Below are positions 1 to 64,000 of a stretch of DNA of 64,000 bases, one piece after another. Made by a program: the position numbers and the translations under genes. The stretch is taken from positions 4,603 to 68,602 of the forward strand of contig JAKQPK010000075.1 of the NCBI GenBank assembly GCA_029564765.1, given 5' to 3'. The notes under the pieces were generated by a model. The model ran no database searches and was not told the origin of the DNA. It was given only the letters and a program-made list of their open reading frames with translations. Numbering within the stretch: position 1 is the stretch's first letter; every line of letters begins with the position of its first letter. This DNA comes from Candidatus Omnitrophota bacterium. GTDB lineage: Bacteria; Omnitrophota; Gorgyraeia; Zapsychrales; Aceulaceae.

Positions 1-872
<872 letters not shown>

Positions 873-940
873 TAAATTTCAAGCTCGCGTTTCTTAATGT
901 GGTTTGTTTGCAATTACATAATTGTATATTTTTGGATATG

Positions 941-1057
941 TCCAGTGACATTGCCGAAGAGGAAACACCCGTTCCCATACCGAACACGGAAGTTAAGCTC
1001 TCTGGGGTCGATGGTACTACCTTCGCAAGGAGGCGGGAGAGTAGAAAGTTGCTGGGC
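941..1057 (+). rRNA. rrf: 5S rRNA
   Basis: The 5S consensus 'cccataccgaacacggaagttaagc...gatggtac' is present, with terminal helix 'ccagtgac'/'gttgctgg', about 70 nt downstream of the 23S end. Confidence 0.85.
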
Positions 1058-1063
1058 TAAAAT

Positions 1064-1106
1064 TTGCCCCGTATTCTTTTAAAAAAGAATACGGGGTTTT
1101 TTATTT
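1064..1106. terminator. Rho-independent terminator of the rRNA operon; it can also serve the convergent minus-strand gene
   Basis: Hairpin 'ccccgtattctttt-aaaaa-agaatacgggg' followed by 'ttttttatt'. Confidence 0.8.
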
Positions 1107-1653
1107 ACGATCTATTTGGAAACAATTTGTCGCGTTGGAAGGCGTAGCAAAATCCAGCGGTAAAGGATGGCAGTATCAAGAGGATAAATACGAGTGCGAC
1201 CGCGAGCGCTGTGATCGGGCTTGCGTGGGTAAATGCGCAAAGCGTTTTCCACTCGTAGGAGCGGCTTGCTAAAAGAAGTAATATCCTGGCCTCAAAATGT
1301 ATTTGCCAAACGATCGCTGGAAGCCAACGGACATGGAATGTGAACAAAAAGAGTGGAATGATGGACAGAAGCTCAGCGCCAAGGCTGATCAGGTTGAGAT
1401 AGTACATGATCCCATAGGTTTGATTAAAAGCCATTAAGACGCGGTAATATTTTTGGGCCATAGATTCGTCAACAAGGAATGTAAGAAAGATAAACAGCAT
1501 ACCTAACGTGTAAAGCACGAAATAGATCTTCCAAGCCCAATGTGTTTTATTTTTCATAGGTATTATTATGCCATAGCTTCCTAAAATCAGTAGTAGTTTT
1601 CTTGAATTCTCAGAATTCAATTTCTTTTTGGTGTTATTTTTGCGATAATACAT
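1105..1653 (-). CDS. Hypothetical polytopic membrane protein; the start is uncertain because the ORF extends to 1725 and overlaps the next gene's start
   Basis: A 206-aa ORF with about five hydrophobic helices. No family recognised. An internal Met at 1653 avoids overlap with the divergent gene. Confidence 0.4.
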   Translation of the reverse strand: MYYRKNNTKKKLNSENSRKLLLILGSYGIIIPMKNKTHWAWKIYFVLYTLGMLFIFLTFLVDESMAQKYYRVLMAFNQTYGIMYYLNLISLGAELLSIIPLFLFTFHVRWLPAIVWQIHFEARILLLLASRSYEWKTLCAFTHASPITALAVALVFILLILPSFTAGFCYAFQRDKLFPNRS

Positions 1654-1673
1654 GGTAATCAAAGAAGGAAAAG

Positions 1674-2072
1674 ATGAACCAAAATTTTTTCTCAGTCGTC
1701 GATACAATTTGCGAAAAGGATACACGCTATAAGCGTGAAGCCTATGAATTTGTCATGGAGGCGTTGACGTTCACTCAAAAGCGTTTTCGCCGCGATAAGC
1801 ATGTGACCGGTGAAGAACTTTTAGTTGGGATCAAGCAGCTTTTGCAGCGAAAATTCGGCTTAATGACCCTGACGGTCTTGCAGCACTGGGGTGTGCATGC
1901 CACAGAGGATTTCGGACATATTGTTTTCAACCTCGTCCACCACAAGGTCCTTAGCAAGACGGATGAGGATACACTGGAAAGCTTTCGCAATGGATACGAC
2001 TTCCATGAAGTTTTTCATGTTGGATACCGCAAGCGATTCCACCGGCAGATCAGCCGTTTACGCAACGTTTAA
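1674..2072 (+). CDS. Hypothetical cytoplasmic protein (132 aa)
   Basis: Clean ORF with RBS 'aaggaaaag' upstream. It sits directly upstream of lemA. No family recognised with confidence. Confidence 0.5.
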   Translation: MNQNFFSVVDTICEKDTRYKREAYEFVMEALTFTQKRFRRDKHVTGEELLVGIKQLLQRKFGLMTLTVLQHWGVHATEDFGHIVFNLVHHKVLSKTDEDTLESFRNGYDFHEVFHVGYRKRFHRQISRLRNV

Positions 2073-2087
2073 CACAAAGGAGGATGT

Positions 2088-2642
2088 ATGATCATTGCTA
2101 TGGTTCTTTTTGGATTGATCGTTTTGTCTTTTTTGTTTTCGGTCAGCATTTACAATCTTTTGATCGCGATGCGCCAGAACGTGAAGAATGGATGGTCGCA
2201 GATCGATGTCCAGCTCAAGCGTCGCCATGATCTGATCCCCAATCTTGTTGAGACCGCCAAAGGATACATGGCGCATGAAAAACAAACGCTTGAAAATGTG
2301 ATCAAAGCCCGTCAACAGGCTGTTGACGCCAGCGGTCTCAAGGATAAACAGCAAGCGGAGAATTTTCTTTCTAGCACGCTGAAAAGTCTTTTTGCTGTCG
2401 TTGAGAATTATCCCAACCTGAAAGCCGACCAACACATGCTTAAAGTTCAGGAAGAGCTTACGACAACGGAGAACAAGATCGCTTTTGCGCGCCAGTATTA
2501 CAACGATGAAGTCGCGCGCTTTAATACCGCGGTGCAAACATTTCCAAACAATGTGATCGCTGGTTTGTTCCATTTTACCAAAGAAGATTTTTTTGAGATC
2601 GTCAATCCAGCTGAGAAAGAAGCCCCGCAGGTCAAGTTTTAA
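2088..2642 (+). CDS. lemA: LemA family membrane protein
   Basis: N-terminal TM helix followed by the LemA-type sequence 'NGWSQIDVQLKRRHDLIPNLVETAKGY...NYPNLKADQ...YYNDEVARFNT'. RBS 'aaaggagg'. Confidence 0.85.
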   Translation: MIIAMVLFGLIVLSFLFSVSIYNLLIAMRQNVKNGWSQIDVQLKRRHDLIPNLVETAKGYMAHEKQTLENVIKARQQAVDASGLKDKQQAENFLSSTLKSLFAVVENYPNLKADQHMLKVQEELTTTENKIAFARQYYNDEVARFNTAVQTFPNNVIAGLFHFTKEDFFEIVNPAEKEAPQVKF

Positions 2643-2664
2643 ACGATTGATCCGATAAATTTCT

Positions 2665-4353
2665 ATGCCTTATTCTTTCACGCAGATCGAAAAAGAGAAA
2701 GGACGTGTGATTGCCTTTGTCTTTTCCGCCCTTCTTGCCTTTTACTTCGTCACAGCTTTTATTTTGTACGTCGCATGTAAGAATTTATTTTTTGCTCAGT
2801 ATACCCTCAAGCAATATCAGGCGCCGTTTCATTGGCAATGGATCTCCGGCACCGAGGCGTTATCGCTGTTTGCGATAGCATTTTTTTGCGGTATCGGTCA
2901 TTGGGTTTTTACGGTCAACGGCCTTGTTGAAAAGATCCTGGGTATCCTGAAAGCAGAGCGTCTTAATCCGGAAGACAAATACCATGCTGTATTTCGCAAT
3001 ATTATCGATGAGGTTTCTGTGGCAACTGGAGGAGTAAGGATCGAGGGTGTTGTGATCCCAGTTTGCGCCATGAACGCTTTTGCGATCTCGGATTTTAGCG
3101 GGCGCAATGTGATCGGCGTGACAGAAGGGCTTTTGGCAAGGCTTTCACGCGCTCAGCTTGAGGCTGTGGTCGGTCATGAGGCCGCGCATATCGTCTCAGG
3201 AGATTGCTTATCCACGACCGTTACAACCGCGATGTTCGAGATCTATCATTCGATTCGGCAGATCCTCGGCCATCTGATGACCAAGGGAAGATCAAGCAAG
3301 AACGGTGATTATGGTGTGATCCCTGGCATTTTTGTGATATACGTGTTGCTGAGCTTTGCCTCGTTCATGGGGCATCTTCTGCGTCTTTTTGTTTCACGGC
3401 AGCGCGAGCTGCGTGCGGATGCGATCGCGGTAAGATTAACGCGAGATCCTTTAAGCCTCGCCGAAGCCCTTTACAGTGTTTCATCTCGCTGGAGAGGCGC
3501 GGGACTTGCGGGTGAGGAATTGGAAGCCATTTTTATCGTTAATCCACGATTTGATCAGCTGGACGAGAAAGAAGGATTGATCGCAAATATATTTTCAACA
3601 CATCCGCCGGTATCCAAAAGACTCAAGGTGCTTCTGGATATGGCGCGCAGCGATGTGTCTGCTTTGGAAAGAAAATGGCAGGAGCAAAGGGGTCGTCCTC
3701 GCGTTCTAGCCCCAGAGACACGTTCAGCTCGGGCTGATCCATTGTCAGCCGATCAAGAAAAAAAGTGGATCGTCAACAAGGAGGGTCAATGGCAAGGGCC
3801 GTTCTCTTTGCCGGATCTAATGAATCTTGGATGGATGCGATCCGATACGTGGATCAAGAAGATAGGAGTGGGAGAAGTCCAGCAAGCGTTTGAAAATGCT
3901 GAGATCAGGGATTTTTTGTGGAAAAAAGAACAGCAGACAGGTTTTAGTTGTCCTCACTGTCGTGTGGGTCTTTTTTCCGATCGCTATGAAGGGGCAAGCA
4001 TTTATTATTGTCCTAGCTGTAATGGAGCGTTCGTGAAAGAAAATAATGTTCATCGGATCATAATCCGTCAGGACTATGAGTTCTCTGAACGGATCAAGGA
4101 AGCCGCGCGTAAATTTTATGCGCAAACACGCAGGGATCTGCCGAAGGTTGATCTGACTCCTGCCAGTCTTTATTATTGTCCGCAGTGTCAGAAACCGAAA
4201 GTAAAGATGATGCGTATGCTTTATACGTTAGCCTATCCGGTGATCGTGGATAAGTGTAGCTTTTGCGGATTTCTTTGGTTCGATAAAGATGAGCTGGAGA
4301 TCTTGCAGTGTATGATCGAGGACGCCAATCGTGAAAACGCAAAGCCCGCTTAA
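2665..4353 (+). CDS. M48-family (HtpX-like) zinc metallopeptidase fused to a GYF-like (DUF4339-type) domain and two C-terminal zinc-ribbon (zf-TFIIB-like) modules
   Basis: HExxH motif 'VGHEAAHIV', N-terminal TM helices, 'NPRFDQLD...FSTHPPVSKRL', then 'KKWIVNKEGQWQGPFSLPDLMNLGW', then CPHC...CPSC and CPQC...CSFC zinc-ribbon pairs. LemA+M48 is a known conserved gene pair. Confidence 0.8.
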   Translation: MPYSFTQIEKEKGRVIAFVFSALLAFYFVTAFILYVACKNLFFAQYTLKQYQAPFHWQWISGTEALSLFAIAFFCGIGHWVFTVNGLVEKILGILKAERLNPEDKYHAVFRNIIDEVSVATGGVRIEGVVIPVCAMNAFAISDFSGRNVIGVTEGLLARLSRAQLEAVVGHEAAHIVSGDCLSTTVTTAMFEIYHSIRQILGHLMTKGRSSKNGDYGVIPGIFVIYVLLSFASFMGHLLRLFVSRQRELRADAIAVRLTRDPLSLAEALYSVSSRWRGAGLAGEELEAIFIVNPRFDQLDEKEGLIANIFSTHPPVSKRLKVLLDMARSDVSALERKWQEQRGRPRVLAPETRSARADPLSADQEKKWIVNKEGQWQGPFSLPDLMNLGWMRSDTWIKKIGVGEVQQAFENAEIRDFLWKKEQQTGFSCPHCRVGLFSDRYEGASIYYCPSCNGAFVKENNVHRIIIRQDYEFSERIKEAARKFYAQTRRDLPKVDLTPASLYYCPQCQKPKVKMMRMLYTLAYPVIVDKCSFCGFLWFDKDELEILQCMIEDANRENAKPA

Positions 4354-5698
4354 GATTTCTATCCAACGCTTGAAGTTGTTCGAAGTCGCCAGAACAACCG
4401 TTGCCGTTGCGATTGCGTGCATTTTCTTTTTTTATCCCGCGACAGTTTGTTTTAAGATAATCTTCGACCCGTCATTAAGAAATGGAGGGATTTCAGCTTA
4501 TACTGTTGCGCAGTTTCCAAAGGTTTCTGATCGATTTCGGAAATGGGCTGTTGCATATACAAGTTCGCAGCGGGCCGAAAAAGTTGATCTTTCGAACTGC
4601 GCAGCAACAGAATGGCCGATATTTGGCTCAGTTTTTTATTTGTTAGCCGCGGAAGAGATCCAGAGAATAGTCCTGGATCGTCACGATCCCGATGCTGACA
4701 AAATACGGCTGGCGATCAAAAACGCCTCTGAGGCGGCCATCGAGGTTGTTGTGGATCCGAAGACAGCTTCATGGGTTAAGCAAAAATGGGGTGAATCTTA
4801 TCTGAGCAAGGAAAATGTTTTTTATCGGATGCTTTTGATTATGGGTTTATCAAGCTATGAGAATGTTACAGCAGATAGCAAATATCGATTATTGTTGAAA
4901 AGCCAAGCTGAGTCCCTTGCCGCTGAGCTTGACGCAGCGCCTTATCATGTCTTAGATGATTATCCTGGTGAATGTTATCCGAGTGACGTGCTGTGGGCCG
5001 TTGCCGCTATCCTTAGGTCTGACCGTATTCTTGGATCTGATCACTCGCATTTAAAAGACGGCCTAATAAAAGCTTTTTTAGCAAGATCGTTGACGAAGGA
5101 AGGATTGCCGGCTTATGCGGTTGATAAGAACACAGGCTTTCCTACCGCTGTCGCTCGAGGTTGCGCAAACTCAGGAATTCTTATTTTTGCCTCAGAACTA
5201 AACGCAGAGATCGCACAGCAGTGGTATGGAAAGCACGAAAAATATTTTTGGCAAGAGAATCGCTGGATCAGGGGATTTCGTGAGTTTACGCGTGATCATA
5301 GTGGCGAATGGCGTGATGTCGATACGGGCCCTATCATTGGCGGCTACGGCTCCGTTGCGTCATTATTTGGCATTGGGGCAGCACGTACTGTTGGGAGGAT
5401 GGATCATAGCGTGCCGTTAACGATGGAGGTCTTTGCTTTATCTTGGCCGTCACCGTTCGGGCTTCTTATTCCAAGCTTTCTTTCGTATGTAGGGACAGGT
5501 GCGGAATGTCTTGGTGATGTTGCGGTTGTCTTTTTAATGACGCGCCCTATTGCATCAGAATATTTTGTGTCTTTTGACGGAAGCATTCCGCTTATTGTTT
5601 GGATAGCCTTGGGTTTTTATGTAGCAGGCGGCGCGCTCATACTTGTTGATCAATGGTTTTATTGGGTAAAGATCTTGCAAAGAAAAAGGAGGGAGTGA
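4331..5698 (+). CDS. Hypothetical membrane-associated protein (455 aa)
   Basis: Long ORF that overlaps the previous stop. It has an N-terminal TM helix and a C-terminal hydrophobic region. No family recognised. Confidence 0.5.
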   Translation: MKTQSPLKISIQRLKLFEVARTTVAVAIACIFFFYPATVCFKIIFDPSLRNGGISAYTVAQFPKVSDRFRKWAVAYTSSQRAEKVDLSNCAATEWPIFGSVFYLLAAEEIQRIVLDRHDPDADKIRLAIKNASEAAIEVVVDPKTASWVKQKWGESYLSKENVFYRMLLIMGLSSYENVTADSKYRLLLKSQAESLAAELDAAPYHVLDDYPGECYPSDVLWAVAAILRSDRILGSDHSHLKDGLIKAFLARSLTKEGLPAYAVDKNTGFPTAVARGCANSGILIFASELNAEIAQQWYGKHEKYFWQENRWIRGFREFTRDHSGEWRDVDTGPIIGGYGSVASLFGIGAARTVGRMDHSVPLTMEVFALSWPSPFGLLIPSFLSYVGTGAECLGDVAVVFLMTRPIASEYFVSFDGSIPLIVWIALGFYVAGGALILVDQWFYWVKILQRKRRE

Positions 5699-6159
5699 TG
5701 GGGAATATTCTTATCACTGTGTATGCGCTAAGCACCATCGTCGGATTGGTTGCATGCCTTAAGGCTCATCAGAAGTTTTTAAGGTCTTTTGATTGGGTCA
5801 TTTTGTCGGCGGGAACGCTTATCGGGACGACATGCGTCGTGATTTTAGTATATTTTTGGTTGCGAATGAGCGGTGGCGGAGGAACAATAAGACTTTTTGT
5901 CGGCTTATTCACTTTTGCCTTCGGATGGGCCGTTCCTTTCTTAACATTTAGTTATATTTTAGGTCATGCAGCTAGAAAAAAAGCGATGCAGGAGGGAAGA
6001 CCCTCATTTTTTCCGGTAGTGATAGCTTTTGTTTTGTCAGCCTTGGCAGCGCCAGTGCTGAATGGTATTTTTATGATCGCTGTATCCTTTACCACGCTGC
6101 CCTTATTGCAAATGTTAAGACCGTTCTTAAGGCCACTGGAAAATATTTTATTCAGTTAA
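5698..6159 (+). CDS. Small polytopic membrane protein
   Basis: ATG overlaps the upstream stop (TGATG) with RBS 'aaaggaggga'. About four TM helices. The ORF-track start at 5653 is probably an extension. Confidence 0.5.
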   Translation: MGNILITVYALSTIVGLVACLKAHQKFLRSFDWVILSAGTLIGTTCVVILVYFWLRMSGGGGTIRLFVGLFTFAFGWAVPFLTFSYILGHAARKKAMQEGRPSFFPVVIAFVLSALAAPVLNGIFMIAVSFTTLPLLQMLRPFLRPLENILFS

Positions 6160-6180
6160 TTTGTTGAGAGGAGGTAAGAA

Positions 6181-6585
6181 ATGAATTATGTTCTTTTTGG
6201 CATGATTTATGTTCTAGCCATCATTGTTTTCGTCAGGGTGTGTTGGGCGCACAGGCAAATCCTGTCATGGCCATGGGCCGTGGCCTTCTTTTTATACTAC
6301 TATCTTCAATTTGGTTTTAATGTCTTTGGCCGGATGACCGGATATCATCCGCCATCTGGCCTGTGGGGTGTGCTTATCGTTTGGGGATTTTATTCCTTAG
6401 CTCCTTGGGGCGCGCTGGTTACGGCCATTGTGATGCGATATCAAAGAGCAGGGGGTATCAGAAAGAATCTTATCAAGATCACCGCAGAAGCTTTATTATT
6501 GCTCCCGGTTGTCCTGATCATAACAGCTATGATGTTCCAGCTGAGCATCCTTCTTTTTTATCCACGCTATGACTATATGGGTTGA
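6181..6585 (+). CDS. Small polytopic membrane protein
   Basis: RBS 'gagaggaggtaagaaATG'. Four predicted TM helices. Confidence 0.55.
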   Translation: MNYVLFGMIYVLAIIVFVRVCWAHRQILSWPWAVAFFLYYYLQFGFNVFGRMTGYHPPSGLWGVLIVWGFYSLAPWGALVTAIVMRYQRAGGIRKNLIKITAEALLLLPVVLIITAMMFQLSILLFYPRYDYMG

Positions 6586-6609
6586 TGATCCTGAGTTAGG
6601 GAAGTAATC

Positions 6610-8703
6610 ATGAAAACGCAAAATCTGTCTGATATTTCCATCCAATATTTAAAAGGTGTCGGCCCTCAGCGCAAAAAGGTGTTTGAGCGCCTAGGTGTTG
6701 AAACCATTGAGGACCTTTTGTATTTCTTCCCTCGACACTATGAAGACCGCCGCCAAATGACGCCGCTGGCGAAACTTAAGGTCGGTGAGTGGCAGACCGT
6801 GACAGGCAAGATCGCAAATCATTCTGGCCGTCGCAGTTGGTATACCAAAAAGCATGTTTACGAAGTGGAGGTTGGCGACGCAACCTCGCGCGTTTTTTGT
6901 GTTTGGTTCAATCGTCCTTATCTAGATCGATATTTTAAGGCAGGTCAGCAGATCGTTGTTTACGGCAAGGTCGATATTTATAAGGATCGCTTTCAGATCG
7001 TTTCTCCGGATTATGAGATCATTGCTGATGATGAAGAGGATCGCGCGCTAAGTGTTGACCGCATTGTTCCCGTCTATCCGATGACGCGAGGCATGACCCA
7101 GCGATCATTGCGTAAAGCTGTCAAGCAGTGCCTTGAAAAGTACGCGTCAAGCCTTCAGGACATCCTGCCGTATGATATTCGCACAAAATATGCGCTGCAC
7201 AATCTTGTAAAAAGCCTCTGGAGTATCCATTTTCCAGACAAGCCAGAAGATCAGGCAGTAGCTTATCGCAGAGTATCATTCGAAGAATTCTTTTTATTCC
7301 AGATCTCTGTATTATTGCGCCGCCAGAGTATCGTGACCAAAGACGGCATCGCCCACGCGATCAGCGATGAATTCTGTCGGGATTTCGAACGCTTATTTTC
7401 TTTTGTGCTTACTCAGTCCCAGAAAGATGTCATCAGGGAAGTTGCTAAAGACCTTAAAAGCAATTCTCCGATGCACCGGCTTTTGCAAGGGGATGTGGGT
7501 TGCGGTAAGACCGTTGTGGCTTTTTTTGGGTGTTTGGCTTCTGTGCGCAATGGCTATCAGGCTGCCATCATGGCGCCTACGGAAATTTTAGCCCGGCAAC
7601 ATTACGAAAATCTTGTAAAGACGATCGCTGGATCGCCGTTTCGCGATATTCGTCCTTGCCTTTTGATCAGTGATCTTGATGTGAAAAGCCGTGCGCAGGC
7701 ACTTGCCGCGATCCAAGAGGGAGCGATCGATATTGTGGTCGGAACGCACGCGCTTATTCAAGATGCGGTCAATTTTAGATCCTTAAGCTTTGTTGTGATC
7801 GATGAACAGCATAAATTTGGGGTGCGCCAGCGCGCCCTTTTGTCCGCTAAAGGCAAAAATCCAGATGTCCTGGTCATGACCGCCACGCCGATTCCCAGAA
7901 CCCTGTGTCTAACGCTTTATGGTGATCTGGATGTGTCAACGATCAGCGAGATCCCTCCAGGACGAGGAAGTTTATGCACGACGTTGTTCGCCCAGCAGGA
8001 TGCCGGGAAAGCGTATGAGATCGTTCGTCAAGCGGTTGCGCGTGGAGAACAGACATATATTGTTTATCCGATCATTGATGAATCTGAAGATCTTGACCTT
8101 AAATCCGCTCAGGAAATGTATAAGACCTTGCAGAAAGGCGAATTGAAGGGTTTTCGGCTTGGCCTTCTGCACGGGCAGATGAAAAAACAGCAGACTCAGG
8201 ATGTCATGCGTCAGTTTTTGAACAAAGAACTTGATGTATTAGTCGCGACAACAGTGTTAGAAGTCGGCGTTGACGTGCCTAATGCCACCGTGATGGTCGT
8301 TGAGCATGCGGATCGCTTTGGCCTGGCTCAGTTACATCAGCTTCGAGGGCGTATTGGCCGAGGAGCGCTAGATGCACAGTGTGTTCTCGTTGCGGATCTG
8401 GCGACTCCCCAGGCCCAGGCGCGCCTAGAGGTCCTTTTGTCAACGCGTGATGGCTTTCAGATCGCCCAACAAGACCTTCTGATCCGCGGCCCTGGAGAAT
8501 TTTTTGGCCGTCATCAGCACGGGCTCAATGAGCTTAGGATCGCTAATCCGCAGACGCAGCTAGATATTCTAGAAGAAGCCCGCCAGGAGGCGATCGGCAT
8601 CTTAGCAAAAGACCCCAAGCTTTCAGACGTCAATCATGCTATAATTCAAAAAACAATTTTGAAGCGGTACCCAAGTTATCTGGGGAATATATTGTCGGGA
8701 TAA
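6610..8703 (+). CDS. recG: ATP-dependent DNA helicase RecG
   Basis: N-terminal 'IQYLKGVGPQRKKVFERLGVETIEDLLYFFPRHYEDRR' wedge region, Walker A 'GDVGCGKT', DEQH box, 'QLHQLRGRIGRG'. Confidence 0.95.
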   Translation: MKTQNLSDISIQYLKGVGPQRKKVFERLGVETIEDLLYFFPRHYEDRRQMTPLAKLKVGEWQTVTGKIANHSGRRSWYTKKHVYEVEVGDATSRVFCVWFNRPYLDRYFKAGQQIVVYGKVDIYKDRFQIVSPDYEIIADDEEDRALSVDRIVPVYPMTRGMTQRSLRKAVKQCLEKYASSLQDILPYDIRTKYALHNLVKSLWSIHFPDKPEDQAVAYRRVSFEEFFLFQISVLLRRQSIVTKDGIAHAISDEFCRDFERLFSFVLTQSQKDVIREVAKDLKSNSPMHRLLQGDVGCGKTVVAFFGCLASVRNGYQAAIMAPTEILARQHYENLVKTIAGSPFRDIRPCLLISDLDVKSRAQALAAIQEGAIDIVVGTHALIQDAVNFRSLSFVVIDEQHKFGVRQRALLSAKGKNPDVLVMTATPIPRTLCLTLYGDLDVSTISEIPPGRGSLCTTLFAQQDAGKAYEIVRQAVARGEQTYIVYPIIDESEDLDLKSAQEMYKTLQKGELKGFRLGLLHGQMKKQQTQDVMRQFLNKELDVLVATTVLEVGVDVPNATVMVVEHADRFGLAQLHQLRGRIGRGALDAQCVLVADLATPQAQARLEVLLSTRDGFQIAQQDLLIRGPGEFFGRHQHGLNELRIANPQTQLDILEEARQEAIGILAKDPKLSDVNHAIIQKTILKRYPSYLGNILSG

Positions 8704-8711
8704 AATAATTA

Positions 8712-8864
8712 AAAATTCAAAAGTCAAACGTCAAAATTAAAAGATGAGAAAAAAGTAAAAAGAAAGGCGCTAAATTCGCCGATGTTTTGGCGTTAGTATT
8801 CAGCGAAATGAACAACATAGTAACTGTTGTTGATCATTGTTTTTATTTTTGACTTTTGAATTTT
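8712..8864. repeat. MITE-like non-coding element bounded by a perfect 17-bp inverted repeat 'aaaattcaaaagtcaaa'/'tttgacttttgaatttt'
   Basis: The IR arms are about 120 bp apart and enclose internal hairpins ('aacaaca-tagtaac-tgttgtt'). The same 'aaagtcaaa' terminal motif bounds the element at 10699-10802 and the four-helix-bundle cassette at 28814-29287. Confidence 0.55.
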
Positions 8865-8879
8865 AAATTTTGGATCACT

Positions 8880-9452
8880 ATGCGCATACTATCAGGTCGT
8901 CTCAAAGGAAAAAATTTTTATATGCCTTTTGGCATACGCCCCACATCTGATGTGATGCGTAAATCATTATTCGATTTTCTTGACTCTTATATTCAAGGAT
9001 GTGATTTCATTGATATTTTTTCTGGAAGCGGGGCTGTTGGGCTGGAGGCGATGTCCAGAGGCGCGAAAAATGTCACGTTCGTAGAAAAAGACCTAAAAGC
9101 TGCTAGCGTTATTGAGGAAAATCTGATGCTTTTAGCGCTACCCCTGGCCGAGCGTAAGGACCGCTATTTTAACGTTTTCAAAAAAGATGCGCTATCCGCT
9201 ATTAAAGAATTATTTTCCCAGAAAAAGGCCTTTGATATTGTCTTTATTGACCCTCCTTACGGCAAAGGGCTGGTAAAAAAAGCCTTGAAAACCCTCGAGG
9301 GCTATGATATATTGAAACCCAATTCATTGCTGATTTTTCAACACGAAAAACATGAGGCTTTGCCGCAGACGCAAGGCCGTTTTTCTGTTATAAGGGTAAA
9401 GAAGTTCGGGTCATCATTGCTGACCATCTACAGGAGAACGAGTGATGTCTAG
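8880..9452 (+). CDS. rsmD: 16S rRNA (guanine966-N2)-methyltransferase RsmD
   Basis: 'RILSGRLKGK...P..IRPTSDVMRKSLFDFL', 'DIFSGSGAVGLEA', 'DIVFIDPPY'. The ATG at 8880 is chosen over the ORF-track start at 8856, which overlaps the IR element. Confidence 0.8.
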   Translation: MRILSGRLKGKNFYMPFGIRPTSDVMRKSLFDFLDSYIQGCDFIDIFSGSGAVGLEAMSRGAKNVTFVEKDLKAASVIEENLMLLALPLAERKDRYFNVFKKDALSAIKELFSQKKAFDIVFIDPPYGKGLVKKALKTLEGYDILKPNSLLIFQHEKHEALPQTQGRFSVIRVKKFGSSLLTIYRRTSDV

Positions 9453-9927
9453 GTTGGCCATTTATCCAGGCACGTTTGACCCCATCACATATGGGCATAT
9501 CGATATTATCGCGAGAACTCGCCGTCTTTTTCCACAGGTTGTCGTTGCGGTCGCTCAAACATCCCGCAAGAATTTACTTTTTGATATTGATGAACGCGTA
9601 CGCATGGTCCGTCAGGCCGTCAAGGGCTTATCCGGGGTTCGCGTTGAAGCGTTCAACGGCCTCGTGGTAGATGTCGCGAAAAAATACGATACGAATATCC
9701 TGATCCGTGGATTGAGGATGGTATCGGACTTTGAGTATGAATTTCAGATGGCCTTAACTAATCGCCGTTTGGCTGGCAAGGTCGAGACTGTTTTCTTGAT
9801 GCCGTCCGAACAATATTCGTTTATTTCATCGACCTTGCTCAAAGAAGTCGCGCGTCTTGGGGCGGACATCTCAACGCTTGTGCCAAAGCATGTCGAGAAA
9901 AAGCTTAAGGCAAAGCTTGCATCATGA
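9442..9927 (+). CDS. coaD: Phosphopantetheine adenylyltransferase
   Basis: 'AIYPGTFDPITYGHIDII' is the nucleotidyltransferase H/T-x-G-H motif. Length 161 aa. Confidence 0.9.
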   Translation: MMSRLAIYPGTFDPITYGHIDIIARTRRLFPQVVVAVAQTSRKNLLFDIDERVRMVRQAVKGLSGVRVEAFNGLVVDVAKKYDTNILIRGLRMVSDFEYEFQMALTNRRLAGKVETVFLMPSEQYSFISSTLLKEVARLGADISTLVPKHVEKKLKAKLAS

Positions 9928-10340
9928 AATTTGATATTCGCAGTATTTCTTCGACAGGATGTGCTGTTGAAGGTTTCTTGAAACAAGAAGATTTTTGTGT
10001 TCGTATTCATGAGATCGAATGCCTTGCGCCTATTCAGCTTTCCGGCAGAATAGAAAAAACTTCAGCAATGGTCAGAGCGCAGATCAATGTAAAAACAGTC
10101 TTTCGTTATATATGTGGCCGCTGCCTAGAAACGTGTGATAAAGAGTTTTGTGAGCATCTTGATCTTCATTATCCTGTTGAGTCGCAAGAGAACTACATTG
10201 ATATCGGCGAAGATGTTCGCCAGGAGATCCTGCTGGGATTCCCGGACCGCGTCGTGTGTCAAGACCAATGCAAGGGCTTGTGTCCAAGGTGCGGCGTGAA
10301 TTTAAATCAGGAACAGTGCGGGTGCGGAAAGAATGAGTAA
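9924..10340 (+). CDS. yceD: DUF177 / YceD-family protein (large-subunit ribosomal accumulation protein), located upstream of rpmF
   Basis: Conserved position before rpmF-plsX. CxxC...CxxC pattern 'CGRCLE...CPRCGVNLN'. Confidence 0.7.
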   Translation: MKFDIRSISSTGCAVEGFLKQEDFCVRIHEIECLAPIQLSGRIEKTSAMVRAQINVKTVFRYICGRCLETCDKEFCEHLDLHYPVESQENYIDIGEDVRQEILLGFPDRVVCQDQCKGLCPRCGVNLNQEQCGCGKNE

Positions 10341-10492
10341 GGGGGTAAAGGATTAAAGGATTTCAGGGCTTAAGGTTTATTGGGTTGACTCAAAGAACTC
10401 AGCAAACCCTATAAATTTTGTGAATTCTTTATTCCTCTAACCCTATAACCTTTTAACCTTTTATCAATTTACTTTTAAAATAGGAGCCTAAT

Positions 10493-10690
10493 ATGCCATT
10501 ACCAAAAAGACAACATTCTAAGCAGCGTGGACGTAAGCGTCGCACGCATTGGAAGATCGCGATGCCGAATCTAAGCGTTTGCGGCCAGTGCGGTAAACAG
10601 GTTTTGCCGCATCGCGTTTGTCCTTTTTGCGGATCTTACAAAGGACAACAAGTTATTGTCATTAAGACAAAAGAGAAGAAAAAGAAATAG
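10493..10690 (+). CDS. rpmF: 50S ribosomal protein L32
   Basis: 'MPLPKRQHSKQRGRKRRTHWK...CGQCGK...CPFCG'. Confidence 0.9.
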   Translation: MPLPKRQHSKQRGRKRRTHWKIAMPNLSVCGQCGKQVLPHRVCPFCGSYKGQQVIVIKTKEKKKK

Positions 10691-10698
10691 GTCAAGAT

Positions 10699-10802
10699 TT
10701 AAAGTCAAAAATCAAAGCGATAGCACAAAAAATCATTGAGTTGGTGGAGTTCTTGCGATTGCTGAACTTTGAAATATTTTCTCGCTTAGATTTGACTTTT
10801 AA
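10699..10802. repeat. Second MITE-like element with 'ttaaagtcaaa'/'tttgactttta' terminal inverted repeats, between rpmF and plsX
   Basis: Imperfect 11-bp IR of the same motif family as 8712-8864. No ORF. Confidence 0.45.
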
Positions 10803-10821
10803 TTTTTAAACGGAGCTCAAT

Positions 10822-11808
10822 ATGAACATTATTGTCGACGCGATGGGCGGGGATCATGCTCCGCGAGAAATTGTCGATGGAGCGATCCAGGCGGTTAACG
10901 AATTCAACGTTAACATAACGTTTACGGGCGTTGAAGCCAAGATCCGAGCTGAGTTAGCCAAGTACGATTATCCGAAGGAAAAGATCAAGATCATCCATAC
11001 CGATGAAGTCGTGGATATGCACGATCCGGCTACCACCTCGATCCGCAAGAAGAAAAATTCTTCCATTTCTTTGGGTATCAATCTTCTGAAAGAATCCACA
11101 ACCTATAACGCGTTTATTAGTGCCGGCAACACGGGAGCGGTCGTGTGCGCGGCCACATTCTTGCTGGGAATGCTTCCGGGCGTGGAGCGTCCTGCTATTG
11201 GCCTTGTCATCCCAACCTTAAATAAATTTTCTTTCTTAATCGATGTGGGCGCCAATACAGACCCGAAGCCGGAGCATTTATTGCAGTCCGCGATCATGGC
11301 AAAGGTATACGCTCAAGAAGTCATGGGCATCAACGATCCGCGCATTGGTTTGCTGAATATTGGCGCCGAAGAAAGCAAGGGGACGGATTTCGTCAAAGAC
11401 GCGCATAAACTTTTTCTGGAGCGTTTGTCCAATTTTGCTGGCAATGTCGAAGCTAATGAGATTTTTGCGGGCCGCTGTGACTGTATCATTTGCGATGGCT
11501 ATGTCGGTAACGTAGTCATCAAGATCTCAGAAAGCCTGATGGAGTCCGCCTTAACGTTGATCCGGCGTGAGGTCAAAAAAAGTCCTATGTCTATGCTGGG
11601 AGCCATGCTCATGCGTGGATGCATGCGTGATATCAAGAAGCACGCGGATTATACCGAATACGGCGGCGCACCGCTTTTGGGTGTCAACGGCCTTGTGATG
11701 ATCAGTCATGGGCGCTCAAACGCGAAAGCTATTAAGAACGCGATCCGGGCGACGATCCACGAGATCGAAAACAATGTCATTGACCATATCATTCAAGAGG
11801 TTGTCTAA
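10822..11808 (+). CDS. plsX: Phosphate acyltransferase PlsX
   Basis: 'IVDAMGGDHAP', 'SAGNTGA', and the conserved yceD-rpmF-plsX-fabH-fabD operon context. Confidence 0.9.
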   Translation: MNIIVDAMGGDHAPREIVDGAIQAVNEFNVNITFTGVEAKIRAELAKYDYPKEKIKIIHTDEVVDMHDPATTSIRKKKNSSISLGINLLKESTTYNAFISAGNTGAVVCAATFLLGMLPGVERPAIGLVIPTLNKFSFLIDVGANTDPKPEHLLQSAIMAKVYAQEVMGINDPRIGLLNIGAEESKGTDFVKDAHKLFLERLSNFAGNVEANEIFAGRCDCIICDGYVGNVVIKISESLMESALTLIRREVKKSPMSMLGAMLMRGCMRDIKKHADYTEYGGAPLLGVNGLVMISHGRSNAKAIKNAIRATIHEIENNVIDHIIQEVV

Positions 11809-12788
11809 TGACGCCTGTCCAGATCACTGCTGTTGGCCATTATGTTCCTTCCCGCAAGTTGACCAATGCTGATCTTGAGAAGATAGTCGATACATCTGAT
11901 GAGTGGATCGTCACGCGCACAGGCATCAAAGAGCGCCGCATTGCCGGCGAGCACGAAAAAACAAGCCATTTAGCGATCGAGGCTGCCCGCCAAGTTTTAC
12001 ACAACGCCAAGATCGCCGCGAGCAAGATCGACCTGATTATCGTCGCGACAACGTCCCCAGACAGTAATTTTCCTTCTGTCGCATGCCTTGTTCAAAAAGC
12101 CTTGGGCGCAAGATCCGCGATTGCTTTTGATGTGTCAGCTGCTTGCACAGGATTTATTTACGCGATCTCAGTGGCGCATCAATTTTTATTGGCGAAAACA
12201 TACAAGAATGCTCTTGTGATCGCCGCGGACCGTTTGACGACCATGATCGACTGGCAAGATCGCAATACATGTGTTTTGTTCGGTGATGGGGCGGGGGCGT
12301 GCCTGCTGGAGTCCGGGGATAAAAAGGGGATCTTAGCAGAACATCTTGAAAGCTACGGTGAGTATGGTGAGCTGATGAAGATCATCGTTCCTGAAACACG
12401 GCACCCTTTAAAACCAAAGCATGCAAATGGAGTTTTACCTTATATTCAGATGCAAGGGCCTGAGCTATTTAAGATCGCGGTTAATTCGATGGCGGACTGC
12501 GTCGAGAAAGCCTTGGAAAAAGCCAAGATCACGATCAGCGAGGTGGCGTGCGTTGTGCCTCATCAGGCCAACGACCGTATCATCAGCGCGGTCGCGAAAA
12601 AGCTGGACATCCCTAAGGAGAAGTTTTTTATCAATATCGAGAAGTATGGCAATATGTCAGCAGCTTCAGCAGCGGTAGCGCTTTTTGAAGCAGTTGAGTT
12701 GGGGCGTATTCGCAAAGGCGATTACGCGGTCTTGGTCGCGTTCGGGGCAGGGCTTGTCGCTGGTGCGATCGTCATCAAATGGCAATAA
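11808..12788 (+). CDS. fabH: 3-oxoacyl-ACP synthase III
   Basis: 'GHYVPSRKLTNADLEKIVDTSDEWIVTRTGIKERR', active-site Cys 'AACTGF', 'HQANDRII'. Its ATG overlaps the plsX stop. Confidence 0.9.
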   Translation: MTPVQITAVGHYVPSRKLTNADLEKIVDTSDEWIVTRTGIKERRIAGEHEKTSHLAIEAARQVLHNAKIAASKIDLIIVATTSPDSNFPSVACLVQKALGARSAIAFDVSAACTGFIYAISVAHQFLLAKTYKNALVIAADRLTTMIDWQDRNTCVLFGDGAGACLLESGDKKGILAEHLESYGEYGELMKIIVPETRHPLKPKHANGVLPYIQMQGPELFKIAVNSMADCVEKALEKAKITISEVACVVPHQANDRIISAVAKKLDIPKEKFFINIEKYGNMSAASAAVALFEAVELGRIRKGDYAVLVAFGAGLVAGAIVIKWQ

Positions 12789-12801
12789 AGGAATATTGTT
12801 T

Positions 12802-13728
12802 ATGATAAATGTGGCATTGATTTTTCCAGGTCAGGGCGCTCAAAAGGTGGGCATGGGAAAGGAGTTGTACGATGCGATCCCAGCGGCCAAAGCTATTTTT
12901 GATTCTGCTCAGGCAACACTCGGCAATGACCTTCTTGATGTTATTTTTAATGGGCCCCAGGAAAAGCTGACACTTACATCCTACTCACAGCCGGCGATCG
13001 TTTCTTGCAGTATCGCAGGATTAAAGGCGCTTCAAGCGCATCCGAAATTTGGCGAGCTGAAGATCGCTTTTACGGCTGGACTTAGCTTGGGGGAATATTC
13101 GGCCTTGATCGCATCTGGAGCGCTCTCTTTTGAGGATGGTATTCGCTTGGTGCAAAAACGCGGCGCTTTTATGGATGAAGCCTGCAAGCTGCAACAAGGT
13201 GCCATGGCGGCCATTATCGGATTTCCTAAGGACAGGCTCAAAGAGATCTGCCGCGAAACCGGAGCGCAAGTCGCTAACTTTAATTCTCCAGAACAGATCG
13301 TCATTACAGGTCATGCTGACAAGGTCCAGGCTGCTGTTTCCGCGATCGAAAAAGAAAATCCAAAGAATATCGTTATGCTTGAAGTGGCCGGAGGATTTCA
13401 TTCAAGCCTGATGAAGTCTGCCGCGGAAAAGTTTTCTGCGGAGCTTTCAAAATTTAATTTGCAGACATTGAGCATCCCCCTCGTTGGCAACGTCAAAGGT
13501 GTGGCCGAAACAGATCCTGAAATCATCCGCCAAAACCTGCCTTTACAGATCACCTCATCTGTTCTCTGGGAAGATTCTGTCCGTTTTATGGCCGCGCAAG
13601 GTGTGAAGTATTTCATTGAGATCGGCCCTGGCAAGATCCTCAAAGGCCTTATTCGTCGTATCGATCCTACGTTAACTGTCTTTAACATTGAGAAGCCGCA
13701 GGATATAGAAACAGTATTTAGCATTTAG
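12802..13728 (+). CDS. fabD: Malonyl-CoA:ACP transacylase
   Basis: 'ALIFPGQGAQKVGMG', active-site 'GLSLGEYSAL'. The ATG at 12802 is chosen over the ORF-track's upstream extension at 12685, which overlaps fabH. Confidence 0.9.
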   Translation: MINVALIFPGQGAQKVGMGKELYDAIPAAKAIFDSAQATLGNDLLDVIFNGPQEKLTLTSYSQPAIVSCSIAGLKALQAHPKFGELKIAFTAGLSLGEYSALIASGALSFEDGIRLVQKRGAFMDEACKLQQGAMAAIIGFPKDRLKEICRETGAQVANFNSPEQIVITGHADKVQAAVSAIEKENPKNIVMLEVAGGFHSSLMKSAAEKFSAELSKFNLQTLSIPLVGNVKGVAETDPEIIRQNLPLQITSSVLWEDSVRFMAAQGVKYFIEIGPGKILKGLIRRIDPTLTVFNIEKPQDIETVFSI

Positions 13729-13877
13729 TCTTTAGTGTTTAGCTTTTGCCGACCTATCGAAATACTGTTTGAAGATACTAGATATTTTTCATTTTTCCCG
13801 CCAAAGATTTTCCATATTTTTAATGAATCACTGATATAAACTATGTATACTAATATATATTTATATATAAGGACGTT

Positions 13878-14312
13878 ATGCCTTGCCTTGGGACCAAAGA
13901 AATAGAAGCGATCCTGCCACAGAAATACCCATTTCTGCTCATTGATAGGGTTTTAGATTACAAAGAAGATGACTATCTTGTTGCTATTAAGAATATCACG
14001 GGTAACGAATGGAGTTCTGTTGACAGCGTCAGCCAGCTTGAATGTTGGCCGGAGATGTTGGCTGTAGAAGGAGCTTTGCAGGCTGCAATTATTTTGTATC
14101 ATAAAAGTAAGAATTTCCCCGGAGAGACTCCGGTATATTTTATTGGAAAAGTTATTTCTGAGTTTTATTGCTTACCTAAAATTGGTGATTCTTTAAATAT
14201 TGTAGTTTCCGCAGAAAAGCTAATGCGCATTGGTGGATATGCGCGTATCGATTTAAAGAATCAAAAAGAAAGAATTTCCAGCATCGAAATCTTTTTTAGC
14301 GTAAAGAGATGA
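13878..14312 (+). CDS. FabZ/FabA-like hotdog-fold 3-hydroxyacyl-ACP dehydratase. First gene of a low-GC coupled module
   Basis: 'LPQKYPFLLIDRVL' matches the FabZ N-terminal signature. 144 aa. Preceded by a ~150-bp AT-rich gap. Its stop overlaps the next start. Confidence 0.7.
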   Translation: MPCLGTKEIEAILPQKYPFLLIDRVLDYKEDDYLVAIKNITGNEWSSVDSVSQLECWPEMLAVEGALQAAIILYHKSKNFPGETPVYFIGKVISEFYCLPKIGDSLNIVVSAEKLMRIGGYARIDLKNQKERISSIEIFFSVKR

Positions 14313-15538
14313 TTAAACAAAAAAAAGACGAACGACGTGTCGTGGTCACAGGCTTAGGCGTTGTTTCGTCTATTGGTATTGGCTGGCAGGAATTCTGGAA
14401 AAACCTTCTCGCTGGAAAATCCGGTATCAGCAAGATCACTTCATTTGACACATCCTCCTACGACCGTCACTATGGCGGTGAAGTCAAAGATTTTAATCCC
14501 TATAAATTTATTGATAAGCGAAAAGCGGACCGTATGGGCCGGGCTTCACAGATGGCTATTGCTAGCTGTAATCTTGCATTATCTGACGCAGATTTCTCTT
14601 TTGCAAGAGTTGGCAGAAGAAAGGTGGGGGTTTTTATCGGTACCACAACAGGAGAAATTGCACGCCTAGAGCAATACTACAAGACTTGGCATAGCACGAA
14701 CAAAAAAATACCAGTTCCTATGAACCTAATTACTTTTCCAACCTATTGCCTAAGCTCACATGTTAGTAGATATTTTCGGCTTTCTGGACCAAGCGTGGTT
14801 TTTTCTAATGCATGCGCTGCCGGGAATTATGCCATTGGTTACGCGTATGATTTGATAAAGAATGGGCGTATTGAACTTGCTATCGCTGGCGGAGTTGATG
14901 GCATTTCAAATATTGTGTTTACTGGCTTTAGTCGTTTATTAGCTATAGCTCCAGAAAAATGTCAACCTTTTGATAAGGATAGAAAAGGGATGATTCCTGG
15001 GGAGGGGTCTGGAATTCTTTTTCTGGAGAATTTAGATAGCGCATTAAAGAGAAAAGCTAGAATCTATGCTGAAATTTATGGATATGGTCTTTCTTGCGAT
15101 GGCCATCATATGACAAGCCCTTCTCCTGACGGAGTAGTTCTTTCAATAAAGAAATGTTTAGATGCTTCAGGAGTCTGTTGCGATGCTGTAGATTATGTCA
15201 GCGCTCATGGGACCGGTACAATAGAGAATGATCGATTGGAATGCCAAGCTATAAAAACTATTTTTGGGGCACGGCGGAGAAAAATTCCCGTATCATCTAT
15301 TAAGTCTATGATTGGTCATTGCATGGGAGCATCTTCTGCGATAGAGGCGATTACATGTTGTCTTGCGATAAAAGATCAAAAGATTCCACCAACAATTGGT
15401 TTTAACGAAAAAGATCCTGATTGTGATATTGATTGCGTTCCAAATAAATCCCGAGAAGCAAAAGTAGGCGTTGTTTTGAACAATTCGCTAGCATTTGGTG
15501 GTAATAACGCTAGCTTGCTATTAGGAAAAAGAAAATGA
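14309..15538 (+). CDS. Beta-ketoacyl-ACP synthase (KAS I/II-like condensing enzyme)
   Basis: Catalytic triad context 'SNACAAGNYAIGYA', 'SAHGTGT', 'GHCMGASS'. 409 aa. Overlaps its neighbours by 4 nt. Confidence 0.8.
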   Translation: MIKQKKDERRVVVTGLGVVSSIGIGWQEFWKNLLAGKSGISKITSFDTSSYDRHYGGEVKDFNPYKFIDKRKADRMGRASQMAIASCNLALSDADFSFARVGRRKVGVFIGTTTGEIARLEQYYKTWHSTNKKIPVPMNLITFPTYCLSSHVSRYFRLSGPSVVFSNACAAGNYAIGYAYDLIKNGRIELAIAGGVDGISNIVFTGFSRLLAIAPEKCQPFDKDRKGMIPGEGSGILFLENLDSALKRKARIYAEIYGYGLSCDGHHMTSPSPDGVVLSIKKCLDASGVCCDAVDYVSAHGTGTIENDRLECQAIKTIFGARRRKIPVSSIKSMIGHCMGASSAIEAITCCLAIKDQKIPPTIGFNEKDPDCDIDCVPNKSREAKVGVVLNNSLAFGGNNASLLLGKRK

Positions 15539-16950
15539 ATGATGAAAGATATCAGGTAATCATTATTGGGGCTGGAATTGGTGGCCTAGTTTCTGGATGT
15601 CTTCTTGCGCTTGCAAAGAAGAAGGTTTTAATTGTCGAAAAGAATGATGTTCCAGGAGGATACTGCACATCGTTTAAGCAATTTGGTCTGCATTTCGATA
15701 CTTGTGCCCATTCATTGGGAGATTTATCGAAGCAAGGCAAGTTGTTTGCGATACTAAATAAGATTGGAGTCTTAGAAAAGGTAAAGAGAGTCCGGTACGA
15801 TCCAGGAGACATCATTGTCACAGAAGATTTTGAAGTGTGTTTTAATAATTCTTTGGATAAGACAATAAGAAATCTTTCAAGCATTTTTCCAAAAGAAAAA
15901 GAAGCAATTTCTGCATTCTTTAAGAATATTGTATGTCGACAAGATTTTGTTCAGGCAATGCAGCTTCATAAACAAACTTTTAGCATGCTTCTTGATGATT
16001 ATTTTGTTGATTTGCGACTTAAGAAAATTTTAGGTCTTTTTCCGCTTGGAAATCTCGGAACTCCGGCAAACCACGTCTCAGCGTTTATTGCCGTGAAACA
16101 TTTCAAGCAATTCATTGTTGATGGAGGTTATTATTTATCTAGGGGGATGGATGATTTACCAAGAGCTTTGATGCGGCGCTTCACAGCTCTTGGCGGAAAG
16201 CTTAGCTTTGGATCAGAGGTTGCCTCGGTGAAATGCAGAAATAATACAGCTGTAGGGATTATTTTACGAAATGGTCGTGAATTTTCTGCAGATTTTATTA
16301 TTTCTGCTTGCGACCTAAAGAGTGTTTTCATGAGAATGTTAACTGATTTGAAAACAAGGAAGCGTGCAAAAAATATTATTCGAGAAATGCAGCCATCCCT
16401 TTCTTTATTTGTTGCGCATGTTGTATTGAAAAAGAAGCTATGCAATTCTTATTCTCCTGGGACAAATGTCTGGCGTCTTCGTAATTATGAATATGATCGA
16501 GTGCATAAACGGCAAATTAATTATTCTGATATGTCTGTAGGGTGGATAATGCTTAGAATTGGTATCAGAAAAAAGACTGTAACGCTATTTACGAACGCTC
16601 CTTATCGGGGTAGTTCGTTTTGGAGGAGGAATAGGGTTGATTTCTTTAGCAGAATCCTAAAATTAGCCTCAGATGTAGTCCCTGGAATAGATAACAATGT
16701 AAAATCAGTTCAGCTTTTAACTCCTTTTGGGCTAAACAAGATGACTGGAAATTATAATGGTGCAGGATATGGATGGGCCAGCACTCCGAATCAGTCTTTT
16801 GTAGCTGACCTCTTAAGCGACGGAGTCGCTAAGAACCTTTTTTTATCTGGTCATTGGGGTTCAGTTGCCCAGGGAATCCCTGGAGTGGCTATTGCAGGAG
16901 AGCGTGTTTCAAGAATAATTTTAGCTAGAATGAAAAATGTCAAGATCTAA
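15535..16950 (+). CDS. FAD/NAD(P)-dependent oxidoreductase of the phytoene-desaturase/amine-oxidase (CrtI-like) family
   Basis: Rossmann motif 'VIIIGAGIGGLVSGCLLA...VLIVEKNDVPGG'. About 470 aa, typical CrtI/RetSat-family length. Confidence 0.7.
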   Translation: MNDERYQVIIIGAGIGGLVSGCLLALAKKKVLIVEKNDVPGGYCTSFKQFGLHFDTCAHSLGDLSKQGKLFAILNKIGVLEKVKRVRYDPGDIIVTEDFEVCFNNSLDKTIRNLSSIFPKEKEAISAFFKNIVCRQDFVQAMQLHKQTFSMLLDDYFVDLRLKKILGLFPLGNLGTPANHVSAFIAVKHFKQFIVDGGYYLSRGMDDLPRALMRRFTALGGKLSFGSEVASVKCRNNTAVGIILRNGREFSADFIISACDLKSVFMRMLTDLKTRKRAKNIIREMQPSLSLFVAHVVLKKKLCNSYSPGTNVWRLRNYEYDRVHKRQINYSDMSVGWIMLRIGIRKKTVTLFTNAPYRGSSFWRRNRVDFFSRILKLASDVVPGIDNNVKSVQLLTPFGLNKMTGNYNGAGYGWASTPNQSFVADLLSDGVAKNLFLSGHWGSVAQGIPGVAIAGERVSRIILARMKNVKI

Positions 16951-18235
16951 TAATCGAAAAAAAGTTGTGGTAACTGGCTTAGGACCAATTACATCAGTTG
17001 GAATTGGAGCTGATGCATTATGGCAATCGCTTTTTGAGGGAAAAACGGACATTGTTGAACATAAGCATATTTTGTCAGGGGAGCTAATTGATACCTTTCC
17101 TTTGCATATGATTCAATCGTTTAATCTCGATGATTTTAAGATTCCTGAGAATGGGCTGAAATCTATACGAGACTGGAAAAAAGACGCTATAGATAGAGAG
17201 TTGAGTCTTTTTCTTGCTTCAATTAAGGTTGCTCTTGACGATAGCAAAATAAAAAATTCTTATCGTAAGGATATCGGTTTTGTTTTTACTCAAGAAATGC
17301 CAGGGGTAGAAGATTTTTTTGAAAAGGTCATCATAAAGACAATTAATTTTAGTCGTACAGGTAAAAAAATGACACACAAAAATGTTAGCGAATACTTGTA
17401 TGAAGCATGCGAGGCCCAGGGATACGATCTCCAGACTTTTATGTATATATATTTTGCCCTAAAGTGTTTTGGTTGCCACGGATATTCTTTATTTATCAAC
17501 AATGCATGTGCATCAGGATCCTATGCGATTGAAGAAGCTGCTCGGATTATTCGTTCTGGCCATCAGAAAATTATAATTGTTTCCGGGGGAGACTCTCCGA
17601 TAAAATCTTTTAAATATAATTGGTTTAAAAAGCGTGGCCTGTACTCTAGCGATGGTCTTGTAAGACCATTTTGTCGTAACTCTAATGGAATTGTTTTTGG
17701 TGAAGGCGTTTCATCTCTGGTATTGGAAGATTTTGATCATGCAAAAAAGCGTGAAGCTAAGATTTACGCGGAATATCTTGGAGGGGGTTTTTCACAGGAA
17801 GCATGGAAGGTGACATTGCCAAATATCACCGAGAATTTCTATTTGTCAGCCTTTCAGAAAGGACTTAAGGAGTCGAAAGTTGATATTTCGGAAATCGATT
17901 TTGTTAATGCCCATGGGGTAGGCATTAAAATTACTGACAATTATGAGGCTCGTACGATTAAGAAAGTTTTTAGCAGGTTAAAGAATAAGCCTTTAGTTAC
18001 CGCGTTTAAACCTTACATTGGTCATAATTTAGGTGGGAGCAGCTTGATCGAGAGCGTGATATCTATACTTTGTTTAAAAAACAATTGTATTCTGCCAACT
18101 TTAAATACGGAAGATTATGATGAAAATCTTGGGATAAATCTTGCAAGAGAGAAAGTTGAGAAAGATTTACGCATTTTTGCAAAGATGTCGTGTGGTTTTG
18201 CTGGGTTTAATTCGGTTATTTTCTTTAGAAAGTAA
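16937..18235 (+). CDS. Second beta-ketoacyl-ACP synthase-like protein (divergent KAS)
   Basis: 'NNACASGSYAIEEAARII' (Cys retained), 'NAHGVG', 'GHNLGGSS'. Overlaps the upstream gene by 14 nt. Confidence 0.7.
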   Translation: MSRSNNRKKVVVTGLGPITSVGIGADALWQSLFEGKTDIVEHKHILSGELIDTFPLHMIQSFNLDDFKIPENGLKSIRDWKKDAIDRELSLFLASIKVALDDSKIKNSYRKDIGFVFTQEMPGVEDFFEKVIIKTINFSRTGKKMTHKNVSEYLYEACEAQGYDLQTFMYIYFALKCFGCHGYSLFINNACASGSYAIEEAARIIRSGHQKIIIVSGGDSPIKSFKYNWFKKRGLYSSDGLVRPFCRNSNGIVFGEGVSSLVLEDFDHAKKREAKIYAEYLGGGFSQEAWKVTLPNITENFYLSAFQKGLKESKVDISEIDFVNAHGVGIKITDNYEARTIKKVFSRLKNKPLVTAFKPYIGHNLGGSSLIESVISILCLKNNCILPTLNTEDYDENLGINLAREKVEKDLRIFAKMSCGFAGFNSVIFFRK

Positions 18236-18241
18236 TTATCC

Positions 18242-20434
18242 ATGGCTCAATCATTTAGTTTATTGCGAATACTTTTTATCTTATCTGGCCTTACGCTGTC
18301 CCTAACCTGTTTCGCGCTTCTTTTTATAATTTTAAAATTTGGAAGAACCAAATTAACAAAAGTTTGGGCTTGTTTTAATTTATCAGTCTTTGTTTGGGGA
18401 TTAGGTGTTTCGATGATTGGGTTTGCGAAAAATGATAGCGAAGCTTGGTTAGCTTGGAAGATTGGTCATGCGGGAGCGATTTTTATTGCTGGAACGTTCT
18501 TTCACGTCGTCAGCGTCCTGACTGATAAGGGGTTGCGGCGCTTTATCGCAGTTGTTTATAGCTATTCTTGTGTTTTCTTGCTTTTGAATATCCTAGATCA
18601 ACTTAATATCAGTATCATTGAAAAATTTGATGGAATATATTTTATATTTCCAGAAAACTTTTTGTACCCATTCTTAATTACAGCTTGGGTGGTAATCGTT
18701 TTATTTGCATTCATTATTTTAATACAATCTTTGCGGACTGTCAGCCAAAGATTATACAATCAGCTTCGGTATTTTCTGATTGGGACGACAGTCGGATTTC
18801 TTGGCGGTCTTAGCAATTTTCTCCCAATGTTTAATGTAAACATTTATCCTTTAGGAAATTTTTTGATATCATTTTATTGTTGTTTCTGCAGCTATGCAAT
18901 CTTGAGGCATCGCCTTATGGATGTCAGCATTGCGATAACTCGGACGGGGATTTTTGTTTTAGTCTATTCGCTCGTTCTTGGCATCCCTTTTGCCATCGCT
19001 TTCGGACTGAAAGATTATTTATTTTCTATTCTTGGAAATATTTGGTGGATTATTCCTTTATTTGCCTCAACCATGCTGGGCACTGCTGGGCCATATCTTT
19101 ATTTCTTTATCCAGCGCAAGGCAGAAGAAAAGTTATTAGCCGACCAAAAGCGCTACCAATCGACCTTAAAGCAAGCGTCGGCAGGCATGACGCGTATCAA
19201 GGACCTAAAAAAGCTTTTAAATTTGATCGTCTATATTCTCTCTAGAACGGTTAATCTAACGCATGCATCTCTGTATCTCTACAATCCAAAAAGTCGTGAC
19301 TATACCCTTGAGGCTGTGAGAGGCGAGAAGCTTTCGAAGAAGAATTATTACATTAGCCGTCGCTGTGCGTTGATTGATTATCTGGAAAAAGCAAAGCTGC
19401 CTATCGTAGCTGAAGAGATCAAGCAGCAAAGTCAAGATTACAACAATGAAAACTTGAAAGAAGTCTACGCGCAGCTTAAGGAAATTGGCGCGGAAGTTGC
19501 TGTTCCGATCCTTACGGAAAAGCGCTTGTTGGCAATAGGTGTTCTCGGTAAAAAAAATACAGGATCGATGTATACACCGGATGACTTGACAGTTTTCTCA
19601 ATTCTGGCAAGCCAGGTCGCGCTTGCTATCGAAAACGCTCAGTTCTACGAAGAGTCCAAACAGACCCAGGAACAACTTTTCCAGGCGGAAAAAATGGCGA
19701 CGATCGGCACGATGGCTGACGGCCTGTCACATCAGATCAATAATCGTCTACATACGCTTGGCTTTATTGCCGGAGACGCTTTGGACACCATCAACCTGAG
19801 CAAGGATGTTCAGGATCCTTCAAGGTTCCAGTCGATCTTGGCCGAAATATCCAAAGCACTTGTAAAGATCCAGGAAAATGTCCGTCAAGGCGGCGAGATC
19901 GTTCAAGGATTATTGCGCTATACGCGAAAAGGCCAGGAAGGCTTTGGGGAGGTGGTCTTTGACAAGCTTGTCGATGAAGTTGTTGAGATGGCGCAATTCA
20001 AGATCAAAAAAGAATATGTGGCGATCGTTAAGGACTATCCTCAAGATCTGCCTGGGATCCATGGGAATTTTACGCAGCTGCAAGAAGTCTTTTTTAATAT
20101 CATTGATAACGCGTATGACGCGATCATGCAAAAGAAACATGAGATCGCGGATGAAAATTTTAGCGGCAAGATCAAGATCTCAACTCGCCAGACCGAGAAA
20201 TTTTTGGAGGTCAATGTTCTCGATAACGGCATGGGCGTTAAAGAAGATGACCAGACAAAGCTCTTTACACCATTTTTCACGACAAAAGTGTCAAGTCGTA
20301 AAGGTACGGGATTGGGGCTTTATGTGATCAAGAAGATCGTTGAAGACAACCATCAGGGAGAAGTCTTCATTTCCTCCGAACATAAAGTAGGGACATTGTT
20401 CATTGTCAGGCTACCGATAGGAAAGAAGGGATAA
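18242..20434 (+). CDS. Sensor histidine kinase with a polytopic (7TM-type) N-terminal sensor, a GAF-like region, and HisKA/HATPase
   Basis: About seven N-terminal TM helices. H-box 'DGLSHQINNRLHTL', N-box 'FFNIIDNAYDA', G-box 'GTGLGLYVIKKIV'. Confidence 0.8.
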   Translation: MAQSFSLLRILFILSGLTLSLTCFALLFIILKFGRTKLTKVWACFNLSVFVWGLGVSMIGFAKNDSEAWLAWKIGHAGAIFIAGTFFHVVSVLTDKGLRRFIAVVYSYSCVFLLLNILDQLNISIIEKFDGIYFIFPENFLYPFLITAWVVIVLFAFIILIQSLRTVSQRLYNQLRYFLIGTTVGFLGGLSNFLPMFNVNIYPLGNFLISFYCCFCSYAILRHRLMDVSIAITRTGIFVLVYSLVLGIPFAIAFGLKDYLFSILGNIWWIIPLFASTMLGTAGPYLYFFIQRKAEEKLLADQKRYQSTLKQASAGMTRIKDLKKLLNLIVYILSRTVNLTHASLYLYNPKSRDYTLEAVRGEKLSKKNYYISRRCALIDYLEKAKLPIVAEEIKQQSQDYNNENLKEVYAQLKEIGAEVAVPILTEKRLLAIGVLGKKNTGSMYTPDDLTVFSILASQVALAIENAQFYEESKQTQEQLFQAEKMATIGTMADGLSHQINNRLHTLGFIAGDALDTINLSKDVQDPSRFQSILAEISKALVKIQENVRQGGEIVQGLLRYTRKGQEGFGEVVFDKLVDEVVEMAQFKIKKEYVAIVKDYPQDLPGIHGNFTQLQEVFFNIIDNAYDAIMQKKHEIADENFSGKIKISTRQTEKFLEVNVLDNGMGVKEDDQTKLFTPFFTTKVSSRKGTGLGLYVIKKIVEDNHQGEVFISSEHKVGTLFIVRLPIGKKG

Positions 20435-20459
20435 AGGGGCAAAGGACTAAAGGGTTAAA

Positions 20460-20852
20460 GTGATTGAAAAAAGAAAATTGAAAACATATAAAGATCTTAT
20501 TGCTTGGCAGAAGTCTTACAGTTTGTGCTTAGAAATATATCGGGCAACGAAGATATTCCCGCAATCTGAACAATATGGCCTGACCGCACAAATGAAGCGA
20601 AGCGCCCTTTCCGTTCCGTCAAATATTGCTGAAGGGTATGTGCGGCACGGAACGCGAGACTATATTCGTTTTCTTTATATCGCTTACGCTTCGCTTGCAG
20701 AACTAGAAACACAATTGCTTCTTGCAAAAGATTTGGGATATATTAAATCTGATGACTTTAAGCAGATCATTGGTCTGCAAAACGAGGTTCAGAGGGTTAT
20801 GCGCGGGCTAATCGAGTCGCTTAAATCAAGATCTTCACAAAATGCCCTGTAA
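20460..20852 (+). CDS. Four-helix-bundle protein (23S rRNA intervening-sequence protein family)
   Basis: 'YKDLIAWQKSYSLCLEIYRATKIFPQSEQYGLTAQMKRSALSVPSNIAEGY' is the canonical family signature. Flanked by the 11-bp IR 'agggataaagg'/'cctttatccct'. Confidence 0.85.
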   Translation: MIEKRKLKTYKDLIAWQKSYSLCLEIYRATKIFPQSEQYGLTAQMKRSALSVPSNIAEGYVRHGTRDYIRFLYIAYASLAELETQLLLAKDLGYIKSDDFKQIIGLQNEVQRVMRGLIESLKSRSSQNAL

Positions 20853-20899
20853 TCCTATGATCCTTTATCCCTGTAATCCTATTAATATAAGGACTGCCT

Positions 20900-21259
20900 A
20901 TGCCAAAACTACTTATTGTTGATGATGAAACGGATATCACGGAGTTCGCGAAGCATTTCTTCGAGAAGCGGGGGATCGAGGTAATTACAGCTTCAGGAGG
21001 TCAGGAAGCACTGGATCTGATAAGCTTAAGCAATCCTGATCTCACGCTTTTGGATGTGCGCATGGGAGAGGTTACAGGTGTTGATGTCTTGCGTAAACTT
21101 CGCGAATCAGGTAATATGATGAAAGTTGTCATGGTAACTGGCGTAGAGGATCCCGCTATTATTAAGCAAGCACAAGATCTGGGCATAAGCGGTTTTATAC
21201 ATAAACCCTTAGCCTTGGATGAATTAGAGCGGGTTGTGATGAAGGAATTAGAAGGATAA
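20900..21259 (+). CDS. Stand-alone response-regulator receiver (CheY-like)
   Basis: 'LLIVDDE...D', 'LLDVRMGEVTGVDVL', 'VVMVTG'. 119 aa. Confidence 0.85.
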   Translation: MPKLLIVDDETDITEFAKHFFEKRGIEVITASGGQEALDLISLSNPDLTLLDVRMGEVTGVDVLRKLRESGNMMKVVMVTGVEDPAIIKQAQDLGISGFIHKPLALDELERVVMKELEG

Positions 21260-21333
21260 AAAGTATTTAGTCGATAGTCGTTAGTATTTAGCGCGCTGAC
21301 ACCAGATACTATATACCAACAACTGACACAGCT

Positions 21334-22539
21334 ATGTCACTCAATTACAAAAAAGAACTCGAACGTGCAAGCCGTGTTATGATCCGGATCCATGATCCGA
21401 GCATCTTGATACGTTTGATCATTCGCTTGATCGTGCGCAAGGTTGACGTTAAGCACGCTGGCGTTTTGTTGTTTGACGCTAACCGCGATTGCTACGTTCT
21501 TACTCTCTCAGGCGGGGAGAGCGGGACCCGTATCCCGCAGGGGTTCGCGAAATTTGTTAAAGAAAACCCATTGATCAAATTCTTCGTTGATAAAGAATAT
21601 CAATCGCTTATAAGGCGCCATGGGGCTTTGACCATCGAAGAACTTAACCGCATGATCTGGAGCGAAAATGTCTTGCCGCAGAATGAACAGCATAAAGATT
21701 TCTTGCACAAGATCGCTCAGCAGATGGAGATGTTCAATGTAGCGGTCTGTATCCCAGCGTATTTTCGTGAGCATCTTGTAGCGCTTTTGCTTCTTGGCGA
21801 AAAGACAAACGGACATGTTTATCAGCAGGAAGAGTTTGATTTTCTAGCGGCGCTGTCTTCGGATGTTGCCATGGCCATTCAGAACGCGCGGCTTATTGAG
21901 GATTTGCGCAAAGAAGTTGAGAAGAATAAAGCGCTTTTTATCAACACCGCTCTTTCACTTGCTTCGGCCATAGAGGCTAAAGACCGTTACACACGTGGCC
22001 ATACAGAGCGTGTTACAAAATACGCGTTAGCGATTGCCGATGAGCTTGTACACAACCGCGCCTTTCCTCTTTCGAAAAATTTCTCTGAGGATCTGTACAT
22101 TGCGTCTTTGTTGCATGATGTAGGGAAAATAGGCGTTCCTGAGAGCATCTTGAGCAAAGAAACAGGCCTTACGGACCAGGAATTCCAGCAGATACGTCTA
22201 CATCCGCTAAGAGGAGCCGATATTTTAAAAGCTATTCCGGAATTTGAAGAGTGCCTTAAGGGTGTTAAATATCACCACGAGCGCTATGATGGCCGAGGCT
22301 ATCCGGAGGGCTTAAAAGGCGAAGAGATCCCGCTCGTTGCTGCCATTGTCGCTGTCGCGGATAGCTATGACGCGATGACCTCTGATCGAACTTACCGCAA
22401 AGCCATGTCCAAGGACGCTGCTATAAGCGAGATCGAGAAAAATATAGGTATTCAATTTCATCCGGTGGTGGCAAAGGCGTTTTTGGAGGTGTTGAGGAAA
22501 AGCGAAAAAGAGTTAATAAAAGTTACAAATGGTTACTAG
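21334..22539 (+). CDS. HD-GYP domain phosphodiesterase with N-terminal GAF-like region
   Basis: 'HTERVTKYALAIADEL', 'HDVGKIGVPESIL', 'HHERYDGRGYPEGLKGEEIP'. Confidence 0.85.
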   Translation: MSLNYKKELERASRVMIRIHDPSILIRLIIRLIVRKVDVKHAGVLLFDANRDCYVLTLSGGESGTRIPQGFAKFVKENPLIKFFVDKEYQSLIRRHGALTIEELNRMIWSENVLPQNEQHKDFLHKIAQQMEMFNVAVCIPAYFREHLVALLLLGEKTNGHVYQQEEFDFLAALSSDVAMAIQNARLIEDLRKEVEKNKALFINTALSLASAIEAKDRYTRGHTERVTKYALAIADELVHNRAFPLSKNFSEDLYIASLLHDVGKIGVPESILSKETGLTDQEFQQIRLHPLRGADILKAIPEFEECLKGVKYHHERYDGRGYPEGLKGEEIPLVAAIVAVADSYDAMTSDRTYRKAMSKDAAISEIEKNIGIQFHPVVAKAFLEVLRKSEKELIKVTNGY

Positions 22540-22661
22540 GGGTTACGCTTAAAGCGCGTCTTCCATCTTCCTTCACGGTCTAATTTATATAATGCGTCAA
22601 TAAACCTGTCCATTTGAAAGCATGCGGTTTTGATGAGCGTTGTTATTTTCTTATGGTCTTC

Positions 22662-22934
22662 TTACGGGATCAGGTTATCTTCAAGGCAATCATCCATATC
22701 GCCTCCTAGTTCTTCCAGCGAACCTCTGCTGATTTTGATGGAATGTGCGAATTCACCAACGCTATCTTTTGCATAGCCCTCGCGGATATTCTGCTTTGCG
22801 CTTCTGGCCGCATCGCATATTTGACTTACCAGTCGCAGTCGCGACTTTTGGAAGGCCCCTGTCATTTTATTGATAAGACGCCTGATCTCGCAAACATTCT
22901 TGTAAAATTCCAGATTTTCGTAGGCTCGACCCAT
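22662..22934 (-). CDS. Four-helix-bundle protein (IVS-protein family), short member. The start is uncertain because the ORF extends to 23018 and overlaps the kinase gene's end
   Basis: 'NIREGYAKDSVGEFAHSIKISRGSLEELGGDMD' family-type C-terminal half. Confidence 0.6.
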   Translation of the reverse strand: MGRAYENLEFYKNVCEIRRLINKMTGAFQKSRLRLVSQICDAARSAKQNIREGYAKDSVGEFAHSIKISRGSLEELGGDMDDCLEDNLIP

Positions 22935-22983
22935 AAGGCAACCTTTAGTAACCAATAGTAACTTATCATAACCTTTTAGTAAC

Positions 22984-24600
22984 TCATCTTTTCTTCTTCT
23001 TTCCCGGCAATTCCACAATAAACTTTGTCCCTACTCCCGGCTTGCTTTCCACTAAAATCTTCCCACCATGATCTTTGATGATGCGTTGGGTGATTGAAAG
23101 ACCCAGACCGACACCATGGTCTTTTTTGGTGTAGAAGGGGTCAAAGACGTTTTTTAGGTCTTTTTTAGCGATCCCTGTTCCTGTGTCTTCGATAGATAAC
23201 CGCACATGATCGTTAACTCTATCTACGCTCACTGATAATCTGCCGCCTCTATTCATCGCGTCGATCGCGTTAATAAATATATTCAAGAACGCTTGGCGTA
23301 ATCGGTTTGCATCGGCCGTAAGGCGTATGTTCGCAGAGGGGCTGTAGTTTTGATCGACCGTGATGCTGTGCTTGATAAATTTGCTGCTTAGAAATGCCAG
23401 GGTGTTATCAATGAGGCTTGCCAGATCAACCTCTTTAAGCTGAAGAGGGGATGGCTTAGCAAATTCAAGCAGTTCATGCACCAGGTTATCAATACGTTCC
23501 ACTTCGTGTCCGACAATGCGGGAGAAATTACTCAAGAATTCCTTATCATTCATTTTGCGCGGGAGATATTCTGCAAAGGTTTTGATCGCAGTAAGAGGAT
23601 TTTTGATCTCATGAGCGATGCCGCTTGCAAGAATGCTTATGGATTTTAGCTTTTCAGTCTGCTCGACCTCTTGTTTAAGTCGTTCATTCTCTTTCATGAT
23701 CTCTTCGTGCGTGCCGTGGAAGAATATTCTGTCTATTATTAGATTAATGAAGTTTCGCAGGGGAAAAAATATGATTCCGATAACAAATGATATAGAAACG
23801 CTAAGAATTAAAGATTTGTATCCAACGATCCCCTTGAGAAAGTTTTCGAACAGGATGATGGCAAGAAAGTAGAGAAATGAAATTATAGTTATTAAGACCG
23901 AGTAGACAATACTCTTCTTAATTACAATATTTATATCGAGGAAATGATATTTAAATATGATGTGAGTTATTATAAAAGGTGGTACTAAAATTGCAAAATT
24001 TCCATATGGGTAAATATTTATTCCATACCCCGGTAGAAAATCAAGAGTTCCTCCAGCGAAACCAATGCACGATAGAATCAATCCGAGAATCTGGCTTTTT
24101 TGTTCAACATAAACATTTTTCCAGTATTTGATTAGCAAAAAGTATCCAGCCGAGACAACAGTGAGCCAAGTGATAAACGATAAAGTGTAGTAAGCGCTCC
24201 CTTGATGATAATAGAAAGAATTAAACATAAATTTTGTTGTTGGAAACATTTTATTGTTAACTATGGTGTAGAGAAAATAAAAAGCTTGTCCGTAAATTGC
24301 TATTAGGAGAATTTTTCTTTCTTTTTTAATGAGAATTAAGACTGAATGAAGAAAGAAGACTGCAATAAAGAGTGCTGACGGATAAGCAATTTTCCATATT
24401 GTGAAGGAAAAATTCTGGCTTGTATTAATCCCAATAAAAAAGGATCCAATGCCCCACATGGCGATTGAAAGAATGTGGAAGGAGTAGACAATCGAAAGCT
24501 TTGATTTATTATTGATTAAGATTAGGATGAAAAGAGGAAAATATGCAAACGCAATCAATAATCCTGATATCGCAAAAGGATTTAAGCGGGAAAGGTCCAT
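22984..24600 (-). CDS. Sensor histidine kinase with a 7TM-type N-terminal membrane sensor
   Basis: About seven TM helices, coiled coil, H-box 'SGIAHEIKNPLTAI', 'GVGLGLSITQRII'. N-terminal domain architecture resembles that of the kinase at 18242. Confidence 0.8.
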   Translation of the reverse strand: MDLSRLNPFAISGLLIAFAYFPLFILILINNKSKLSIVYSFHILSIAMWGIGSFFIGINTSQNFSFTIWKIAYPSALFIAVFFLHSVLILIKKERKILLIAIYGQAFYFLYTIVNNKMFPTTKFMFNSFYYHQGSAYYTLSFITWLTVVSAGYFLLIKYWKNVYVEQKSQILGLILSCIGFAGGTLDFLPGYGINIYPYGNFAILVPPFIITHIIFKYHFLDINIVIKKSIVYSVLITIISFLYFLAIILFENFLKGIVGYKSLILSVSISFVIGIIFFPLRNFINLIIDRIFFHGTHEEIMKENERLKQEVEQTEKLKSISILASGIAHEIKNPLTAIKTFAEYLPRKMNDKEFLSNFSRIVGHEVERIDNLVHELLEFAKPSPLQLKEVDLASLIDNTLAFLSSKFIKHSITVDQNYSPSANIRLTADANRLRQAFLNIFINAIDAMNRGGRLSVSVDRVNDHVRLSIEDTGTGIAKKDLKNVFDPFYTKKDHGVGLGLSITQRIIKDHGGKILVESKPGVGTKFIVELPGKKKKR

Positions 24601-24722
24601 TCTTTATGCCTTTAGGTGAATTTTTTTACGGCTTTCAATATCTCATCCGACTTCAACGGTTTTACGATGTATCCACAAGCCCCAAGCTTCGCTACCTCAG
24701 CAGGGCAAAAAATTATTTCGTT

Positions 24723-24968
24723 TCAGGCTTGAGCGACTTTATGCAATATTTCAGAAATGAAAGTCTGGTATTTTATACCGAGCTTTTCCGCTTTTTGTTT
24801 GAGCGTTTTTATATCGTTACTGTTGACGCGAATATTGAGAACTGCGTCTTTTTTGCGCGATTCGATCGCTTGGACGATATCTTTGTGTTCATCCGCGCTG
24901 ACAGGGGTGAACTGCTCAATAGTTTCTTCGATCAGTTTTTCTTCGTGAGTTAACTTTAGTTTTTTCAT
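24723..24968 (-). CDS. brnA: BrnA-like (CopG/RHH-type) antitoxin
   Basis: 81 aa, 'DEHKDIVQAIE...KDAVLNIRVNSNDIKTLKQKAEKLGIKYQTFISEIL'. Its start overlaps the upstream toxin gene by 4 nt. Confidence 0.65.
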   Translation of the reverse strand: MKKLKLTHEEKLIEETIEQFTPVSADEHKDIVQAIESRKKDAVLNIRVNSNDIKTLKQKAEKLGIKYQTFISEILHKVAQA

Positions 24969-25225
24969 AGCTTTTTCCTTTGCCGATAAAATTTTGTTAG
25001 CTTACGGCTTGGATATATTGTTTTTAGGAAGATCTGGCTTCCGTCGTACACAAAAGGGACTGCCCAAAGATAGTTTTTGTGCTCAAAGATCATGATCTGC
25101 TGATGGCTTTTTTCAGGGTGGCGACATATATCCACCAAACGGGTATTGATGATCTCTTCAAAGGATACCCCGCGTGCACGCTTCAGCCGTTGGCTTTTAA
25201 CAGGATTCCAGGTGATCTGTTTCAT
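24965..25225 (-). CDS. brnT: BrnT-like (DUF497) ribonuclease toxin
   Basis: 'ITWNPVKSQRLKRARGVSFEEI' matches the BrnT N-terminal signature. 86 aa. Confidence 0.65.
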   Translation of the reverse strand: MKQITWNPVKSQRLKRARGVSFEEIINTRLVDICRHPEKSHQQIMIFEHKNYLWAVPFVYDGSQIFLKTIYPSRKLTKFYRQRKKL

Positions 25226-25278
25226 CGTTTCGCATGTATATACAATTGTAATACACTAATATCGTATTGTCAAAGAAA

Positions 25279-25638
25279 CTATTTAAGTACGGATTTTACC
25301 TTTTTCAATATTTCATCCGATTTGAACGGCTTGACGATATACCCGCAGGCGCCAAGCTTGACGGCCTCGGCGGCTGTTTCCACGCATTTGTATCCCGTAA
25401 TCATAACGACGGGTAGGGTGGGATATACTTTCTTGATCTCAGCCAAGACCTCTAGCCCGTTCATTTCTGGCATTTTGATATCCATCAGGATAAGCCCGAT
25501 ATCCGGGGCGTTCTTTAGGCAGTCAAGCGCCTGGGCCCCGTCTTCAGTCAATATCAAATTGTAATGGTCGCCTAGAATAAGCTTGAGTGATTCACGCACG
25601 CCGAGTTCATCATCGACAACTAGGATCTTTTTAGACAT
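25279..25638 (-). CDS. Stand-alone response-regulator receiver
   Basis: 'ILVVDDE', 'ILMDIKMPEMNGLEVL', 'VVMITGY', 'GACGYIVKPF'. Confidence 0.85.
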   Translation of the reverse strand: MSKKILVVDDELGVRESLKLILGDHYNLILTEDGAQALDCLKNAPDIGLILMDIKMPEMNGLEVLAEIKKVYPTLPVVMITGYKCVETAAEAVKLGACGYIVKPFKSDEILKKVKSVLK

Positions 25639-25717
25639 AAGGCCTCCGTATTTAGTATCTAGTTGCTAGTATTTAGTCGTTAGTGTTAAGTAGTTAGTTG
25701 TTAGGCTAAAAATCATA

Positions 25718-26086
25718 TTAATCAACAAGGTTAAGTTTTTTGATAAGGTTACGAATCATCTTAGATTCAAACTGAATTTTCTCAATCAAGCGAGTTTTAA
25801 ACTGGTTTTCGATATATTTTAAGTCATAACAAATTTCAAGTTGCGTTTCAAGCTCGGAGCAGGACCCAAGCGCGTGAAAAAGGAATTGTCGATATTCTTT
25901 ATTATGATAACGGCTAAATCCTTCTGCAATATTTGAAGGTATTGAGATTGCGGATCTGCGCATTTGAGAAACAAGAGAAAAGAGTTCTTCTTTTGGAAAT
26001 ATTTTTGTTCTTTCGTATATTTCTAAGACAATATCCTTCCCCAGGCTCCAGATTTTTAGTTCCCTAAAGCTTTTTATCTTATCCAT
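25718..26086 (-). CDS. Four-helix-bundle protein (IVS-protein family)
   Basis: 'IKSFRELKIWSLGKDIVLEIYERTKIFPKEELFSLVSQMRRSAISIPSNIAEGFSR'. Flanked by the perfect 15-bp IR 'gtatttagtatctag'/'ctagatactaaatac'. Confidence 0.85.
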   Translation of the reverse strand: MDKIKSFRELKIWSLGKDIVLEIYERTKIFPKEELFSLVSQMRRSAISIPSNIAEGFSRYHNKEYRQFLFHALGSCSELETQLEICYDLKYIENQFKTRLIEKIQFESKMIRNLIKKLNLVD

Positions 26087-26135
26087 TTTTTCCTCTATCG
26101 ACTAAATGCTAGATACTAAATACGTTTTCTTATTG

Positions 26136-26690
26136 TCATAACCCCACCGGTGTCGCGACGCAGATCAATTTTGTTGTTGTTTTTCCTTTATTCGTAAAGA
26201 TATGGGGCAGGGAAGAATCGAAATAAAGCGTGTTACCCTCAGTAAGGTCATAGGATGTTTCGCTGATCCTTACCGACACCTGTCCCTGGAGAACGAAAAT
26301 AAATTTTTCTGAACCGACCGCGTTTTGCTCTTTATTGGTCGCCCCGCCTGGCTCAATCTTAAGAAGTGTTGGCATCATTTTTTTGCTGAGGACCTTGCTG
26401 GTTAGGATCTCATAGGATGACTTATCGCTATAATTAAAGATATCCGCTTGCGCATCTTTCTTCTGAACCTCGACACGGCTCTCTGACGCTTGGACTGCGA
26501 CATCCTTGTAGAGCTCTGTTAAGTCCACTTCCAGTGCTTTGGCGATCTGCATATGGGATTCCAGGGTTCCAGTCATTTTCTGGTTTTCCATGCGGCTTAA
26601 GGTCGCGATCTGAACGCCACTCTTTTCCGAGAGCTCAGTTAAGGATATTTTCTTTGTCTTGCGAAGCTCCTGCATTCTTTTGCCGATCAA
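26136..26690 (-). CDS. XRE-family HTH transcriptional regulator with C-terminal cupin domain
   Basis: 'IGKRMQELRKTKKISLTELSEKSGVQIATLSRMEN' HTH, followed by a cupin-like C-terminus. Confidence 0.8.
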   Translation of the reverse strand: MIGKRMQELRKTKKISLTELSEKSGVQIATLSRMENQKMTGTLESHMQIAKALEVDLTELYKDVAVQASESRVEVQKKDAQADIFNYSDKSSYEILTSKVLSKKMMPTLLKIEPGGATNKEQNAVGSEKFIFVLQGQVSVRISETSYDLTEGNTLYFDSSLPHIFTNKGKTTTKLICVATPVGL

Positions 26691-26847
26691 GGTATACCTG
26701 CCTTCCTATATATAGGGTGTTTTAAGCACCCAGTTATTCAATAGATAATTAATTACATTAATCATAACATATATTGATGAATAGTCAATATTATATTAAT
26801 TTATTTTCAAATAAAATGATACATTTTGACTGATAATCAAAATTATA

Positions 26848-26876
26848 TTGACAAATCATCAAAGTAATGCTATATT
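26848..26876 (+). promoter_or_regulatory. Sigma70-like promoter (TTGACA-17-TATATT) in the divergent AT-rich region between the XRE-cupin regulator gene and the downstream operon
   Basis: 'ttgacaaatcatcaaagtaatgctatatt'. Nearby direct repeats 'caatattatattaa'/'caaaattatattga' look like operators. Confidence 0.5.
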
Positions 26877-26916
26877 CTGCACTACATCATCCAGGAATTA
26901 AGAAAGAACTTCGCTT

Positions 26917-27156
26917 ATGAACAACTCAAAGAACATTTTCTTTCGCACACAAAATATCGTTGTCATCTACACCGCGCTTCGGATCTTGTTGGCGATGCAA
27001 AAACAGCTTGGCTTAGAAGCGATGCTGGAGTACCGCGGCCAGTATCTACGCTCTATTGAAAGCAGCAATCCTTTGCTTAAACATGCAGTGACACGCGCAT
27101 TATCATTGATCGATGTTGAGAAAATTTACCGGGAGGCATTTCTGAATGAAGCTTAA
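26917..27156 (+). CDS. Hypothetical small protein (79 aa)
   Basis: ORF downstream of the promoter. It overlaps the next start by 11 nt. No homology recognised. Confidence 0.3.
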   Translation: MNNSKNIFFRTQNIVVIYTALRILLAMQKQLGLEAMLEYRGQYLRSIESSNPLLKHAVTRALSLIDVEKIYREAFLNEA

Positions 27157-28789
27157 AATTATCATTTTTGTTAGCTTTGTCATTGTATTGACGATACTGC
27201 TTTATCAAAGATCCTTTGCCCCAAGACCACATATTCAAGCACCGGCTTACGTTGATCCTGTTGCCGAAGAGGCCTCAGCGCCGCCAGCCGTTTGGAAAAA
27301 GATCAGCCACGGAATAAGCGAGACAGAGGTAACTCGAATTGCCATCGCCCCTGATGACGCGAATGCCTTGTTGGTGAGTACGCCGCGGGCGGTTTACAGA
27401 AGCCACGGCATTTCGGGTTACCTTGCTTCGCTTTACCTGGAAGGAAACAAACGCGCGGTTAACGATATTTATACTGACTTTATCCAGAAAGTAGCTTTTA
27501 TCGCAACGGACAAAGGGCTTTTCCAAAGCCGGGACGCAGGAGTTTCATGGCAAAGGATCTATGCCTGCGAAAGGTCTAGGGAAGAAGAATGCTTATCCGT
27601 TGCCATGTTCGAGACAGAAATTTTCTTAGGAACAACGCGTGGCTTATTTGTTCTTAGCAAGGATGAGTCCCGATGGAAAATTTTCCACAGTGTTTTCCAG
27701 GATAAGCCAATTGTTCATATTGCAAAAGATGGACAACATCTTTACATCAGCACAGATCGTGAGGTTTTTCGTATCGAGCCTTTAGGCGGGGATGTTCGAG
27801 AAATATTTTCTGTCCTCTCGCGTGAAAAAGAAGAGAGCGATGATGAAGAAACAACAGGCCTTGCCAGGTCGATCTATGGCATCGCTGTGGCAAGCTCTCG
27901 AGGCCTTTCCAGGATCTGGATAGCATCATCGCGCGGTATATTTGTTTCAAGCGATTTTGGCAGAAGCTGGCAGAGCATTCCTCGCGATAGTATTCCTATT
28001 GGAGAGATCACGAGTCTGACAGCTTGCCGTGACGATCTTTTTATCTCAAGCAGCAAAGGTGCTTACCGTTTCCACAATGGCCAATGGCAAGATCTTCGCG
28101 CGGGTGCTGAAACGCAAAGGTTTTCTCAGATAATTTGCGATCCTTCTGATCGTATTTATGCCGCGACAGACAGGGGAGTTTTTATGCTGGCCTTTGATCA
28201 ACAGCCGTTAGCGTTAGCGGGGGAAGATGTCCTAGAGATCAGAAAACGTATCGATCAAGAGCCAAGTATACAGTCTGTTCACAGGATGGCGATCGAATAC
28301 GCGGAGGTCCATCCACAAAAAATACAGCAGTGGCGCAGCCAGCTGGTTAAAAGGGCTTTGCTTCCCAAGCTTTCTATCAGCGTTGATGGTGATAAGAATA
28401 AAACAATATCTGACAGCGTTTACGGAAGCTACACGAGCGGTGGACAGTCATATATCGGTCCTGATGATAAAACTTTTTATAATAATTTTGGCTGGGGTGT
28501 GTCCGTGTCATGGGACCTGGGGGATTTGGTATGGAATTCCAGCCAAACATCCATCGATACCCGTTCTAAACTCATGGTAGAGCTTCGGGAAGACATTCTT
28601 AATGAAGTGACCCGGCTTTATTTTGAAAGGCGACGGCTTTTAGTACAAAGCGTACAGCCTGCTGCAGGCGAGAGTTCGCTAGTAGAATTAGAAATGCGCG
28701 TCGATGAATTGACAGCGCTGATCGACGCGCTTACAGGGGGAGGGTTTAGCAGGGAAATAGAAAGGGGAAGCAAAGATGATGGAGCCTAG
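27146..28789 (+). CDS. Membrane-anchored protein with BNR/Asp-box (Ycf48/sortilin-like) repeats and a C-terminal coiled coil
   Basis: N-terminal TM helix. Repeated 'SxDxGxSW' motifs ('SRDAGVSWQRI', 'SSDFGRSWQSI'). Confidence 0.5.
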   Translation: MKLKIIIFVSFVIVLTILLYQRSFAPRPHIQAPAYVDPVAEEASAPPAVWKKISHGISETEVTRIAIAPDDANALLVSTPRAVYRSHGISGYLASLYLEGNKRAVNDIYTDFIQKVAFIATDKGLFQSRDAGVSWQRIYACERSREEECLSVAMFETEIFLGTTRGLFVLSKDESRWKIFHSVFQDKPIVHIAKDGQHLYISTDREVFRIEPLGGDVREIFSVLSREKEESDDEETTGLARSIYGIAVASSRGLSRIWIASSRGIFVSSDFGRSWQSIPRDSIPIGEITSLTACRDDLFISSSKGAYRFHNGQWQDLRAGAETQRFSQIICDPSDRIYAATDRGVFMLAFDQQPLALAGEDVLEIRKRIDQEPSIQSVHRMAIEYAEVHPQKIQQWRSQLVKRALLPKLSISVDGDKNKTISDSVYGSYTSGGQSYIGPDDKTFYNNFGWGVSVSWDLGDLVWNSSQTSIDTRSKLMVELREDILNEVTRLYFERRRLLVQSVQPAAGESSLVELEMRVDELTALIDALTGGGFSREIERGSKDDGA

Positions 28790-28886
28790 GACACAACAAA
28801 AACCTAATGAAAGAATTCAAAATTCAAGATTCAAAAGTCAAAATGAAATAAACAAAGTCAAGAAATATAAGAAAGATCTTAAAGAT

Positions 28887-29222
28887 ATGTCGCATAGTCT
28901 TGCTTTGCAGGCCATTGATCTGATCGATAGCCTTCCGAAAAACATGAGCTGTCAAGTTATTGGTAGGCAGCTGTTGAGGTCGTCGATGAGTGTTGGCGCA
29001 AATATCTCGGAAGCTCGGTCGTCGGGGTCAAGGAAAGATTTCGTTAACTTTTTGACATATTCTTTGAAATCCGCTAATGAAAGCATCTTTTGTATAGGAC
29101 TGCTGAGCGATAGTGGTAAGGTTTCTCATTCTAGCTTACAGGTGTTTCGAGCAGGTTTTGATGAGATCGCGCGTATTTTAGCAGCGAGTATTATTAAGCT
29201 TAAACAAAAGGATAGCGATTAG
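28887..29222 (+). CDS. Four-helix-bundle protein (IVS-protein family)
   Basis: 'IDSLPKNMSCQVIGRQLLRSSMSVGANISEARSSGSRKDFVNFL' family signature. The start is moved to Met-38 of the ORF-track protein, because the upstream part is the IR flank 'aattcaaaattcaagattcaaaagtcaaa'. Confidence 0.7.
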   Translation: MSHSLALQAIDLIDSLPKNMSCQVIGRQLLRSSMSVGANISEARSSGSRKDFVNFLTYSLKSANESIFCIGLLSDSGKVSHSSLQVFRAGFDEIARILAASIIKLKQKDSD

Positions 29223-29332
29223 TTTTTTAGTTTGAGCTTTAATTTTTACATGTTTTATTTTGAATTTTGAGTTTTGAATCTTGAATTACGACATGTTTTC
29301 ACTAACGGTGCCGGGAAAAGGAGGGAAAGCGT

Positions 29333-29623
29333 ATGGTGAAGAAAGTATTGTTGATGGTCGCATGTGTATTGTTCTTAGCTGCCAATACTATGGCATTCGC
29401 TGAGGACGTTTACGTCACGGCCAACGGCACAAAGTATCACAAGGCTGATTGCCGGTTCATTAAAGACAGGGAAACCCAAAAGTTGGATAAAAAAGCTGCT
29501 GTTGAGCAGGGCTATGTGCCATGCCAGCGGTGCAGCAAAGAAGATCTGGCTGAGCAAGCGCCAGGATCTGACAGCGAAAAGGTTTCCAAAAGCAAGAAGC
29601 CTAAAGCAAAGAACGAAGGCTAA
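29333..29623 (+). CDS. Small secreted protein with Ada-like Cys/His metal-binding motif
   Basis: Signal peptide, 'TANGTKYHKADCRF...GYVPCQRC', Lys-rich tail. RBS 'aaaaggaggg'. Confidence 0.5.
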   Translation: MVKKVLLMVACVLFLAANTMAFAEDVYVTANGTKYHKADCRFIKDRETQKLDKKAAVEQGYVPCQRCSKEDLAEQAPGSDSEKVSKSKKPKAKNEG

Positions 29624-39486: not shown

Positions 39487-39539
39487 TTTCTGAATAAGTA
39501 TTTGTGATTGAGTGAGTTACGATAGAAGTGTCCTATGAA
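39487..39539 (+). repeat. Direct repeat copy 2
   Basis: 'gaacgtttctgaataagtatttgtgattgagtgagttacgatagaagtgtcctatga'. It is preceded by a small ORF whose C-terminus ('HPRTFLNKYL*') parallels the copy-1 ORF ('TPQTFLCKNL*'). Confidence 0.7.
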
Positions 39540-39574
39540 AAGTAGTGAAGTATGTTAAAATGTTAAATTAATTT

Positions 39575-40333
39575 ATGAAACTATTTAAACGTATTATCTT
39601 ATTTTTTGGCCTTATTTTTATTTTACTGTTCGCCTTTCTAACGACAGCCGTATTCGTGACCGCAAACCTGCGCATTAAGGATATCGTCGAGCAGGAGATC
39701 GAGCAGGATATTGGCATTGATATCACAATAGAGCATGTGAGCCTTTCTCCTTTGTTGGCGCGTATTTCCGTGCAGGGGATCACAGTCCATAATCCGGCAG
39801 GATTTACAGAGCCGGAACTTGCTTATATCAATGTGGTGCATTTTGTTTTTGACCCCATTGAGATCATTGTCCAACGTAAACCCAATATCTATTTGTTTGC
39901 CATTGATGTCGAACGTATCAATATCGTGCGTAACGCCCAAAAGAAAATAAACGTTCAGGAGATCATTGCGAACGCAAAAACGAAAGCTACCAGCGAGACT
40001 CAGACTCCTTTTTATTTTGATGTTGCGGTGATCAGTATTGCTAAGGTCCACTTTCTGGACTATGCCTCTGGCAAGAAAAAGATGTCGACCTACCCTGTCC
40101 GTATCAAGAACGCGACATTTTTTGACCTGAAGAATGGTAACGAAGTCGCCCGTATGATCATTGCTGAAGCATTGCGCCATACTGAGATCGGAAAATTGCT
40201 GCACATGACGGTCATTCCGGTTGTGACACAGGTCAACAGTACGATGTCCGCGATGTGGGGTGCGACAAGAACAGGAGCTAAGGGTGCCTTTGAGATCATT
40301 GCGCTGCCTTTTAATCTGCTGACAGGGCGGTAA
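39575..40333 (+). CDS. Membrane-anchored hypothetical protein (AsmA/DUF748-like N-terminal region)
   Basis: N-terminal TM helix 'IILFFGLIFILLFAFLTTAVFV', beta-rich remainder. Confidence 0.45.
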   Translation: MKLFKRIILFFGLIFILLFAFLTTAVFVTANLRIKDIVEQEIEQDIGIDITIEHVSLSPLLARISVQGITVHNPAGFTEPELAYINVVHFVFDPIEIIVQRKPNIYLFAIDVERINIVRNAQKKINVQEIIANAKTKATSETQTPFYFDVAVISIAKVHFLDYASGKKKMSTYPVRIKNATFFDLKNGNEVARMIIAEALRHTEIGKLLHMTVIPVVTQVNSTMSAMWGATRTGAKGAFEIIALPFNLLTGR

Positions 40334-40358
40334 AAGATCTTGGTATAAAAAATTCTAT

Positions 40359-40386
40359 TTGACCAGGGCCGATATGTGAGTATAAT
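40359..40386 (+). promoter_or_regulatory. Near-consensus sigma70 promoter (TTGACC-16-TATAAT)
   Basis: 'ttgaccagggccgatatgtgagtataat'. Confidence 0.55.
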
Positions 40387-40392
40387 ACGCCT

Positions 40393-40450
40393 AAAGATTA
40401 GAACGTCCTAACGCCGCCAAGGAGATAGCTAACCTTGGCGGTTTTTATTT
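40393..40450 (+). ncRNA. Candidate ~55-60-nt small RNA or terminated 5' leader of the DEAD-box helicase gene (promoter followed by intrinsic terminator)
   Basis: The transcript would begin ~7 nt after the -10 element. Perfect 9-bp GC-rich stem 'ccgccaagg-agatagctaa-ccttggcgg' followed by 'tttttatttt'. No ORF. Confidence 0.4.
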
Positions 40451-40478
40451 TAGCTAAAAAAAGAAAGATAGAAGGTGT

Positions 40479-41768
40479 TTGATGAACAGTAAAACAGGGA
40501 ACATGAACCAATTCTCATTACATCCCCTGGAGCAAGGCCAAGGTTTTTTCGGACTCGGCATTGCGCCTAAGATCCTGGATGTTTTGGAGCGTCTTAAGTT
40601 CAAGGCGCCAACGCCCATCCAGAAAAAAGCGATCCCCTTGGCGATCGACGGTAAAGATGTCGTTGGAATCGCCCAAACAGGCACGGGGAAAACGCATTCG
40701 TTCGCTATCCCGATGATCCAGCGCTTAGCCCAGGGTGGAGGCAAAGGCCTTGTTTTAGCTCCCACACGTGAGCTCGCGGTCCAGATCGATGAGGCTTGTC
40801 GTATCCTGGCGCACGCGTTTGGGATGCGTACCAGCTGTCTTATTGGCGGCGCGTCCATGCACGATCAAATACGCGTTCTAAGAAAAGGTCCACGGATCGT
40901 GATCGCTACACCCGGACGCTTGTTAGACCATATCGAGCAAAGAAATATTTCGCTTAATGATGTCAGTATGCTTGTCTTGGACGAAGCGGACCGCATGCTG
41001 GACATGGGGTTTGCGCCTCAGATTAACCAGGTGCTACGCCTTGTCCCTCGCGAGAGGCAAACCATGCTTTTTTCAGCAACAATTCCAAAAGCGATCATGG
41101 AGATCGCTAGCAAATACATGAAGCTTCCTGTTTCGGTTGAGATCGCTCCGTCAGGAACGGTTGCTGAGCGCGTGACCCAGGAAGTCTTTATTATCCCTAA
41201 GGATTCCAAGGTCAAACTCCTTGAAAAGATCCTCGCTCAATATCACGGCTCGGTTTTGCTTTTTTCGCGCACAAAGCATCAAGCGCGAAAGCTGACCATC
41301 GCGATCCGCAACATGCGTTATAGCGCGGCAGAGATCCATTCGGACCGCTCCTTGTCTCAAAGGCGGGAGGCCCTAGAAGGATTTAAGTCGGGAAGGTTCC
41401 GTGTACTCGTAGCGACAGATATCGCCTCGCGAGGGATCGATGTGGCGGGTATCGAACTTGTAGTCAATTATGATCTTCCGGAGGATATTGAGAATTATGT
41501 CCATCGCATTGGCCGTACGGGCCGCGCTGGACAAAAAGGACACGCGATCTCCTTCGCGACTCCTGATCAACGCAGTGATGTCCGTAATATTGAACAGCTT
41601 ATCAAGGCAACATTGCCGATATCCAAACATCCAGAATTTCCTGATATTTCCTTCACTCCAGGCGTTGTTATACAGACTGGGCGCAGGCCGTTTACGCCGC
41701 GCGTGCGCCATCAGAAGGTTCAGCCGCGCAGAGGCTTCTCGCGCAGTTCACGGCGGAGGCCTTGGTAG
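40479..41768 (+). CDS. DEAD-box ATP-dependent RNA helicase (RhlE/DeaD-like)
   Basis: Q-motif 'PTPIQKKAIP', Walker A 'AQTGTGKT', 'PTRELA', 'DEAD', 'SAT', 'HRIGRTGRAG', basic RG-rich tail. Confidence 0.9.
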   Translation: MMNSKTGNMNQFSLHPLEQGQGFFGLGIAPKILDVLERLKFKAPTPIQKKAIPLAIDGKDVVGIAQTGTGKTHSFAIPMIQRLAQGGGKGLVLAPTRELAVQIDEACRILAHAFGMRTSCLIGGASMHDQIRVLRKGPRIVIATPGRLLDHIEQRNISLNDVSMLVLDEADRMLDMGFAPQINQVLRLVPRERQTMLFSATIPKAIMEIASKYMKLPVSVEIAPSGTVAERVTQEVFIIPKDSKVKLLEKILAQYHGSVLLFSRTKHQARKLTIAIRNMRYSAAEIHSDRSLSQRREALEGFKSGRFRVLVATDIASRGIDVAGIELVVNYDLPEDIENYVHRIGRTGRAGQKGHAISFATPDQRSDVRNIEQLIKATLPISKHPEFPDISFTPGVVIQTGRRPFTPRVRHQKVQPRRGFSRSSRRRPW

Positions 41769-41911
41769 AGAATATTTGGAGTTTAAAATTTTATTAAGTT
41801 CTGATAAAATTAATGATCAAGGAAATTTGCGCCTTGCTCACAATATCTCCTGAATTGACAATAAGGGAAGTTGGAGCAGGTGCATCTTTCCTTGAAAAAA
41901 TAGATGTAGAT

Positions 41912-41983
41912 GCGCCTGTAGCGTAACGGATAGCGCATTGGCCTCCGGCGCCATACGTGGCCGTTCGATTCGGCCCAGGCGCG
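41912..41983 (+). tRNA. tRNA-Arg (anticodon CCG)
   Basis: Hand-folded cloverleaf: acceptor 'gcgcctg'/'caggcgc', D-arm 'gcgt-aacggata-gcgc', anticodon arm 'ttggc-ctCCGgc-gccat', T-arm 'ggccg-ttcgatt-cggcc', discriminator g. No encoded CCA. Confidence 0.75.
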
Positions 41984-42175
41984 CTTTCTTTTTCAGCGAT
42001 TAAGGTACGCGCCACGAGAAGGTCTTTCGAGGCGCGCTTTTCTTGAAAGTAACACTAAGGTAACGCGTCCGCTTCCTTGAAGAAAAGATCTTTGTTGAAG
42101 CAGGGCGCGCTTTCTCTTAAAAGTAGATCGCGGTAACCGCGCCCTTCTAAGGTCAGGATAGGGCGCATTTTCTTA
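41976..42175 (+). repeat. Three degenerate ~70-bp direct repeats, each beginning with a copy of the tRNA-Arg 3' end ('ggcgcgctttc')
   Basis: 'caggcgcgctttcttttt' (tRNA 3' end), 'gaggcgcgcttttcttgaaag', 'cagggcgcgctttctcttaaaag', 'agggcgcattttcttatcg'. Recurring 'ctaaggt(a/c)a.cgcg' sub-motifs. Confidence 0.5.
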
Positions 42176-42255
42176 TCGTAATTCCCTTAAAAATCAGTAG
42201 AATTCAACCTGTTTTCTTAATATAATGAAAAAAATCGAAAGCAGGCACTGATCCC

Positions 42256-42690
42256 ATGTTCAACCGTTTGAAATCGTTTTTTAAGAAGGCTCAGCTCTCG
42301 TCAACCTCTTTGTCGGGTCGCCGCATCCTCGTTGTTGAAGATGAAACCGCGCAGCGATTGACGCTGGAGCGTATCTTGCAAAAAGAAGGTGTTCATGTTG
42401 TATCCGCGGAAAACGGCGAGCAGGGATTGCGCAAGGCGGTTGAATTTTTTCCTGATGTCATTTTGTTGGATGAGCGTATGCCTGTTATGAGCGGCGCAGA
42501 TATGTGCCGTGAATTAAAAAAGCATGAGGTGACGAGGGATATTCCGGTCATTTTTTTGACAGCGGCAGATTCTCCTGAAGATGTCGTTGAGCATTTCGAG
42601 CTTGGCGCGGAGATCCATCTTGCCAAACCCATCAACGCCAAAGAGCTTATTTCTCAGATATTGATCAGCTTGAATACTGTAAAGGAATAA
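42256..42690 (+). CDS. Stand-alone response-regulator receiver
   Basis: 'RILVVEDE', 'ILLDERMPVMSGADM', 'VIFLTA', 'HLAKP'. Confidence 0.8.
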   Translation: MFNRLKSFFKKAQLSSTSLSGRRILVVEDETAQRLTLERILQKEGVHVVSAENGEQGLRKAVEFFPDVILLDERMPVMSGADMCRELKKHEVTRDIPVIFLTAADSPEDVVEHFELGAEIHLAKPINAKELISQILISLNTVKE

Positions 42691-42692
42691 AA

Positions 42693-43976
42693 ATGTTAGA
42701 TCTAAAGTTTGTTCGCGAAAATGATAAGGCAGTCCGCAGCGCCTTAGCAGCTCGCAGCGGTTATCGTGTAGATATTGATCTTTTTATGGACTTGGACCAA
42801 AAGCGGCGCAAGCTTCTGACGAAACTTGATGAATTGCGCGAAAAAAGAAATGTCGCCAACGACGAGATCTCTCAATGTTTAAAAGAAAAAAAAGACGCTA
42901 AGGCCAAGATCGAGGCCATGAAAGAGGTGTCGCAGAAGATCAGCGAACTTGAGCCGCAAGTAAAAGAGCTTGAAGCGCAAGTGGAAGCGATCTTGATGGG
43001 CATTCCTAACATGCCCCACATTTCTGTTCCTATCGGCAGTCCTGAAAAAAATCAATATGTCCGCCAAGTCGGTGAACCGGTCAAGTTTGATTTTAAGCCT
43101 AAAGCCCATTTTGAGATCGCGGAAGCGCTCAACATTATTGATTTCAAAAGGGCATCCAAGATCACAGGGTCGAACTTTATCGTTTATAAAGGCGCGGGCG
43201 CGCGGCTTGAGCGCGCGTTGTTAAATTTTATGCTGGAACTGCATACCCGCGAGCATGGGTACGTGGAAATTTTTCCGCCGTTTTTGGTGAACCGTGCTTC
43301 CATGACGGGAACCGGACAGCTGCCAAAGATGGAAGAGGATATGTATCGGCTCAAGGACGAGGATCTTTTTCTGATCCCAACAGCTGAGGTCCCTGTAACG
43401 AACCTTCATCGAGATGAGATCCTTGCAGAAGAAGACCTGCCGATCCGCTATGCCGCCTATACTGCGTGTTTTCGACGAGAGGCAGGGTCTTACGGCAAGG
43501 ATACCCGCGGTTTAATGCGCGTGCATCAATTTGACAAAGTAGAACTTGTAAAATTTGTTAGGCCTGAAACATCCTATGACGAACTTGAGAAACTCCTCGG
43601 TAACGCGGAGAAGGTTTTGCAGCTTTTAGGACTTGCGTATCGCGTGGTCATGCTGGCTACTGGAGACCTAAGCTTTGCAGCTGCCAAGTGTTATGACCTA
43701 GAGGCGTATGCGGCTGGGTTGGATAAATGGCTTGAGGTTTCCAGCTGTTCGAATTTTGAGGATTTTCAGGCCCGACGCTCTAACATCAGATTTAAAGGCA
43801 AAACGACGTCTAAGCCGACATATGTCCATACGTTAAACGGTTCTGGGGTCGCTTTGGCGCGCACGATGGCCGCTATTTTAGAGAATTATCAGACCGCAGA
43901 CGGCAGGGTCGTTATCCCGCAAGTTTTGCGTCCGTTCATGGGAGGGGAGGAATACATTGGTCCAGCGACTCGTTAG
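42693..43976 (+). CDS. serS: Seryl-tRNA synthetase
   Basis: N-terminal coiled-coil arm, class II motifs 'FRREAGSYGKDTRGLMRVHQFDKVE' and 'GSGVALARTMAAILENYQ'. Confidence 0.95.
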   Translation: MLDLKFVRENDKAVRSALAARSGYRVDIDLFMDLDQKRRKLLTKLDELREKRNVANDEISQCLKEKKDAKAKIEAMKEVSQKISELEPQVKELEAQVEAILMGIPNMPHISVPIGSPEKNQYVRQVGEPVKFDFKPKAHFEIAEALNIIDFKRASKITGSNFIVYKGAGARLERALLNFMLELHTREHGYVEIFPPFLVNRASMTGTGQLPKMEEDMYRLKDEDLFLIPTAEVPVTNLHRDEILAEEDLPIRYAAYTACFRREAGSYGKDTRGLMRVHQFDKVELVKFVRPETSYDELEKLLGNAEKVLQLLGLAYRVVMLATGDLSFAAAKCYDLEAYAAGLDKWLEVSSCSNFEDFQARRSNIRFKGKTTSKPTYVHTLNGSGVALARTMAAILENYQTADGRVVIPQVLRPFMGGEEYIGPATR

Positions 43977-44562
43977 TGTTTTAAAATTTGCCTTGTTCGT
44001 TCTCGCGATCCCTCTTATTTTTGCCGCGGTCACGGGCTTTATTAATGAAATATTGCTTTTGGACCCCTCTCAGAGCAATTGTTTCTTTTGGGGTATTATC
44101 AGCTACCTGCTTTTTCATCTCTTTATTGCTGAACCGACCGCTGTTTATCAATACGGCAAAGGACTTGTGGCAGATATCTTTAAATTTTTCCAGCCGCTTG
44201 TTGTGGTCGCTCCTCTGATCCTGCCTATCTTCGCGATCTTTTTTTTGATCTTATTGTACTTAGCGCCATTCGTTATCAAGACAGTTGACTTATCGTTATA
44301 TTTCTTATTTTTTGCCAGCTTCACGTTCGCGATGCACTTAGTGTTGACCGCGAAAGAGTTGCGCGCTCAAGACGCGCAAACTTTGAGGTCTGATTATTTT
44401 TTTTCGATGACCTTGGTCTTTTTTGTCAGCGTGCTTGCCATGGCGGGAATGATCGATCTATGCTTGAACCGTTTTTCATTCATCCAATTCCTGAAAACAA
44501 CATTGACCATCGCAAGCGATATTTACCAAGCGATCTTTAATCAACTTTTTATACCCCGATAA
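43957..44562 (+). CDS. Hypothetical polytopic membrane protein (201 aa)
   Basis: Five or six TM helices. Overlaps the serS stop. Confidence 0.45.
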   Translation: MVQRLVSVLKFALFVLAIPLIFAAVTGFINEILLLDPSQSNCFFWGIISYLLFHLFIAEPTAVYQYGKGLVADIFKFFQPLVVVAPLILPIFAIFFLILLYLAPFVIKTVDLSLYFLFFASFTFAMHLVLTAKELRAQDAQTLRSDYFFSMTLVFFVSVLAMAGMIDLCLNRFSFIQFLKTTLTIASDIYQAIFNQLFIPR

Positions 44563-44590
44563 CTTCAAAACAAAAAGGACCTATAACCTC

Positions 44591-47500
44591 ATGATCAGGA
44601 ACAAGAATATTTTTCTTTTGTACGCGTTGTCATTTTTTTTCTTTTTGTCAGGGGCCTGCGGCCTTATTTATGAGATCATCTGGGTGCGAAAGCTTGGCTT
44701 GATCTTTGGCAATACAACCTTGGCGATCAGCACGGTCTTGGCGGTTTTTATGGCTGGCCTTGGACTGGGAAGTCTTTTTTTTGGGCGCTATATCGACCGT
44801 CATAAGGATCCGTTGCGCTGGTATGGCTGGCTTGAAATAGGGATCGGTATATTCTGCCTGGCAACGCCGAGCATCTGGGCCTTTGTTGAAAGAGGCTATG
44901 TTCTTGTCTATCAGGGGCTGAGGCCAGGGTTTTGGCAGTTCAGCCTTATCCGCTTTGCCGTGTCTTTCCTTGTACTCTTTATCCCGACCTTTTTAATGGG
45001 AGGGACTTTACCGGTCGTAACAAAATTTTTAGTCCGTGATTGCCGAGAGACGGCGAAGACAGTCGGATTTCTTTATGGTGTTAATACCTTCGGGGCCTGC
45101 GCAGGTGTTCTTATTTCAAGTTTTTTTGCCATTTATTATTTTGGCATCAATCAAACTGTTTTTATTGCCGCGGCAATTAATATTTTTATTGGGTTAGCCA
45201 CATTTTTTATATTGAAATTAAAGAGGTCTTGGCAGGGGACAGGCAGTATCGAGGAAGATGTTTCAGAAGGTCCTTTGCCCCAGGCCCAGGCCGATATATC
45301 ACCAGGACGCCTGCCTCACGCCTATCTTGTGAAGTTGTTGTTCTTTGTTTTTGCGCTTTCTGGTTTTACATCGATGACATATCAACTGTGCTGGACAAAA
45401 GTTTTGGCGCTGTGTTTGGGTAGTTCGGTTTACTCTTTCGCGATCATGTTGGCAACTTTTCTCGCTGGCTTGTCAATTGGTAGCTTTTTTCTAGGATGGT
45501 TGGCGCGGCATATCAAGATCGGTTATTCTTTGGTCGGGTTAGTGCAGGTCTTGATCGCCTTATTCGTAGCATGGGGCGTGACCATGTTCGATCAGCTTCC
45601 GTTTTATTTTTTACATTTTTTTAGTCTTTGGAAGACGAACCATTTTCTATTTAATTTATCAAAATTCTTGCTCTCTAGCCTGATTATTCTTCCGCCGACG
45701 ATCCTCATCGGCTGCATGTTCGCCATGGTCACGCATATCCTGAATCGATCAGTTGCGACCACCGGCAAAACGATCGGACACGCATACTTGATCAACACCA
45801 TAGGATGTATTTTAGGTTCGGTGTTCTCTGGATTTATTCTTGTTCCAAGCATGGGGATCTACCGAACATTGATCTTAATGGTCGTTCTTAATTTGATCGC
45901 AGGTTCTCTGTTTGTGTTTGTGTCAAGCAAGGGTTGGAGAAAAAGACAGGTCATTGCAACAGCGGGGCTTATTATAGCCGCTGTCCTTGTTTTGCTGCAG
46001 GCGCGCCCTTGGTCTAAAGGCCTTTTGACAACGAATATCGCTATTGATCCAAAAACTTATTTAGGTCATAGCAAATACGAGATCCTTAGCAGCACCGCTC
46101 AAAATGAGTTGCTGTATTATAAAGAAGGCCTAAGCGGTACAGTTGCCGTTAAGCGTCATCATGAAGTGCTTTCTCTCGCGATCAATGCCAATATTGACGC
46201 CTCAAATGGAACAGACATGTATACTCAGCTTTTGATCGGGCATTTGCCAAGTCTTTTTGCGGATAAGCATGATAAGGCCTTGGCCATCGGCATGGGAAGC
46301 GCTGTCACGGTTGCTGCCTTAGCTGCATATCCCTATAAGGAGATCCACTGTGTTGAGCTTGAGCAGGGAGTCGTGGAAGCAGCCAAGTTTTTTGCAAAAG
46401 AGAATCGTGGTGTTCTTGATGACCCTCGCGTTAAAAGTATCGTAAATGATGGGCGAAACCATTTGCTAGTGGAAGATGTTTTGTATGATGTTATTGTCTC
46501 AGAACCCTCTAGTCCCTGGATGGCTGGCGTGGCAAATTTGTTTACGGTCGAGCAATTTCGCCTTATCCAGAAACGCTTAGCGCCTCAGGGGGTCGTTTGC
46601 CAATGGCTCAACACCTATAGCATGTCATCAGATAATATCCAGATGATCATCAAGACATTTCGCAGCGTCTTTGCGCACACGAGCTTGTGGCAGACTATCG
46701 GCGCAGACCTGTTGTTGATCGGGTCAGATCATGAAATCGTGTATGATCTTCAGAAGATAGACCAGAGGATCCAGACTAATGACTTGCTGAAAAAAGATCT
46801 AGGATCGTTCAAGGTCTTTAATGCGGCGGGACTATTGTCTTGTTTTATGCTGACCAGCGAAGAGCTTGGGCGGGTGGGCGCGAATGCGCAGCTCAACACT
46901 GACAACTTGCCATTATTAGAATATTCTGCTCCCCTTAATTTGTACGGATACGAACAGGTTGTTTCTCAGAATCTTCAGATGATCAACTCTTATCGAGTAA
47001 GTCGTTATCCGAAGATCATGAATGGGCCCCGGTCGGCACAGGAGAAGGTAATATTCCATAATGCGATCGCAAGGGCGGCGCTTGAAAAAGGGGATTTTAC
47101 AACAGCCACAGCTGAGATAGCTTTGTCAAATAAAGAGCAGGCTTTAAATCCGGGATCAGTTCTTAACTATGGTATTTTTCAGTTTCACACCAGAAAGATC
47201 CCTGAAGCGATCGCGAATCTTGAAAGTTACATAAGCCAAGACAGTGGCGATCCGGACGCTCAATTTTATCTTGCCAGAGCGTATATGGCCAAAGGAGAGA
47301 TCGATAAGGCCAGCATGCTGTATGCGAAGGTGGTCTCTATGGCCCCGGATAATTATGACTACCTCATCACTTATGGCCAGGCCTTGATTCAAAAAGGCGA
47401 GATTGACAAAGCGATCGAGATCATACAGAGGGCAATCGACACAAAAGGGTTAACCTTTTCCAATGGTCTTTTGTTGGCCAATGTTCTTTTTGCTGGAAGA

Positions 47501-47794
47501 CAGATGGAAAAAGCGATCGCCATGATCGAGCATGTGATCGGTCTTTATCCGCACTCCTTTGGGGGTTACGACACTCTTGCGAGAATGTTTGAATTTGCTG
47601 GTGCGTTACCTGAGGCGGTCGCGATATATCAGAGGGCATCGCGCATGATCCCATTTGATGCCAGAGTGTATTATGCATTGTCGACCTTGTACGAGAAGAC
47701 CAATGATAAGCGTTCTGCGCGCATTATGGCGAAACTATATAAATTTTATGATAACGCACCTAAAATAGGTGGGAGTTCTCAGAAACAGAAGTAG
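44591..47794 (+). CDS. Fused membrane protein with duplicated polytopic N-terminal halves, a spermidine-synthase-like (polyamine aminopropyltransferase fold) domain and C-terminal TPR repeats
   Basis: Two copies of 'SG(A/F)...Y(E/Q)(I/L)xW(V/T)(R/K)' membrane modules. 'LAIGMGSAVTVAALAAYP...IHCVELEQGVVEAAKFF...YDVIVSEPSSPW'. TPR-like C-terminal 300 aa. Confidence 0.7.
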   Translation: MIRNKNIFLLYALSFFFFLSGACGLIYEIIWVRKLGLIFGNTTLAISTVLAVFMAGLGLGSLFFGRYIDRHKDPLRWYGWLEIGIGIFCLATPSIWAFVERGYVLVYQGLRPGFWQFSLIRFAVSFLVLFIPTFLMGGTLPVVTKFLVRDCRETAKTVGFLYGVNTFGACAGVLISSFFAIYYFGINQTVFIAAAINIFIGLATFFILKLKRSWQGTGSIEEDVSEGPLPQAQADISPGRLPHAYLVKLLFFVFALSGFTSMTYQLCWTKVLALCLGSSVYSFAIMLATFLAGLSIGSFFLGWLARHIKIGYSLVGLVQVLIALFVAWGVTMFDQLPFYFLHFFSLWKTNHFLFNLSKFLLSSLIILPPTILIGCMFAMVTHILNRSVATTGKTIGHAYLINTIGCILGSVFSGFILVPSMGIYRTLILMVVLNLIAGSLFVFVSSKGWRKRQVIATAGLIIAAVLVLLQARPWSKGLLTTNIAIDPKTYLGHSKYEILSSTAQNELLYYKEGLSGTVAVKRHHEVLSLAINANIDASNGTDMYTQLLIGHLPSLFADKHDKALAIGMGSAVTVAALAAYPYKEIHCVELEQGVVEAAKFFAKENRGVLDDPRVKSIVNDGRNHLLVEDVLYDVIVSEPSSPWMAGVANLFTVEQFRLIQKRLAPQGVVCQWLNTYSMSSDNIQMIIKTFRSVFAHTSLWQTIGADLLLIGSDHEIVYDLQKIDQRIQTNDLLKKDLGSFKVFNAAGLLSCFMLTSEELGRVGANAQLNTDNLPLLEYSAPLNLYGYEQVVSQNLQMINSYRVSRYPKIMNGPRSAQEKVIFHNAIARAALEKGDFTTATAEIALSNKEQALNPGSVLNYGIFQFHTRKIPEAIANLESYISQDSGDPDAQFYLARAYMAKGEIDKASMLYAKVVSMAPDNYDYLITYGQALIQKGEIDKAIEIIQRAIDTKGLTFSNGLLLANVLFAGRQMEKAIAMIEHVIGLYPHSFGGYDTLARMFEFAGALPEAVAIYQRASRMIPFDARVYYALSTLYEKTNDKRSARIMAKLYKFYDNAPKIGGSSQKQK

Positions 47795-47820
47795 GCGGGT
47801 GTCGATAGAGTGAGGATGTC

Positions 47821-48156
47821 ATGATGAGAAAAAGGATGCTTTTGATGGCCATGCTCATGTGTCTTTGCTGTTCTTCAGGCCTTTTTGCTCAAGGCTTAGA
47901 AGGGCAGAGCCCGCTTGATATCGTCAAAGGTAGGGTGGTCGAAACAGATTGGGTTGCTGGGAAGCTGGTTGTTAGGATCGACGATGCTTATCAGCCGGAC
48001 CAGATTACATTGTTCGCAACTCGAGACACAAAGATCACCAAGGGCGCAAGTGATATCTCCTTAGCTGATATTTTGCAAATGGACTATGTTACAGTTCAGT
48101 ATTATGTGAATTCTTTTGCGGGATTACGCGCTGTTAGTGTTGAAGTTCGCCAATAA
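47821..48156 (+). CDS. Small secreted hypothetical protein
   Basis: Signal peptide 'MLLMAMLMCLCCSSGLFAQG'. Confidence 0.4.
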   Translation: MMRKRMLLMAMLMCLCCSSGLFAQGLEGQSPLDIVKGRVVETDWVAGKLVVRIDDAYQPDQITLFATRDTKITKGASDISLADILQMDYVTVQYYVNSFAGLRAVSVEVRQ

Positions 48157-48176
48157 ACTAACCCAAGGAGGTCTAT

Positions 48177-48701
48177 ATGAATCGGATCGTTAAGCCTGGC
48201 ATGATCGTTTTGGCAGCGATTATTTGTGTTTCTTTCTTTTTGCCTTGGATTTCTGTAGAGTCACAAATGATCGGGAGTCTTTCAAAAGTCCTGACAGGCA
48301 AACGTCAGGCTGCGATCGACACGGTCAGCGGCTTTAGCGTTCCTATTATGGCCAACAGCTCAGAATCACGATTTATGATCACTGTTATTCAGATATTTAA
48401 TCCTGGGATAAAGGATGCGGATAAGAAAAGTTTCTTGATCTGGGGTGTTCCTTTGTTCGCAGTGCTCTTAGCCATTGTGATACGATTTTTTGATAAAAAC
48501 CGGTGGGTTAATCTTGCGATCGGTATTATAGGCATTGGTATATTCTTAGGCGCGACGTACAAGATCTTAACGACAGATTTGGACAAGTTAGTTTTAAAGG
48601 TAAACATTGCTTTTGGTTTATGGCTTATTCTAGGGTCTTATTTGCTTATGGGTCTTTTATGCCTTGGTCATTTTCTTTTTCTTGCAAAAAAGAAGCGATG
48701 A
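48177..48701 (+). CDS. Hypothetical membrane protein (4 TM)
   Basis: RBS 'aaggaggtctatATG'. Hydrophobic helices. Confidence 0.45.
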   Translation: MNRIVKPGMIVLAAIICVSFFLPWISVESQMIGSLSKVLTGKRQAAIDTVSGFSVPIMANSSESRFMITVIQIFNPGIKDADKKSFLIWGVPLFAVLLAIVIRFFDKNRWVNLAIGIIGIGIFLGATYKILTTDLDKLVLKVNIAFGLWLILGSYLLMGLLCLGHFLFLAKKKR

Positions 48702-48958
48702 ATACGTCCTTCTTTAAGATCATTAATAGAAAAAGCGAGATATCACAAATATAGGCATAGAATGTCTGTTGTAATATCCTGAGAAATTATAGGACTTGCC
48801 CGACATTTTGGCGCTTTATATGCTATACTTTAATTGCTCAAAGTTGTTTATATATTTGATCCTAGAGTTTATAGCTAGCCAAAGAAAAATAATCTATTCA
48901 TGGGCCTAGCTGTTTTCTCTCACATCGAAACCTTATATAAGGGAAAGATTAATTTATC

Positions 48959-50341
48959 ATGACTATCAACAATAATAATAGGATCGTTATCTTTTTTTTC
49001 TTACTGGTGATCGTTTTCTTTAGCTTTTGCCGGGTAAGCGAATCCGCTTTTGACCTTAGCGTCAGCCCACTTCGGGGGGGCAGCAGCCTGAGATTTGGTC
49101 GTGTTACTTCTGCTCAGACAGCAAATCAAGAAGTTCGTCTACGCATCAACACTAACCAAGGGGTTCAGTATCAGGTATTCCAATCTATGATCGAGCCGCT
49201 GATCAGCGAAAAAGGAGAGCCTTTGCGGGCTTCAGCATTAAAAACATATTCCATCACAGGCTCCAATGCTTTGGGAACGCTTTATTTGCAGCAAATGGGT
49301 TCCATGAAAAATATCGACGATCTTGTCTACACATCGAATGGCGCTGGACAAAGTGATTCTTTTACCATGGTTTATGCCATCGATCCTGCGCAAATCGATG
49401 TTCCAGGCCGCTTTTCTGGAAAGATCTTGTATACGCTTAGACCTGTCTCTGGGGGAAGTCAGATCCAAGCCTATTTGGATGTTTTTCTTGAGATACCCCA
49501 AGACTTTAAGGTTCAAACTCAGGCATCTTCAGGGTTAGACACAGTACGTCTGAATACAAGAGGTGCCGCAGGGCTGGAAGGTTATTTCAATATTTCTTTT
49601 TCTGGCAATCTAGGCGACAGTCTTGTGATCTATCAAGATATTGATCGCTTGCCGGTCAATGATCGCAATGAAGAAATCCAAAAAGACATGCTGAAATTCT
49701 TTGTAAGTACGAGCCAGGAGGGGGCCGCGAAGTACCCCAGTCCCACAAACTTTGCGAAGCGTCTGATGATCTACACATCAAAAAATACAAGCGATACGGT
49801 GAATGTGAGATTTTCGTTAGACCAAGAAGTCGCGTCTAAACAAAAGGCAGGTGTTTATCGTGGGCAAGTGAAGTATTTCCTTGAAAAACAAGGCATCGCA
49901 CAAACTGTTTTGCTAAATTTAGAGATTACGATCGATCCTGTTTTTCAGCTTGATGTCAGTTTTCCTGAAGGGCGTGAGCCGCGCTTTGACGATGTTCTGC
50001 CCAATAGCCCACCCCAGGTCAAAGAAGCGATCATTGATATCAAGACGAATCTAGGAAAACCTTATATGATCATTCAGAAAATCGCATCCCCACTTGCAAA
50101 TGTCAAGGGTGCTGTTTTCAAGCAGGAATTCTTTGATATGAAGGTTGAAAATATGAGCGGGCAGGGTAAAAGTAGTTTTGAGGACTTTACGGTTGTCCCG
50201 AAAGAGGAGAGAACCATCTTCCAGTCGGACGCCAAGGGGGCGCCTTGCAGGGTCAGGGTGTTATATCGTTTGAAACCTTATCCGGGAATGGAGCCTGGTA
50301 ATTACTTAACATCGATCGTTTATTCATTGGGCGAAATATAG
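48959..50341 (+). CDS. Secreted two-domain beta-rich protein (possible fibre adhesin or tip component). First gene of a putative surface-fibre cluster
   Basis: Signal peptide. Two ~200-aa halves that end similarly ('YTLRPVSGGSQIQAYLDVFLEI' / 'YRLKPYPGMEPGNYLTSIVYSLGEI'). AT-rich upstream region. Confidence 0.45.
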   Translation: MTINNNNRIVIFFFLLVIVFFSFCRVSESAFDLSVSPLRGGSSLRFGRVTSAQTANQEVRLRINTNQGVQYQVFQSMIEPLISEKGEPLRASALKTYSITGSNALGTLYLQQMGSMKNIDDLVYTSNGAGQSDSFTMVYAIDPAQIDVPGRFSGKILYTLRPVSGGSQIQAYLDVFLEIPQDFKVQTQASSGLDTVRLNTRGAAGLEGYFNISFSGNLGDSLVIYQDIDRLPVNDRNEEIQKDMLKFFVSTSQEGAAKYPSPTNFAKRLMIYTSKNTSDTVNVRFSLDQEVASKQKAGVYRGQVKYFLEKQGIAQTVLLNLEITIDPVFQLDVSFPEGREPRFDDVLPNSPPQVKEAIIDIKTNLGKPYMIIQKIASPLANVKGAVFKQEFFDMKVENMSGQGKSSFEDFTVVPKEERTIFQSDAKGAPCRVRVLYRLKPYPGMEPGNYLTSIVYSLGEI

Positions 50342-50412
50342 AAAGGAGGAAGAGCCACGGAACTAAAAGCTGTTTGTTAAACTAAAAAAAATAAAACAAA
50401 AGGAGAGTTAAA

Positions 50413-51030
50413 ATGAGAAAAATAACCTTGATCATAACGTTGCTGTTAGGCGTTATTTTGATCGCTGCGCCAGTTAGTTTTGCGCAAGTGAATGCAACAA
50501 AGACATTCACGGTATCTGCGACGATCCCTGGAGCGACAGGCATTTCGATTAACGCTTACAATGTGACTGGAAATAATAATCCAGTTCTTGTTTCTGGCCT
50601 TAACCTAAGCTTTGACCCGCTCACGTATGATCCGGTAAATTATATCTACATGCCAGATCATTATTTCTACATTGATGTGCAAGCGACTGGCGGTCCTGGC
50701 ACTCCAACAACCACCTTGACCTTTACCCAGGGCTCAAATCCTAACGCCGCTAATAGCGGTAACGGCCTTGGATGGAAGGGTGCGCTGACATACGCCAAGG
50801 TAGATTCTCTTGGAGCTGTTAATTTGTTGCCCACACATCCTAAAGAGCTTTTCAAGGATGTTAACGGGGATGTCGTTTTGCCGGCTGAGCTTGGAGCAGG
50901 CAGTTTTTTTAGGGCATATTTAGGTCTGAACGTTGATAGTACAATGCCTGCAGGCGGTGAAATGTTTACCTTGAACGATGCCGCTGGTGTTTATGACGGG
51001 ACATTATTAGTCACAGCAACCATACCGTAA
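50413..51030 (+). CDS. Pilin-like secreted subunit (candidate major fibre subunit)
   Basis: Signal peptide 'LIAAPVSFAQV'. About 180-aa mature region rich in T/S/G/N. Strong RBS 'aaaaggagagttaaaATG'. Followed by a perfect 16-bp hairpin. Confidence 0.45.
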   Translation: MRKITLIITLLLGVILIAAPVSFAQVNATKTFTVSATIPGATGISINAYNVTGNNNPVLVSGLNLSFDPLTYDPVNYIYMPDHYFYIDVQATGGPGTPTTTLTFTQGSNPNAANSGNGLGWKGALTYAKVDSLGAVNLLPTHPKELFKDVNGDVVLPAELGAGSFFRAYLGLNVDSTMPAGGEMFTLNDAAGVYDGTLLVTATIP

Positions 51031-51060
51031 AACGACCCTGTTGTCATTTGCCGATATTGT

Positions 51061-51097
51061 CAAGACTTGCTGAGAAAGAACTTCTCAGCAAGTCTTG
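51061..51097 (+). promoter_or_regulatory. Intercistronic perfect stem-loop (16-bp stem) between the pilin-like gene and the chaperone-like gene
   Basis: 'caagacttgctgagaa-agaac-ttctcagcaagtcttg', then RBS 'gaagagagg' and the ATG at 51112. It resembles the mRNA-stabilising or attenuating hairpins found after major-subunit genes in chaperone-usher operons. Confidence 0.55.
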
Positions 51098-51111
51098 AAG
51101 AGAGGCCTTGC

Positions 51112-51924
51112 ATGAAAAGAATCTTATTGTTCTTGGGGCTATGCCTTGCTTTCTTGTCTTTGATATCCTTAAAAGAAGCTTCTGCTCAATTGCTTCTTGA
51201 AACCGGAAAGATCGCGCTTTCTCTAAAGCCTGGAGAAACTGCTGTTGGCGAAATAAAGATTAACAATATTACGGATAAGGAAGTAGCCGTTAAGGCTTAT
51301 TGGCAGGATTTTGTTTATACACCCCCGTTTGACGGTAACAAAAAATTCTTTCCCCCCGCGACGACTCCGCTCTCTTGTTCACAATGGGTTAGCTTTAGCC
51401 CCCAGGATTTCCAGCTCAAGCCATTTGAGAAAAAGACCATTTCTTACAATATTAAATTCCCTGCATCAGCCCAGGGAGGATATTATGGAGTTTTATTTTT
51501 TGAGAATCATAGCGCGCAAAAAGATTCAAAAACAGGCGTCAGCGTGATCGCTAGAGTTGGATGTCTTTTCTTTCTTGAGACAGCCGCAAGCCCCAAGGAT
51601 GCCAAGGTGCGAGATGTGAAGGCTGTTGGAAATCGTATTGAAGGGGATATTCAAAATAATAGTCAAATCATATTGATACCCAAAGGGATTTTTTATATTA
51701 TGAATAAAGAGGGGCTGATCGCTGATCGAGGTGAGTTAGGCGCTTTTTATTTGCCCCCAGGTCAAGATGTCCCGTTCTTTATTAACGTTTCGGATAAGGT
51801 TTCGCTAGGGACATATACCATGGTCCTTACTTTTGATCTGGGCGATGGCGACAGCTTGGTCCAGGAAGTAGATTTTACGAAAACCGAAAGATCAAATCTT
51901 GTGATTCTTCAAGTGCGGGACTAA
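51112..51924 (+). CDS. Secreted PapD-like (pili-assembly chaperone N-domain / DUF916-like) protein
   Basis: Signal peptide 'MKRILLFLGLCLAFLSLISLKEASA'. 'IALSLKPGETAVGEIKINNITDKEVAVKAYWQDF' parallels the PapD/FimC strand motif '...LVQSWI'. The ORF-track start at 51067 is an extension. Confidence 0.45.
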   Translation: MKRILLFLGLCLAFLSLISLKEASAQLLLETGKIALSLKPGETAVGEIKINNITDKEVAVKAYWQDFVYTPPFDGNKKFFPPATTPLSCSQWVSFSPQDFQLKPFEKKTISYNIKFPASAQGGYYGVLFFENHSAQKDSKTGVSVIARVGCLFFLETAASPKDAKVRDVKAVGNRIEGDIQNNSQIILIPKGIFYIMNKEGLIADRGELGAFYLPPGQDVPFFINVSDKVSLGTYTMVLTFDLGDGDSLVQEVDFTKTERSNLVILQVRD

Positions 51925-51939
51925 TGAAACGAATATTTT

Positions 51940-54900
51940 ATGCACAAAAAAATAATTTTCGTTGCCGCAGGATTAGCCTTCCTATTTCTTTCTTGCCTTG
52001 CCAGCACATCACGTGCTGAAGAGCTCGTTTCTTATGATTTTTTTGAAAACAGAGGGATGCTCGAATTAGCGCAAGGGCGCTATGCGGACGCGATTGTCTT
52101 CTTTAACGAAGCCTTAGCGCTCAATCCGCAAGCCAAGAATTCGTTACGCTTTCTAAACGCTATTAGACGGCTTTTGGAAGGACGCTACGGAGTTATTGAA
52201 TTTCGCGAAAAGTCCCAAGGCTTAGAGTGTGAAGCTGCAGCCGTATGGACAGCAGCCAGTCAGGGACAGACGGTGGATGTAGCCCTGCCGGAATCTTCGA
52301 GCGAGGATGATTTTCTTTCTTCAGTTTCTTTCCAAGCAGATCCTGTCTATGTTAGTGAAGGCCGTGTGGCAGATAGGCCAGAAGACCCCGCACAGTCAAG
52401 AAAGCAAGATATTTCTGCCGCACTTGACATCATTGAGTCAGCTGCCAGACAGAAAGTTTCTGCAGAGAAAGCAGCGACTATTGATGGTAAAGAAAGCAAT
52501 GCTCAGCATAAGACGCTTGTGGCAACATCAAGCAACCCTGTTGCTGAAGATGATACCAAAAAAGACCTTTCCCAGTCGAAGACTGATGTTTCAGATACGA
52601 TATATTTAAATGATGAGCTTTGGAGCTTGCCCGTAAAACCTAGACTTGAGATCGAGATTGATCATGCGATCATTCTAGAGGGGGATAATGTTGAACGGTT
52701 TTTGGTCGTAACCCCCGGATTTATTAGCATTAAAAAAATTGATCGTAATAAAATCCTTCTTATGGCCGAAAAAAGGGGGTCCACGATCATACTTGTTTGG
52801 GATGCGCATGGACGTTGGTCCTTTAATGCTGAAGTTATCTTTCCATCTCAGAAAGCAAGTGCAAAGACCGCTCCGGTGCTTCAAGAAGAGTCCAACCCGT
52901 TTCGTTTTACGTATGCAGCAGATTGGAGCCAGTTTTACTCCAGTGAAGATGCGGATATTTTTGAGCGGCGGTCGCTGATCTTTACACAGCGCTTGATGCT
53001 GGATGGAGAAACGCCTTATGGTGACATTGATACATCTGTGATATTTAATAAGTTCGACGCAACGACCAAGGCCACGGGGTACACCATTGGCTTAAGCGAT
53101 GGCTCGATCGGTCCGCTGTCGGATTTTCGCTTACGCGGCTTTGATGCGCGTAAAACTTTTTCACCTCTTACCCTGTCTTCCAAATATTTTCGCGGTATTC
53201 TTTTTGAAAAAGATTTCTTTGATGAAAACATGGAAGCGACATTTTTGTGGGGTCGTGATCGTTCAGCGTACGGTTATCTGCTTCCAGGCGCTGTTGATAA
53301 AAGGGATTTCTTTGTGACAGGGGGGCGTGTACATCTTTTTCCTAAGGGAAAGCATCAGTATGCTTTTAATTATACGGCGAGCGATGGAAACGACCGTCCG
53401 TCGTATGTCAAGAACACGGTCATGTCCGTGGAAACATTTCAAGATTTTGGAAAGATGGACTTTGCGGCTGAAATCGCATACGGCGATAAGGATCTTGCCC
53501 GCACAGCGAATTTTGGTTTTGAGCTAAACCCTCAGATGGATTTTTCAATTAATCTTCGAGATATTGATAAGAATTATGCAACGGCTACCTCTAGCGTTGG
53601 AAGCCAGGGAGAAGCGGGGAGTATCCTTTCTTTTGTTTGGCGCCCTGAAAGTTTTAGTTTTGATTCGACCGTTGATATTTATCGTAATCGATACATCTTT
53701 AACCCTCAAAATGAAGCAGCTATTAACTATGATTGGTCGACCTCCATACGCAAAACGTTGACCAATCTATCCTGGTGGAACACGAATATTTATTATTCGG
53801 ATACTCCGGGGCTTGTTTCGCCCCACAGAGATTTCCGGATCTTTAACACTTATTCTAAGAATTTTAAGATCACGGATATAAAAATGTTGTCGCTCCATTT
53901 TGGCCAATCCTACCAAAAAAGCCGGTACGCATATTCACCCGCCTCTGAGTTTGATCGCGTTGGTCTTTCAGCTGGCGCGCGTGTTCCTCTTTTGAGGGAT
54001 TTCACTTATTTCTGTAATTATGAATATTCCTGGGTCCAAGAGGTCATGACGGGAAAGAGCATACAGCCCAATGTGCTTACCACAGGATTCGATTTCTCAA
54101 GGAACATCACGCAATATATTTCGGGGAATGTAAATTTATCCTATCGTAATGAGCAGAACGCCCAAGGGACCTTGAGCTTTTTGGCGGGAGAAGACAGCGC
54201 CGCGGCCACGCTTGGTCTTTTTTATCGTCCCAGCTCGGACCTTGACCTTTATTTTGAGGGGACTGTTAGGGAGGTTTGGCCGGATGATCAAACGCGTGAT
54301 AATTTCTTAGAGGGAGATTTTCGCATGGGAGTCCGCGTCGCTTGGGATATGCCTTTTCGATGGAACCCCCAAGGATATGCTGGCGGCGTTGTTTTTAAGG
54401 ACCTTAACGGTAACGGCATTCAAGATCCTGGAGAAGACGGTATCCCGGATATCGTGATCAAGGCTGGAAAATCGCGCGCGGTCACTGGCTCTCAAGGATC
54501 GTATTTGGCCAAGGTTAGCGGCAAGAAAGTTCAAGTTGGTATTGATTTTGATAGCGTTCCTGCAGGATATGTTTTTACGACCTCACCCAGCCAGCATATT
54601 ACAATTGCTCCTGATAAGGTTGTTAAGATCAACTTTGGCCTTACGACGCGTTCGGAAATTTATGGCGTTGCTTTTGTGGATAACAATCAAAACGGGAAAC
54701 CCGATGGCCGCGAGCCAACGATCGCTGATATCACGTTGATCCTTGATGGCAAGCAGAGAACAACAACCGATTTTGAAGGTTCTTATTCGTTCTCTGGCAT
54801 TACAGCTGGAAAACATGTTCTTTCGATCGATGTCAATTCAATACCGATCGAATATTTACCAGCAGTTAAAGTGCAAAGCGAGATCGAGGTCCAGGAGGGT

Positions 54901-54984
54901 ACAACGTATATCTTTCACATTCCTTTAAGAAAAAATATTAGCGTGTCAAACGACAAGAAGATCCCTCAAGAGAAGGTCGAGTAA
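51940..54984 (+). CDS. Large secreted/outer-membrane protein with N-terminal TPR, a central beta-rich region, and C-terminal SdrD-B/Cna-B-type (Ca-binding Ig-like) repeats. Candidate usher or platform of the fibre cluster
   Basis: Signal peptide. TPR 'LAQGRYADAIVFFNEALALNPQ'. Barrel-like alternating hydrophobic stretches in the middle. C-terminal 'FKDLNGNGIQDPGEDGIPDIVIKAG' and 'FVDNNQNGKPDGREPTIADITLILDG'. Confidence 0.5.
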   Translation: MHKKIIFVAAGLAFLFLSCLASTSRAEELVSYDFFENRGMLELAQGRYADAIVFFNEALALNPQAKNSLRFLNAIRRLLEGRYGVIEFREKSQGLECEAAAVWTAASQGQTVDVALPESSSEDDFLSSVSFQADPVYVSEGRVADRPEDPAQSRKQDISAALDIIESAARQKVSAEKAATIDGKESNAQHKTLVATSSNPVAEDDTKKDLSQSKTDVSDTIYLNDELWSLPVKPRLEIEIDHAIILEGDNVERFLVVTPGFISIKKIDRNKILLMAEKRGSTIILVWDAHGRWSFNAEVIFPSQKASAKTAPVLQEESNPFRFTYAADWSQFYSSEDADIFERRSLIFTQRLMLDGETPYGDIDTSVIFNKFDATTKATGYTIGLSDGSIGPLSDFRLRGFDARKTFSPLTLSSKYFRGILFEKDFFDENMEATFLWGRDRSAYGYLLPGAVDKRDFFVTGGRVHLFPKGKHQYAFNYTASDGNDRPSYVKNTVMSVETFQDFGKMDFAAEIAYGDKDLARTANFGFELNPQMDFSINLRDIDKNYATATSSVGSQGEAGSILSFVWRPESFSFDSTVDIYRNRYIFNPQNEAAINYDWSTSIRKTLTNLSWWNTNIYYSDTPGLVSPHRDFRIFNTYSKNFKITDIKMLSLHFGQSYQKSRYAYSPASEFDRVGLSAGARVPLLRDFTYFCNYEYSWVQEVMTGKSIQPNVLTTGFDFSRNITQYISGNVNLSYRNEQNAQGTLSFLAGEDSAAATLGLFYRPSSDLDLYFEGTVREVWPDDQTRDNFLEGDFRMGVRVAWDMPFRWNPQGYAGGVVFKDLNGNGIQDPGEDGIPDIVIKAGKSRAVTGSQGSYLAKVSGKKVQVGIDFDSVPAGYVFTTSPSQHITIAPDKVVKINFGLTTRSEIYGVAFVDNNQNGKPDGREPTIADITLILDGKQRTTTDFEGSYSFSGITAGKHVLSIDVNSIPIEYLPAVKVQSEIEVQEGTTYIFHIPLRKNISVSNDKKIPQEKVE

Positions 54985-54990
54985 GGGACC

Positions 54991-55239
54991 TTATTTTGCA
55001 ACGACTGTTTTGACCAAGACTTTTTCGTTATTGCGAATATCTTGCTCCATGGCCACCTGAAAGTTATTCGTGTTAGGCTGTATTCGTGCTTCAGGCTGAA
55101 TGGACGCATGATAAACAGCGGGGATCGTCACAGAAACTTTGTAGCTTTTACTAGCTCCTTGGGCAGCTTCTAGTGGTGAGTAGAAAAGAACGCTGATGAT
55201 CAGCAGGCTAGTGATCTTTTTCAAAGAAAAGTTTTTCAT
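54991..55239 (-). CDS. Small secreted hypothetical protein (82 aa), convergent with the upstream gene
   Basis: Signal peptide. RBS 'aaaggagcacaaaATG' on the minus strand. Confidence 0.4.
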   Translation of the reverse strand: MKNFSLKKITSLLIISVLFYSPLEAAQGASKSYKVSVTIPAVYHASIQPEARIQPNTNNFQVAMEQDIRNNEKVLVKTVVAK

Positions 55240-55255
55240 TTTGTGCTCCTTTCAT

Positions 55256-55294
55256 AAAAAAAGCCCTTTGACGAAAATCAAAGGGCTTTTTAAT
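55256..55294. terminator. Bidirectional intrinsic terminator-like hairpin
   Basis: 'aaaaagccctttga-cgaaaa-tcaaagggcttttt'. On the minus strand it lies directly 5' of the RBS of the 82-aa gene, so it may terminate a minus-strand transcript coming from the 55.3-55.7 kb non-coding region. Confidence 0.6.
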
Positions 55295-55753
55295 TACGTA
55301 ATCAACATCGAATCATTTTATGATTCACGGCAACCAGACAACCTTTTACTGGCTAACGTCAGCAGTCAGGCTCACGGCTTTGTGCCCTACACTTTCGAGT
55401 AGTTTACCTTTCAGTCTTATGAAAGAGCGAATCACAACATCACCAATAAGAATATAGCATGGTAGAAAGCGTTTTTCAACGTAGGGGTAATAATATAACG
55501 CTTTCTTTAGATTTCATAACAATATATATTACAGGTATTTACGTTATATCAAGAGAAGAATTATATAAATTTTATGCAAAAAGTCTTATGAGCCGCAATT
55601 TGTTCTCTAAATCAGTAATTTTTCGGAAACAGTTAATTGCGCATTCTAAGATTGACTCCCGCTTTATAAAATAGTATCATATCGTACTTAAAAGTTGTTT
55701 CGGGGAAATCTACAGGCCAATTATCCGGAAATAAGCCTGATGTTCTTTTTTGA

Positions 55754-55928
55754 GGAGAAGAGGCAGGCCAATCGCCTGAAGATCAAATTGAATGTTTTAG
55801 GGGAATTGGCACGCACCTTTACCTCTAGGAGAAAGTTTTAGGGAGAAGTGGCAGGCCAATCGCCTGAAGATCAAATTGAATGTTTTAGGGGAATTGGCAC
55901 GCACCTTTACCTCTAGGAGAAAGTTTTA
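55754..55928 (+). repeat. Tandem direct repeat (two units of 87-88 bp), each starting with a copy of the first 13 nt of tRNA-Ser
   Basis: Unit: 'ggagaag(a/t)ggcaggccaatcgcctgaagatcaaattgaatgttttaggggaattggcacgcacctttacctctaggagaaagttttag'. The third copy of 'ggagaagtggcag' is the true tRNA 5' end. Confidence 0.8.
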
Positions 55929-56018
55929 GGGAGAAGTGGCAGAGTGGTTGAATGCGGCGGTCTTGAAAACCGTTAGGGGCCTTGCGGTCCCTCGAGGGTT
56001 CGAATCCTTCCTTCTCCG
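55929..56018 (+). tRNA. tRNA-Ser (anticodon TGA), type II with long variable arm
   Basis: Acceptor 'ggagaag'/'cttctcc', anticodon arm 'gcggt-ctTGAaa-accgt', long variable arm, T-arm 'gaggg-ttcgaat-ccttc', discriminator g. Confidence 0.85.
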
Positions 56019-56040
56019 TTTTTTGCTTTGCAAAAAAACA

Positions 56041-56098
56041 GAGCAATTGAGCAATGGACAATAGAAGAACCGATGCTCAATTGCGATTTATTTTTTAT
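56041..56098 (+). terminator. Rho-independent terminator downstream of tRNA-Ser
   Basis: 11-bp inverted repeat 'gcaattgagca...tgctcaattgc', followed by 'gatttattttttatt'. Confidence 0.6.
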
Positions 56099-56147
56099 TG
56101 TTCGATTGTTTTCCGGAGCACGGAAGGTTAAATAAAAGGAGTGGTGT

Positions 56148-56756
56148 ATGCGGATCAAATATTTTACTAGTGTGGCGTGTTTTGTTTTTCTGGCTGGATG
56201 TCTTGTAAGTTGTTCCTCTGTGAAGGTAGCGCGTACCGACTCATCAAGAACAGTTGACCTCAGCGGAAATTGGAATGATTCAGATTCACGCTTGGTTTCT
56301 CAGGAAATGATCCAGTCCTGCGTCGCGCATGCTTGGTTGAGCGAATTCGATCGAAAGAACGGAAGGGTTCCTGTGGTGATCGTTGGGACGATCATGAATA
56401 AGACCTCAGAACACATTGATCCTCAGGTGTTCGTTAGCGATCTCGAGCAGAGCTTGATCAATACGGGACGTGCCAAATTTGTTGCCTCAAGCCCGCAGCG
56501 CCAGGAACTGCGCACGGAAAAAGAAGATCAGTCTTTGCACGCTTCCCGAGAGACTGCCCGAAAGATGAACGCAGAAACAGGTGCTGATTTTATGCTGCAG
56601 GGCATTATCAGTTCTGTCAAAGATGAGATCTCTGGTAAGTACGTTATCTTTTATCAAGTCAATCTTGAGCTTGTCGATCTGACTACAAATGAAAAAATTT
56701 GGATCGGTCAAAAAGAGATCAAAAAGATCGTTTCGCGTAAAGCCTTTGGGTTGTAA
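56148..56756 (+). CDS. lpoB: LpoB-like outer-membrane lipoprotein (penicillin-binding protein activator family)
   Basis: Lipobox 'FLAGCLVSC'. 'DLSGNWNDSDSRLV...VPVVIVGTIMNKTSEHID...GADFMLQGIIS...YQVNLELVDLTTNEKIWIGQKEI' parallels E. coli LpoB ('DWNG...LLVDSVNNRT...VLYSS...LQMQLMLVQTGEIIWSGK'). Confidence 0.6.
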   Translation: MRIKYFTSVACFVFLAGCLVSCSSVKVARTDSSRTVDLSGNWNDSDSRLVSQEMIQSCVAHAWLSEFDRKNGRVPVVIVGTIMNKTSEHIDPQVFVSDLEQSLINTGRAKFVASSPQRQELRTEKEDQSLHASRETARKMNAETGADFMLQGIISSVKDEISGKYVIFYQVNLELVDLTTNEKIWIGQKEIKKIVSRKAFGL

Positions 56757-56762
56757 GCGAGC

Positions 56763-58133
56763 ATGACAGAAAAAAGCAAGGGATCCTCGATAGTATTTCT
56801 GATCGTAGGATCCCTTTTTTTATTATTGTTACCTTCCTGTGCGAGCCCTTCCGGGATCTCCTCCAGCATCCATAATCTCGCCGCGCGCAATGACTGCGCT
56901 CGCGCTAAGGCCTTTCTTGAGAAGAATCAGCGTCATTATGGAGCCAACAATCGATTGCTTTATTTTCTAGACCGGGGGATGCTCTTGCATCTTTGCAAGG
57001 ATTATCAAGAAAGTAATAATGCTTTTGAGCAAGCAAAGAAAGAATACGAAAAACTTTATACCAAATCGGTCACGGGCATTATTGGCTCATGGCTTTTCAA
57101 TGAATATACGCTTCCTTACGCGGGGGAGGATTTTGAGCGGGTCTTGATCAATATTTTTGGGTCGATGAACTATGTGATGCTCAATGATCTTCAAGGCGCT
57201 TTAGTAGAGGCGCGCGATGTTGACGAGACGCTGCGCTTGATCAACAGCCGTTATGATCCCGGCCGCTACAATGTTTACCGAGAAGATGCTTTTGCGCGCC
57301 TTCTAATAGGCGTGCTTTATGAAGCGAGCCTTAACCCTGAAGGCTATAATAACGCGTTTATTTCGTACAAGAAATCAGCGCAAATTTACGCGGATGATTA
57401 CGCGCGTCTTTATCAGGTTCCAATGCCTTCTGTCCTTAAAGAAAATCTATTAGCAGCCGCTCAATGGATGGGGGATGAAGAATTCACAAGAACGAAAGCC
57501 GATTGCGGCGATATCCCTTTTCAAAGTCTTGCCGAAAAATCCAAGAAAGCAGAGGTGTATCTTATTCATTATAATGGTCCAGCTCCTGTTAAGACCGAGA
57601 TCGTTGTTCCGATCCCGCTGCCGGATGGCAACATTGTCACACTGGCGTTAGCGAAATACGACCGTCATTATCCGGTCGTACGTTTTTCTGAGTTGGTGGC
57701 AGAGAAGAACGAGAATGCATCATTTAGGTCAGCAACCGAGATCGTCCAAGATATTAACGCGATCGCGATCAAGAATTTGGAAAACAAGCGATCACGTATC
57801 GTTGCCAAAGCTGTAGCGACATCTGCCGGGAAGTATCTTTTAGAGAAAGCCTTGCAGCAGAAGATCAAGGAAAAATTCGGTCAAACCGCCGAGATCAACG
57901 CCATTCTCCTGAGCAGCTTATTTAATATCTATACTAATCGCGCAGATCTTCGCTCGTGGCAGACAATACCGTCTAAGATCTATCTTGCGCGATTGTTGCT
58001 GGATCCCGGGGAATATTCGCTACGCGTGGATCATTTTAATTTTCAGCATAGTGCTGTTGGCCAGAAAGATCTTGGAAAGGTCCACTTATATTCTGGTGAC
58101 AAGCGATTTTTTATCATTAAAACAGTTCCATAG
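56763..58133 (+). CDS. Hypothetical lipoprotein (456 aa) with TPR-like N-terminal region, probably co-transcribed with lpoB
   Basis: Lipobox 'LLLPSCAS'. 7-nt gap after lpoB. Confidence 0.45.
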   Translation: MTEKSKGSSIVFLIVGSLFLLLLPSCASPSGISSSIHNLAARNDCARAKAFLEKNQRHYGANNRLLYFLDRGMLLHLCKDYQESNNAFEQAKKEYEKLYTKSVTGIIGSWLFNEYTLPYAGEDFERVLINIFGSMNYVMLNDLQGALVEARDVDETLRLINSRYDPGRYNVYREDAFARLLIGVLYEASLNPEGYNNAFISYKKSAQIYADDYARLYQVPMPSVLKENLLAAAQWMGDEEFTRTKADCGDIPFQSLAEKSKKAEVYLIHYNGPAPVKTEIVVPIPLPDGNIVTLALAKYDRHYPVVRFSELVAEKNENASFRSATEIVQDINAIAIKNLENKRSRIVAKAVATSAGKYLLEKALQQKIKEKFGQTAEINAILLSSLFNIYTNRADLRSWQTIPSKIYLARLLLDPGEYSLRVDHFNFQHSAVGQKDLGKVHLYSGDKRFFIIKTVP

Positions 58134-58242
58134 GCAGCATAAAAAAGATTTTTCTTGGGAAGTTATTGACATTACTGTCGAAATTCTTTACGCTATTTAT
58201 AGATATACATATATTATATTTTAATGAACAGGAGCCCTTGAT

Positions 58243-58836
58243 ATGTTTTTCTCAAAGCCAAAAGAAGAAGAGGTATCTGGACAGCTTGAAATCGATTTGA
58301 TCATGTCCATGGTCAAGGCTGTTCAGAAAGTCGTTCTTCAGAAATTTGAAGAGAATTTTAAGGAAAAGCCTAAGATCGAGAAGAAAATGGTCGTGCAGTG
58401 GCAGGGCAAGATGAAGATCACGCGCCCCGCGGATTGCGTGTACACATCGGTTATCTTGATCGAACGGCCCAAGGCCAAGGATAACGGGATCATCATTTTG
58501 TATATTCCGGAGATGATCGCTGAAAGCGTCGCCTTGGCGTGTGGGGCGATGCGCAGCGAAGGCATGGAAGGCCTCTTGAGAGGGTGCGGCGTTTTCTTAA
58601 GCGATGTTGCTAGCATGTTTCAAGCCTATATGAATAAGCTTGGTTATGAGGAATTAAAGTTTTCTCAGACAACAAATTTCGCCTCTAACCCAAATCAGTT
58701 ATTTGACTATTATCAATCAACAAAGTTTCAGATCACATTTATAAAAGATGATGAAAAATTTGTTGAGTTCGATGTAGGTATCGGGCCGATCAAGAAGACA
58801 GCGACCCCAGCAGGTCCGCAAACAACAGTTCTATAA
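58243..58836 (+). CDS. Hypothetical cytoplasmic protein (197 aa) upstream of a receiver/hybrid-kinase pair
   Basis: ORF with an AT-rich upstream region. No confident family assignment. Confidence 0.4.
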   Translation: MFFSKPKEEEVSGQLEIDLIMSMVKAVQKVVLQKFEENFKEKPKIEKKMVVQWQGKMKITRPADCVYTSVILIERPKAKDNGIIILYIPEMIAESVALACGAMRSEGMEGLLRGCGVFLSDVASMFQAYMNKLGYEELKFSQTTNFASNPNQLFDYYQSTKFQITFIKDDEKFVEFDVGIGPIKKTATPAGPQTTVL

Positions 58837-58864
58837 TCAATGATAGGTTTGACAAGGAGGCTTT

Positions 58865-59263
58865 ATGTGGAGAATTTTGGTCGTTGATGATAATCCAAAT
58901 AATTGCATGCTTTTAGTTTCCACCCTTGAAGGGCTTGCGGAATGCGATGTGGCGGAGAACGGGGAAGAGGCTTTGGCCGCCTATGATAAGTCTTTAGCTC
59001 AACAAAAGTTTTATGATGCCATTCTGCTTGATATCGCAATGCCTGGTATCGATGGAGTTGAAGTCTTGCGGCGTATCCGCTCCAAAGAGGAGCAGGCCGC
59101 TACGCCTCAAGGCAAGGCCATTCCGATCTTTATGGTCACAGCCCATAAGGCGCCCTTCATGGATTCATTTAATACCGGATGTGATGATTATATTTTAAAG
59201 CCTATCGAGCCGGATAAGGTCATCATCAAGATCAAGGATCGGCTTGAGAATCCAGCATCTTAA
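58865..59263 (+). CDS. Response-regulator receiver domain protein
   Basis: 'ILVVDDNPNNCMLL', 'ILLDIAMPGIDGVEVL', 'IFMVTAH', 'ILKPI'. Confidence 0.75.
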   Translation: MWRILVVDDNPNNCMLLVSTLEGLAECDVAENGEEALAAYDKSLAQQKFYDAILLDIAMPGIDGVEVLRRIRSKEEQAATPQGKAIPIFMVTAHKAPFMDSFNTGCDDYILKPIEPDKVIIKIKDRLENPAS

Positions 59264-59292
59264 CATGACCCTTTCTTACCTTCTTATTAATT

Positions 59293-61917
59293 GTGCCCAT
59301 GATAAAAGATCTTAGGTCGATAAAAAAGTTTTTCTTAATTTCTTTAGAAGGCTTTGGGCTTGCGTGTGTCGCAAGCCTTATTTTTTGGGTCTTCCAAAAG
59401 GTGCTGAGTAGATCGCTCTCTCAAGACCTTGGAGAGCTTTGTTCTGTTATCGCAGCTGTTATTTTTCTCGCCATTAATTTTCTCAAAAGGATGCCAAGAT
59501 CTTCCCGTGGCAATTTTAATCTTACTATAGAACAACAGAAGGCCTTGCAGTCTATCTTGCCGGCTGGGATCTTTACCGTAGACCTTAACCGCAATGTTAC
59601 AAGCTGGAATATCGTTGCAGAAGAAATAACGGGTTATCGCGCGCAAGAGGTTGTGGGCAGGCCATGTACGATCTTTGCCAAGAAACCATGCGAAGAACGT
59701 TGCGGATTATTTGACCCTAAGACCAGCAAGCCGTTGCGTAATTATGAATGCGTTATCCGTCGCAAAGATGGTGCTGAACGGCATGTCCTTAAGCGCGCCG
59801 ATCTTTTATATGATGCTATGGGTCATATTGTGGGTGGAATCGAAAGCTTTGAAGATATTACAGAGCGCCGCGAATCTGAGCGAAGGCTTAAGGACTCCGA
59901 AGAGCGTTTTCGGACTATTTTTGAGAATTCAGCTATCGGTATTACCGTTGCCGATAACCAAGAGCGTATCATTTCCTGGAACAAGTATGCCGAACAGATC
60001 CTAGGAATGGAAAATAACGAGCTATACCTGCGATCGGTCAGCTCATTATATCCTGCTGAAGAATGGGAAAAGATCCGGGCGATGAATATTCGCGGCGAAG
60101 GATTTCGCCTGAATTTTGAAACAACGATGCTTCGCCAAGACGGAGCAACGATCGATGTGGATGTTTCGATCAGCGTTTTGCGTGACGGGGATGGCAATAT
60201 TTCCGGATCGATTGGCGTTATCCGCGATATCACCGGGCGCAAACTGCATGAGCAGATCTTGCGCGAGTCGGAGTCGAAATTCCGTTCTATTTTTGAGAAT
60301 TCCGCGATCGCGATCATTGTCACAGATAAGAATAACCGCCTTGTGTCGTGGAATCATTTTGCAGAGCAATTTTTGGGGAAAAGCTACGATGACCTGTATT
60401 TTCAACACATCAGCACTCTTTATACGCCTGAAGAATGGAAACGTATCTGTGATCTAGGTCTTCGCGAGCGTGACTCAGATCATCACTACGAAAGTCAGAT
60501 GATCGGCCGCAATGGGAAGGTTTTGGATGTAGAGGTTTCGATCGCTATTGTTCGCAATGAAAAAGGAGAGCTTACGCGTCATGTTGGTTTTGTGCAGGAT
60601 ATTACAGAGCGTAAAAAAATGGAGAGAGATCTTCGCGTTGTCAATGAAGATCTGAGGGCTAATGAAAAAGCGTTAAGAACACTACTTGAAGATCTCAACA
60701 AAACACATGAAGAGTTAAAAGAAGCGCAGGAAGAGCTTTTGAAGAGACACAAGGAAGAAGTCGCTCTTCGCGAGGAAGCTGTCGCTGCCACAAAAGCAAA
60801 AAGCGATTTCTTATCGAATATGAGCCATGAGATCCGTACGCCCTTGAATTCGATCATTGGATTCTCTCAGCTTTTACGCAAGATCGTCGCAAATGACAAA
60901 GAGAAGAAATTTCTATCGATCATTGAATCAAGTAGTCAACATTTGTTAAATATCGTTAATAACATCCTTGATTATGAAAAGGCGATCGCGGGCCGCATTA
61001 TGCTTGATGAAAGCCAGATCGATTTTAATGCTCTTGTTCAAGAGTCCTTTAAAGTCGTTGCCGGCAATGTCGCTAACCGTGCGATCGAACTTGGCTTTGA
61101 GGTGGATGAGAAGATCCCAGCGATTCTTTATGGCGATGATATGAAGATCAAGCAAGTATTGATCAATCTTGTTGCCAATGCTGTTAAATTTACAAAACAA
61201 GGGCATGTCAAGTTGTATGCGCATTTAAGCGATATTCGCGAAGATGCCTCAGGTAAGGTCTTTGATCTCTTGGTTCTCATTGAGGACACAGGTGTCGGTA
61301 TTCCTGAGCAGGCGCAGAAGAAGATCTTTGAACAGTTCACTCAGGCGGATAGTTCGACAACGCGTCATTTCGGCGGAACAGGGCTTGGGCTATCGATCTG
61401 TAAGGCTTATATTGAGTTGATGGGGGGCCGTATCTGGGTGGAGTCCACAATGGGGCAGGGGAGTAGATTTTATTTCAATCTTCCTTTGCGGGACAGTTTA
61501 GATAAAAAGAAGAAAATGGAATATCAGGAGCGTTTTCTTTCTTTTGAGAAAATTCACGTGTTGATCGCGGAAGATGACCCTGCTCGGCGTCAAAAATTGA
61601 CGCAGCTGCTCCAGGACTTTAAATGTCCGTTTGTCTGTGTTCAAGATGGCCAGGCCTTGCTTGATGAAGTTAGGTCAAAGCAATATGATATTTGTTTTGT
61701 GAATATCAAATTGCCAAAAATGACAGGGACAGCCGCGATACAAAAGATCCGTAAGGAAATGAAGAAGAATATCCCCATTATTGCTGTTACAGCAGCAAGT
61801 TTTTTTGCTGATAAGTCGAATTGCCTCGATGCTGGGATGGATGATTTTATCGCTGTCCCGATCTGCGCGGAGCAGGTCAAGGAAAAGATCTACGCATATG
61901 TCAAGGGTGTTGCTTAA
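59293..61917 (+). CDS. Hybrid sensor histidine kinase: 2 TM, three PAS domains, coiled coil, HisKA, HATPase_c, C-terminal receiver
   Basis: Three 'FENSAI(G/A)I(T/I)V(A/T)D' PAS starts. H-box 'MSHEIRTPLNSIIGFSQLL'. 'GGTGLGLSICKAYIELMGGRIWVES'. C-terminal 'VLIAEDDP...D'. Confidence 0.85.
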   Translation: MPMIKDLRSIKKFFLISLEGFGLACVASLIFWVFQKVLSRSLSQDLGELCSVIAAVIFLAINFLKRMPRSSRGNFNLTIEQQKALQSILPAGIFTVDLNRNVTSWNIVAEEITGYRAQEVVGRPCTIFAKKPCEERCGLFDPKTSKPLRNYECVIRRKDGAERHVLKRADLLYDAMGHIVGGIESFEDITERRESERRLKDSEERFRTIFENSAIGITVADNQERIISWNKYAEQILGMENNELYLRSVSSLYPAEEWEKIRAMNIRGEGFRLNFETTMLRQDGATIDVDVSISVLRDGDGNISGSIGVIRDITGRKLHEQILRESESKFRSIFENSAIAIIVTDKNNRLVSWNHFAEQFLGKSYDDLYFQHISTLYTPEEWKRICDLGLRERDSDHHYESQMIGRNGKVLDVEVSIAIVRNEKGELTRHVGFVQDITERKKMERDLRVVNEDLRANEKALRTLLEDLNKTHEELKEAQEELLKRHKEEVALREEAVAATKAKSDFLSNMSHEIRTPLNSIIGFSQLLRKIVANDKEKKFLSIIESSSQHLLNIVNNILDYEKAIAGRIMLDESQIDFNALVQESFKVVAGNVANRAIELGFEVDEKIPAILYGDDMKIKQVLINLVANAVKFTKQGHVKLYAHLSDIREDASGKVFDLLVLIEDTGVGIPEQAQKKIFEQFTQADSSTTRHFGGTGLGLSICKAYIELMGGRIWVESTMGQGSRFYFNLPLRDSLDKKKKMEYQERFLSFEKIHVLIAEDDPARRQKLTQLLQDFKCPFVCVQDGQALLDEVRSKQYDICFVNIKLPKMTGTAAIQKIRKEMKKNIPIIAVTAASFFADKSNCLDAGMDDFIAVPICAEQVKEKIYAYVKGVA

Positions 61918-64000
61918 GGAGCTTCTTCCATCTCGTTCTTAAATCTTGTCCAATTAATATCAAAGACAAAGAGTTGCGTTCTGCCCGTCATATCCTGCTC
62001 GCTAAGAAAAGGTGTGATATAGCTTAGCCCTTTGGCCTTAAAGAAGAAAAGCCTAGCGAGGATCGAATCCGCGATCGCTTCATCCATGAGTACGCATGCA
62101 TAGCGGTCTTTGCTGGCAGGAAAAAGAACGACAACGTAGGAAAGGCTTGGATAAGAAAAGTTCTTCCTAACGACATCTTGATCTGTTTGGTACATAAGCG
62201 CCTTTGGGATACCCTTGCCGAAAACCGGTGAAGAAATAGTACACGTTAATGCGCTCAGGTCAATCGCGATACCGTTATCAAAGAAGAGCACATCATTGTG
62301 ACGGCCGATCTGGTCAATGACCTGCGAGTAACGCAACATTCCTCCCTGGAGATTCCACAGAAGGTCAATAAAGTCTTCTCTCTTCATTTTCCGGACCTGC
62401 TCTAGGATTTCCGGAGCCTCATTGATCTCCTCGATCTTTTTTATGTTCCATCGTGCCGCGAAGCCAATGCCGATGTTCGTTTCCATCATATCATTGTAGA
62501 TCAAGGCATAGGATGGCGGAGGATCGCCATGCGTGAGGGCAAGCAGCTCTTGGGTTTGCTCAGGCGTAAGACGGGTGGCAAGTATGTGCTGTGCCTTTTC
62601 CTGTGAATGTGCCACGATCGAGCGGGTCAATTCGATCGCTTGCGAAAGCCTGAATCCTTGACTTAATAAATATTCCGTCGCCTTGTTCGCGCTGGTATTA
62701 AGCATTCTCAGTATCCCAAGCGTGTATTTTTCGTCAGAACTGTATAAGGCTTGCGCCATCCAATAGGCTTGGGGAATATTGATCGTTGCTCCATCGAAGG
62801 TCACGCGTCTTTTCGCCATAGCTTTTATAAAATGTCCAGGTGGCCACCAGGTATTGATAATGCTATCCGGTGGAGTTTTTTCTCTGATCGCTGTCAGGGC
62901 CTTATCCCATTGTTCGTTGAAGATAGGACGGATCCGCATAGCCCAGTCGCTCGCTTTTATAACGGGATTGATGAGCAAAAGGATTCCTAGCGCTATCCAT
63001 AGAACAGCAGTGCTTATGCCAGAGAATTGTGAGGGGATGCGGATCTTACCGATAAGAACATTTGCGCCAAGAAATATCTTCTGTAATCCATAAGCACCGC
63101 ATAAGCTGAAAGGTACGAGAAGTAAGATAGCAAAGCGTTGGGCTTTTAGGGTTAGGATCATCGCGCTTAAAAGGAAGATCGCAAGGAAAACAGTTTTATA
63201 AAGGGTTTTTATCTTTGTGCTTCTAAGATTGTCAACGAAAAGAAAAATAGCGCCAGCCGCTACAACAATAGCCCAAAAAAGATTCCCGCAAAGGTCGATC
63301 ATCTCACGTAATGTTGTGCGATGTAGCTCTCCGACACTTAAATAAATATCGGGCCAAAGACTTAGCTTGGAGGAGGAAAAGAATTCATTTAAGACCTGCC
63401 ATCCTTCTTGGAACAAGAAGAAGAATTGCCGGATGCCGAAAGACGCGACGATCCCCGTGGATGTTATCACAAAAGCCATCGCAAAGAAAAGCAAAGGGGC
63501 CGCAAGTTGTTTTCTGTTGAGCCTTGGCAGAAAAGTGATGGCCGCGATCACGGTGCCTGCCGTTAGGACAACGCAGAACATATAGACCCATCCCTGCCAG
63601 AAATATGCGTATGTGGCGATGCTCACACCTGTCAGGATGGCGAGAAGAGACCTTTTTTTTGTGTGTTCAAATCTTTCGATCCCTAGGAAGACTAAAAGCG
63701 TGATCAAAAGAGGAAAGAGGACATTATAAACATCGTTGTCATACCAGCCAAAGAAAGTCCTTCGGATAAAGATCGGACTTAGCGCAAAAAAGGTTGCTCC
63801 TAAAGCTGTGATCCAGGGCGTGATCATCAAAGAGCGACAGCAGAAAATAAATAAAAATATACTGATGATCGTTAAGGCGATGGGTGTAAAGCTTACCGCC
63901 TTCATAGGAGAGATGTGAGGATCGAAGGCGTGAATAAGCTTGTAAAAGAGAAATCCAATATGTGGATGATAATTGATCTTTTCCCAGTAACCTATAGGTG
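61914..64000 (-). CDS. Polytopic membrane glycosyltransferase, STT3/AglB/PglB-like oligosaccharyltransferase (putative). 5' end lies beyond the window
   Basis: Thirteen or more TM helices. First-loop 'WYDNDVYN' (DxD-like). 'WWPPGHFIKAM...DGATINIPQ' occupies the position of the STT3 'WWDYG' motif. The reading frame continues upstream of the annotated Met to the window edge ('PIGYWEKINYHPHIGFLFYKLIHAFDPHISPMKAV'). Confidence 0.45.
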   Translation of the reverse strand, partial: PIGYWEKINYHPHIGFLFYKLIHAFDPHISPMKAVSFTPIALTIISIFLFIFCCRSLMITPWITALGATFFALSPIFIRRTFFGWYDNDVYNVLFPLLITLLVFLGIERFEHTKKRSLLAILTGVSIATYAYFWQGWVYMFCVVLTAGTVIAAITFLPRLNRKQLAAPLLFFAMAFVITSTGIVASFGIRQFFFLFQEGWQVLNEFFSSSKLSLWPDIYLSVGELHRTTLREMIDLCGNLFWAIVVAAGAIFLFVDNLRSTKIKTLYKTVFLAIFLLSAMILTLKAQRFAILLLVPFSLCGAYGLQKIFLGANVLIGKIRIPSQFSGISTAVLWIALGILLLINPVIKASDWAMRIRPIFNEQWDKALTAIREKTPPDSIINTWWPPGHFIKAMAKRRVTFDGATINIPQAYWMAQALYSSDEKYTLGILRMLNTSANKATEYLLSQGFRLSQAIELTRSIVAHSQEKAQHILATRLTPEQTQELLALTHGDPPPSYALIYNDMMETNIGIGFAARWNIKKIEEINEAPEILEQVRKMKREDFIDLLWNLQGGMLRYSQVIDQIGRHNDVLFFDNGIAIDLSALTCTISSPVFGKGIPKALMYQTDQDVVRKNFSYPSLSYVVVLFPASKDRYACVLMDEAIADSILARLFFFKAKGLSYITPFLSEQDMTGRTQLFVFDINWTRFKNEMEEAP

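Follow-up and report, generated by a model that had tools for sequence, protein, structure and literature searches.

A putative lipid-signal synthesis cassette encoded beside its candidate receptor kinase in a Candidatus Omnitrophota bacterium

In a window of 64,000 nucleotides from a Candidatus Omnitrophota genome (the whole stretch of DNA analysed), a translationally coupled four-gene module lying 3' of fabD (13878-18235) appears, from comparison with related loci, to vary together with the membrane-sensor part of the histidine kinase encoded after it. Since the cassette varies with this part of the kinase, its product is probably a small lipid-like molecule sensed by the kinase. We give roughly even chances to the full reading, namely that this is a signal-synthesis cassette with a cognate receptor kinase, whose lipid-like product is neither an ordinary nor a ladderane membrane lipid. 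The module itself is accessory, and is best read as the portion that can be exchanged within a dedicated short-chain type II FAS/PKS-like pathway ('ladderane-type' to genome miners). The coupling to kinase signalling is the new point of the analysis.

Layout and composition of the locus

The left flank of the module is conserved. Both fabH (11808-12788, + strand; NCBIfam fabH, 411-423 bits) and fabD (open reading frame 12685-13728, +; NCBIfam fabD, 315 bits) score above the model cut-offs and are 80% and 73% identical, respectively, to their counterparts in a genus-mate (G117); the true start of fabD probably lies downstream of 12685. The first-pass annotation had described an AT-rich gap of ~150 bp after fabD, followed by four genes whose starts and stops overlap by 4-14 nt, and both features were confirmed. 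The gap (13729-13877) measures 149 bp at 26.8% GC and forms the left edge of a compositional island, and promoter and terminator consensus scans of it did not rise above shuffled expectation. The four genes, all on the + strand, encode an amxFabZ-like hotdog protein of 144 aa (HOT, 13878-14312), a beta-ketoacyl synthase (KS-A, 14309-15538; 4-nt overlap with HOT), a CrtI/CrtD-fold FAD oxidoreductase of 471 aa (CRT, 15535-16950; 4-nt overlap with KS-A; Pfam Amino_oxidase and NAD_binding_8) and a very divergent ketosynthase of 432 aa (KS-B, 16937-18235; 14-nt overlap with CRT). Pfam and NCBIfam domain calls agree with the identities first given to these genes. All four have open frames and none is a pseudogene, including the CrtI-like gene, for which a frameshift had been considered.

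A sensor histidine kinase of 730 aa (18242-20434, +) starts after a 6-nt gap, with HisKA_7TM, GAF, DHp (with H-box) and HATPase domains; a domain search places the HisKA_7TM membrane sensor at about aa 1-280 (nt 18242-19080). Downstream on the same strand lie a small four-helix-bundle gene of the 23S rRNA IVP family (20460-20852; PF05635, 131 bits), a stand-alone CheY-like receiver of 119 aa (20900-21259; PF00072, 92 bits; Asp pocket present) and a GAF-HD-GYP protein of 401 aa (21334-22539; PF13487 HD_5, 125 bits). The motifs HD(261), HHE(314) and GYP(322) of the latter are all intact, and it is a putative c-di-GMP phosphodiesterase that may serve as the output of the circuit. Receiver and GAF-HD-GYP protein are 78% and 79% identical to their G117 counterparts and are syntenic in the relatives L005, L034 and G036. 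The IVP-family gene, present in three copies in the source genome, is probably an inserted passenger. No IVP-type gene separates kinase from receiver in L005 or L034, while G117 has one at the corresponding position and another between fabH and fabD.

The module has a GC content of 38.4% against a genome mean of 45.8% (SD 2.1%, windows of equal size; 0.7th percentile) and a GC3 of ~0.31 against 0.49 +/- 0.06 for long ORFs of the genome, whereas fabH and fabD are of normal composition (GC3 0.51-0.56, 62nd-94th percentile). This low GC is real and far beyond chance. An extent of 13730-18235 had been proposed; it holds for the genes but not for the low-GC3 block, which continues past 18235 and takes in 700-900 nt at the 5' end of the kinase gene (7TM-coding, GC3 0.35). 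Values of 0.23-0.40 persist up to ~19100 and then rise to 0.46-0.54 (0.49-0.54 beyond ~19100), still within the kinase gene, and an equivalent step is seen inside the kinase genes of G117 and G036. In run X5, which samples a closely similar strain by single low-depth contigs from one study, contigs 90-95% like the flanks turn unlike the window at 14556 and 19141 (putative RNA runs were flagged as probably DNA). The compositional and variable island thus spans 13878-19141 on the + strand, i.e. the four biosynthetic genes and the 7TM-coding part of the kinase gene. Anomalous composition fits horizontal exchange, as first suggested, and this is supported by the X5 breakpoints, by a gene swap in G117 and by the CRT tree, in which the protein groups with proteins of other families rather than with those of order-mates, incongruently with the flanking genes.

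HOT, KS-A and KS-B and their relation to anammox proteins

The five best PDB matches of HOT are all amxFabZ (best 8AYD, 70 bits, against <=49 for canonical FabZ), and its score falls under the FabZ model cut-offs (62 versus 113 bits). A Ser stands at the position of His48, so that the catalytic histidine is lost, while the Glu is retained, as is Ile69, which is typical of amxFabZ. The original label of dehydratase is therefore not supported. This histidine is missing from the hotdog protein in 5/5 syntenic Omnitrophota loci, and is retained in a FabZ on contig C30 of the source genome and in cluster-embedded dehydratases elsewhere.

KS-A has an intact Cys-His-His triad and is most similar to 9s5h_B (428 bits), then to Iga11 (6kxd, 354 bits) and canonical FabF (<=308 bits); it scores 416 bits with the fabF equivalog, under the cut-off of 494. 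Chains B and C of 9s5h were identified, through the anammox-type locus L015, as amxFabF2 and amxFabFmut. These matches show KS-A to be a ketosynthase of the amxFabF2/Iga11 type (highly reducing type II PKS). The Cys-His-His triad of KS-B is likewise intact and lines up with that of amxFabF2; the protein belongs to a separate long-branch clade (support 100/100) whose members (window, G117, G118, L047 and G089) come from Omnitrophota genomes only. It is only 40% identical between window and genus-mate.

Because HOT and KS-A are closest, among solved structures, to amxFabZ and amxFabF2, the hint at a ladderane-like lipid in the first-pass annotation had a real basis. Anammox Cluster I (kuste3603-3608) comprises amxACP, amxFabZ, amxFabF2, amxFabFmut, a phytoene-dehydrogenase-like protein and a B12 radical SAM protein; the protein families match, HOT and amxFabZ share Ile69, and a ketosynthase on C30 falls in the triad-less amxFabFmut clade. 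Omnitrophota and Planctomycetota, moreover, both belong to the PVC group. The CrtI-fold gene follows the KS genes, in the relative position of kuste3607 (PMC4790861). A ladderane product is nonetheless unlikely, since no B12 radical-SAM gene adjoins the module and CRT lies outside the anammox PDH lineage (a quick tree puts it in another clade than the PDH of L015). In L015 such a radical-SAM gene stands directly after the PDH gene, which no kinase follows, whereas the best B12-rSAM-like match in the source genome is 27% identical and unlinked. The locus further differs from Cluster I in the lost hotdog histidine, in having CLF-like, KR, FabZ and ACP genes on other contigs, in the extra KS-B, in the sensor kinase, receiver and HD-GYP genes that follow, and in its host, which is not an anammox bacterium. 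The CrtI-like gene is dispensable in G117, and ladderane lipids are reported from anammox bacteria only (PMC10139942; PMC9902471). We regard a ladderane or ladderane-precursor pathway outside anammox, or an anaerobic PUFA route (Rattray et al. 2009), as highly improbable here.

Candidate pathway partners on other contigs

The module had been placed where fabG-acpP-fabF normally sit, in their stead; the canonical trio is, however, present on contig C69 of the source genome. The reported lack of ACP and ketoreductase holds inside the module (no ACP, KR or ER gene in 13878-18235) but not genome-wide. Contig C30 carries the CLF-like ketosynthase (triad F-N-E; amxFabFmut clade, support 100/99) beside a KR and the His-containing FabZ, and contig C61 carries a cluster-type ACP (54-55% identical to cluster ACPs versus ~33% to AcpP). 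No enoyl reductase belongs to the pathway set. In relatives, CLF-like KS, KR, FabZ and ACP genes stand with module-type genes in one operon that ends with the CrtI-like gene followed by the sensor kinase. G118 has two such clusters (KR-CLF-FabZ-KSA-ACP-KSB-CRT-HK-RR and CLF-ShikDH-KR-ACP-KSA-CRT-HK-RR-RR-HDGYP), G020 has two further complete single-operon clusters, and some genomes hold paralogous systems, two or three in number, that each come with a separate kinase. From phylogeny and from synteny in these other genomes, we infer that KS-A pairs with the C30 CLF-like protein and uses the C61 ACP. Complete clusters are flanked by further regulators; genes for an acyltransferase, an exporter or a thioesterase are absent from these flanks.

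The CrtI family includes saturases, and FabI, FabK and FabV were not found in the 98%-complete source genome, as would be expected if CRT were the missing enoyl-ACP reductase and the module completed an ordinary FAS II. The phyletic pattern is not complementary. Of 28 further genomes in the class with the CrtI-like gene, ~10 possess FabI or a FabK-like gene as well, a share equal to the background rate, and in G117 and 3/4 order-mates FabI, FabK and the CrtI-like gene are all missing. This idea is already largely refuted and carries almost no weight.

The set of KS/CLF, KR, hotdog DH and discrete ACP without ER also follows highly reducing type II PKS logic, as in the ishigamide (Iga10-16) and aryl-polyene (Ape) systems. 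An ordinary secondary-metabolite cluster, for a polyene pigment or antimicrobial lipid, would leave the two-component system only to control expression, or linked by chance of operon structure. In keeping with this, Iga11 ranks second among the solved relatives of KS-A, precomputed Pfam matches label the hotdog proteins of relatives ApeP/ApeI-like, the family of KS-A-type proteins extends to Polyangia, Thermoanaerobaculia and Actinomycetes, and composition and patchiness are typical of BGCs. Ape systems have an aryl starter and genes for adenylation, glycosyl/acyl transfer and LolA/MMPL export, all of which are absent here, and a CrtI-fold enzyme with kinase coupling is not part of Iga or Ape systems. 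Resistance, export and attachment genes are likewise absent. Genome mining of the antiSMASH type already lists such clusters: 'ladderane' BGCs of unknown function are reported to be present and expressed in Omnitrophota MAGs (Nat Commun 2023, PMC9902471), and the window cluster is very probably of this non-anammox kind. In the available passages of that paper there is no word of the kinase/HD-GYP linkage, the variable tailoring slot, the co-varying sensor or the dispersed architecture. A secondary-metabolite cluster would leave unexplained an exchange unit that includes the sensor domain of the kinase but not its catalytic core, a response regulator without DNA-binding output followed by an HD-GYP enzyme, and the fact that every paralogous cluster keeps a kinase of its own immediately behind its final biosynthetic gene; we consider it decidedly unlikely.

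A variable slot before the sensor kinase

CRT is a tailoring enzyme of the variable slot. Its predicted model is confident (pLDDT 87), with 4rep as best fold match (TM 0.79) and further matches to 4dgk and 5mog, and the GxGxxG residues G12, G14 and G17 are invariant. It has the fold and FAD-binding N-terminus in common with CrtI/CrtD desaturases and CrtISO isomerases, but scores far under the family cut-off (103 versus 238 bits with crtI_fam), and its context is KS and ACP genes rather than isoprenoid genes. Anammox homologues of the enzyme made no lycopene when tested (PMC4790861). In the tree it belongs to a kinase-linked clade.

Related loci keep the frame of hotdog, KS-A, 7TM-GAF kinase, receiver and HD-GYP genes, and vary in the tailoring genes between KS-A and kinase. 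The source genome (G000) has CRT and KS-B in the slot, and G117 has a methyltransferase in place of CRT, together with KS-B, the rest of the locus being kept. L005 has CRT with a methyltransferase-like gene, L034 and G036 have CRT with FAR, and G138 has a ShikDH-like gene; the KS-B position before the kinase is thus filled in L005, L034 and G036 by a methyltransferase-like gene or an NAD_binding_4 reductase.

A link between the kinase and the module, first raised as possible co-regulation, is supported across phyla. The kinase directly follows the CrtI-like gene in 13/15 mapped loci (from Nitrospirota, Omnitrophota, Elusimicrobiota, Planctomycetia and unplaced metagenome contigs) and in 5/6 copies examined in complete-cluster genomes; this arrangement, with the sensor kinase directly 3' of the flavoenzyme gene, is found in Omnitrophota, Nitrospirota, Elusimicrobiota and Planctomycetota. 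In a census, HATPase_c lay within 2.5 kb of 42/90 close CrtI-like homologues, compared with 3/207 distant homologues and 15/300 random places, while for the wider KS-A family the linkage is weak (15/75 versus 30/300 random places). Between G000 and G117 the kinases are 35% identical in the 7TM domain, 75% in the linker, 69% in GAF, 90% in DHp and 81% in CA. Since kinase cores generally evolve more slowly than membrane-sensor domains, 35% against 90% is by itself no proof of ligand co-evolution.

Control of the operon, or a response to the state of the membrane, might also be all that the kinase does. Under regulated membrane-lipid remodelling, the membrane lipids of the cell itself would receive a specialised acyl chain (unsaturated, polyene or with some other modification), with the 7TM kinase monitoring the membrane as DesK does and adjusting physiology through c-di-GMP. 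The position of the locus directly 3' of plsX-fabH-fabD in the source lineage, and beside fabH-plsX-yceD in L007, would suit such a role. The search found no membrane desaturase, a FabA/FabB model was never the best match for any hotdog or KS protein scanned, the kinase sensor is membrane-embedded, exporter and thioesterase are absent, and the homologous anammox cluster is thought to serve membrane-lipid synthesis (PMC10139942; bioRxiv 10.64898/2026.05.19.726425). On the other hand, the spread is patchy (29/151 genomes of the class have the CrtI-like gene, and roughly one genus in three has KS-A-type genes), genus-mates have different tailoring enzymes, and paralogous systems with separate kinases coexist in some genomes. 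Patchiness, the differing tailoring genes of close relatives and the absence of the CrtI-like gene from G117 also tell against the oxygen-independent route to unsaturated acyl chains proposed at first, if read as a general route to membrane fatty acids. Moreover, the characterised homologues amxFabFhet and amxFabZ favour C6-C8 chains (PMC10139942; bioRxiv 10.64898/2026.05.19.726425), the reductive or methylating release enzymes of relatives would give neutral products rather than acyl donors, no acyltransferase is associated, and the output gene codes for an HD-GYP protein instead of a transcription factor that controls fab genes. We therefore hold membrane remodelling to be unlikely, though it is the likeliest of the alternatives.

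A proposed signal and receptor pair

In the signal-synthesis reading, KS-A would form a pair with the CLF-like protein; together with KR and FabZ, and in the absence of an ER, this pair would assemble a short (~C6-C10) acyl chain, unsaturated or polyenoyl, on the dedicated ACP. Tailoring and release of the chain would fall to the variable genes, with CRT desaturating, isomerising or saturating a C=C bond and KS-B adding a final condensation; relatives would use a methyltransferase or thioester reductase instead, neither of which the window encodes for product release. The His-less hotdog protein may be a conserved non-dehydratase partner. The kinase encoded directly downstream would detect the lipophilic product with its 7TM domain and act through the stand-alone receiver on the GAF-HD-GYP phosphodiesterase, and hence on c-di-GMP. 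That a diffusible product is released is an assumption, since the locus encodes neither an exporter nor a thioesterase.

A similar logic is known from DSF signalling, with the RpfF synthase, RpfC sensor kinase and RpfG HD-GYP regulator, and from Ralstonia PhcB/PhcS. The window circuit would likewise use a signal derived from the fatty-acid pathway, read it with a membrane sensor kinase and end in an HD-GYP c-di-GMP phosphodiesterase, and the methyltransferases of relatives recall the methyl-ester signals of PhcB. The window, however, has no crotonase (RpfF) or PhcB homologue, its synthase is a KS-based multi-gene cassette, and its HD-GYP protein carries GAF where the DSF counterpart carries REC. 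The unit of variation resembles that of staphylococcal agr, whose hypervariable region covers agrB, agrD and the sensor half of agrC: signal-production genes and the sensor half of the kinase, with a breakpoint between sensor and transmitter. The agr signal is a peptide, whereas the product here would be lipid-like, and the proteins are unrelated. The synthesis genes and sensor domain would be swapped between lineages as a single unit, and such joint exchange would yield strain-specific signal-receptor pairs.

A low-GC module between fabD and a signalling unit

The ORF map reproduced exactly the coupled four-gene layout that the first-pass annotation had described downstream of fabD: a gene for a FabZ-like hotdog protein (HOT, 13878–14312), a ketosynthase gene (KS-A, 14309–15538), a gene for a CrtI-like FAD oxidoreductase (CRT, 15535–16950) and a second ketosynthase gene (KS-B, 16937–18235), with overlaps of 4, 4 and 14 nt and a kinase gene starting 6 nt further on, at 18242. 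All four identities were confirmed by Pfam and NCBIfam, with no protein reaching the curated cut-off of its own housekeeping family. Against the equivalog cut-offs used as a test for canonical type II fatty acid synthesis (FabF TIGR03150, 493.75 bits; FabZ NF000582, 113 bits), KS-A and KS-B scored 416 and 217 bits as FabF, and HOT scored 62 bits as FabZ. The true fabG-acpP-fabF trio sits on another contig of the genome (C69), with every gene above its cut-off (632 bits for fabF), so the module is no replacement for these genes. The module lies after fabD and before a signalling unit of three genes, which encode a HisKA_7TM-GAF sensor kinase (18242–20434), a 119-aa receiver (20900–21259) and a GAF-HD-GYP protein (21334–22539). 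A very large ORF of 2619 aa (29713–37572, + strand) lies ~7 kb past the signalling genes.

Windowed GC and codon usage, compared with those of fabH and fabD, bore out the impression that this stretch is compositionally aberrant: module GC is 38.4% against a genome mean of 45.8% (0.7th percentile among windows of the same size), and its GC3 of ~0.31 falls within the lowest 1% of long ORFs, whereas the values for fabH and fabD range from normal to high. The 149-bp gap between the end of fabD (13728) and HOT has a GC content of 26.8%; a promoter and terminator consensus scan of 13400–22800 gave counts not above the shuffled expectation, with nothing usable in this AT-rich gap. The longest fabD ORF, with a TTG start, overlaps fabH by ~100 nt (12685–12788), and the FabD model aligns from residue 43 onward; translation probably begins near 12810. 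Candidatus Omnitrophota MAGs are its closest named genomes, and in the census the window's match to itself falls in class Gorgyraeia. The genome is 1.86 Mb in size and 98% complete, and DNA of the window was found in activated-sludge metagenomes from several studies.

Anammox-type hotdog and ketosynthase families

The five best solved-structure matches of HOT were all to the anammox-specific amxFabZ (PDB entries 8AYD, 8AYI, 7QV0, 8AYB and 8AYC; PMC10139942), at up to 70 bits, compared with at most 49 bits for canonical FabZ structures. HOT also has the amxFabZ-typical Ile69, which replaces the tunnel Gly, as in anammox Cluster I dehydratases. The catalytic His of FabZ (in the GHFP motif) is absent from HOT, where His48 aligns with Ser and the Glu is retained; at the same position the hotdog proteins of four syntenic relatives have K, D, N or Y. 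The absence of this His from all five hotdog proteins at the locus points, at the level of sequence, to a conserved, non-dehydratase role beside an intact FabZ encoded on contig C30.

Among solved structures, KS-A matched chain B of 9s5h at 428 bits, the ishigamide ketosynthase Iga11 at 354 bits and canonical FabF at no more than 308 bits. The identity of the 9s5h chains was verified indirectly, via a Planctomycetes locus (L015) that has the anammox Cluster I order of hotdog, KS, KS', CrtI-like and B12 radical SAM genes. The neighbouring KS and KS' of that locus scored 661 bits against chain B and 557 bits against chain C, so the two chains are amxFabF2 and amxFabFmut, respectively, which form the heterodimer reported in bioRxiv 10.64898/2026.05.19.726425.

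A ketosynthase tree, read together with active-site states, gave three families. The first is the KS-A group, all Cys-His-His, which contains the amxFabF2 orthologue; the second is a triad-less clade (100/99) with the amxFabFmut orthologue and the C30 ketosynthase of this genome (F-N-E); the third is the long-branched KS-B clade (100/100), drawn from Omnitrophota genomes only and with all triads intact. KS-B, the second ketosynthase of the module, retains its triad and is not of the chain-length-factor (CLF) type. The active family (KS-A, C-H-H) and the family of its putative triad-less partner (C30, F-N-E) are both present in this genome, on separate contigs. An identity with AmcE/AmcF (cispentacin) was rejected: the matches were weak and generic, and canonical FabF outscored the module ketosynthases on AmcF.

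Putative partner genes dispersed over the genome

Contig C30 carries a CLF-like gene followed by a ketoreductase (KR) gene and a FabZ gene that retains GHFP. This trio is 78% identical between the genus-mates, far better conserved than the cassette in the window. It sits (L097, 7074–9508, − strand) between riboflavin-synthesis genes (ribD, ribE-like, ribBA) and a phosphoesterase gene. An orphan acyl carrier protein (ACP) on contig C61 is 54–55% identical to the cluster ACPs of relatives, versus ~33% to AcpP. Discrete KS, CLF, KR, dehydratase (DH) and ACP are all found in the genome, spread over the window's own contig (C35), C30 and C61. This combination, with no enoyl reductase (ER), is the logic of a highly reducing type II polyketide synthase (PKS), and the same logic is seen in the related clusters. 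In other Gorgyraeia families the full gene set is contiguous, with two complete sets in the relative G118 and two more in G020. One G118 set comprises KR, CLF, FabZ, KS-A, ACP, KS-B, CRT, sensor kinase and receiver; the other comprises CLF, a shikimate-dehydrogenase (ShikDH)-like gene, KR, ACP, KS-A, CRT, sensor kinase, two receivers and HD-GYP. The probes applied to these clusters revealed no ER in any of them. The first-pass statement that ACP, KR and ER are missing therefore holds for the module, but for the whole system only the missing ER stands: the absence of the other two is merely local, because C30 carries a KR and C61 a cluster-type ACP.

Searches of the genome, 98% complete, recovered no recognisable FabI or FabK, though fabH, fabD, fabG, acpP, fabF and fabZ are present. 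FabV also gave no match, a blank that is uninformative since the control matched no reference genome. Across a class sample of 151 genomes, true FabI occurs in 12 and a FabK-like gene in ~45, so most sampled Gorgyraeia genomes are without a known ER. CRT was rejected as the missing ER: FabK or FabI is as frequent among its carriers as in the background, and the genus-mate G117 is without FabI, FabK and CRT.

Contig C18 carries another type II PKS-like cluster (L096, 6146–13576), separate from this system and striking in a genome of 1.86 Mb. It contains a ketosynthase (C-H-H), a triad-less ketosynthase (R-D-N), two small ORFs, an ACP, a 277-aa cyclase-like protein, an SRPBCC polyketide-cyclase-like protein, an MFS transporter and an SDR. 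On contig C20 (~73949–74317), a FabZ domain lies inside a 454-aa open frame that, from its length, may be an LpxC-FabZ fusion; a bifunctional NCBIfam model exists.

The flavoenzyme and the ladderane reading

CRT has the CrtI/amine-oxidase fold, with invariant glycines G12, G14 and G17 in its FAD-binding GxGxxG motif and a structural model (pLDDT 87) whose best fold matches were CrtD (4rep; Foldseek E 5e-32, TM 0.79), CrtI and plant PDS. It scored 103 bits against crtI_fam (TIGR02734), under the cut-off of 238, which places it outside the CrtI phytoene desaturases. Its family is a large one of ~470-residue proteins, metagenome-only, with a best match of 43% identity. Close relatives in the census were concentrated in Gorgyraeia (~78/536 genera), Thermodesulfovibrionia (~24/154) and Brocadiia (~18/52). 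A quick tree with a midpoint root united the kinase-linked CRT proteins, 27 in all, in a single clade (support 97), within which the window's CRT groups with those of L005 and G020, from other families, and not with proteins of its own order. The anammox-type PDH from L015 lies outside this clade, a placement that is provisional given the type of tree.

The module had initially been read as a possible route to ladderane-like or polyunsaturated lipids. What survives of the ladderane hint is the anammox relationship of HOT and KS-A. Although the amxFabZ-like hotdog and the amxFabF2-type ketosynthase are common to anammox Cluster I and the window, an orthologous PDH appears to be absent here, and there is no B12 radical SAM gene in the module or the window neighbourhood, where L015 has one right after PDH. 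The best B12-radical-SAM match in the genome, 27% identical to that of L015, lies on C61 (~216290–217465) beside an SDR gene, unlinked to the module. Lacking both of these partners, the locus is extremely improbable as a source of a ladderane or PUFA product.

Linkage to a sensor kinase and signalling output

A sensor kinase gene begins within a few dozen bases of the end of the CRT gene in loci from Nitrospirota, Omnitrophota, Elusimicrobiota and Planctomycetia and in the L007 contig (phylum unassigned). In the census, HATPase_c was found within 2.5 kb of 42 of the 90 close CRT homologues, versus 3 of 207 distant homologues and 15 of 300 random places; seen from the KS-A side, kinase enrichment was weaker (15/75 versus 30/300). 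The window kinase has HisKA_7TM, GAF and HATPase_c domains, an H-box (LSHQINN) and ~7–8 hydrophobic segments in residues 1–280. The GAF-HD-GYP protein carries the motifs HD261, HHE314 and GYP322 (PF13487, 125 bits), and these residues mark it as a putative c-di-GMP phosphodiesterase. Output motifs are intact throughout: HD, HHE and GYP, the Asp pocket of the receiver and the kinase H-box. The likeness of this circuit to the DSF (Rpf) system is one of circuit logic only; no Pfam or NCBIfam match to the crotonase family (RpfF-type) was found among the module and flanking genes. A rhodopsin-like scheme, in which the 7TM domain would hold a polyene aldehyde as a Schiff base, was rejected, since an alignment of the 7TM segments of 11 kinases showed no Lys to be invariant.

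Extra HisKA_7TM-type kinase genes lie in or beside the cassette of some relatives. In G036 one is found between KS-A and the CrtI-like gene (L122, 4685–6340), and in G002 four more kinase-like tblastn matches, which may represent two genes, lie between KS-A and thioester-reductase genes (L129, 10891–14035). Genes of the IVP family of four-helix bundles ('23S rRNA intervening sequence protein', bAvd-like) occupy intergenic slots of conserved operons, both in this genome (20460–20852, + strand; ~25733–26080, − strand; and contig C60) and in G117 (L121, 1709–2059 and 9736–10119). One separates kinase and receiver in the window, and G117 also has one between fabH and fabD, while none lies between kinase and receiver in L005 or L034; these genes look like mobile passengers.

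A variable slot and its probable exchange with the sensor domain

The frame of fabH-fabD, HOT, KS-A, 7TM-GAF kinase, receiver and GAF-HD-GYP is conserved in the window's taxonomic order, with a slot of variable tailoring genes between KS-A and the kinase. This slot holds CRT and KS-B in the window, a 383-aa methyltransferase and KS-B in G117, CRT and a methyltransferase-like gene in L005, CRT and an NAD_binding_4 thioester reductase in L034 and G036, and a shikimate-DH-like gene in G138. Because the content of this slot differs among relatives, CRT is an interchangeable tailoring step and not a core chain-building enzyme. The 364-aa gene after CRT in L005 was considered as a degenerate KS-B and rejected, having no similarity to it; it is the methyltransferase-like gene. 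Remodelling of membrane lipids under kinase control would suit the position beside plsX-fabH-fabD and the lack of exporters, but it sits poorly with the release-type tailoring enzymes, the HD-GYP output, the paralogous circuits within one genome and a patchy distribution, the CRT gene being present in 29 of the 151 genomes of the class. We regard this explanation as somewhat unlikely.

Between this genome and G117, flanking proteins are 73–80% identical and the kinase DHp and CA domains 90% and 81%, as against 35% for the kinase 7TM domain, 40% for KS-B and 61% for KS-A. GC3, a measure not affected by amino-acid composition, is 0.23–0.40 over the stretch that begins with HOT and ends with the 7TM-coding region of the kinase gene, and 0.49–0.54 thereafter; the same step inside the kinase gene is seen in G117 and G036. 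Run X5, activated-sludge data from a different study, yielded contigs 90–95% like the flanks that turn unlike at 14556, inside KS-A, and at 19141, which is kinase residue ~300, just past the last TM segment. These breakpoints, from single low-depth contigs, are supporting and not decisive. Four wastewater runs labelled 'RNA-Seq' were flagged as probably DNA, and no RNA dataset was listed as carrying the sequence; two of the four (X8 and X10) gave short identical contigs only. Uncovered stretches in X5, X8 and X10 were excluded as evidence.

Taken together, these data indicate that the unit of exchange consists of the synthesis genes and the sensor half of the receptor. The agr hypervariable block, the best-known precedent for such an exchange, follows the same logic; co-inheritance of synthase genes with only the sensor half of a receptor is otherwise known from peptide systems. 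An ordinary biosynthetic gene cluster (BGC) with a regulator would leave the breakpoint within the kinase gene unexplained, and we consider it improbable. IS200/Y1-type transposase genes adjoin kinase-linked clusters in two unrelated genomes (L006, 8369–9367; L125, 13818–14495), which fits with mobility of these loci.

Discussion

Very probably the locus is an accessory, exchangeable short-chain cassette of the 'ladderane-type' FAS/PKS-like kind, with a functional link to the two-component system beside it, and serves neither housekeeping fatty acid synthesis nor a ladderane pathway. The cluster type itself is already known: in PMC9902471, antiSMASH 'ladderane' BGCs are flagged in non-anammox MAGs including Omnitrophota, and are expressed, with no function assigned there, and Rattray et al. 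2009 described atypical FabF paralogues and synteny beyond anammox bacteria. PMC10139942 describes the anammox cluster as 'encountered exclusively' in producers of ladderanes, a statement that needs qualifying, as the FAS-like core is not exclusive to them. Among the papers retrieved on such clusters we found no description of their systematic coupling to a sensor kinase and HD-GYP, of the variable tailoring slot, of sensor-domain co-variation or co-transfer, of the KS-B family, or of a hotdog lineage without the catalytic His; the HisKA_7TM literature found consists of domain-census papers only.

A mechanism running from synthesis to sensing can be proposed, which as a whole seems to us evenly poised between right and wrong. 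KS-A, with the CLF-like protein, KR and FabZ of C30, would use the C61 ACP to assemble a short chain, unsaturated or polyenoyl; the CrtI-fold enzyme might then alter a C=C bond, by desaturation, isomerisation or saturation, and KS-B may perform the last condensation. The 7TM domain of the kinase would sense the lipophilic product and pass a signal by way of the receiver to the putative HD-GYP phosphodiesterase. A short product is suggested by the preference of characterised anammox homologues for C6–C8 substrates (PMC10139942; bioRxiv 10.64898/2026.05.19.726425).

More tentatively, and with a good deal of doubt, these loci could be self-contained, strain-specific lipid-signal circuits in which a ketosynthase-based cassette and the ligand-binding 7TM half of a kinase are exchanged as one pherotype-like unit across Omnitrophota, Thermodesulfovibrionia, Elusimicrobiota and Planctomycetota, with anammox Cluster I as a derived offshoot of a signalling-linked family. 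The FAS-like core would then not be ladderane-specific, contrary to the statements of exclusivity. If this is true, the best-studied ladderane candidate genes would be recast: the amxFabZ/amxFabF2/amxFabFmut/PDH core would be part of a cassette family that is widespread in uncultured anaerobes and that, outside the anammox lineage, usually comes coupled to a sensor kinase, and the ladderane-specific step (B12 radical SAM) would be separated from this generic core. Genome miners should note that BGCs called 'ladderane' outside anammox genomes most likely represent this kind of system. To our knowledge, no signalling molecule has been described for Omnitrophota, a phylum of very small, mostly uncultured cells; the cassette and its kinase offer a testable candidate for cell–cell or self-signalling chemistry in this phylum.

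What the first reader, a model, noticed from the sequence alone, without database searches (positions are those of the whole stretch)
20424..29290. Four 'four-helix-bundle / 23S-rRNA-IVS protein' genes behaving as small cassettes, each bounded by its own terminal inverted repeats and interleaved with signalling genes
Four paralogous ~110–130-aa four-helix-bundle genes lie at 20460, 22662(-), 25718(-) and 28887 (the last start moved in from the ORF-track value 28776). Each sits beside a histidine kinase, receiver or regulator gene. Three have clear flanking inverted repeats with different sequences: 'agggataaagg/cctttatccct'; the perfect 15-mer 'gtatttagtatctag/ctagatactaaatac'; and the ~30-bp 'aattcaa(aa)ttcaagattcaaaagtcaaa' pair. 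In other bacteria this family is encoded inside 23S rRNA intervening sequences. The 23S fragment in this window shows no such insertion, so here the cassettes are dispersed in protein-coding DNA. Distinct inverted repeats per copy suggest independent insertions of a small selfish element family. Their function, and how they mobilise, are unknown.
Basis: partly seen in the sequence, partly recalled or inferred. Interest (0 to 1): 0.6.

Follow-up and report, generated by a model that had tools for sequence, protein, structure and literature searches.

The report
Hairpin-bounded mobile four-helix-bundle gene cassettes
Four small genes of the "23S rRNA intervening-sequence protein" family sit here between ordinary operon genes, each enclosed by a long stem of short tandem repeats. 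Related genomes show these units being gained, lost and swapped, so the element known from ribosomal RNA looks like one case of a widespread, apparently undescribed mobile cassette.

Summary
All four PF05635/TIGR02436 genes, not three, are enclosed by inverted repeats 365-446 nt apart. These are the top inverted repeats in the 64-kb window.

Each arm consists of a few tandem 7-9-nt units, with their reverse complement on the other side. The Coxiella 23S intervening sequence has the same anatomy.

The pattern is family-wide. Flanking inverted repeats exceed the control 99th percentile in 57/77 genome loci and 50/72 metagenome loci. Only 4% of neighbouring genes do so.

Syntenic loci from seven related Candidatus Omnitrophota genomes show:
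- empty sites;
- non-orthologous replacement at the same site;
- the same cassette type at different sites;
- pseudogenes and ORF-less hairpin relics.

The link to signalling genes is incidental.

I infer that the cassette is transcribed with the host operon and that its arms form a stem cut by RNase III, as in 23S rRNA. I also infer that the Avd-like pentamer binds the arm repeats. How the cassettes move is unknown.

I class this as a new variant of a known kind. The searchable literature holds no description of it.

The parts
20417..20890 (+). Cassette c1. Left arm 20417-20459 is built of 8-nt units (AGGGATAA AGGGGCAA AGGACTAA AGGGTTAA). The intact 130-aa four-helix-bundle (4HB) ORF is 20460-20852. 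The right arm 20845-20890 is built of CCTTTATCCC-type units. It is wedged between the stop of histidine kinase HK1 (20434) and the start of response regulator RR1 (20900).
   Evidence: Nucleotide homology to the L091 site-3 cassette begins at 20422, which is the left arm.
22507..22980 (-). Cassette c2. Arms are 22507-22546 and 22938-22980, built of GTTAC-containing units. The 4HB reading frame runs 22934 to about 22541 and is interrupted by an in-frame TAA at 22662-22664, so it is a pseudogene. It lies between the stop of the HD-GYP gene (22539) and the stop of HK2 (22984).
   Evidence: It is orthologous to the L086 cassette at the same site (87% aa), which is N-terminally truncated.
25645..26126 (-). 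Cassette c3. Arms are 25645-25712 and 26090-26126, built of 7-nt nnnTTAG/CTAG units and including a perfect 16-nt inverted repeat. The intact 122-aa 4HB ORF is 25718-26086. It lies between the stop of the HTH-cupin regulator gene (26136) and the start of RR2 (25638).
   Evidence: The site is empty in L086, whose flanks are 84-85% identical.
28808..29300 (+). Cassette c4. Arms are 28808-28872 and 29225-29300, built of 7-nt AATTCAA / TTTTGAA units. The 4HB ORF is 28887-29222, or starts at 28776. It lies between the stop of the 547-aa gene (28789) and the start of the 96-aa gene (29333).
   Evidence: L086 carries a 30%-identical cassette with different arms at the same site, and the site is empty in L088 and L090.
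8705..8876 (+). ORF-less hairpin E5, with arms of c4-type AATTCAA units. The left arm matches the c4 left arm at 33/39 positions. It lies in the spacer between recG and the next gene.
   Evidence: The fold closes a terminal stem with z = -3.4.
10338..10470 (+). ORF-less hairpin E6, with arms of c1-type AAGGATTA / TAACCTTT units. It lies in the yceD|rpmF spacer, which is only 30 and 48 nt long in L092 and L094.
13712..13790 (+). Decayed relic E7 with c3-type nnTTTAG heptamers, in the fabD|fabZ spacer. L088 has a full ORF-less hairpin at this site.
21262..21316 (+). Decayed relic E8 with c3-type units (TATTTAG TCGATAG TCGTTAG TATTTAG ... CCAGATACTA), in the RR1|HD-GYP spacer. At this same site L091 has a 4HB pseudogene cassette and L088 has an ORF-less hairpin, both of this arm type.

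Best explanation
These are members of a large family of small hairpin-bounded gene cassettes. They are the same kind of element as the ORF-containing intervening sequence (IVS) of 23S rRNA, but they live in the spacers of protein-coding operons.

**Anatomy (shown).** A cassette has three parts:
- an upstream arm of typically 4-5 tandem 7- or 8-nt units;
- a four-helix-bundle (4HB; S23p, Avd-like) gene of about 115-130 aa;
- a downstream arm made of the reverse complement of those units.

**Behaviour (shown by comparison of genomes).**
- The cassette, arms included, is the evolutionary unit.
- It appears in empty spacers directly after the stop codon of the upstream gene.
- It is replaced by unrelated cassettes at the same site.
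- The same type turns up at other sites in related genomes.
- It decays through nonsense mutation, then to an ORF-less hairpin, then to a relic.

**Mechanism (inferred).**
- The cassette has no promoter of its own and is transcribed by read-through of the host operon.
- The two arms pair in the transcript into a stem of about 30-60 bp around the ORF.
- RNase III cuts that stem, as shown experimentally for the 23S IVS of Coxiella, Leptospira and Salmonella. This would release the 4HB message and leave the flanking cistrons usable, so the insertion costs the host little.
- The 4HB pentamer is homologous to Avd, which grips RNA stems in diversity-generating retroelements. I infer it binds the lineage-specific arm repeats and is the element's own factor.

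**Not resolved.** The step that copies the cassette to a new site is unknown. Candidates are:
- reverse transcription with a host reverse transcriptase, as Avd assists;
- single-strand hairpin transposition by a Y1/RAYT transposase, one of which is encoded in the window;
- recombination.
For: **Family membership and anatomy.**

**Family-wide flanking inverted repeats.**
- Median score 35 against 15 for displaced windows.
- 57/77 genome loci from many phyla exceed the control 99th percentile.
- 50/72 independent metagenome loci do so.
- Only 4% of 299 other genes in the same loci do so.

**Arm structure.**
- Arms are tandem arrays of period 7 or 8 only, mostly 4-5 copies.
- Strong upstream arrays occur in 34/80 loci against 1.1% of control windows.
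- Both arms have the same period in 20/20 loci that have arrays on both sides.
- Period tracks protein subfamily: c3-like proteins have period 7 in 28/29 loci.

**Not in rRNA.** There is no Rfam hit in the 20 best loci.

**Placement.**
- Median gap to the upstream gene is 66 nt, and to the downstream gene 53 nt.
- Both neighbours are co-oriented in 47/62 loci, against about 58% expected.

**Gain, loss, replacement and relocation.** Seen in seven syntenic Omnitrophota genomes.

**Decay series.**

**The 23S IVS of Coxiella.**
- It has an S23p ORF, a 28-bp terminal stem and tandem heptamers upstream of the ORF.
- RNase III cleavage was shown in vitro and the ends were mapped (PMC4990558).

**Avd homology and structure.**
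- In the DGR ribonucleoprotein the Avd pentamer contacts RNA duplexes and a stem-loop.
- There, a long-range duplex encloses the template (bioRxiv 10.1101/2023.10.23.563531).
- PHROG "Avd protein of DGR" matches at 6e-13.
- PDB 2GSC, deposited with five chains, matches at 1.6e-27.
Against: **No RNA-specific signature in the stems.** Over 59 stems, mismatches that would be G.U in the sense RNA number 74. Those that would be G.U only in the antisense RNA number 81. Pairing could equally matter at the DNA level.

**Flanking arrays are not always inverted.**
- Eight of 148 loci have only direct flanking arrays.
- A further Pseudanabaena plasmid locus also has direct arrays.
- Thirty-five loci have no detectable flanking repeat.
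- A stem is therefore not obligatory.

**No sign of recent movement.**
- No near-identical copies were found at different sites within the Omnitrophota lineage.
- The best relocated pairs are 64-70% identical.
- Recent transposition is not demonstrated.
- The c1/c3 site exchange could involve recombination through the paralogous response-regulator genes that follow both sites.

**No standard transposon features.** No target-site duplication is visible at the best filled/empty pair. The cassette encodes no recombinase or nuclease.

**No direct evidence.** There are no expression or RNA-processing data for any extra-ribosomal cassette.
Confidence: 0.62

Rival explanations
1. The hairpins are the primary elements. 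They would be REP/REPIN-like intergenic repeats spread by the Y1 (RAYT) transposase. The 4HB gene would be a passenger, or a secondary invader of hairpin loops.
For: - There are at least four ORF-less hairpins or relics in the window and several in relatives, some of them strong (z -4.2 to -5.7).
- A REP-associated tyrosine transposase is encoded at 38114-38641. It scores 85.5 bits against NF047646, whose cut-off is 80.
- The G.U versus A.C symmetry fits a DNA-level hairpin.
Against: - Arms and ORF diversify together. Period tracks protein subfamily, and the same protein type carries the same unit type at different sites.
- ORF-less hairpins occur at the very sites where relatives hold a full cassette or a pseudogene of the same arm type. 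This points to loss of the ORF.
- Arm sequences differ widely within one genome, which is awkward for a single sequence-specific transposase.
- No arm-type repeats were seen beside the RAYT gene.
Confidence: 0.15
2. The cassettes are domesticated operon modules. Host selection would keep the stem, with or without the protein, as an RNA-processing or insulating site that uncouples expression of neighbouring cistrons, such as a kinase from its regulator.
For: - Cassettes sit in spacers between co-oriented genes.
- Arm unit sequence is conserved within lineages.
- Some cassettes are kept across a genus, as in seven Balneola loci.
Against: - Close relatives run the same operons with spacers of 6-30 nt and no cassette.
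- There is frequent pseudogenisation and replacement by unrelated cassettes.
- Host contexts are unrelated to one another: fab, nrd, cas and two-component operons.
Confidence: 0.1
3. They are accessory (Avd) genes of diversity-generating retroelements.
For: Homology to Avd: PF22296 bAvd at 1e-08 for c1, and PHROG "Avd protein of DGR" at 6e-13.
Against: - The NCBIfam Avd equivalog scores 25.6 and 18.1 bits against a cut-off of 80.
- No reverse transcriptase family appears among the called genes of the contig around the cassettes, nor among the ten largest ORFs scanned from the 38-62 kb part of the window.
- No template/variable repeat pair is present. The repeats present are the arms themselves.
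Confidence: 0.02
4. They are ordinary chromosomal genes functionally tied to the neighbouring signalling genes, and the repeats are terminators or chance.
For: Three of the four cassettes adjoin kinase, receiver or regulator genes.
Against: - The arms are the top inverted repeats of the window and are not terminator-like.
- Presence/absence and replacement occur in syntenic relatives.
- The pattern is family-wide in unrelated gene contexts.
Confidence: 0.03

Closest known systems
ORF-containing intervening sequences (IVS) of 23S rRNA (Leptospira, Coxiella burnetii, Xanthomonas, Brucella)
   Same: - The same protein family (S23p / PF05635).
- The same size, about 430-500 nt.
- The ORF is enclosed by complementary termini that form a long stem.
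- There are tandem heptamers on the 5' side (GACAGAT in Coxiella).
- The ORF tends to decay.
- ORF-less counterparts exist, such as the roughly 100-nt IVS of Salmonella.
- Distribution is sporadic, and mobility has long been suspected (PMC4990558).
   Different: - The location is a spacer between protein-coding genes of operons, not helix 9, 25 or 45 of 23S rRNA. This organism's 23S has no IVS.
- Excision by RNase III is shown for the rRNA elements only and is inferred here.
- Here there is direct comparative evidence of gain, replacement and relocation.
Avd, the accessory variability determinant of diversity-generating retroelements
   Same: - A homologous four-helix-bundle fold that forms pentamers.
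- Avd works on an RNA in which distant segments pair around the functional core, and it binds RNA stems.
   Different: - There is no reverse transcriptase, template repeat or variable repeat.
- The scores fall below the Avd equivalog cut-off.
- Here the stem encloses the gene itself.
REP/REPIN elements with RAYT transposases, and MITEs
   Same: - Short hairpin-forming intergenic repeats placed just after stop codons.
- ORF-less copies sit beside coding copies.
- A RAYT gene is present in the window.
   Different: - The arms are tandem arrays of 7-8-nt units and differ between copies in one genome.
- The enclosed gene is not a transposase.
- No target-site duplication was seen.
Heptameric tandem repeats of cyanobacteria (STRR) and of Xanthomonas/Nostoc (GGGAATC, GGGGAYT; PMC4692102), and TAACTGA repeats of Beggiatoaceae (PMC4679880)
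   Same: - Intergenic tandem heptamers, often four units long.
- In Xanthomonas they often occur as convergent pairs.
- The Nostoc edaphicum cassette is flanked by GTAGGGA x8 and TCCCTAC x5.
   Different: Those papers treat the repeats as free-standing simple repeats. In the passages I searched they do not connect them to an enclosed four-helix-bundle gene. Whether most such repeats are cassette arms or relics is untested.
Foldback transposons of eukaryotes (from my own knowledge, not checked here)
   Same: The terminal inverted repeats are themselves built of short tandem subrepeats.
   Different: They are eukaryotic and much larger, with no relation in their proteins. This is an analogy only.

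Membership tests
PF05635 / TIGR02436 four-helix-bundle (23S rRNA IVS protein) family | Profile score above the curated cut-off. | tested here: met
   PF05635 scores are 130.8, 51.0, 121.7 and 65.6 bits against a cut-off of 33.8. TIGR02436 scores are 126.6, 45.4, 119.2 and 77.1 bits against a cut-off of 24.
PF05635 / TIGR02436 four-helix-bundle (23S rRNA IVS protein) family | Four-helix bundle that assembles into a homopentamer. | not tested
   There is only sequence similarity to 2GSC (E 1.6e-27) and 2RLD, each deposited with five chains. No structure was predicted here.
23S rRNA intervening sequence (ORF-containing type) | Inserted in helix 9, 25 or 45 of the 23S rRNA gene. | tested here: not met
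   All four cassettes lie between protein-coding genes. The complete 23S of this organism is uninterrupted: 2961 nt against a model of 2925. None of the 20 best related loci contains rRNA.
23S rRNA intervening sequence (ORF-containing type) | Complementary termini that form a stem enclosing an S23p ORF. | tested here: met
23S rRNA intervening sequence (ORF-containing type) | Tandem heptamer repeats in the 5' arm, as described for Coxiella. | tested here: met
   The arrays have period 7-8. The Coxiella description is in PMC4990558.
23S rRNA intervening sequence (ORF-containing type) | Excision from the primary transcript by RNase III. | not testable with these tools
   This needs RNA end-mapping or an rnc mutant.
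Diversity-generating retroelement (Avd component) | Avd equivalog score at or above the cut-off. | tested here: not met
   NF033474 gives 25.6 and 18.1 bits against a cut-off of 80 for c1 and c3, and no hit for c2 or c4.
Diversity-generating retroelement (Avd component) | Adjacent reverse transcriptase with a template/variable repeat pair. | tested here: not met
   No RVT family appears among the called genes around the cassettes, nor among the ten largest ORFs scanned from the 38-62 kb part of the window.
IS / MITE-type DNA transposon | Terminal inverted repeats conserved among copies, recognised by one transposase. | tested here: not met
   The four cassettes have four different arm unit types.
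IS / MITE-type DNA transposon | Target-site duplication. | tested here: inconclusive
   None is visible at c3 when compared with the empty L086 site. However, the spacer has diverged.
REP/REPIN-RAYT system | A RAYT gene in the genome. | tested here: met
   The gene at window 38114-38641 scores 85.5 bits against NF047646, whose cut-off is 80.
REP/REPIN-RAYT system | The RAYT gene is flanked by its cognate repeats, and those repeats are highly iterated in the genome. | tested here: inconclusive
   No arm-type units lie next to the gene, only a 31-nt x2 tandem repeat.
Integron gene cassette | A single attC site downstream of each ORF, in an array next to intI. | tested here: not met
   The repeats flank each ORF on both sides. 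The cassettes are separated by housekeeping genes, and no integrase lies nearby.

The most novel reading that the evidence does not exclude
The four-helix-bundle pentamer would be a sequence-specific reader of its own 7-8-nt arm arrays, with one unit per subunit and typically 4-5 units per arm. Together with a host enzyme, either a reverse transcriptase (as for Avd) or a Y1 transposase, it would copy the hairpin cassette into new spacers. That would define a new class of bacterial mobile element with tens of thousands of members. This class would be the source both of the ORF-containing 23S rRNA intervening sequences and of many of the unexplained heptameric tandem repeats of bacterial genomes.
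Probability: 0.22. Interest if true: 0.9.

Novelty: new variant of a known kind. Interest (0 to 1): 0.7.

Why it matters
**An old open question.** The origin, mobility and function of the 23S rRNA intervening sequences and of their S23p ORF have been open since the early 1990s. The 2016 Coxiella study still calls them unclear.

**What this analysis adds.** The rRNA elements appear to be a small visible part of a very large family. A search with c1 finds 24,034 cluster representatives at E <= 1e-3. Typical members are stem-bounded cassettes in operon spacers, and here they can be seen arriving, being replaced and decaying.

**Practical consequences.**
- The question becomes testable in cultured cyanobacteria. 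Nostoc and Calothrix plasmids carry textbook examples.
- It gives a candidate explanation for over-represented heptameric repeats.
- It suggests why this family appears as a "CRISPR-associated" or "immune-island" hit in surveys. In Pseudanabaena a cassette sits between cas6 and cas4.
- It offers a possible evolutionary context for Avd of diversity-generating retroelements.

Tried and rejected
- **G.U versus A.C asymmetry.** I tested whether the stems show the wobble bias expected of a sense-strand RNA structure. They do not: 74 versus 81, p = 0.63. The RNA-level claim therefore rests on analogy only.
- **Target-site duplications.** I looked at the c3 filled/empty pair and found none.
- **Polymorphism within the species.** Five contigs from different samples are 100% identical across c1.
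- **Recent copies elsewhere.** A metagenome scan with c3 gave at best 68% identity.
- **Viral contigs.** Two scans found no relatives, so phage carriage is not supported.
- **Defence systems.** PADLOC gave nothing meaningful.
- **Promoters and terminators.** There is no enrichment, and no terminator-like hit falls on an arm.
- **DGR reading.** Rejected: it scores below the Avd cut-off and no reverse transcriptase is nearby.
- **First genome scan.** The four-protein alignment had no block conserved enough to search with. I repeated the scan with c1 and c3 only.
- **RNA.duplexfold energies.** The background was too high to interpret, so I replaced them with alignment scores and three controls.
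- **Covariation among the seven Balneola orthologues.** I abandoned this because the tandem arms pair in shifting registers.
- **Simple nested-gain reading.** My reading from the first four genomes (four gains against eight losses) was revised to turnover once L091 showed cassettes at other sites.
- **Literature.** Searches found no description of the extra-ribosomal architecture. The 1993 Leptospira paper could not be read.

Full report
**1. The observation**

The region holds four genes of the PF05635 / TIGR02436 family, all above the curated cut-offs:
- c1 at 20460-20852 (+);
- c2 at 22662-22934 (-);
- c3 at 25718-26086 (-);
- c4 at 28887-29222 (+).

A tblastn of the four proteins against the window finds no fifth copy. 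The four are divergent: c1 and c3 share 42% identity, and the others much less.

Every one of them is bracketed by an inverted repeat with 365-446 nt between the arms.

When the whole 64-kb window is scanned for inverted repeats up to 600 nt apart, the top-ranked pairs are exactly these four cassettes plus one ORF-less element. Folded as RNA, all four cassettes close a terminal stem around the ORF in both the MFE and the centroid structure, with z-scores of -3.0 to -4.7.

c2 has an in-frame TAA, after which the fourth helix continues in the same frame, so it is a pseudogene. The same stop appears in independent assemblies.

**2. What the arms are**

The arms are not arbitrary palindromes. Each is a short tandem array, and the opposite arm is made of the reverse-complement units:
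- c1: AGGGATAA AGGGGCAA AGGACTAA AGGGTTAA, with period 8;
- c3: heptamers of the form nnnTTAG or CTAG;
- c4: AATTCAA heptamers;
- c2: units that contain GTTAC.

The arms fill the intergenic spacers. The left arm of c1 starts inside the last codons of the kinase gene, and its right arm ends 10 nt before the receiver gene.

No terminator-like site coincides with an arm, and promoter-like sites are not enriched.

**3. The pattern is family-wide**

A scan of one genome per species returned 80 loci with c1/c3-like genes. They come from:
- Planctomycetota;
- Bacteroidota;
- Acidobacteriota;
- Patescibacteria;
- Elusimicrobia;
- Verrucomicrobiota;
- Nitrospira;
- one archaeon.

I scored the upstream 110 nt against the reverse complement of the downstream 110 nt. 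The median score is 35, against 15 for displaced windows. In 57 of 77 loci the score exceeds the control 99th percentile.

An independent set of 72 metagenome loci gives 50 of 72. Only 4% of 299 other genes in the same loci reach that score.

The arms are again tandem arrays:
- the period is only 7 or 8 nt;
- there are mostly 4-5 copies;
- strong upstream arrays occur in 34 of 80 loci, against 1.1% of control windows;
- the two arms have the same period in 20 of 20 loci that have arrays on both sides.

Unit sequence differs between lineages. Examples are GCCACGAA, GGTCAGT, AGGCAAAG and CGTATCT. Unit type nevertheless tracks protein subfamily: c3-like proteins have period 7 in 28 of 29 loci.

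None of the 20 best loci contains rRNA.

The genes are wedged into operons. The median gaps are 66 nt upstream and 53 nt downstream, and both neighbours are co-oriented in 47 of 62 loci.

Over 148 loci the flanking repeats are arranged as follows:

| Arrangement | Loci |
|---|---|
| Inverted only | 95 |
| Both inverted and direct | 10 |
| Direct only | 8 |
| None detected | 35 |

**4. Evidence that the cassettes come and go**

The window comes from a Candidatus Omnitrophota genome (source names; one MAG record is labelled Planctomycetales). Contigs of the same strain are identical and therefore uninformative.

I anchored on the HD-GYP gene at 21334-22539 and fetched the syntenic block from relatives whose HD-GYP proteins are 93, 79, 74, 67, 65 and 64% identical. 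The percentages below are HD-GYP identity to the window.

| Genome | What the syntenic block holds |
|---|---|
| Window | Cassettes at all four sites (c1-c4) |
| L086 (93%) | Lacks c3; the receiver and HTH-cupin genes are 18 nt apart |
| L088 (79%) | 4HB cassette at the c1 site only; no 4HB gene at the c2, c3 or c4 sites; a further cassette between fabH and fabD |
| L090 (74%) | None; spacers of 6-15 nt |
| L091 (67%) | Cassettes at fabH\|fabD and at the c3 site; a 4HB pseudogene between RR1 and HD-GYP; an ORF-less hairpin at the c1 site |
| L092/L093 (65%) and L094 (64%) | None |

The proteins show that this is turnover, not just loss:
- c1 is 37% identical to the L086 cassette at the same site, although the flanking genes are 75-93% identical.
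- c4 is 30% identical to its L086 counterpart.
- c1 is 68% identical to the L091 cassette at the c3 site, and the two share AGGnnTAA arm units.
- c3 is 64-70% identical to the L086 and L088 cassettes at the c1 site, and they share CTAGATAC units.

Nucleotide homology between c1 and the L091 site-3 cassette starts exactly at the left arm. It runs through the ORF and the right arm into the paralogous receiver gene. The arms therefore travel with the gene.

No target-site duplication is visible at the c3 junctions.

**5. Decay products**

The window also holds ORF-less versions whose arm units match the cassette types:
- E5 at 8705-8876 has c4-type units, matches the c4 left arm at 33/39 positions, and folds with z = -3.4.
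- E6 at 10338-10470 has c1-type units, at a site that is empty in L092 and L094.
- E7 at 13712-13790 and E8 at 21262-21316 have c3-type units.

These are supported.

At the E8 site, L091 carries a pseudogene cassette of that type, with a stop inside the SIPSNIAEG motif. L088 carries an ORF-less hairpin there.

At the c1 site, L091 carries a perfect ORF-less hairpin of GTGAAnn heptamers (z = -4.3). L086 and L088 have full cassettes with such arms at that site.

This gives the series: intact cassette, then nonsense mutant, then ORF-less hairpin, then relic.

**6. How it probably works**

The Coxiella 23S IVS is 428 nt long and has:
- an S23p ORF;
- a 28-bp terminal stem;
- tandem heptamers upstream of the ORF.

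Coxiella and E. coli RNase III cut it in vitro, and the ends map to the middle of the stem (PMC4990558).

The cassettes here have that anatomy but sit in mRNA spacers. This organism's own 23S has no IVS.

My proposed sequence of events is inferred, not shown:
- The cassette is transcribed by operon read-through.
- Its arms pair into a stem.
- RNase III cuts the stem. This would free the 4HB message and leave the flanking cistrons intact, which would explain why insertions inside operons are tolerated.

The protein is homologous to Avd. In the retroelement ribonucleoprotein, the Avd pentamer holds RNA stems, and a long-range duplex encloses the template. Arm unit sequence is conserved within cassette lineages, and arrays have about 4-5 units. 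Binding of the pentamer to its own arms is therefore a reasonable, untested hypothesis.

Three results weaken the RNA-stem part of this model:
- There is no G.U over A.C excess in 59 stems (74 against 81).
- Eight of 148 loci have direct repeats only.
- No transcript data exist for any extra-ribosomal cassette.

The copying step is unknown. The window does encode a REP-associated tyrosine transposase at 38114-38641, which makes single-strand hairpin transposition a candidate. No arm-type repeats flank that gene.

**7. Comparison with what is known, and novelty**

Membership in the protein family is met. Membership in "23S IVS" fails on location, but the other structural features are met. The DGR, integron and IS/MITE readings each fail a defining feature (see the membership table).

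Searches of the held literature found several things, but no description of this architecture outside rRNA. They found:
- the rRNA IVS work;
- the Avd work;
- papers on unexplained heptameric repeats in Xanthomonas, Nostoc and Beggiatoaceae;
- incidental mentions of the protein.

I could not read the 1993-94 Leptospira papers, and the library is incomplete, so prior description cannot be excluded. I rate the finding a new variant of a known kind.

The family is large. A search with c1 finds 24,034 cluster representatives at E <= 1e-3.

Cultured carriers with clear examples exist:
- a Nostoc edaphicum plasmid, with GTAGGGA x8 and TCCCTAC x5 arms, between ribonucleotide reductase genes;
- a Calothrix NIES-22 plasmid;
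- two Nostoc PCC 7120 plasmids that carry the same protein.

**8. Verdict**

The selfish-cassette interpretation is supported by presence/absence, replacement, relocation and decay. The link to signalling genes is incidental. The RNA-processing and protein-binding steps are inferences, and the mechanism of movement is unresolved.

Noticed in passing
window 38114-38641 and 38628-38689: There is a REP-associated tyrosine (Y1) transposase gene here. It scores 85.5 bits against NF047646 (cut-off 80) and also matches Pfam Y1_Tnp. It lies just downstream of the giant RHS gene. Its 3' end runs into a perfect 31-nt x2 tandem repeat (AAGAAGATAGATAGAAACGCTTTGGGATTTT). It is a possible trans-acting mobiliser of hairpin elements.
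   Followed up: partly
window 29713-37572: A 2619-aa SpvB/TcdB/RHS-YD-shell toxin-like gene directly follows cassette c4 and the 96-aa gene. It is conserved in all syntenic relatives.
   Followed up: no
window 24723-25225 (-): A pair of small genes (81 and 86 aa) lies between HK2 and RR2. The 81-aa protein has a weak BrnA-antitoxin match. The pair is absent from L086 and L090, where HK2 and RR2 are 4-11 nt apart. It is a second kind of indel in this block.
   Followed up: partly
window 55754-55942, 55930-56018 and 55326-55418: An 88-nt x2.1 tandem repeat (99% matches) runs into a tRNA gene. A c-di-GMP-I riboswitch lies on the minus strand about 350 nt upstream.
   Followed up: no
L180 (Pseudanabaena galeata plasmid NZ_CP112875.1, 46268-46627): A 4HB gene sits between cas6 and cas4. 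It is flanked by direct, not inverted, heptamer arrays: AAAGCTA x14 upstream and AAAGCCA x10 downstream. Hitch-hiking of this kind could explain the reported "CRISPR association" of the family (PMC10910872).
   Followed up: partly
L177 and L178 (Nostoc sp. PCC 7120 plasmids alpha 3776-4126 and gamma 15088-15438): The same 4HB protein (WP_010994075.1) occurs on two plasmids, with about 91% nucleotide identity over the ORF plus 100 nt. Both copies lie next to IS transposases and have CCTCTGC heptamers downstream. The upstream arm seems disrupted by the insertion sequence.
   Followed up: partly
L056 2995-3354 and flanks: A Pirellulales 4HB gene is flanked by a direct duplication of its whole roughly 50-nt leader (TAGGAAGAAGGCAC...GAAGAAGAAGGC) instead of an inverted arm. 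This is either a long target duplication or a different insertion mode.
   Followed up: no
L091 9028-9152: In this ORF-less hairpin the right arm carries the reverse complement of each heptamer variant in the same 5'-to-3' order as the left arm, not in mirrored order. The variant positions are therefore mismatched every 7 nt in the stem. This is not what a simple inverted duplication would give.
   Followed up: no
Record titles of L006 versus the names: The same organism is labelled "uncultured Planctomycetales bacterium" in one MAG record and "Candidatus Omnitrophota bacterium" in NCBI protein names.
   Followed up: no

What the first reader, a model, noticed from the sequence alone, without database searches (positions are those of the whole stretch)
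48959..54984. Candidate chaperone/usher-like surface-fibre gene cluster with a perfect intercistronic hairpin
Four consecutive same-strand genes all encode signal-peptide proteins. The first is a two-domain beta-rich protein. The second is a ~180-aa pilin-like subunit with a very strong RBS. A perfect 16-bp stem-loop (51061-51097) follows it, directly before the third gene, which encodes a protein whose N-terminus parallels the PapD/FimC chaperone strand motif ('VAVKAYWQDF' versus 'LVQSWI'). The fourth is a ~1,000-aa protein with TPR, a barrel-like middle and Cna-B/SdrD-B-type C-terminal repeats. A hairpin after the major-subunit gene is a hallmark of pap/fim operons, where it sets differential mRNA stability. 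The putative usher has an atypical architecture, so this may be a divergent fibre-assembly system.
Basis: inference. Interest (0 to 1): 0.62.

Follow-up and report, generated by a model that had tools for sequence, protein, structure and literature searches.

The report
Omnitrophota chaperone-assisted fibre gene cluster
A gene cluster conserved across the uncultured phylum Omnitrophota encodes a pilus-type periplasmic chaperone, secreted beta-sandwich subunits, a large outer-membrane protein of a new family and a c-di-GMP-riboswitch-controlled mini-subunit, so it looks like an undescribed relative of chaperone-usher, WxL and CPR 'Pam' fibre systems.

Summary
Four same-strand genes for signal-peptide proteins (g1-g4) and a perfect 17-bp hairpin between g2 and g3 are present.

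- g3 is a PapD-superfamily two-Ig-domain chaperone (AF2 pLDDT 94). By profile comparison its closest relatives are the membrane-anchored chaperones of CPR Pam-like operons. It also resembles Gram-positive WxLIP/DUF916 and, more distantly, chaperone-usher (CU) chaperones. Unlike Pam and WxLIP proteins, it is soluble.
- g4 has TPR, a pilus-N domain, a ~500-aa barrel-like core and two SdrD-B domains. It shows no detectable homology to ushers, and its core forms a closed family.
- g2 is a beta-sandwich with no significant PDB match. Its conserved N-terminal extension 'TFTVSATIP' is unstructured in the model.
- g1 has three tandem homologous domains, not two.

Outside the stated coordinates lies a fifth, convergent gene, g5 (82 aa). 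It carries the same N-terminal motif as g2. A c-di-GMP-I riboswitch plus terminator sits in front of it, in the window and in about 52 related loci.

The five-gene synteny recurs in 53 of 71 loci, and g1-g4 in 63. A stable hairpin after g2 is a family-wide positional feature (p = 3e-12).

Best reading: a chaperone-dependent, probably donor-strand-type surface fibre or adhesin system. This is a new variant of a known kind. Polymerisation and outer-membrane translocation are inferred, not shown.

The parts
48959..50341 (+). g1: secreted 460-aa protein with three tandem homologous ~140-aa beta-rich (Ig-like) domains; candidate tip or adhesin subunit
   Evidence: ORF. Internal repeats by hhalign: D1-D3 99.3%, D1-D2 99.2%, D2-D3 96.3%. 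Nine of 57 family members give sub-threshold NCBIfam CPR_Pam_pilin_C hits. Only weak antibody-VH-like hits in the PDB. Present in 63 of 71 loci.
50413..51030 (+). g2: secreted 205-aa beta-sandwich protein with a conserved N-terminal extension (KTFTVSATIPGATG) and a strong ribosome-binding site; candidate major subunit
   Evidence: AF2 pLDDT 89.7; residues 22-42 are coil with pLDDT 61-72, and the rest forms 11 strands. No significant PDB or BFVD fold match. No Pfam hit in the family. Extra paralogues in 10 loci. Family alignment.
51060..51098 (+). Perfect 17-bp stem-loop (5-nt loop) between the g2 stop codon and the g3 ribosome-binding site; no U-tract
   Evidence: All eight close relatives have a long stem here (12-23 consecutive pairs) with different arm sequences. 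Family-wide, 47 of 80 g2-downstream regions carry a helix of 10 bp or more, against 46 of 266 after other genes; Fisher p = 3e-12.
51112..51924 (+). g3: soluble periplasmic two-Ig-domain chaperone of the PapD superfamily (DUF916/WxLIP/Pam-chaperone branch)
   Evidence: AF2 pLDDT 94.3, pTM 0.83. Foldseek PDB. hhalign 99.5% against CPR Pam-like chaperones and 83.7% against E. coli CU chaperones. EcpB E = 0.0096 by profile. DUF916 sub-threshold in 40 of 54 members. No C-terminal TM helix in 0 of 54.
51940..54984 (+). g4: 1014-aa envelope protein: signal peptide, TPR (about 29-67), variable low-complexity linker, T2SS-T3SS_pil_N domain (235-292), ~500-aa conserved beta-rich core (about 315-810; putative outer-membrane barrel), two SdrD_B/CarboxypepD_reg Ig-like domains (about 815-1000)
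   Evidence: Pfam on 44 members: SdrD_B 44/44, pil_N 42/44, TPR_2 27/44, weak OMP_b-brl 4/44, no Usher among the 25 families listed. hhalign against ushers 0.2%. Core region is a closed family of 202 representatives. Amphipathic-strand density at least that of the FimD barrel.
54991..55239 (-). g5: convergent 82-aa secreted mini-protein (about 57 aa mature) whose N-terminus 'SYKVSVTIPA' copies the g2 N-terminal extension; candidate strand-only cap, terminator or regulator subunit
   Evidence: ORF. Conserved in position and orientation in 53 of 71 loci. hhalign g2 against g5 92% over the signal peptide plus motif. Consensus 'sykvSVTIPa'.
55251..55291 (-). Intrinsic terminator (14-bp perfect stem, 6-nt loop, U7) between the riboswitch aptamer and the g5 ribosome-binding site: the expression platform
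   Evidence: I13.
55326..55418 (-). c-di-GMP-I (GEMM-I) riboswitch aptamer in the g5 leader
   Evidence: Rfam RF01051: 57.3 bits against a gathering score of 35; E = 1.9e-9 to 5.7e-11. Rfam hits above gathering score at the same position in L006, L008, L016, L018 and L025. The covariance model built here finds it upstream of g5 in 51 further loci at E <= 1e-3.
55451..55479 (-). Sigma-70-like promoter match (TTGAAA-17-TATATT with extended TG) upstream of the riboswitch
   Evidence: Consensus scan only; function not tested.

Best explanation
The locus encodes a chaperone-dependent surface fibre or adhesin assembly system characteristic of Omnitrophota.

Proposed mechanism:
1. All five proteins are exported by Sec.
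2. The soluble periplasmic chaperone g3 binds the beta-sandwich subunits by strand complementation. Clients are g2 (major subunit), g1 (three Ig-like domains, probably distal or adhesive) and possibly g5.
3. Chaperone-subunit complexes dock on the periplasmic modules of g4 (TPR, pilus-N domain, two C-terminal Ig-like domains). The beta-rich core of g4 provides the route across the outer membrane.
4. The conserved N-terminal extension of an incoming subunit (TFTVSATIP, alternating hydrophobic residues) replaces the chaperone strand. This is donor-strand exchange, and it polymerises g2.
5. g5 has the donor-like strand but no acceptor domain, so it would cap, terminate or anchor the fibre, or compete for the groove. 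Its dosage is set by c-di-GMP through a GEMM-I riboswitch with a terminator platform.
6. The conserved hairpin after g2 sets the ratio of g1-g2 to g3-g4 expression, by partial termination or by protecting the 3' end. This is the role of the element after papA and fimA.

Shown: exported proteins, chaperone fold and homology, synteny, hairpin conservation, riboswitch.
Inferred: client binding, strand exchange, polymerisation, g4 as barrel and translocon, the role of g5, the function of the hairpin.
For: Chaperone:
- AF2 pLDDT 94.3.
- Foldseek top hits are WxLIP bound to WxL (9i25, E = 9e-14), then CU chaperones in complex with subunits.
- hhalign 99.5% (E = 2.6e-23, 216 columns) against CPR Pam-like chaperones.
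- hhalign 83.7% against E. coli FimC, YadV, EcpB, EcpE, SfmC and YehC.
- EcpB is the best PDB sequence hit.

Precedent: WxLIP and PamC/D are both reported to complete their clients' folds with a donated strand (PMC10599100; bioRxiv 10.64898/2026.03.03.709456).

Subunits:
- The N-terminal 20 residues of mature g2 include several of the most conserved positions of the protein (T31, F32, T33, S35, A36, P39), although the segment's mean conservation equals that of the core. They are left unstructured by AF2.
- The same motif heads g5 and, more loosely, g1.
- g2 paralogue expansions occur in 10 loci.

Synteny: 63 of 71 loci carry g1-g4 and 53 carry all five, with unrelated flanks.

g4: the pilus-N domain is present in 42 of 44 members, and periplasmic-type modules sit at both ends of a beta-rich core.

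Regulation:
- Hairpin enrichment after g2, p = 3e-12, with arm sequences that differ between relatives.
- c-di-GMP-I riboswitch before g5 in about 52 loci.
Against: - No structure prediction of g4 could be run. The barrel is inferred only from period-2 amphipathicity and four weak OMP_b-brl hits.
- g4 has no detectable homology to ushers.
- The g2 fold has no significant match to any pilin. Best hits are the TasA fibre (E = 0.014) and CfaE (E = 0.025). It has no match to WxL or SCPU.
- No complex prediction was possible, so chaperone-client binding and donor-strand exchange are untested.
- The unstructured N-terminus of g2 could simply be a flexible linker after the signal peptide.
- Two-Ig-domain PapD-like folds also occur in non-chaperone proteins such as RbmA, CEP192 and the Vpr fibril.
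- The ON or OFF sense of the riboswitch is undetermined.
Confidence: 0.6

Rival explanations
1. A non-polymerising envelope complex of the WxL/WxLIP kind. Here g3 is a scaffold that binds and stabilises g2 and g1 as monomeric surface or periplasmic proteins, g4 is their outer-membrane anchor or exporter, and no fibre forms.
For: - The best fold match of g3 is WxLIP bound to a WxL protein.
- DUF916 is the top Pfam family for 40 of 54 g3 members.
- WxL clusters also pair one Ig-like binder with a small and a large client (PMC10599100).
- g2 has no pilin-like fold match.
Against: - g2 and g1 have no WxL domain, by Pfam or by fold.
- g3 lacks the membrane anchor that defines WxLIP.
- The shared, conserved, unstructured N-terminal strand on g2 and g5 and the g2 paralogue arrays fit polymerising subunits better.
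- The homologous CPR system makes filaments.
Confidence: 0.2
2. A co-regulated set of envelope proteins with no chaperone-client relationship. For example, g4 could be an independent porin or adhesin with Ig-like domains, and g1-g3 unrelated secreted Ig-like proteins.
For: - Ig-like two-domain folds are common, and Foldseek also lists RbmA, CEP192 and ciliary proteins.
- No direct interaction evidence exists.
- The g4 core matches nothing known.
Against: - Gene order and orientation are invariant over some 60 loci despite unrelated flanks.
- g3 is specifically homologous over both domains to chaperones that sit in pilin operons in CPR and to CU chaperones.
- An N-terminal motif is shared among g2, g5 and, more loosely, g1.
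- The g4 core occurs in only this one architecture.
Confidence: 0.1
3. A bona fide but very divergent classical, alternate or archaic chaperone-usher pilus operon, with g4 a true usher homologue and g2 an SCPU/Csu-type pilin.
For: - The operon logic is subunit, hairpin, chaperone, then a large outer-membrane protein with N- and C-terminal periplasmic domains.
- JGI named one homologue 'P pilus assembly chaperone PapD'.
- One g4 member gave a weak CooC_C hit, E = 0.018.
- The g2 C-terminal motif GxYxGTLLVTAT recalls SCPU last strands (from memory only).
Against: - No Usher Pfam hit among the families listed for 44 members, and hhalign against ushers gives 0.2%.
- No SCPU or fimbrial Pfam hit in 26 g2 members even at E <= 10.
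- No CsuA/B among the 50 Foldseek PDB hits listed, and no other CU pilin except weak matches to the tip adhesins CfaE and CupB6.
- g3 is closer to the DUF916 and Pam chaperones than to PapD_N.
Confidence: 0.05
4. The hairpin is only an operon boundary, that is, a terminator separating a g1-g2 transcript from an independently promoted g3-g4 transcript. On this reading it is not a differential-stability or attenuation element.
For: Thirteen of 46 strong hairpins after g2 in related loci have U-rich tails, like intrinsic terminators.
Against: - In the window and its seven closest relatives no U-tract follows the stem, and the g3 ribosome-binding site starts 2-10 nt after it.
- The g2-g3 gap is only 81 nt and contains no promoter match.
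- Many relatives have gaps of 25 nt or less.
Confidence: 0.25

Closest known systems
Pam pili of Candidate Phyla Radiation bacteria (PamA/B pilins, PamC/D chaperones; Troman et al., bioRxiv 10.64898/2026.03.03.709456)
   Same: The g3 family is homologous over both domains to the chaperone-like proteins of Pam-like operons recovered in L085-L087 (hhalign 99.5%, E = 2.6e-23). Both chaperone sets give sub-threshold DUF916 hits. Both systems have several secreted beta-sandwich subunits in one operon, and the last-strand motif GxYxGT...AT is shared. Nine of 57 g1 members touch the CPR_Pam_pilin_C model. Pam pili assemble by donor-strand exchange.
   Different: Pam chaperones are anchored by a C-terminal TM helix, whereas g3 is soluble. 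Pam has no outer-membrane component; here a ~1000-aa g4 is invariably present. g1 and g2 are not detectably homologous to the Pam-like pilins (hhalign 11% or less). The Pam preprint does not mention a riboswitch. [quoted passage not shown]
Chaperone-usher pili (Pap/Fim; class 5 CFA/I; archaic Csu/CupE)
   Same: Two-Ig-domain periplasmic chaperone fold. Profile alignment to FimC-type chaperones includes the 'xxSWxE' and G1-strand regions. Gene order is subunit, chaperone, large outer-membrane protein. A stem-loop follows the major-subunit gene; E. coli K-12 annotates fimR2 directly after fimA. g4 has periplasmic modules at both ends of a large beta-rich core, analogous to the usher NTD and CTD1/2.
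   Different: No usher homology. No PapD_N Pfam hit among the 25 families listed. By the profile alignment, the K112-equivalent position in the G1 strand is an invariant Gly. g2 is not a recognisable Ig-like pilin and has no cysteines.
WxL / WxLIP (DUF916-DUF3324) surface-protein clusters of Firmicutes
   Same: WxLIP structures 9i25 and 9i1y are the best fold matches of g3 (E = 1e-13). DUF916 is its best Pfam family. [quoted passage not shown] The cluster pairs a small and a large client.
   Different: No WxL domain in g1 or g2. g3 lacks the TM helix. The host is a diderm and has an outer-membrane component. DUF916 scores are below Pfam's gathering threshold.
c-di-GMP-I (GEMM-I) riboswitches in front of pilus, adhesin and motility genes
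   Same: Canonical aptamer above Rfam's gathering score, with a terminator expression platform. From general knowledge, GEMM riboswitches commonly control surface-appendage genes.
   Different: Here it controls only a tiny convergent gene whose product mimics the N-terminal strand of the putative major subunit. This arrangement was not found in the papers searched. The ON or OFF sense is unknown.
TasA-type donor-strand fibres (Bacillus biofilm matrix)
   Same: The best, non-significant, PDB fold hit of g2 is the TasA fibre 8aur (E = 0.014, prob 0.92). From general knowledge, TasA polymerises by donating an N-terminal strand.
   Different: TM-score is only 0.32-0.35. There is no sequence similarity, and the TasA system has no chaperone or outer-membrane component.

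Membership tests
Chaperone-usher pathway | Periplasmic two-domain Ig-like PapD-type chaperone | tested here: met
   AF2 pLDDT 94.3. Foldseek matches CfaA, Caf1M, SafB, CsuC, FimC and PapD at E = 2e-9 to 5e-7. hhalign 83.7% against six E. coli chaperones. EcpB E = 0.0096. Met at the fold and superfamily level only: PapD_N is not among the 25 Pfam families listed.
Chaperone-usher pathway | Outer-membrane usher (Pfam Usher PF00577; 24-strand barrel with plug, NTD, CTD1/2) | tested here: not met
   No Usher among the 25 Pfam families listed for 44 g4 members. hhalign against FimD, HtrE, EcpC, SfmD and YehB gives 0.2%. PDB profile search returns only TPR and SdrD.
Chaperone-usher pathway | Subunits with an incomplete Ig fold plus an N-terminal donor strand | tested here: inconclusive
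   g2 has a conserved N-terminal extension with alternating hydrophobic residues that AF2 leaves unstructured. However, its core has no significant fold match to CU pilins: CfaE E = 0.025, CupB6 E = 0.19. hhalign against E. coli pilins gives 15%.
Pam pilus system (CPR) | PapD-like chaperone homologous to PamC/D | tested here: met
   hhalign of the g3 family against chaperone-like proteins of Pam-like operons L085-L087: 99.5%, E = 2.6e-23, 216 columns. Those operons carry sub-threshold PamT and Pam_pilin_C hits.
Pam pilus system (CPR) | Chaperone anchored by a C-terminal transmembrane helix; no outer-membrane component | tested here: not met
   None of 54 g3 members has a C-terminal hydrophobic run, whereas the CPR proteins do. 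g4 is always present.
Pam pilus system (CPR) | Two-domain pilins with the Pam pilin C-terminal domain (NCBIfam NF058581) | tested here: not met
   g1: 9 of 57 members hit at E = 5e-4 or weaker; the window protein scores 17 bits, far below the 55-bit cut-off. g2: no hit for the window protein. hhalign of g1 and g2 against the Pam-like pilins gives 11% or less.
WxL cluster (Firmicutes) | WxLIP = DUF916 + DUF3324 + TM helix | tested here: inconclusive
   Best fold match is 9i25/9i1y. DUF916 is sub-threshold in 40 of 54 members (best 9.4e-6), and DUF3324 in 2 of 54. No TM helix.
WxL cluster (Firmicutes) | Client proteins carrying a WxL domain | tested here: not met
   No WxL Pfam hit in the 26 g2 members, nor among the 25 families listed for the 57 g1 members. 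No WxL chain among the Foldseek hits of g2.
c-di-GMP-I riboswitch (RF01051) | Aptamer scoring above Rfam's gathering threshold, in a 5' leader | tested here: met
   57.3 bits against 35 over the full model 1-87, 87 nt upstream of the g5 ATG, followed by a terminator. Same position in five of eight relatives by Rfam and in 51 further loci by the covariance model built here. Ligand binding cannot be tested here.
Outer-membrane beta-barrel protein | Transmembrane beta-barrel | tested here: inconclusive
   Residues 315-810 contain 18-22 period-2 amphipathic segments, against 13-20 in the FimD-family barrel with the same detector, and none in the g4 linker. Weak OMP_b-brl hits in 4 of 44 members. 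The core ends in 'GVRVAWDMPF', which resembles a barrel-closing strand. No 3D model.

The most novel reading that the evidence does not exclude
This is a previously undescribed branch of donor-strand fibre systems, conserved across much of Omnitrophota: the diderm counterpart of CPR Pam pili and Firmicute WxL complexes. It would use a new, non-usher family of outer-membrane translocon (pilus-N domain, ~500-aa barrel, two Ig-like domains). A c-di-GMP-riboswitch-controlled 'strand-only' mini-subunit would set fibre initiation, termination or length. It would imply that PapD-type strand-donating chaperones predate and are independent of ushers, having been coupled to different envelope solutions in monoderms, CPR and diderms.
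Probability: 0.4. Interest if true: 0.8.

Novelty: new variant of a known kind. Interest (0 to 1): 0.67.

Why it matters
Omnitrophota are ultra-small, uncultured bacteria thought to live attached to hosts. Their attachment has so far been attributed to type IV and Tad pili and to giant ORFs (PMC10066038). Neither that survey nor a 2026 complete-genome survey mentions chaperone, usher or riboswitch.

A conserved, second-messenger-controlled fibre or adhesin system would be a new candidate for host contact in this phylum.

The locus also links three systems described separately: chaperone-usher pili, WxL/WxLIP complexes and CPR Pam pili. The link is one chaperone lineage. The locus pairs that chaperone with an outer-membrane protein unrelated to ushers, which makes the origin of the chaperone-usher pathway more testable.

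The riboswitch-controlled mini-subunit suggests a simple, testable way of tuning fibre assembly through the dosage of a strand-only cap.

Tried and rejected
The 26-sequence alignment was used instead.
2. g4 structure prediction: not possible.
4. Usher hypothesis for g4: rejected at the sequence level.
5. SCPU/Csu pilin idea for g2 and g1, which rested on a motif resemblance recalled from memory: no support from Pfam, the PDB profile search or Foldseek.
6. WxL-domain idea for g2: no support.
7. g2 against the g1 domains and against the Pam-like pilins by hhalign: not significant beyond the 13-17-residue last-strand motif.
8. The first crude barrel predictors found few strands. After calibration on the FimD family, the density is usher-like, but this is only suggestive.
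9. Hairpin as a dispersed repeat or REP element: rejected, because it is unique in the window.
10. Hairpin detection with loops of 10 nt or less undercounted conserved stems with long loops. It was redone with MFE helices. A few of those hits lie in the g3 coding sequence, in the 'LLLEEGK' region.
11. ON or OFF sense of the riboswitch: aptamer and terminator coexist in the MFE structure, and a 12-bp helix can pair the leader with the ribosome-binding site. No clear antiterminator was found, so this is left undetermined.
12. BFVD search of g2: nothing significant.


Full report
OBSERVATION

The four + strand ORFs are present:
- g1, 48959-50341, 460 aa
- g2, 50413-51030, 205 aa
- g3, 51112-51924, 270 aa
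- g4, 51940-54984, 1014 aa

All four begin with a typical Sec signal sequence. Its arms are 51060-51076 and 51082-51098, giving 17 perfect pairs and a 5-nt loop. MFE is -34.3 kcal/mol, z = -4.56, and none of 200 shuffles folds as well. It is the longest perfect short-range inverted repeat in the 64-kb window and is not a dispersed repeat. No U-tract follows it, and the g3 ribosome-binding site (GAGAGG) starts a few bases after it. g2 has an AAGGAG site about 7 nt before its ATG.

SOURCE AND CONSERVATION

The same contig occurs in several public metagenomes. Homologues are named Candidatus Omnitrophota. A scan of one genome per GTDB species with the g3 alignment returned 72 loci, nearly all Omnitrophota MAGs. 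Some carry other bin labels, such as 'uncultured Planctomycetales', one 'Elulimicrobium' and one 'Methanosarcinales'.

ORFs were classified with profile HMMs built here:
- Of 71 non-redundant loci, 63 carry g1-g2-g3-g4 in this order.
- 53 also carry a fifth, convergent small gene (g5) directly after g4.
- Of the 11 loci with g4 but no g5, 8 are cut by a contig end.
- Flanking genes differ between loci, so this is a self-contained module.
- Ten loci have extra g2 paralogues. One MAG has two intact copies (L061, L063), and another has an intact and a decayed copy (L055, L084).

g3 IS A PapD-SUPERFAMILY CHAPERONE

- AF2 with 54 homologues gives pLDDT 94.3 and pTM 0.83: a signal helix followed by two beta-sandwich domains.
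- Foldseek against the PDB ranks WxLIP of Enterococcus faecium first (9i25_C bound to a long WxL protein, and 9i1y; E = 9e-14 to 2e-12). It also lists many CU chaperones, mostly solved in complex with subunits: CfaA, Caf1M, SafB, FimC, CsuC, PapD, YadV and CupB2 (E = 2e-9 to 5e-7; TM up to 0.63 on the target).
- By sequence, the family profile's best PDB hit is the fimbrial chaperone EcpB (E = 0.0096).
- hhalign against six E. coli K-12 CU chaperones (fetched) gives 83.7% probability and E = 8e-6 over 190 columns.
- That alignment pairs 'VKAYWQDF' with FimC 'LIQSWVENAD', and 'RVGCLFFLE' with the G1-strand motif 'SRIKLYYRP'.
- Pfam's best family is WxLIP_PGBD (DUF916), below threshold, in 40 of 54 members. 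PapD_N is not among the 25 families listed.

The closest relatives by profile comparison turned up by accident. Three loci caught by the same peptide pattern (L085-L087; CPR-like small genomes) are operons of 355-390-aa secreted proteins alternating with 302-322-aa g3-like proteins that end in a transmembrane helix. They give sub-threshold NCBIfam hits to CPR_pilus_PamT and CPR_Pam_pilin_C. The g3 family aligns to these chaperone-like proteins with 99.5% probability, E = 2.6e-23, over 216 columns.

A 2026 preprint describes this 'Pam' pilus system of CPR bacteria (10.64898/2026.03.03.709456). It has Ig-like pilins polymerised by donor-strand exchange and membrane-anchored PapD-like chaperones PamC/D, with no trans-envelope machine. 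[quoted passage not shown] Unlike both, none of 54 g3 proteins has a C-terminal hydrophobic anchor. g3 is therefore a soluble periplasmic protein, as expected in a diderm.

g2

- AF2 with 26 homologues gives pLDDT 89.7.
- Residues 22-42, the first 20 residues of the mature protein ('AQVNATKTFTVSATIPGATG'), are coil with pLDDT 61-72. Residues 43-205 form an 11-strand beta-sandwich with pLDDT around 90-98.
- This extension contains several of the most conserved positions in the family: T31, F32, T33, S35, A36 and P39. Its hydrophobic residues alternate (F-x-V-x-A-x-I). Averaged over the segment, its conservation equals that of the core (0.49 in both).
- The C-terminal strand 'GxYxGTLxxTAT' is the other conserved block.
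- The core has no significant structural neighbour. Best PDB hits are the TasA fibre (E = 0.014), CfaE (0.025) and CupB6 (0.19), with TM 0.35 or less. Best BFVD hit is E = 0.006.
- There are no Pfam hits in 26 members even at E <= 10 and no PDB sequence hit.

g2 is thus compatible with a donor-strand subunit (conserved, unpacked N-terminal strand). It is not a recognisable CU, SCPU or WxL protein.

g1

g1 consists of three tandem homologous domains of about 140 aa: 28-180, 181-322 and 323-460. hhalign gives 99.3%, 99.2% and 96.3%. Each domain starts with an 'xLSVxP...SLRFG' strand and ends with 'GxYxGxxxY'. Nine of 57 family members give weak hits to the CPR_Pam_pilin_C model at the end of domain 2. 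PDB profile hits are only non-significant antibody VH matches. These are probably Ig-like domains, but the fold was not modelled.

g4

- Across 44 members, Pfam finds SdrD_B in 44, T2SS-T3SS_pil_N in 42 (best 2.8e-9), CarboxypepD_reg in 39, TPR_2 in 27 and weak OMP_b-brl in 4. No Usher appears among the 25 families listed.
- hhalign against FimD, HtrE, EcpC, SfmD and YehB gives 0.2%.
- The PDB profile search finds only TPR and SdrD.
- The conserved core (residues 306-815) was searched by phmmer against 1.84 billion representatives. It finds only 202 proteins at E <= 1e-3, of which 136 are at E <= 1e-30. The full-length hits are mostly about 900-1100 aa with the core at the same relative position. 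This is a closed family.
- A period-2 amphipathicity detector finds 18-22 segments in 315-810. The same detector finds 13-20 in the FimD-family barrel and none in the g4 linker.
- The core ends in 'GVRVAWDMPF', which resembles a barrel-closing strand.

I infer, but have not shown, a large outer-membrane barrel with periplasmic modules at both termini. This layout is analogous to an usher but not homologous to one.

- g5 (54991-55239, - strand, 82 aa) ends 6 nt from the g4 stop codon.
- After its signal peptide it begins 'SYKVSVTIPA'. The family consensus 'sykvSVTIPa' matches the g2 extension 'tFtvSAtvP'.
- The mature protein is only about 57 aa, too small for an acceptor domain.
- Its leader holds a c-di-GMP-I riboswitch aptamer: RF01051, 55418-55326, 57.3 bits against a gathering score of 35.
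- The aptamer is followed by a textbook terminator (14-bp stem, U7; about 55291-55251), then GAAAGGAG and the ATG. A sigma-70-like match lies upstream.
- Rfam finds the aptamer at the same place in 5 of 8 relatives tested.
- A covariance model built from these six finds it on the g5 strand just upstream of g5 in 51 further loci at E <= 1e-3, and in two more weakly.
- Terminator-type platforms are evident in only about a third of loci.
- I could not decide whether the switch is ON or OFF.

THE HAIRPIN IS CONSERVED AS A STRUCTURE, NOT AS A SEQUENCE

The window and seven close relatives (59-91% g3 identity: L016, L088, L091, L089, L090, L018, L017) all fold into a long stem of 12-23 consecutive pairs. 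The stem lies between the g2 stop codon and the g3 ribosome-binding site. Arm sequences differ and loops are variable.

Family-wide, the 120 nt after g2-type genes contain an uninterrupted helix of 10 bp or more in 47 of 80 cases. After g1, g3, g4 or g5 the figure is 46 of 266 (Fisher p = 3e-12). Median MFE is -33.5 kcal/mol against -21 to -27. Thirteen of 46 strong hairpins have U-rich tails. A few of the hits lie in the g3 coding region.

The analogy to papA and fimA is reasonable. E. coli K-12 annotates the sRNA fimR2 directly after fimA. The function here, whether attenuation or 3'-end protection, is inferred.

MECHANISM

I commit to a chaperone-dependent, donor-strand-type surface fibre or adhesin system, with confidence about 0.6.
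1. g3 caps g2, g1 and possibly g5 in the periplasm.
2. g4 receives the complexes and conducts the polymer across the outer membrane.
3. The N-terminal extension of g2 mediates subunit-subunit linkage.
4. g5, a strand without an acceptor domain, caps, terminates or anchors the fibre, or competes for the groove. Its dosage is set by c-di-GMP.
5. The hairpin sets the subunit-to-machinery expression ratio.

Shown: export signals, chaperone fold and homology, synteny, hairpin conservation and the riboswitch. Everything about binding, exchange, translocation and polymerisation is inferred.

Rivals:
- A non-polymerising WxL-like complex (0.2).
- Unrelated co-regulated envelope proteins (0.1).
- A cryptic true chaperone-usher operon (0.05).

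COMPARISON WITH KNOWN SYSTEMS AND NOVELTY

The system works like a chaperone-usher pathway and shares its chaperone lineage with the Pam and WxL systems. It fails a membership test for each:
- No usher, so not CU.
- No membrane-anchored chaperone and no Pam pilin domain above threshold, so not Pam.
- No WxL domain, so not a WxL cluster.

Two Omnitrophota genome surveys do not mention chaperone, usher or riboswitch. The Pam preprint does not mention Omnitrophota or WxL. No paper linking Omnitrophota to such a system was found in the held library.

I rate it a new variant of a known kind, with interest 0.67.

Noticed in passing
window 55326-55418 (-), 55251-55291 (-), 54991-55239 (-): A c-di-GMP-I riboswitch plus intrinsic terminator controls a convergent 82-aa gene (g5). 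The product's N-terminus copies the g2 N-terminal strand. The arrangement is conserved in about 52 related loci. It is now part of the main finding, but it lay outside the coordinates given.
   Followed up: yes
L085:5797-9957, L086:6857-11044, L087:95-4214: The chaperone peptide pattern [YH]YGVLFFE also retrieved CPR-type operons. These alternate 355-390-aa secreted pilin-like proteins, ending in ...GxYTGTVxLVATPTY, with TM-anchored g3 homologues. They appear to be divergent Pam-pilus operons. Two of them sit in MAGs labelled 'uncultured Gammaproteobacteria', including a 1.6-Mb chromosome, so the label is probably wrong.
   Followed up: partly
window 54984-54991: g4 and g5 converge with only 6 nt between their stop codons. 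Across the family, strong hairpins are uncommon after either gene. Riboswitch-gated g5 transcripts could therefore read antisense into g4. A possible antisense or interference layer was not examined.
   Followed up: no
L084 (same MAG as L055); L061 and L063 (same MAG): One Omnitrophota MAG carries an intact cluster and a second copy fragmented into many short ORFs that still keeps g5 and the riboswitch. Another MAG has two intact clusters.
   Followed up: partly
L068:2523-12220; L065, L066: Some loci have arrays of g2 paralogues. L065 and L066 each have three upstream of g1. L068 has repeated g2-g3 pairs, which suggests subunit diversification with dedicated chaperones.
   Followed up: no
window 48959-50341 (g1 residues ~96-134 and ~387-439): The g1 family profile gives repeated, non-significant hits to antibody VH framework 3. 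'TLsgSNssGTLYLQn..ls..dQLlYtS' aligns with '[28 protein letters not shown]'. This hints at a V-set-like Ig topology.
   Followed up: no
window 51160-51200 region of g3 and homologous positions in L053, L062, L067, L069, L078: The conserved N-terminal g3 peptide 'QLLLEEGKV' is encoded by a near-palindromic sequence (…CTTTTCCTTGAAGAAGGAAAAG…) in several relatives. This produces helices inside the coding region that inflate hairpin counts.
   Followed up: partly
window 1-1057; 41912-41983; 55930-56018: The 3' end of a 23S rRNA gene and a 5S rRNA gene lie at the start of the window, followed by a 14-bp perfect hairpin at 1067-1096. There is a tRNA at 41912. A tRNA-Ser(TGA) lies just beyond the g5 promoter region.
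   Followed up: no
window 44591-47794: A 1067-aa fused MFS/spermidine-synthase-like protein with a long C-terminal TPR region lies upstream. It is conserved next to the cluster only in the closest relatives (L001-L004), so it is probably not part of the system.
   Followed up: partly
L042 (DYOU01000007.1): A complete cluster, including the putative outer-membrane protein g4 and the riboswitch, sits in a MAG named Candidatus Elulimicrobium. NCBI files that genus under the Patescibacteria group. Either the taxonomy or the binning, or the assumption that this lineage lacks an outer membrane, needs checking.
   Followed up: no
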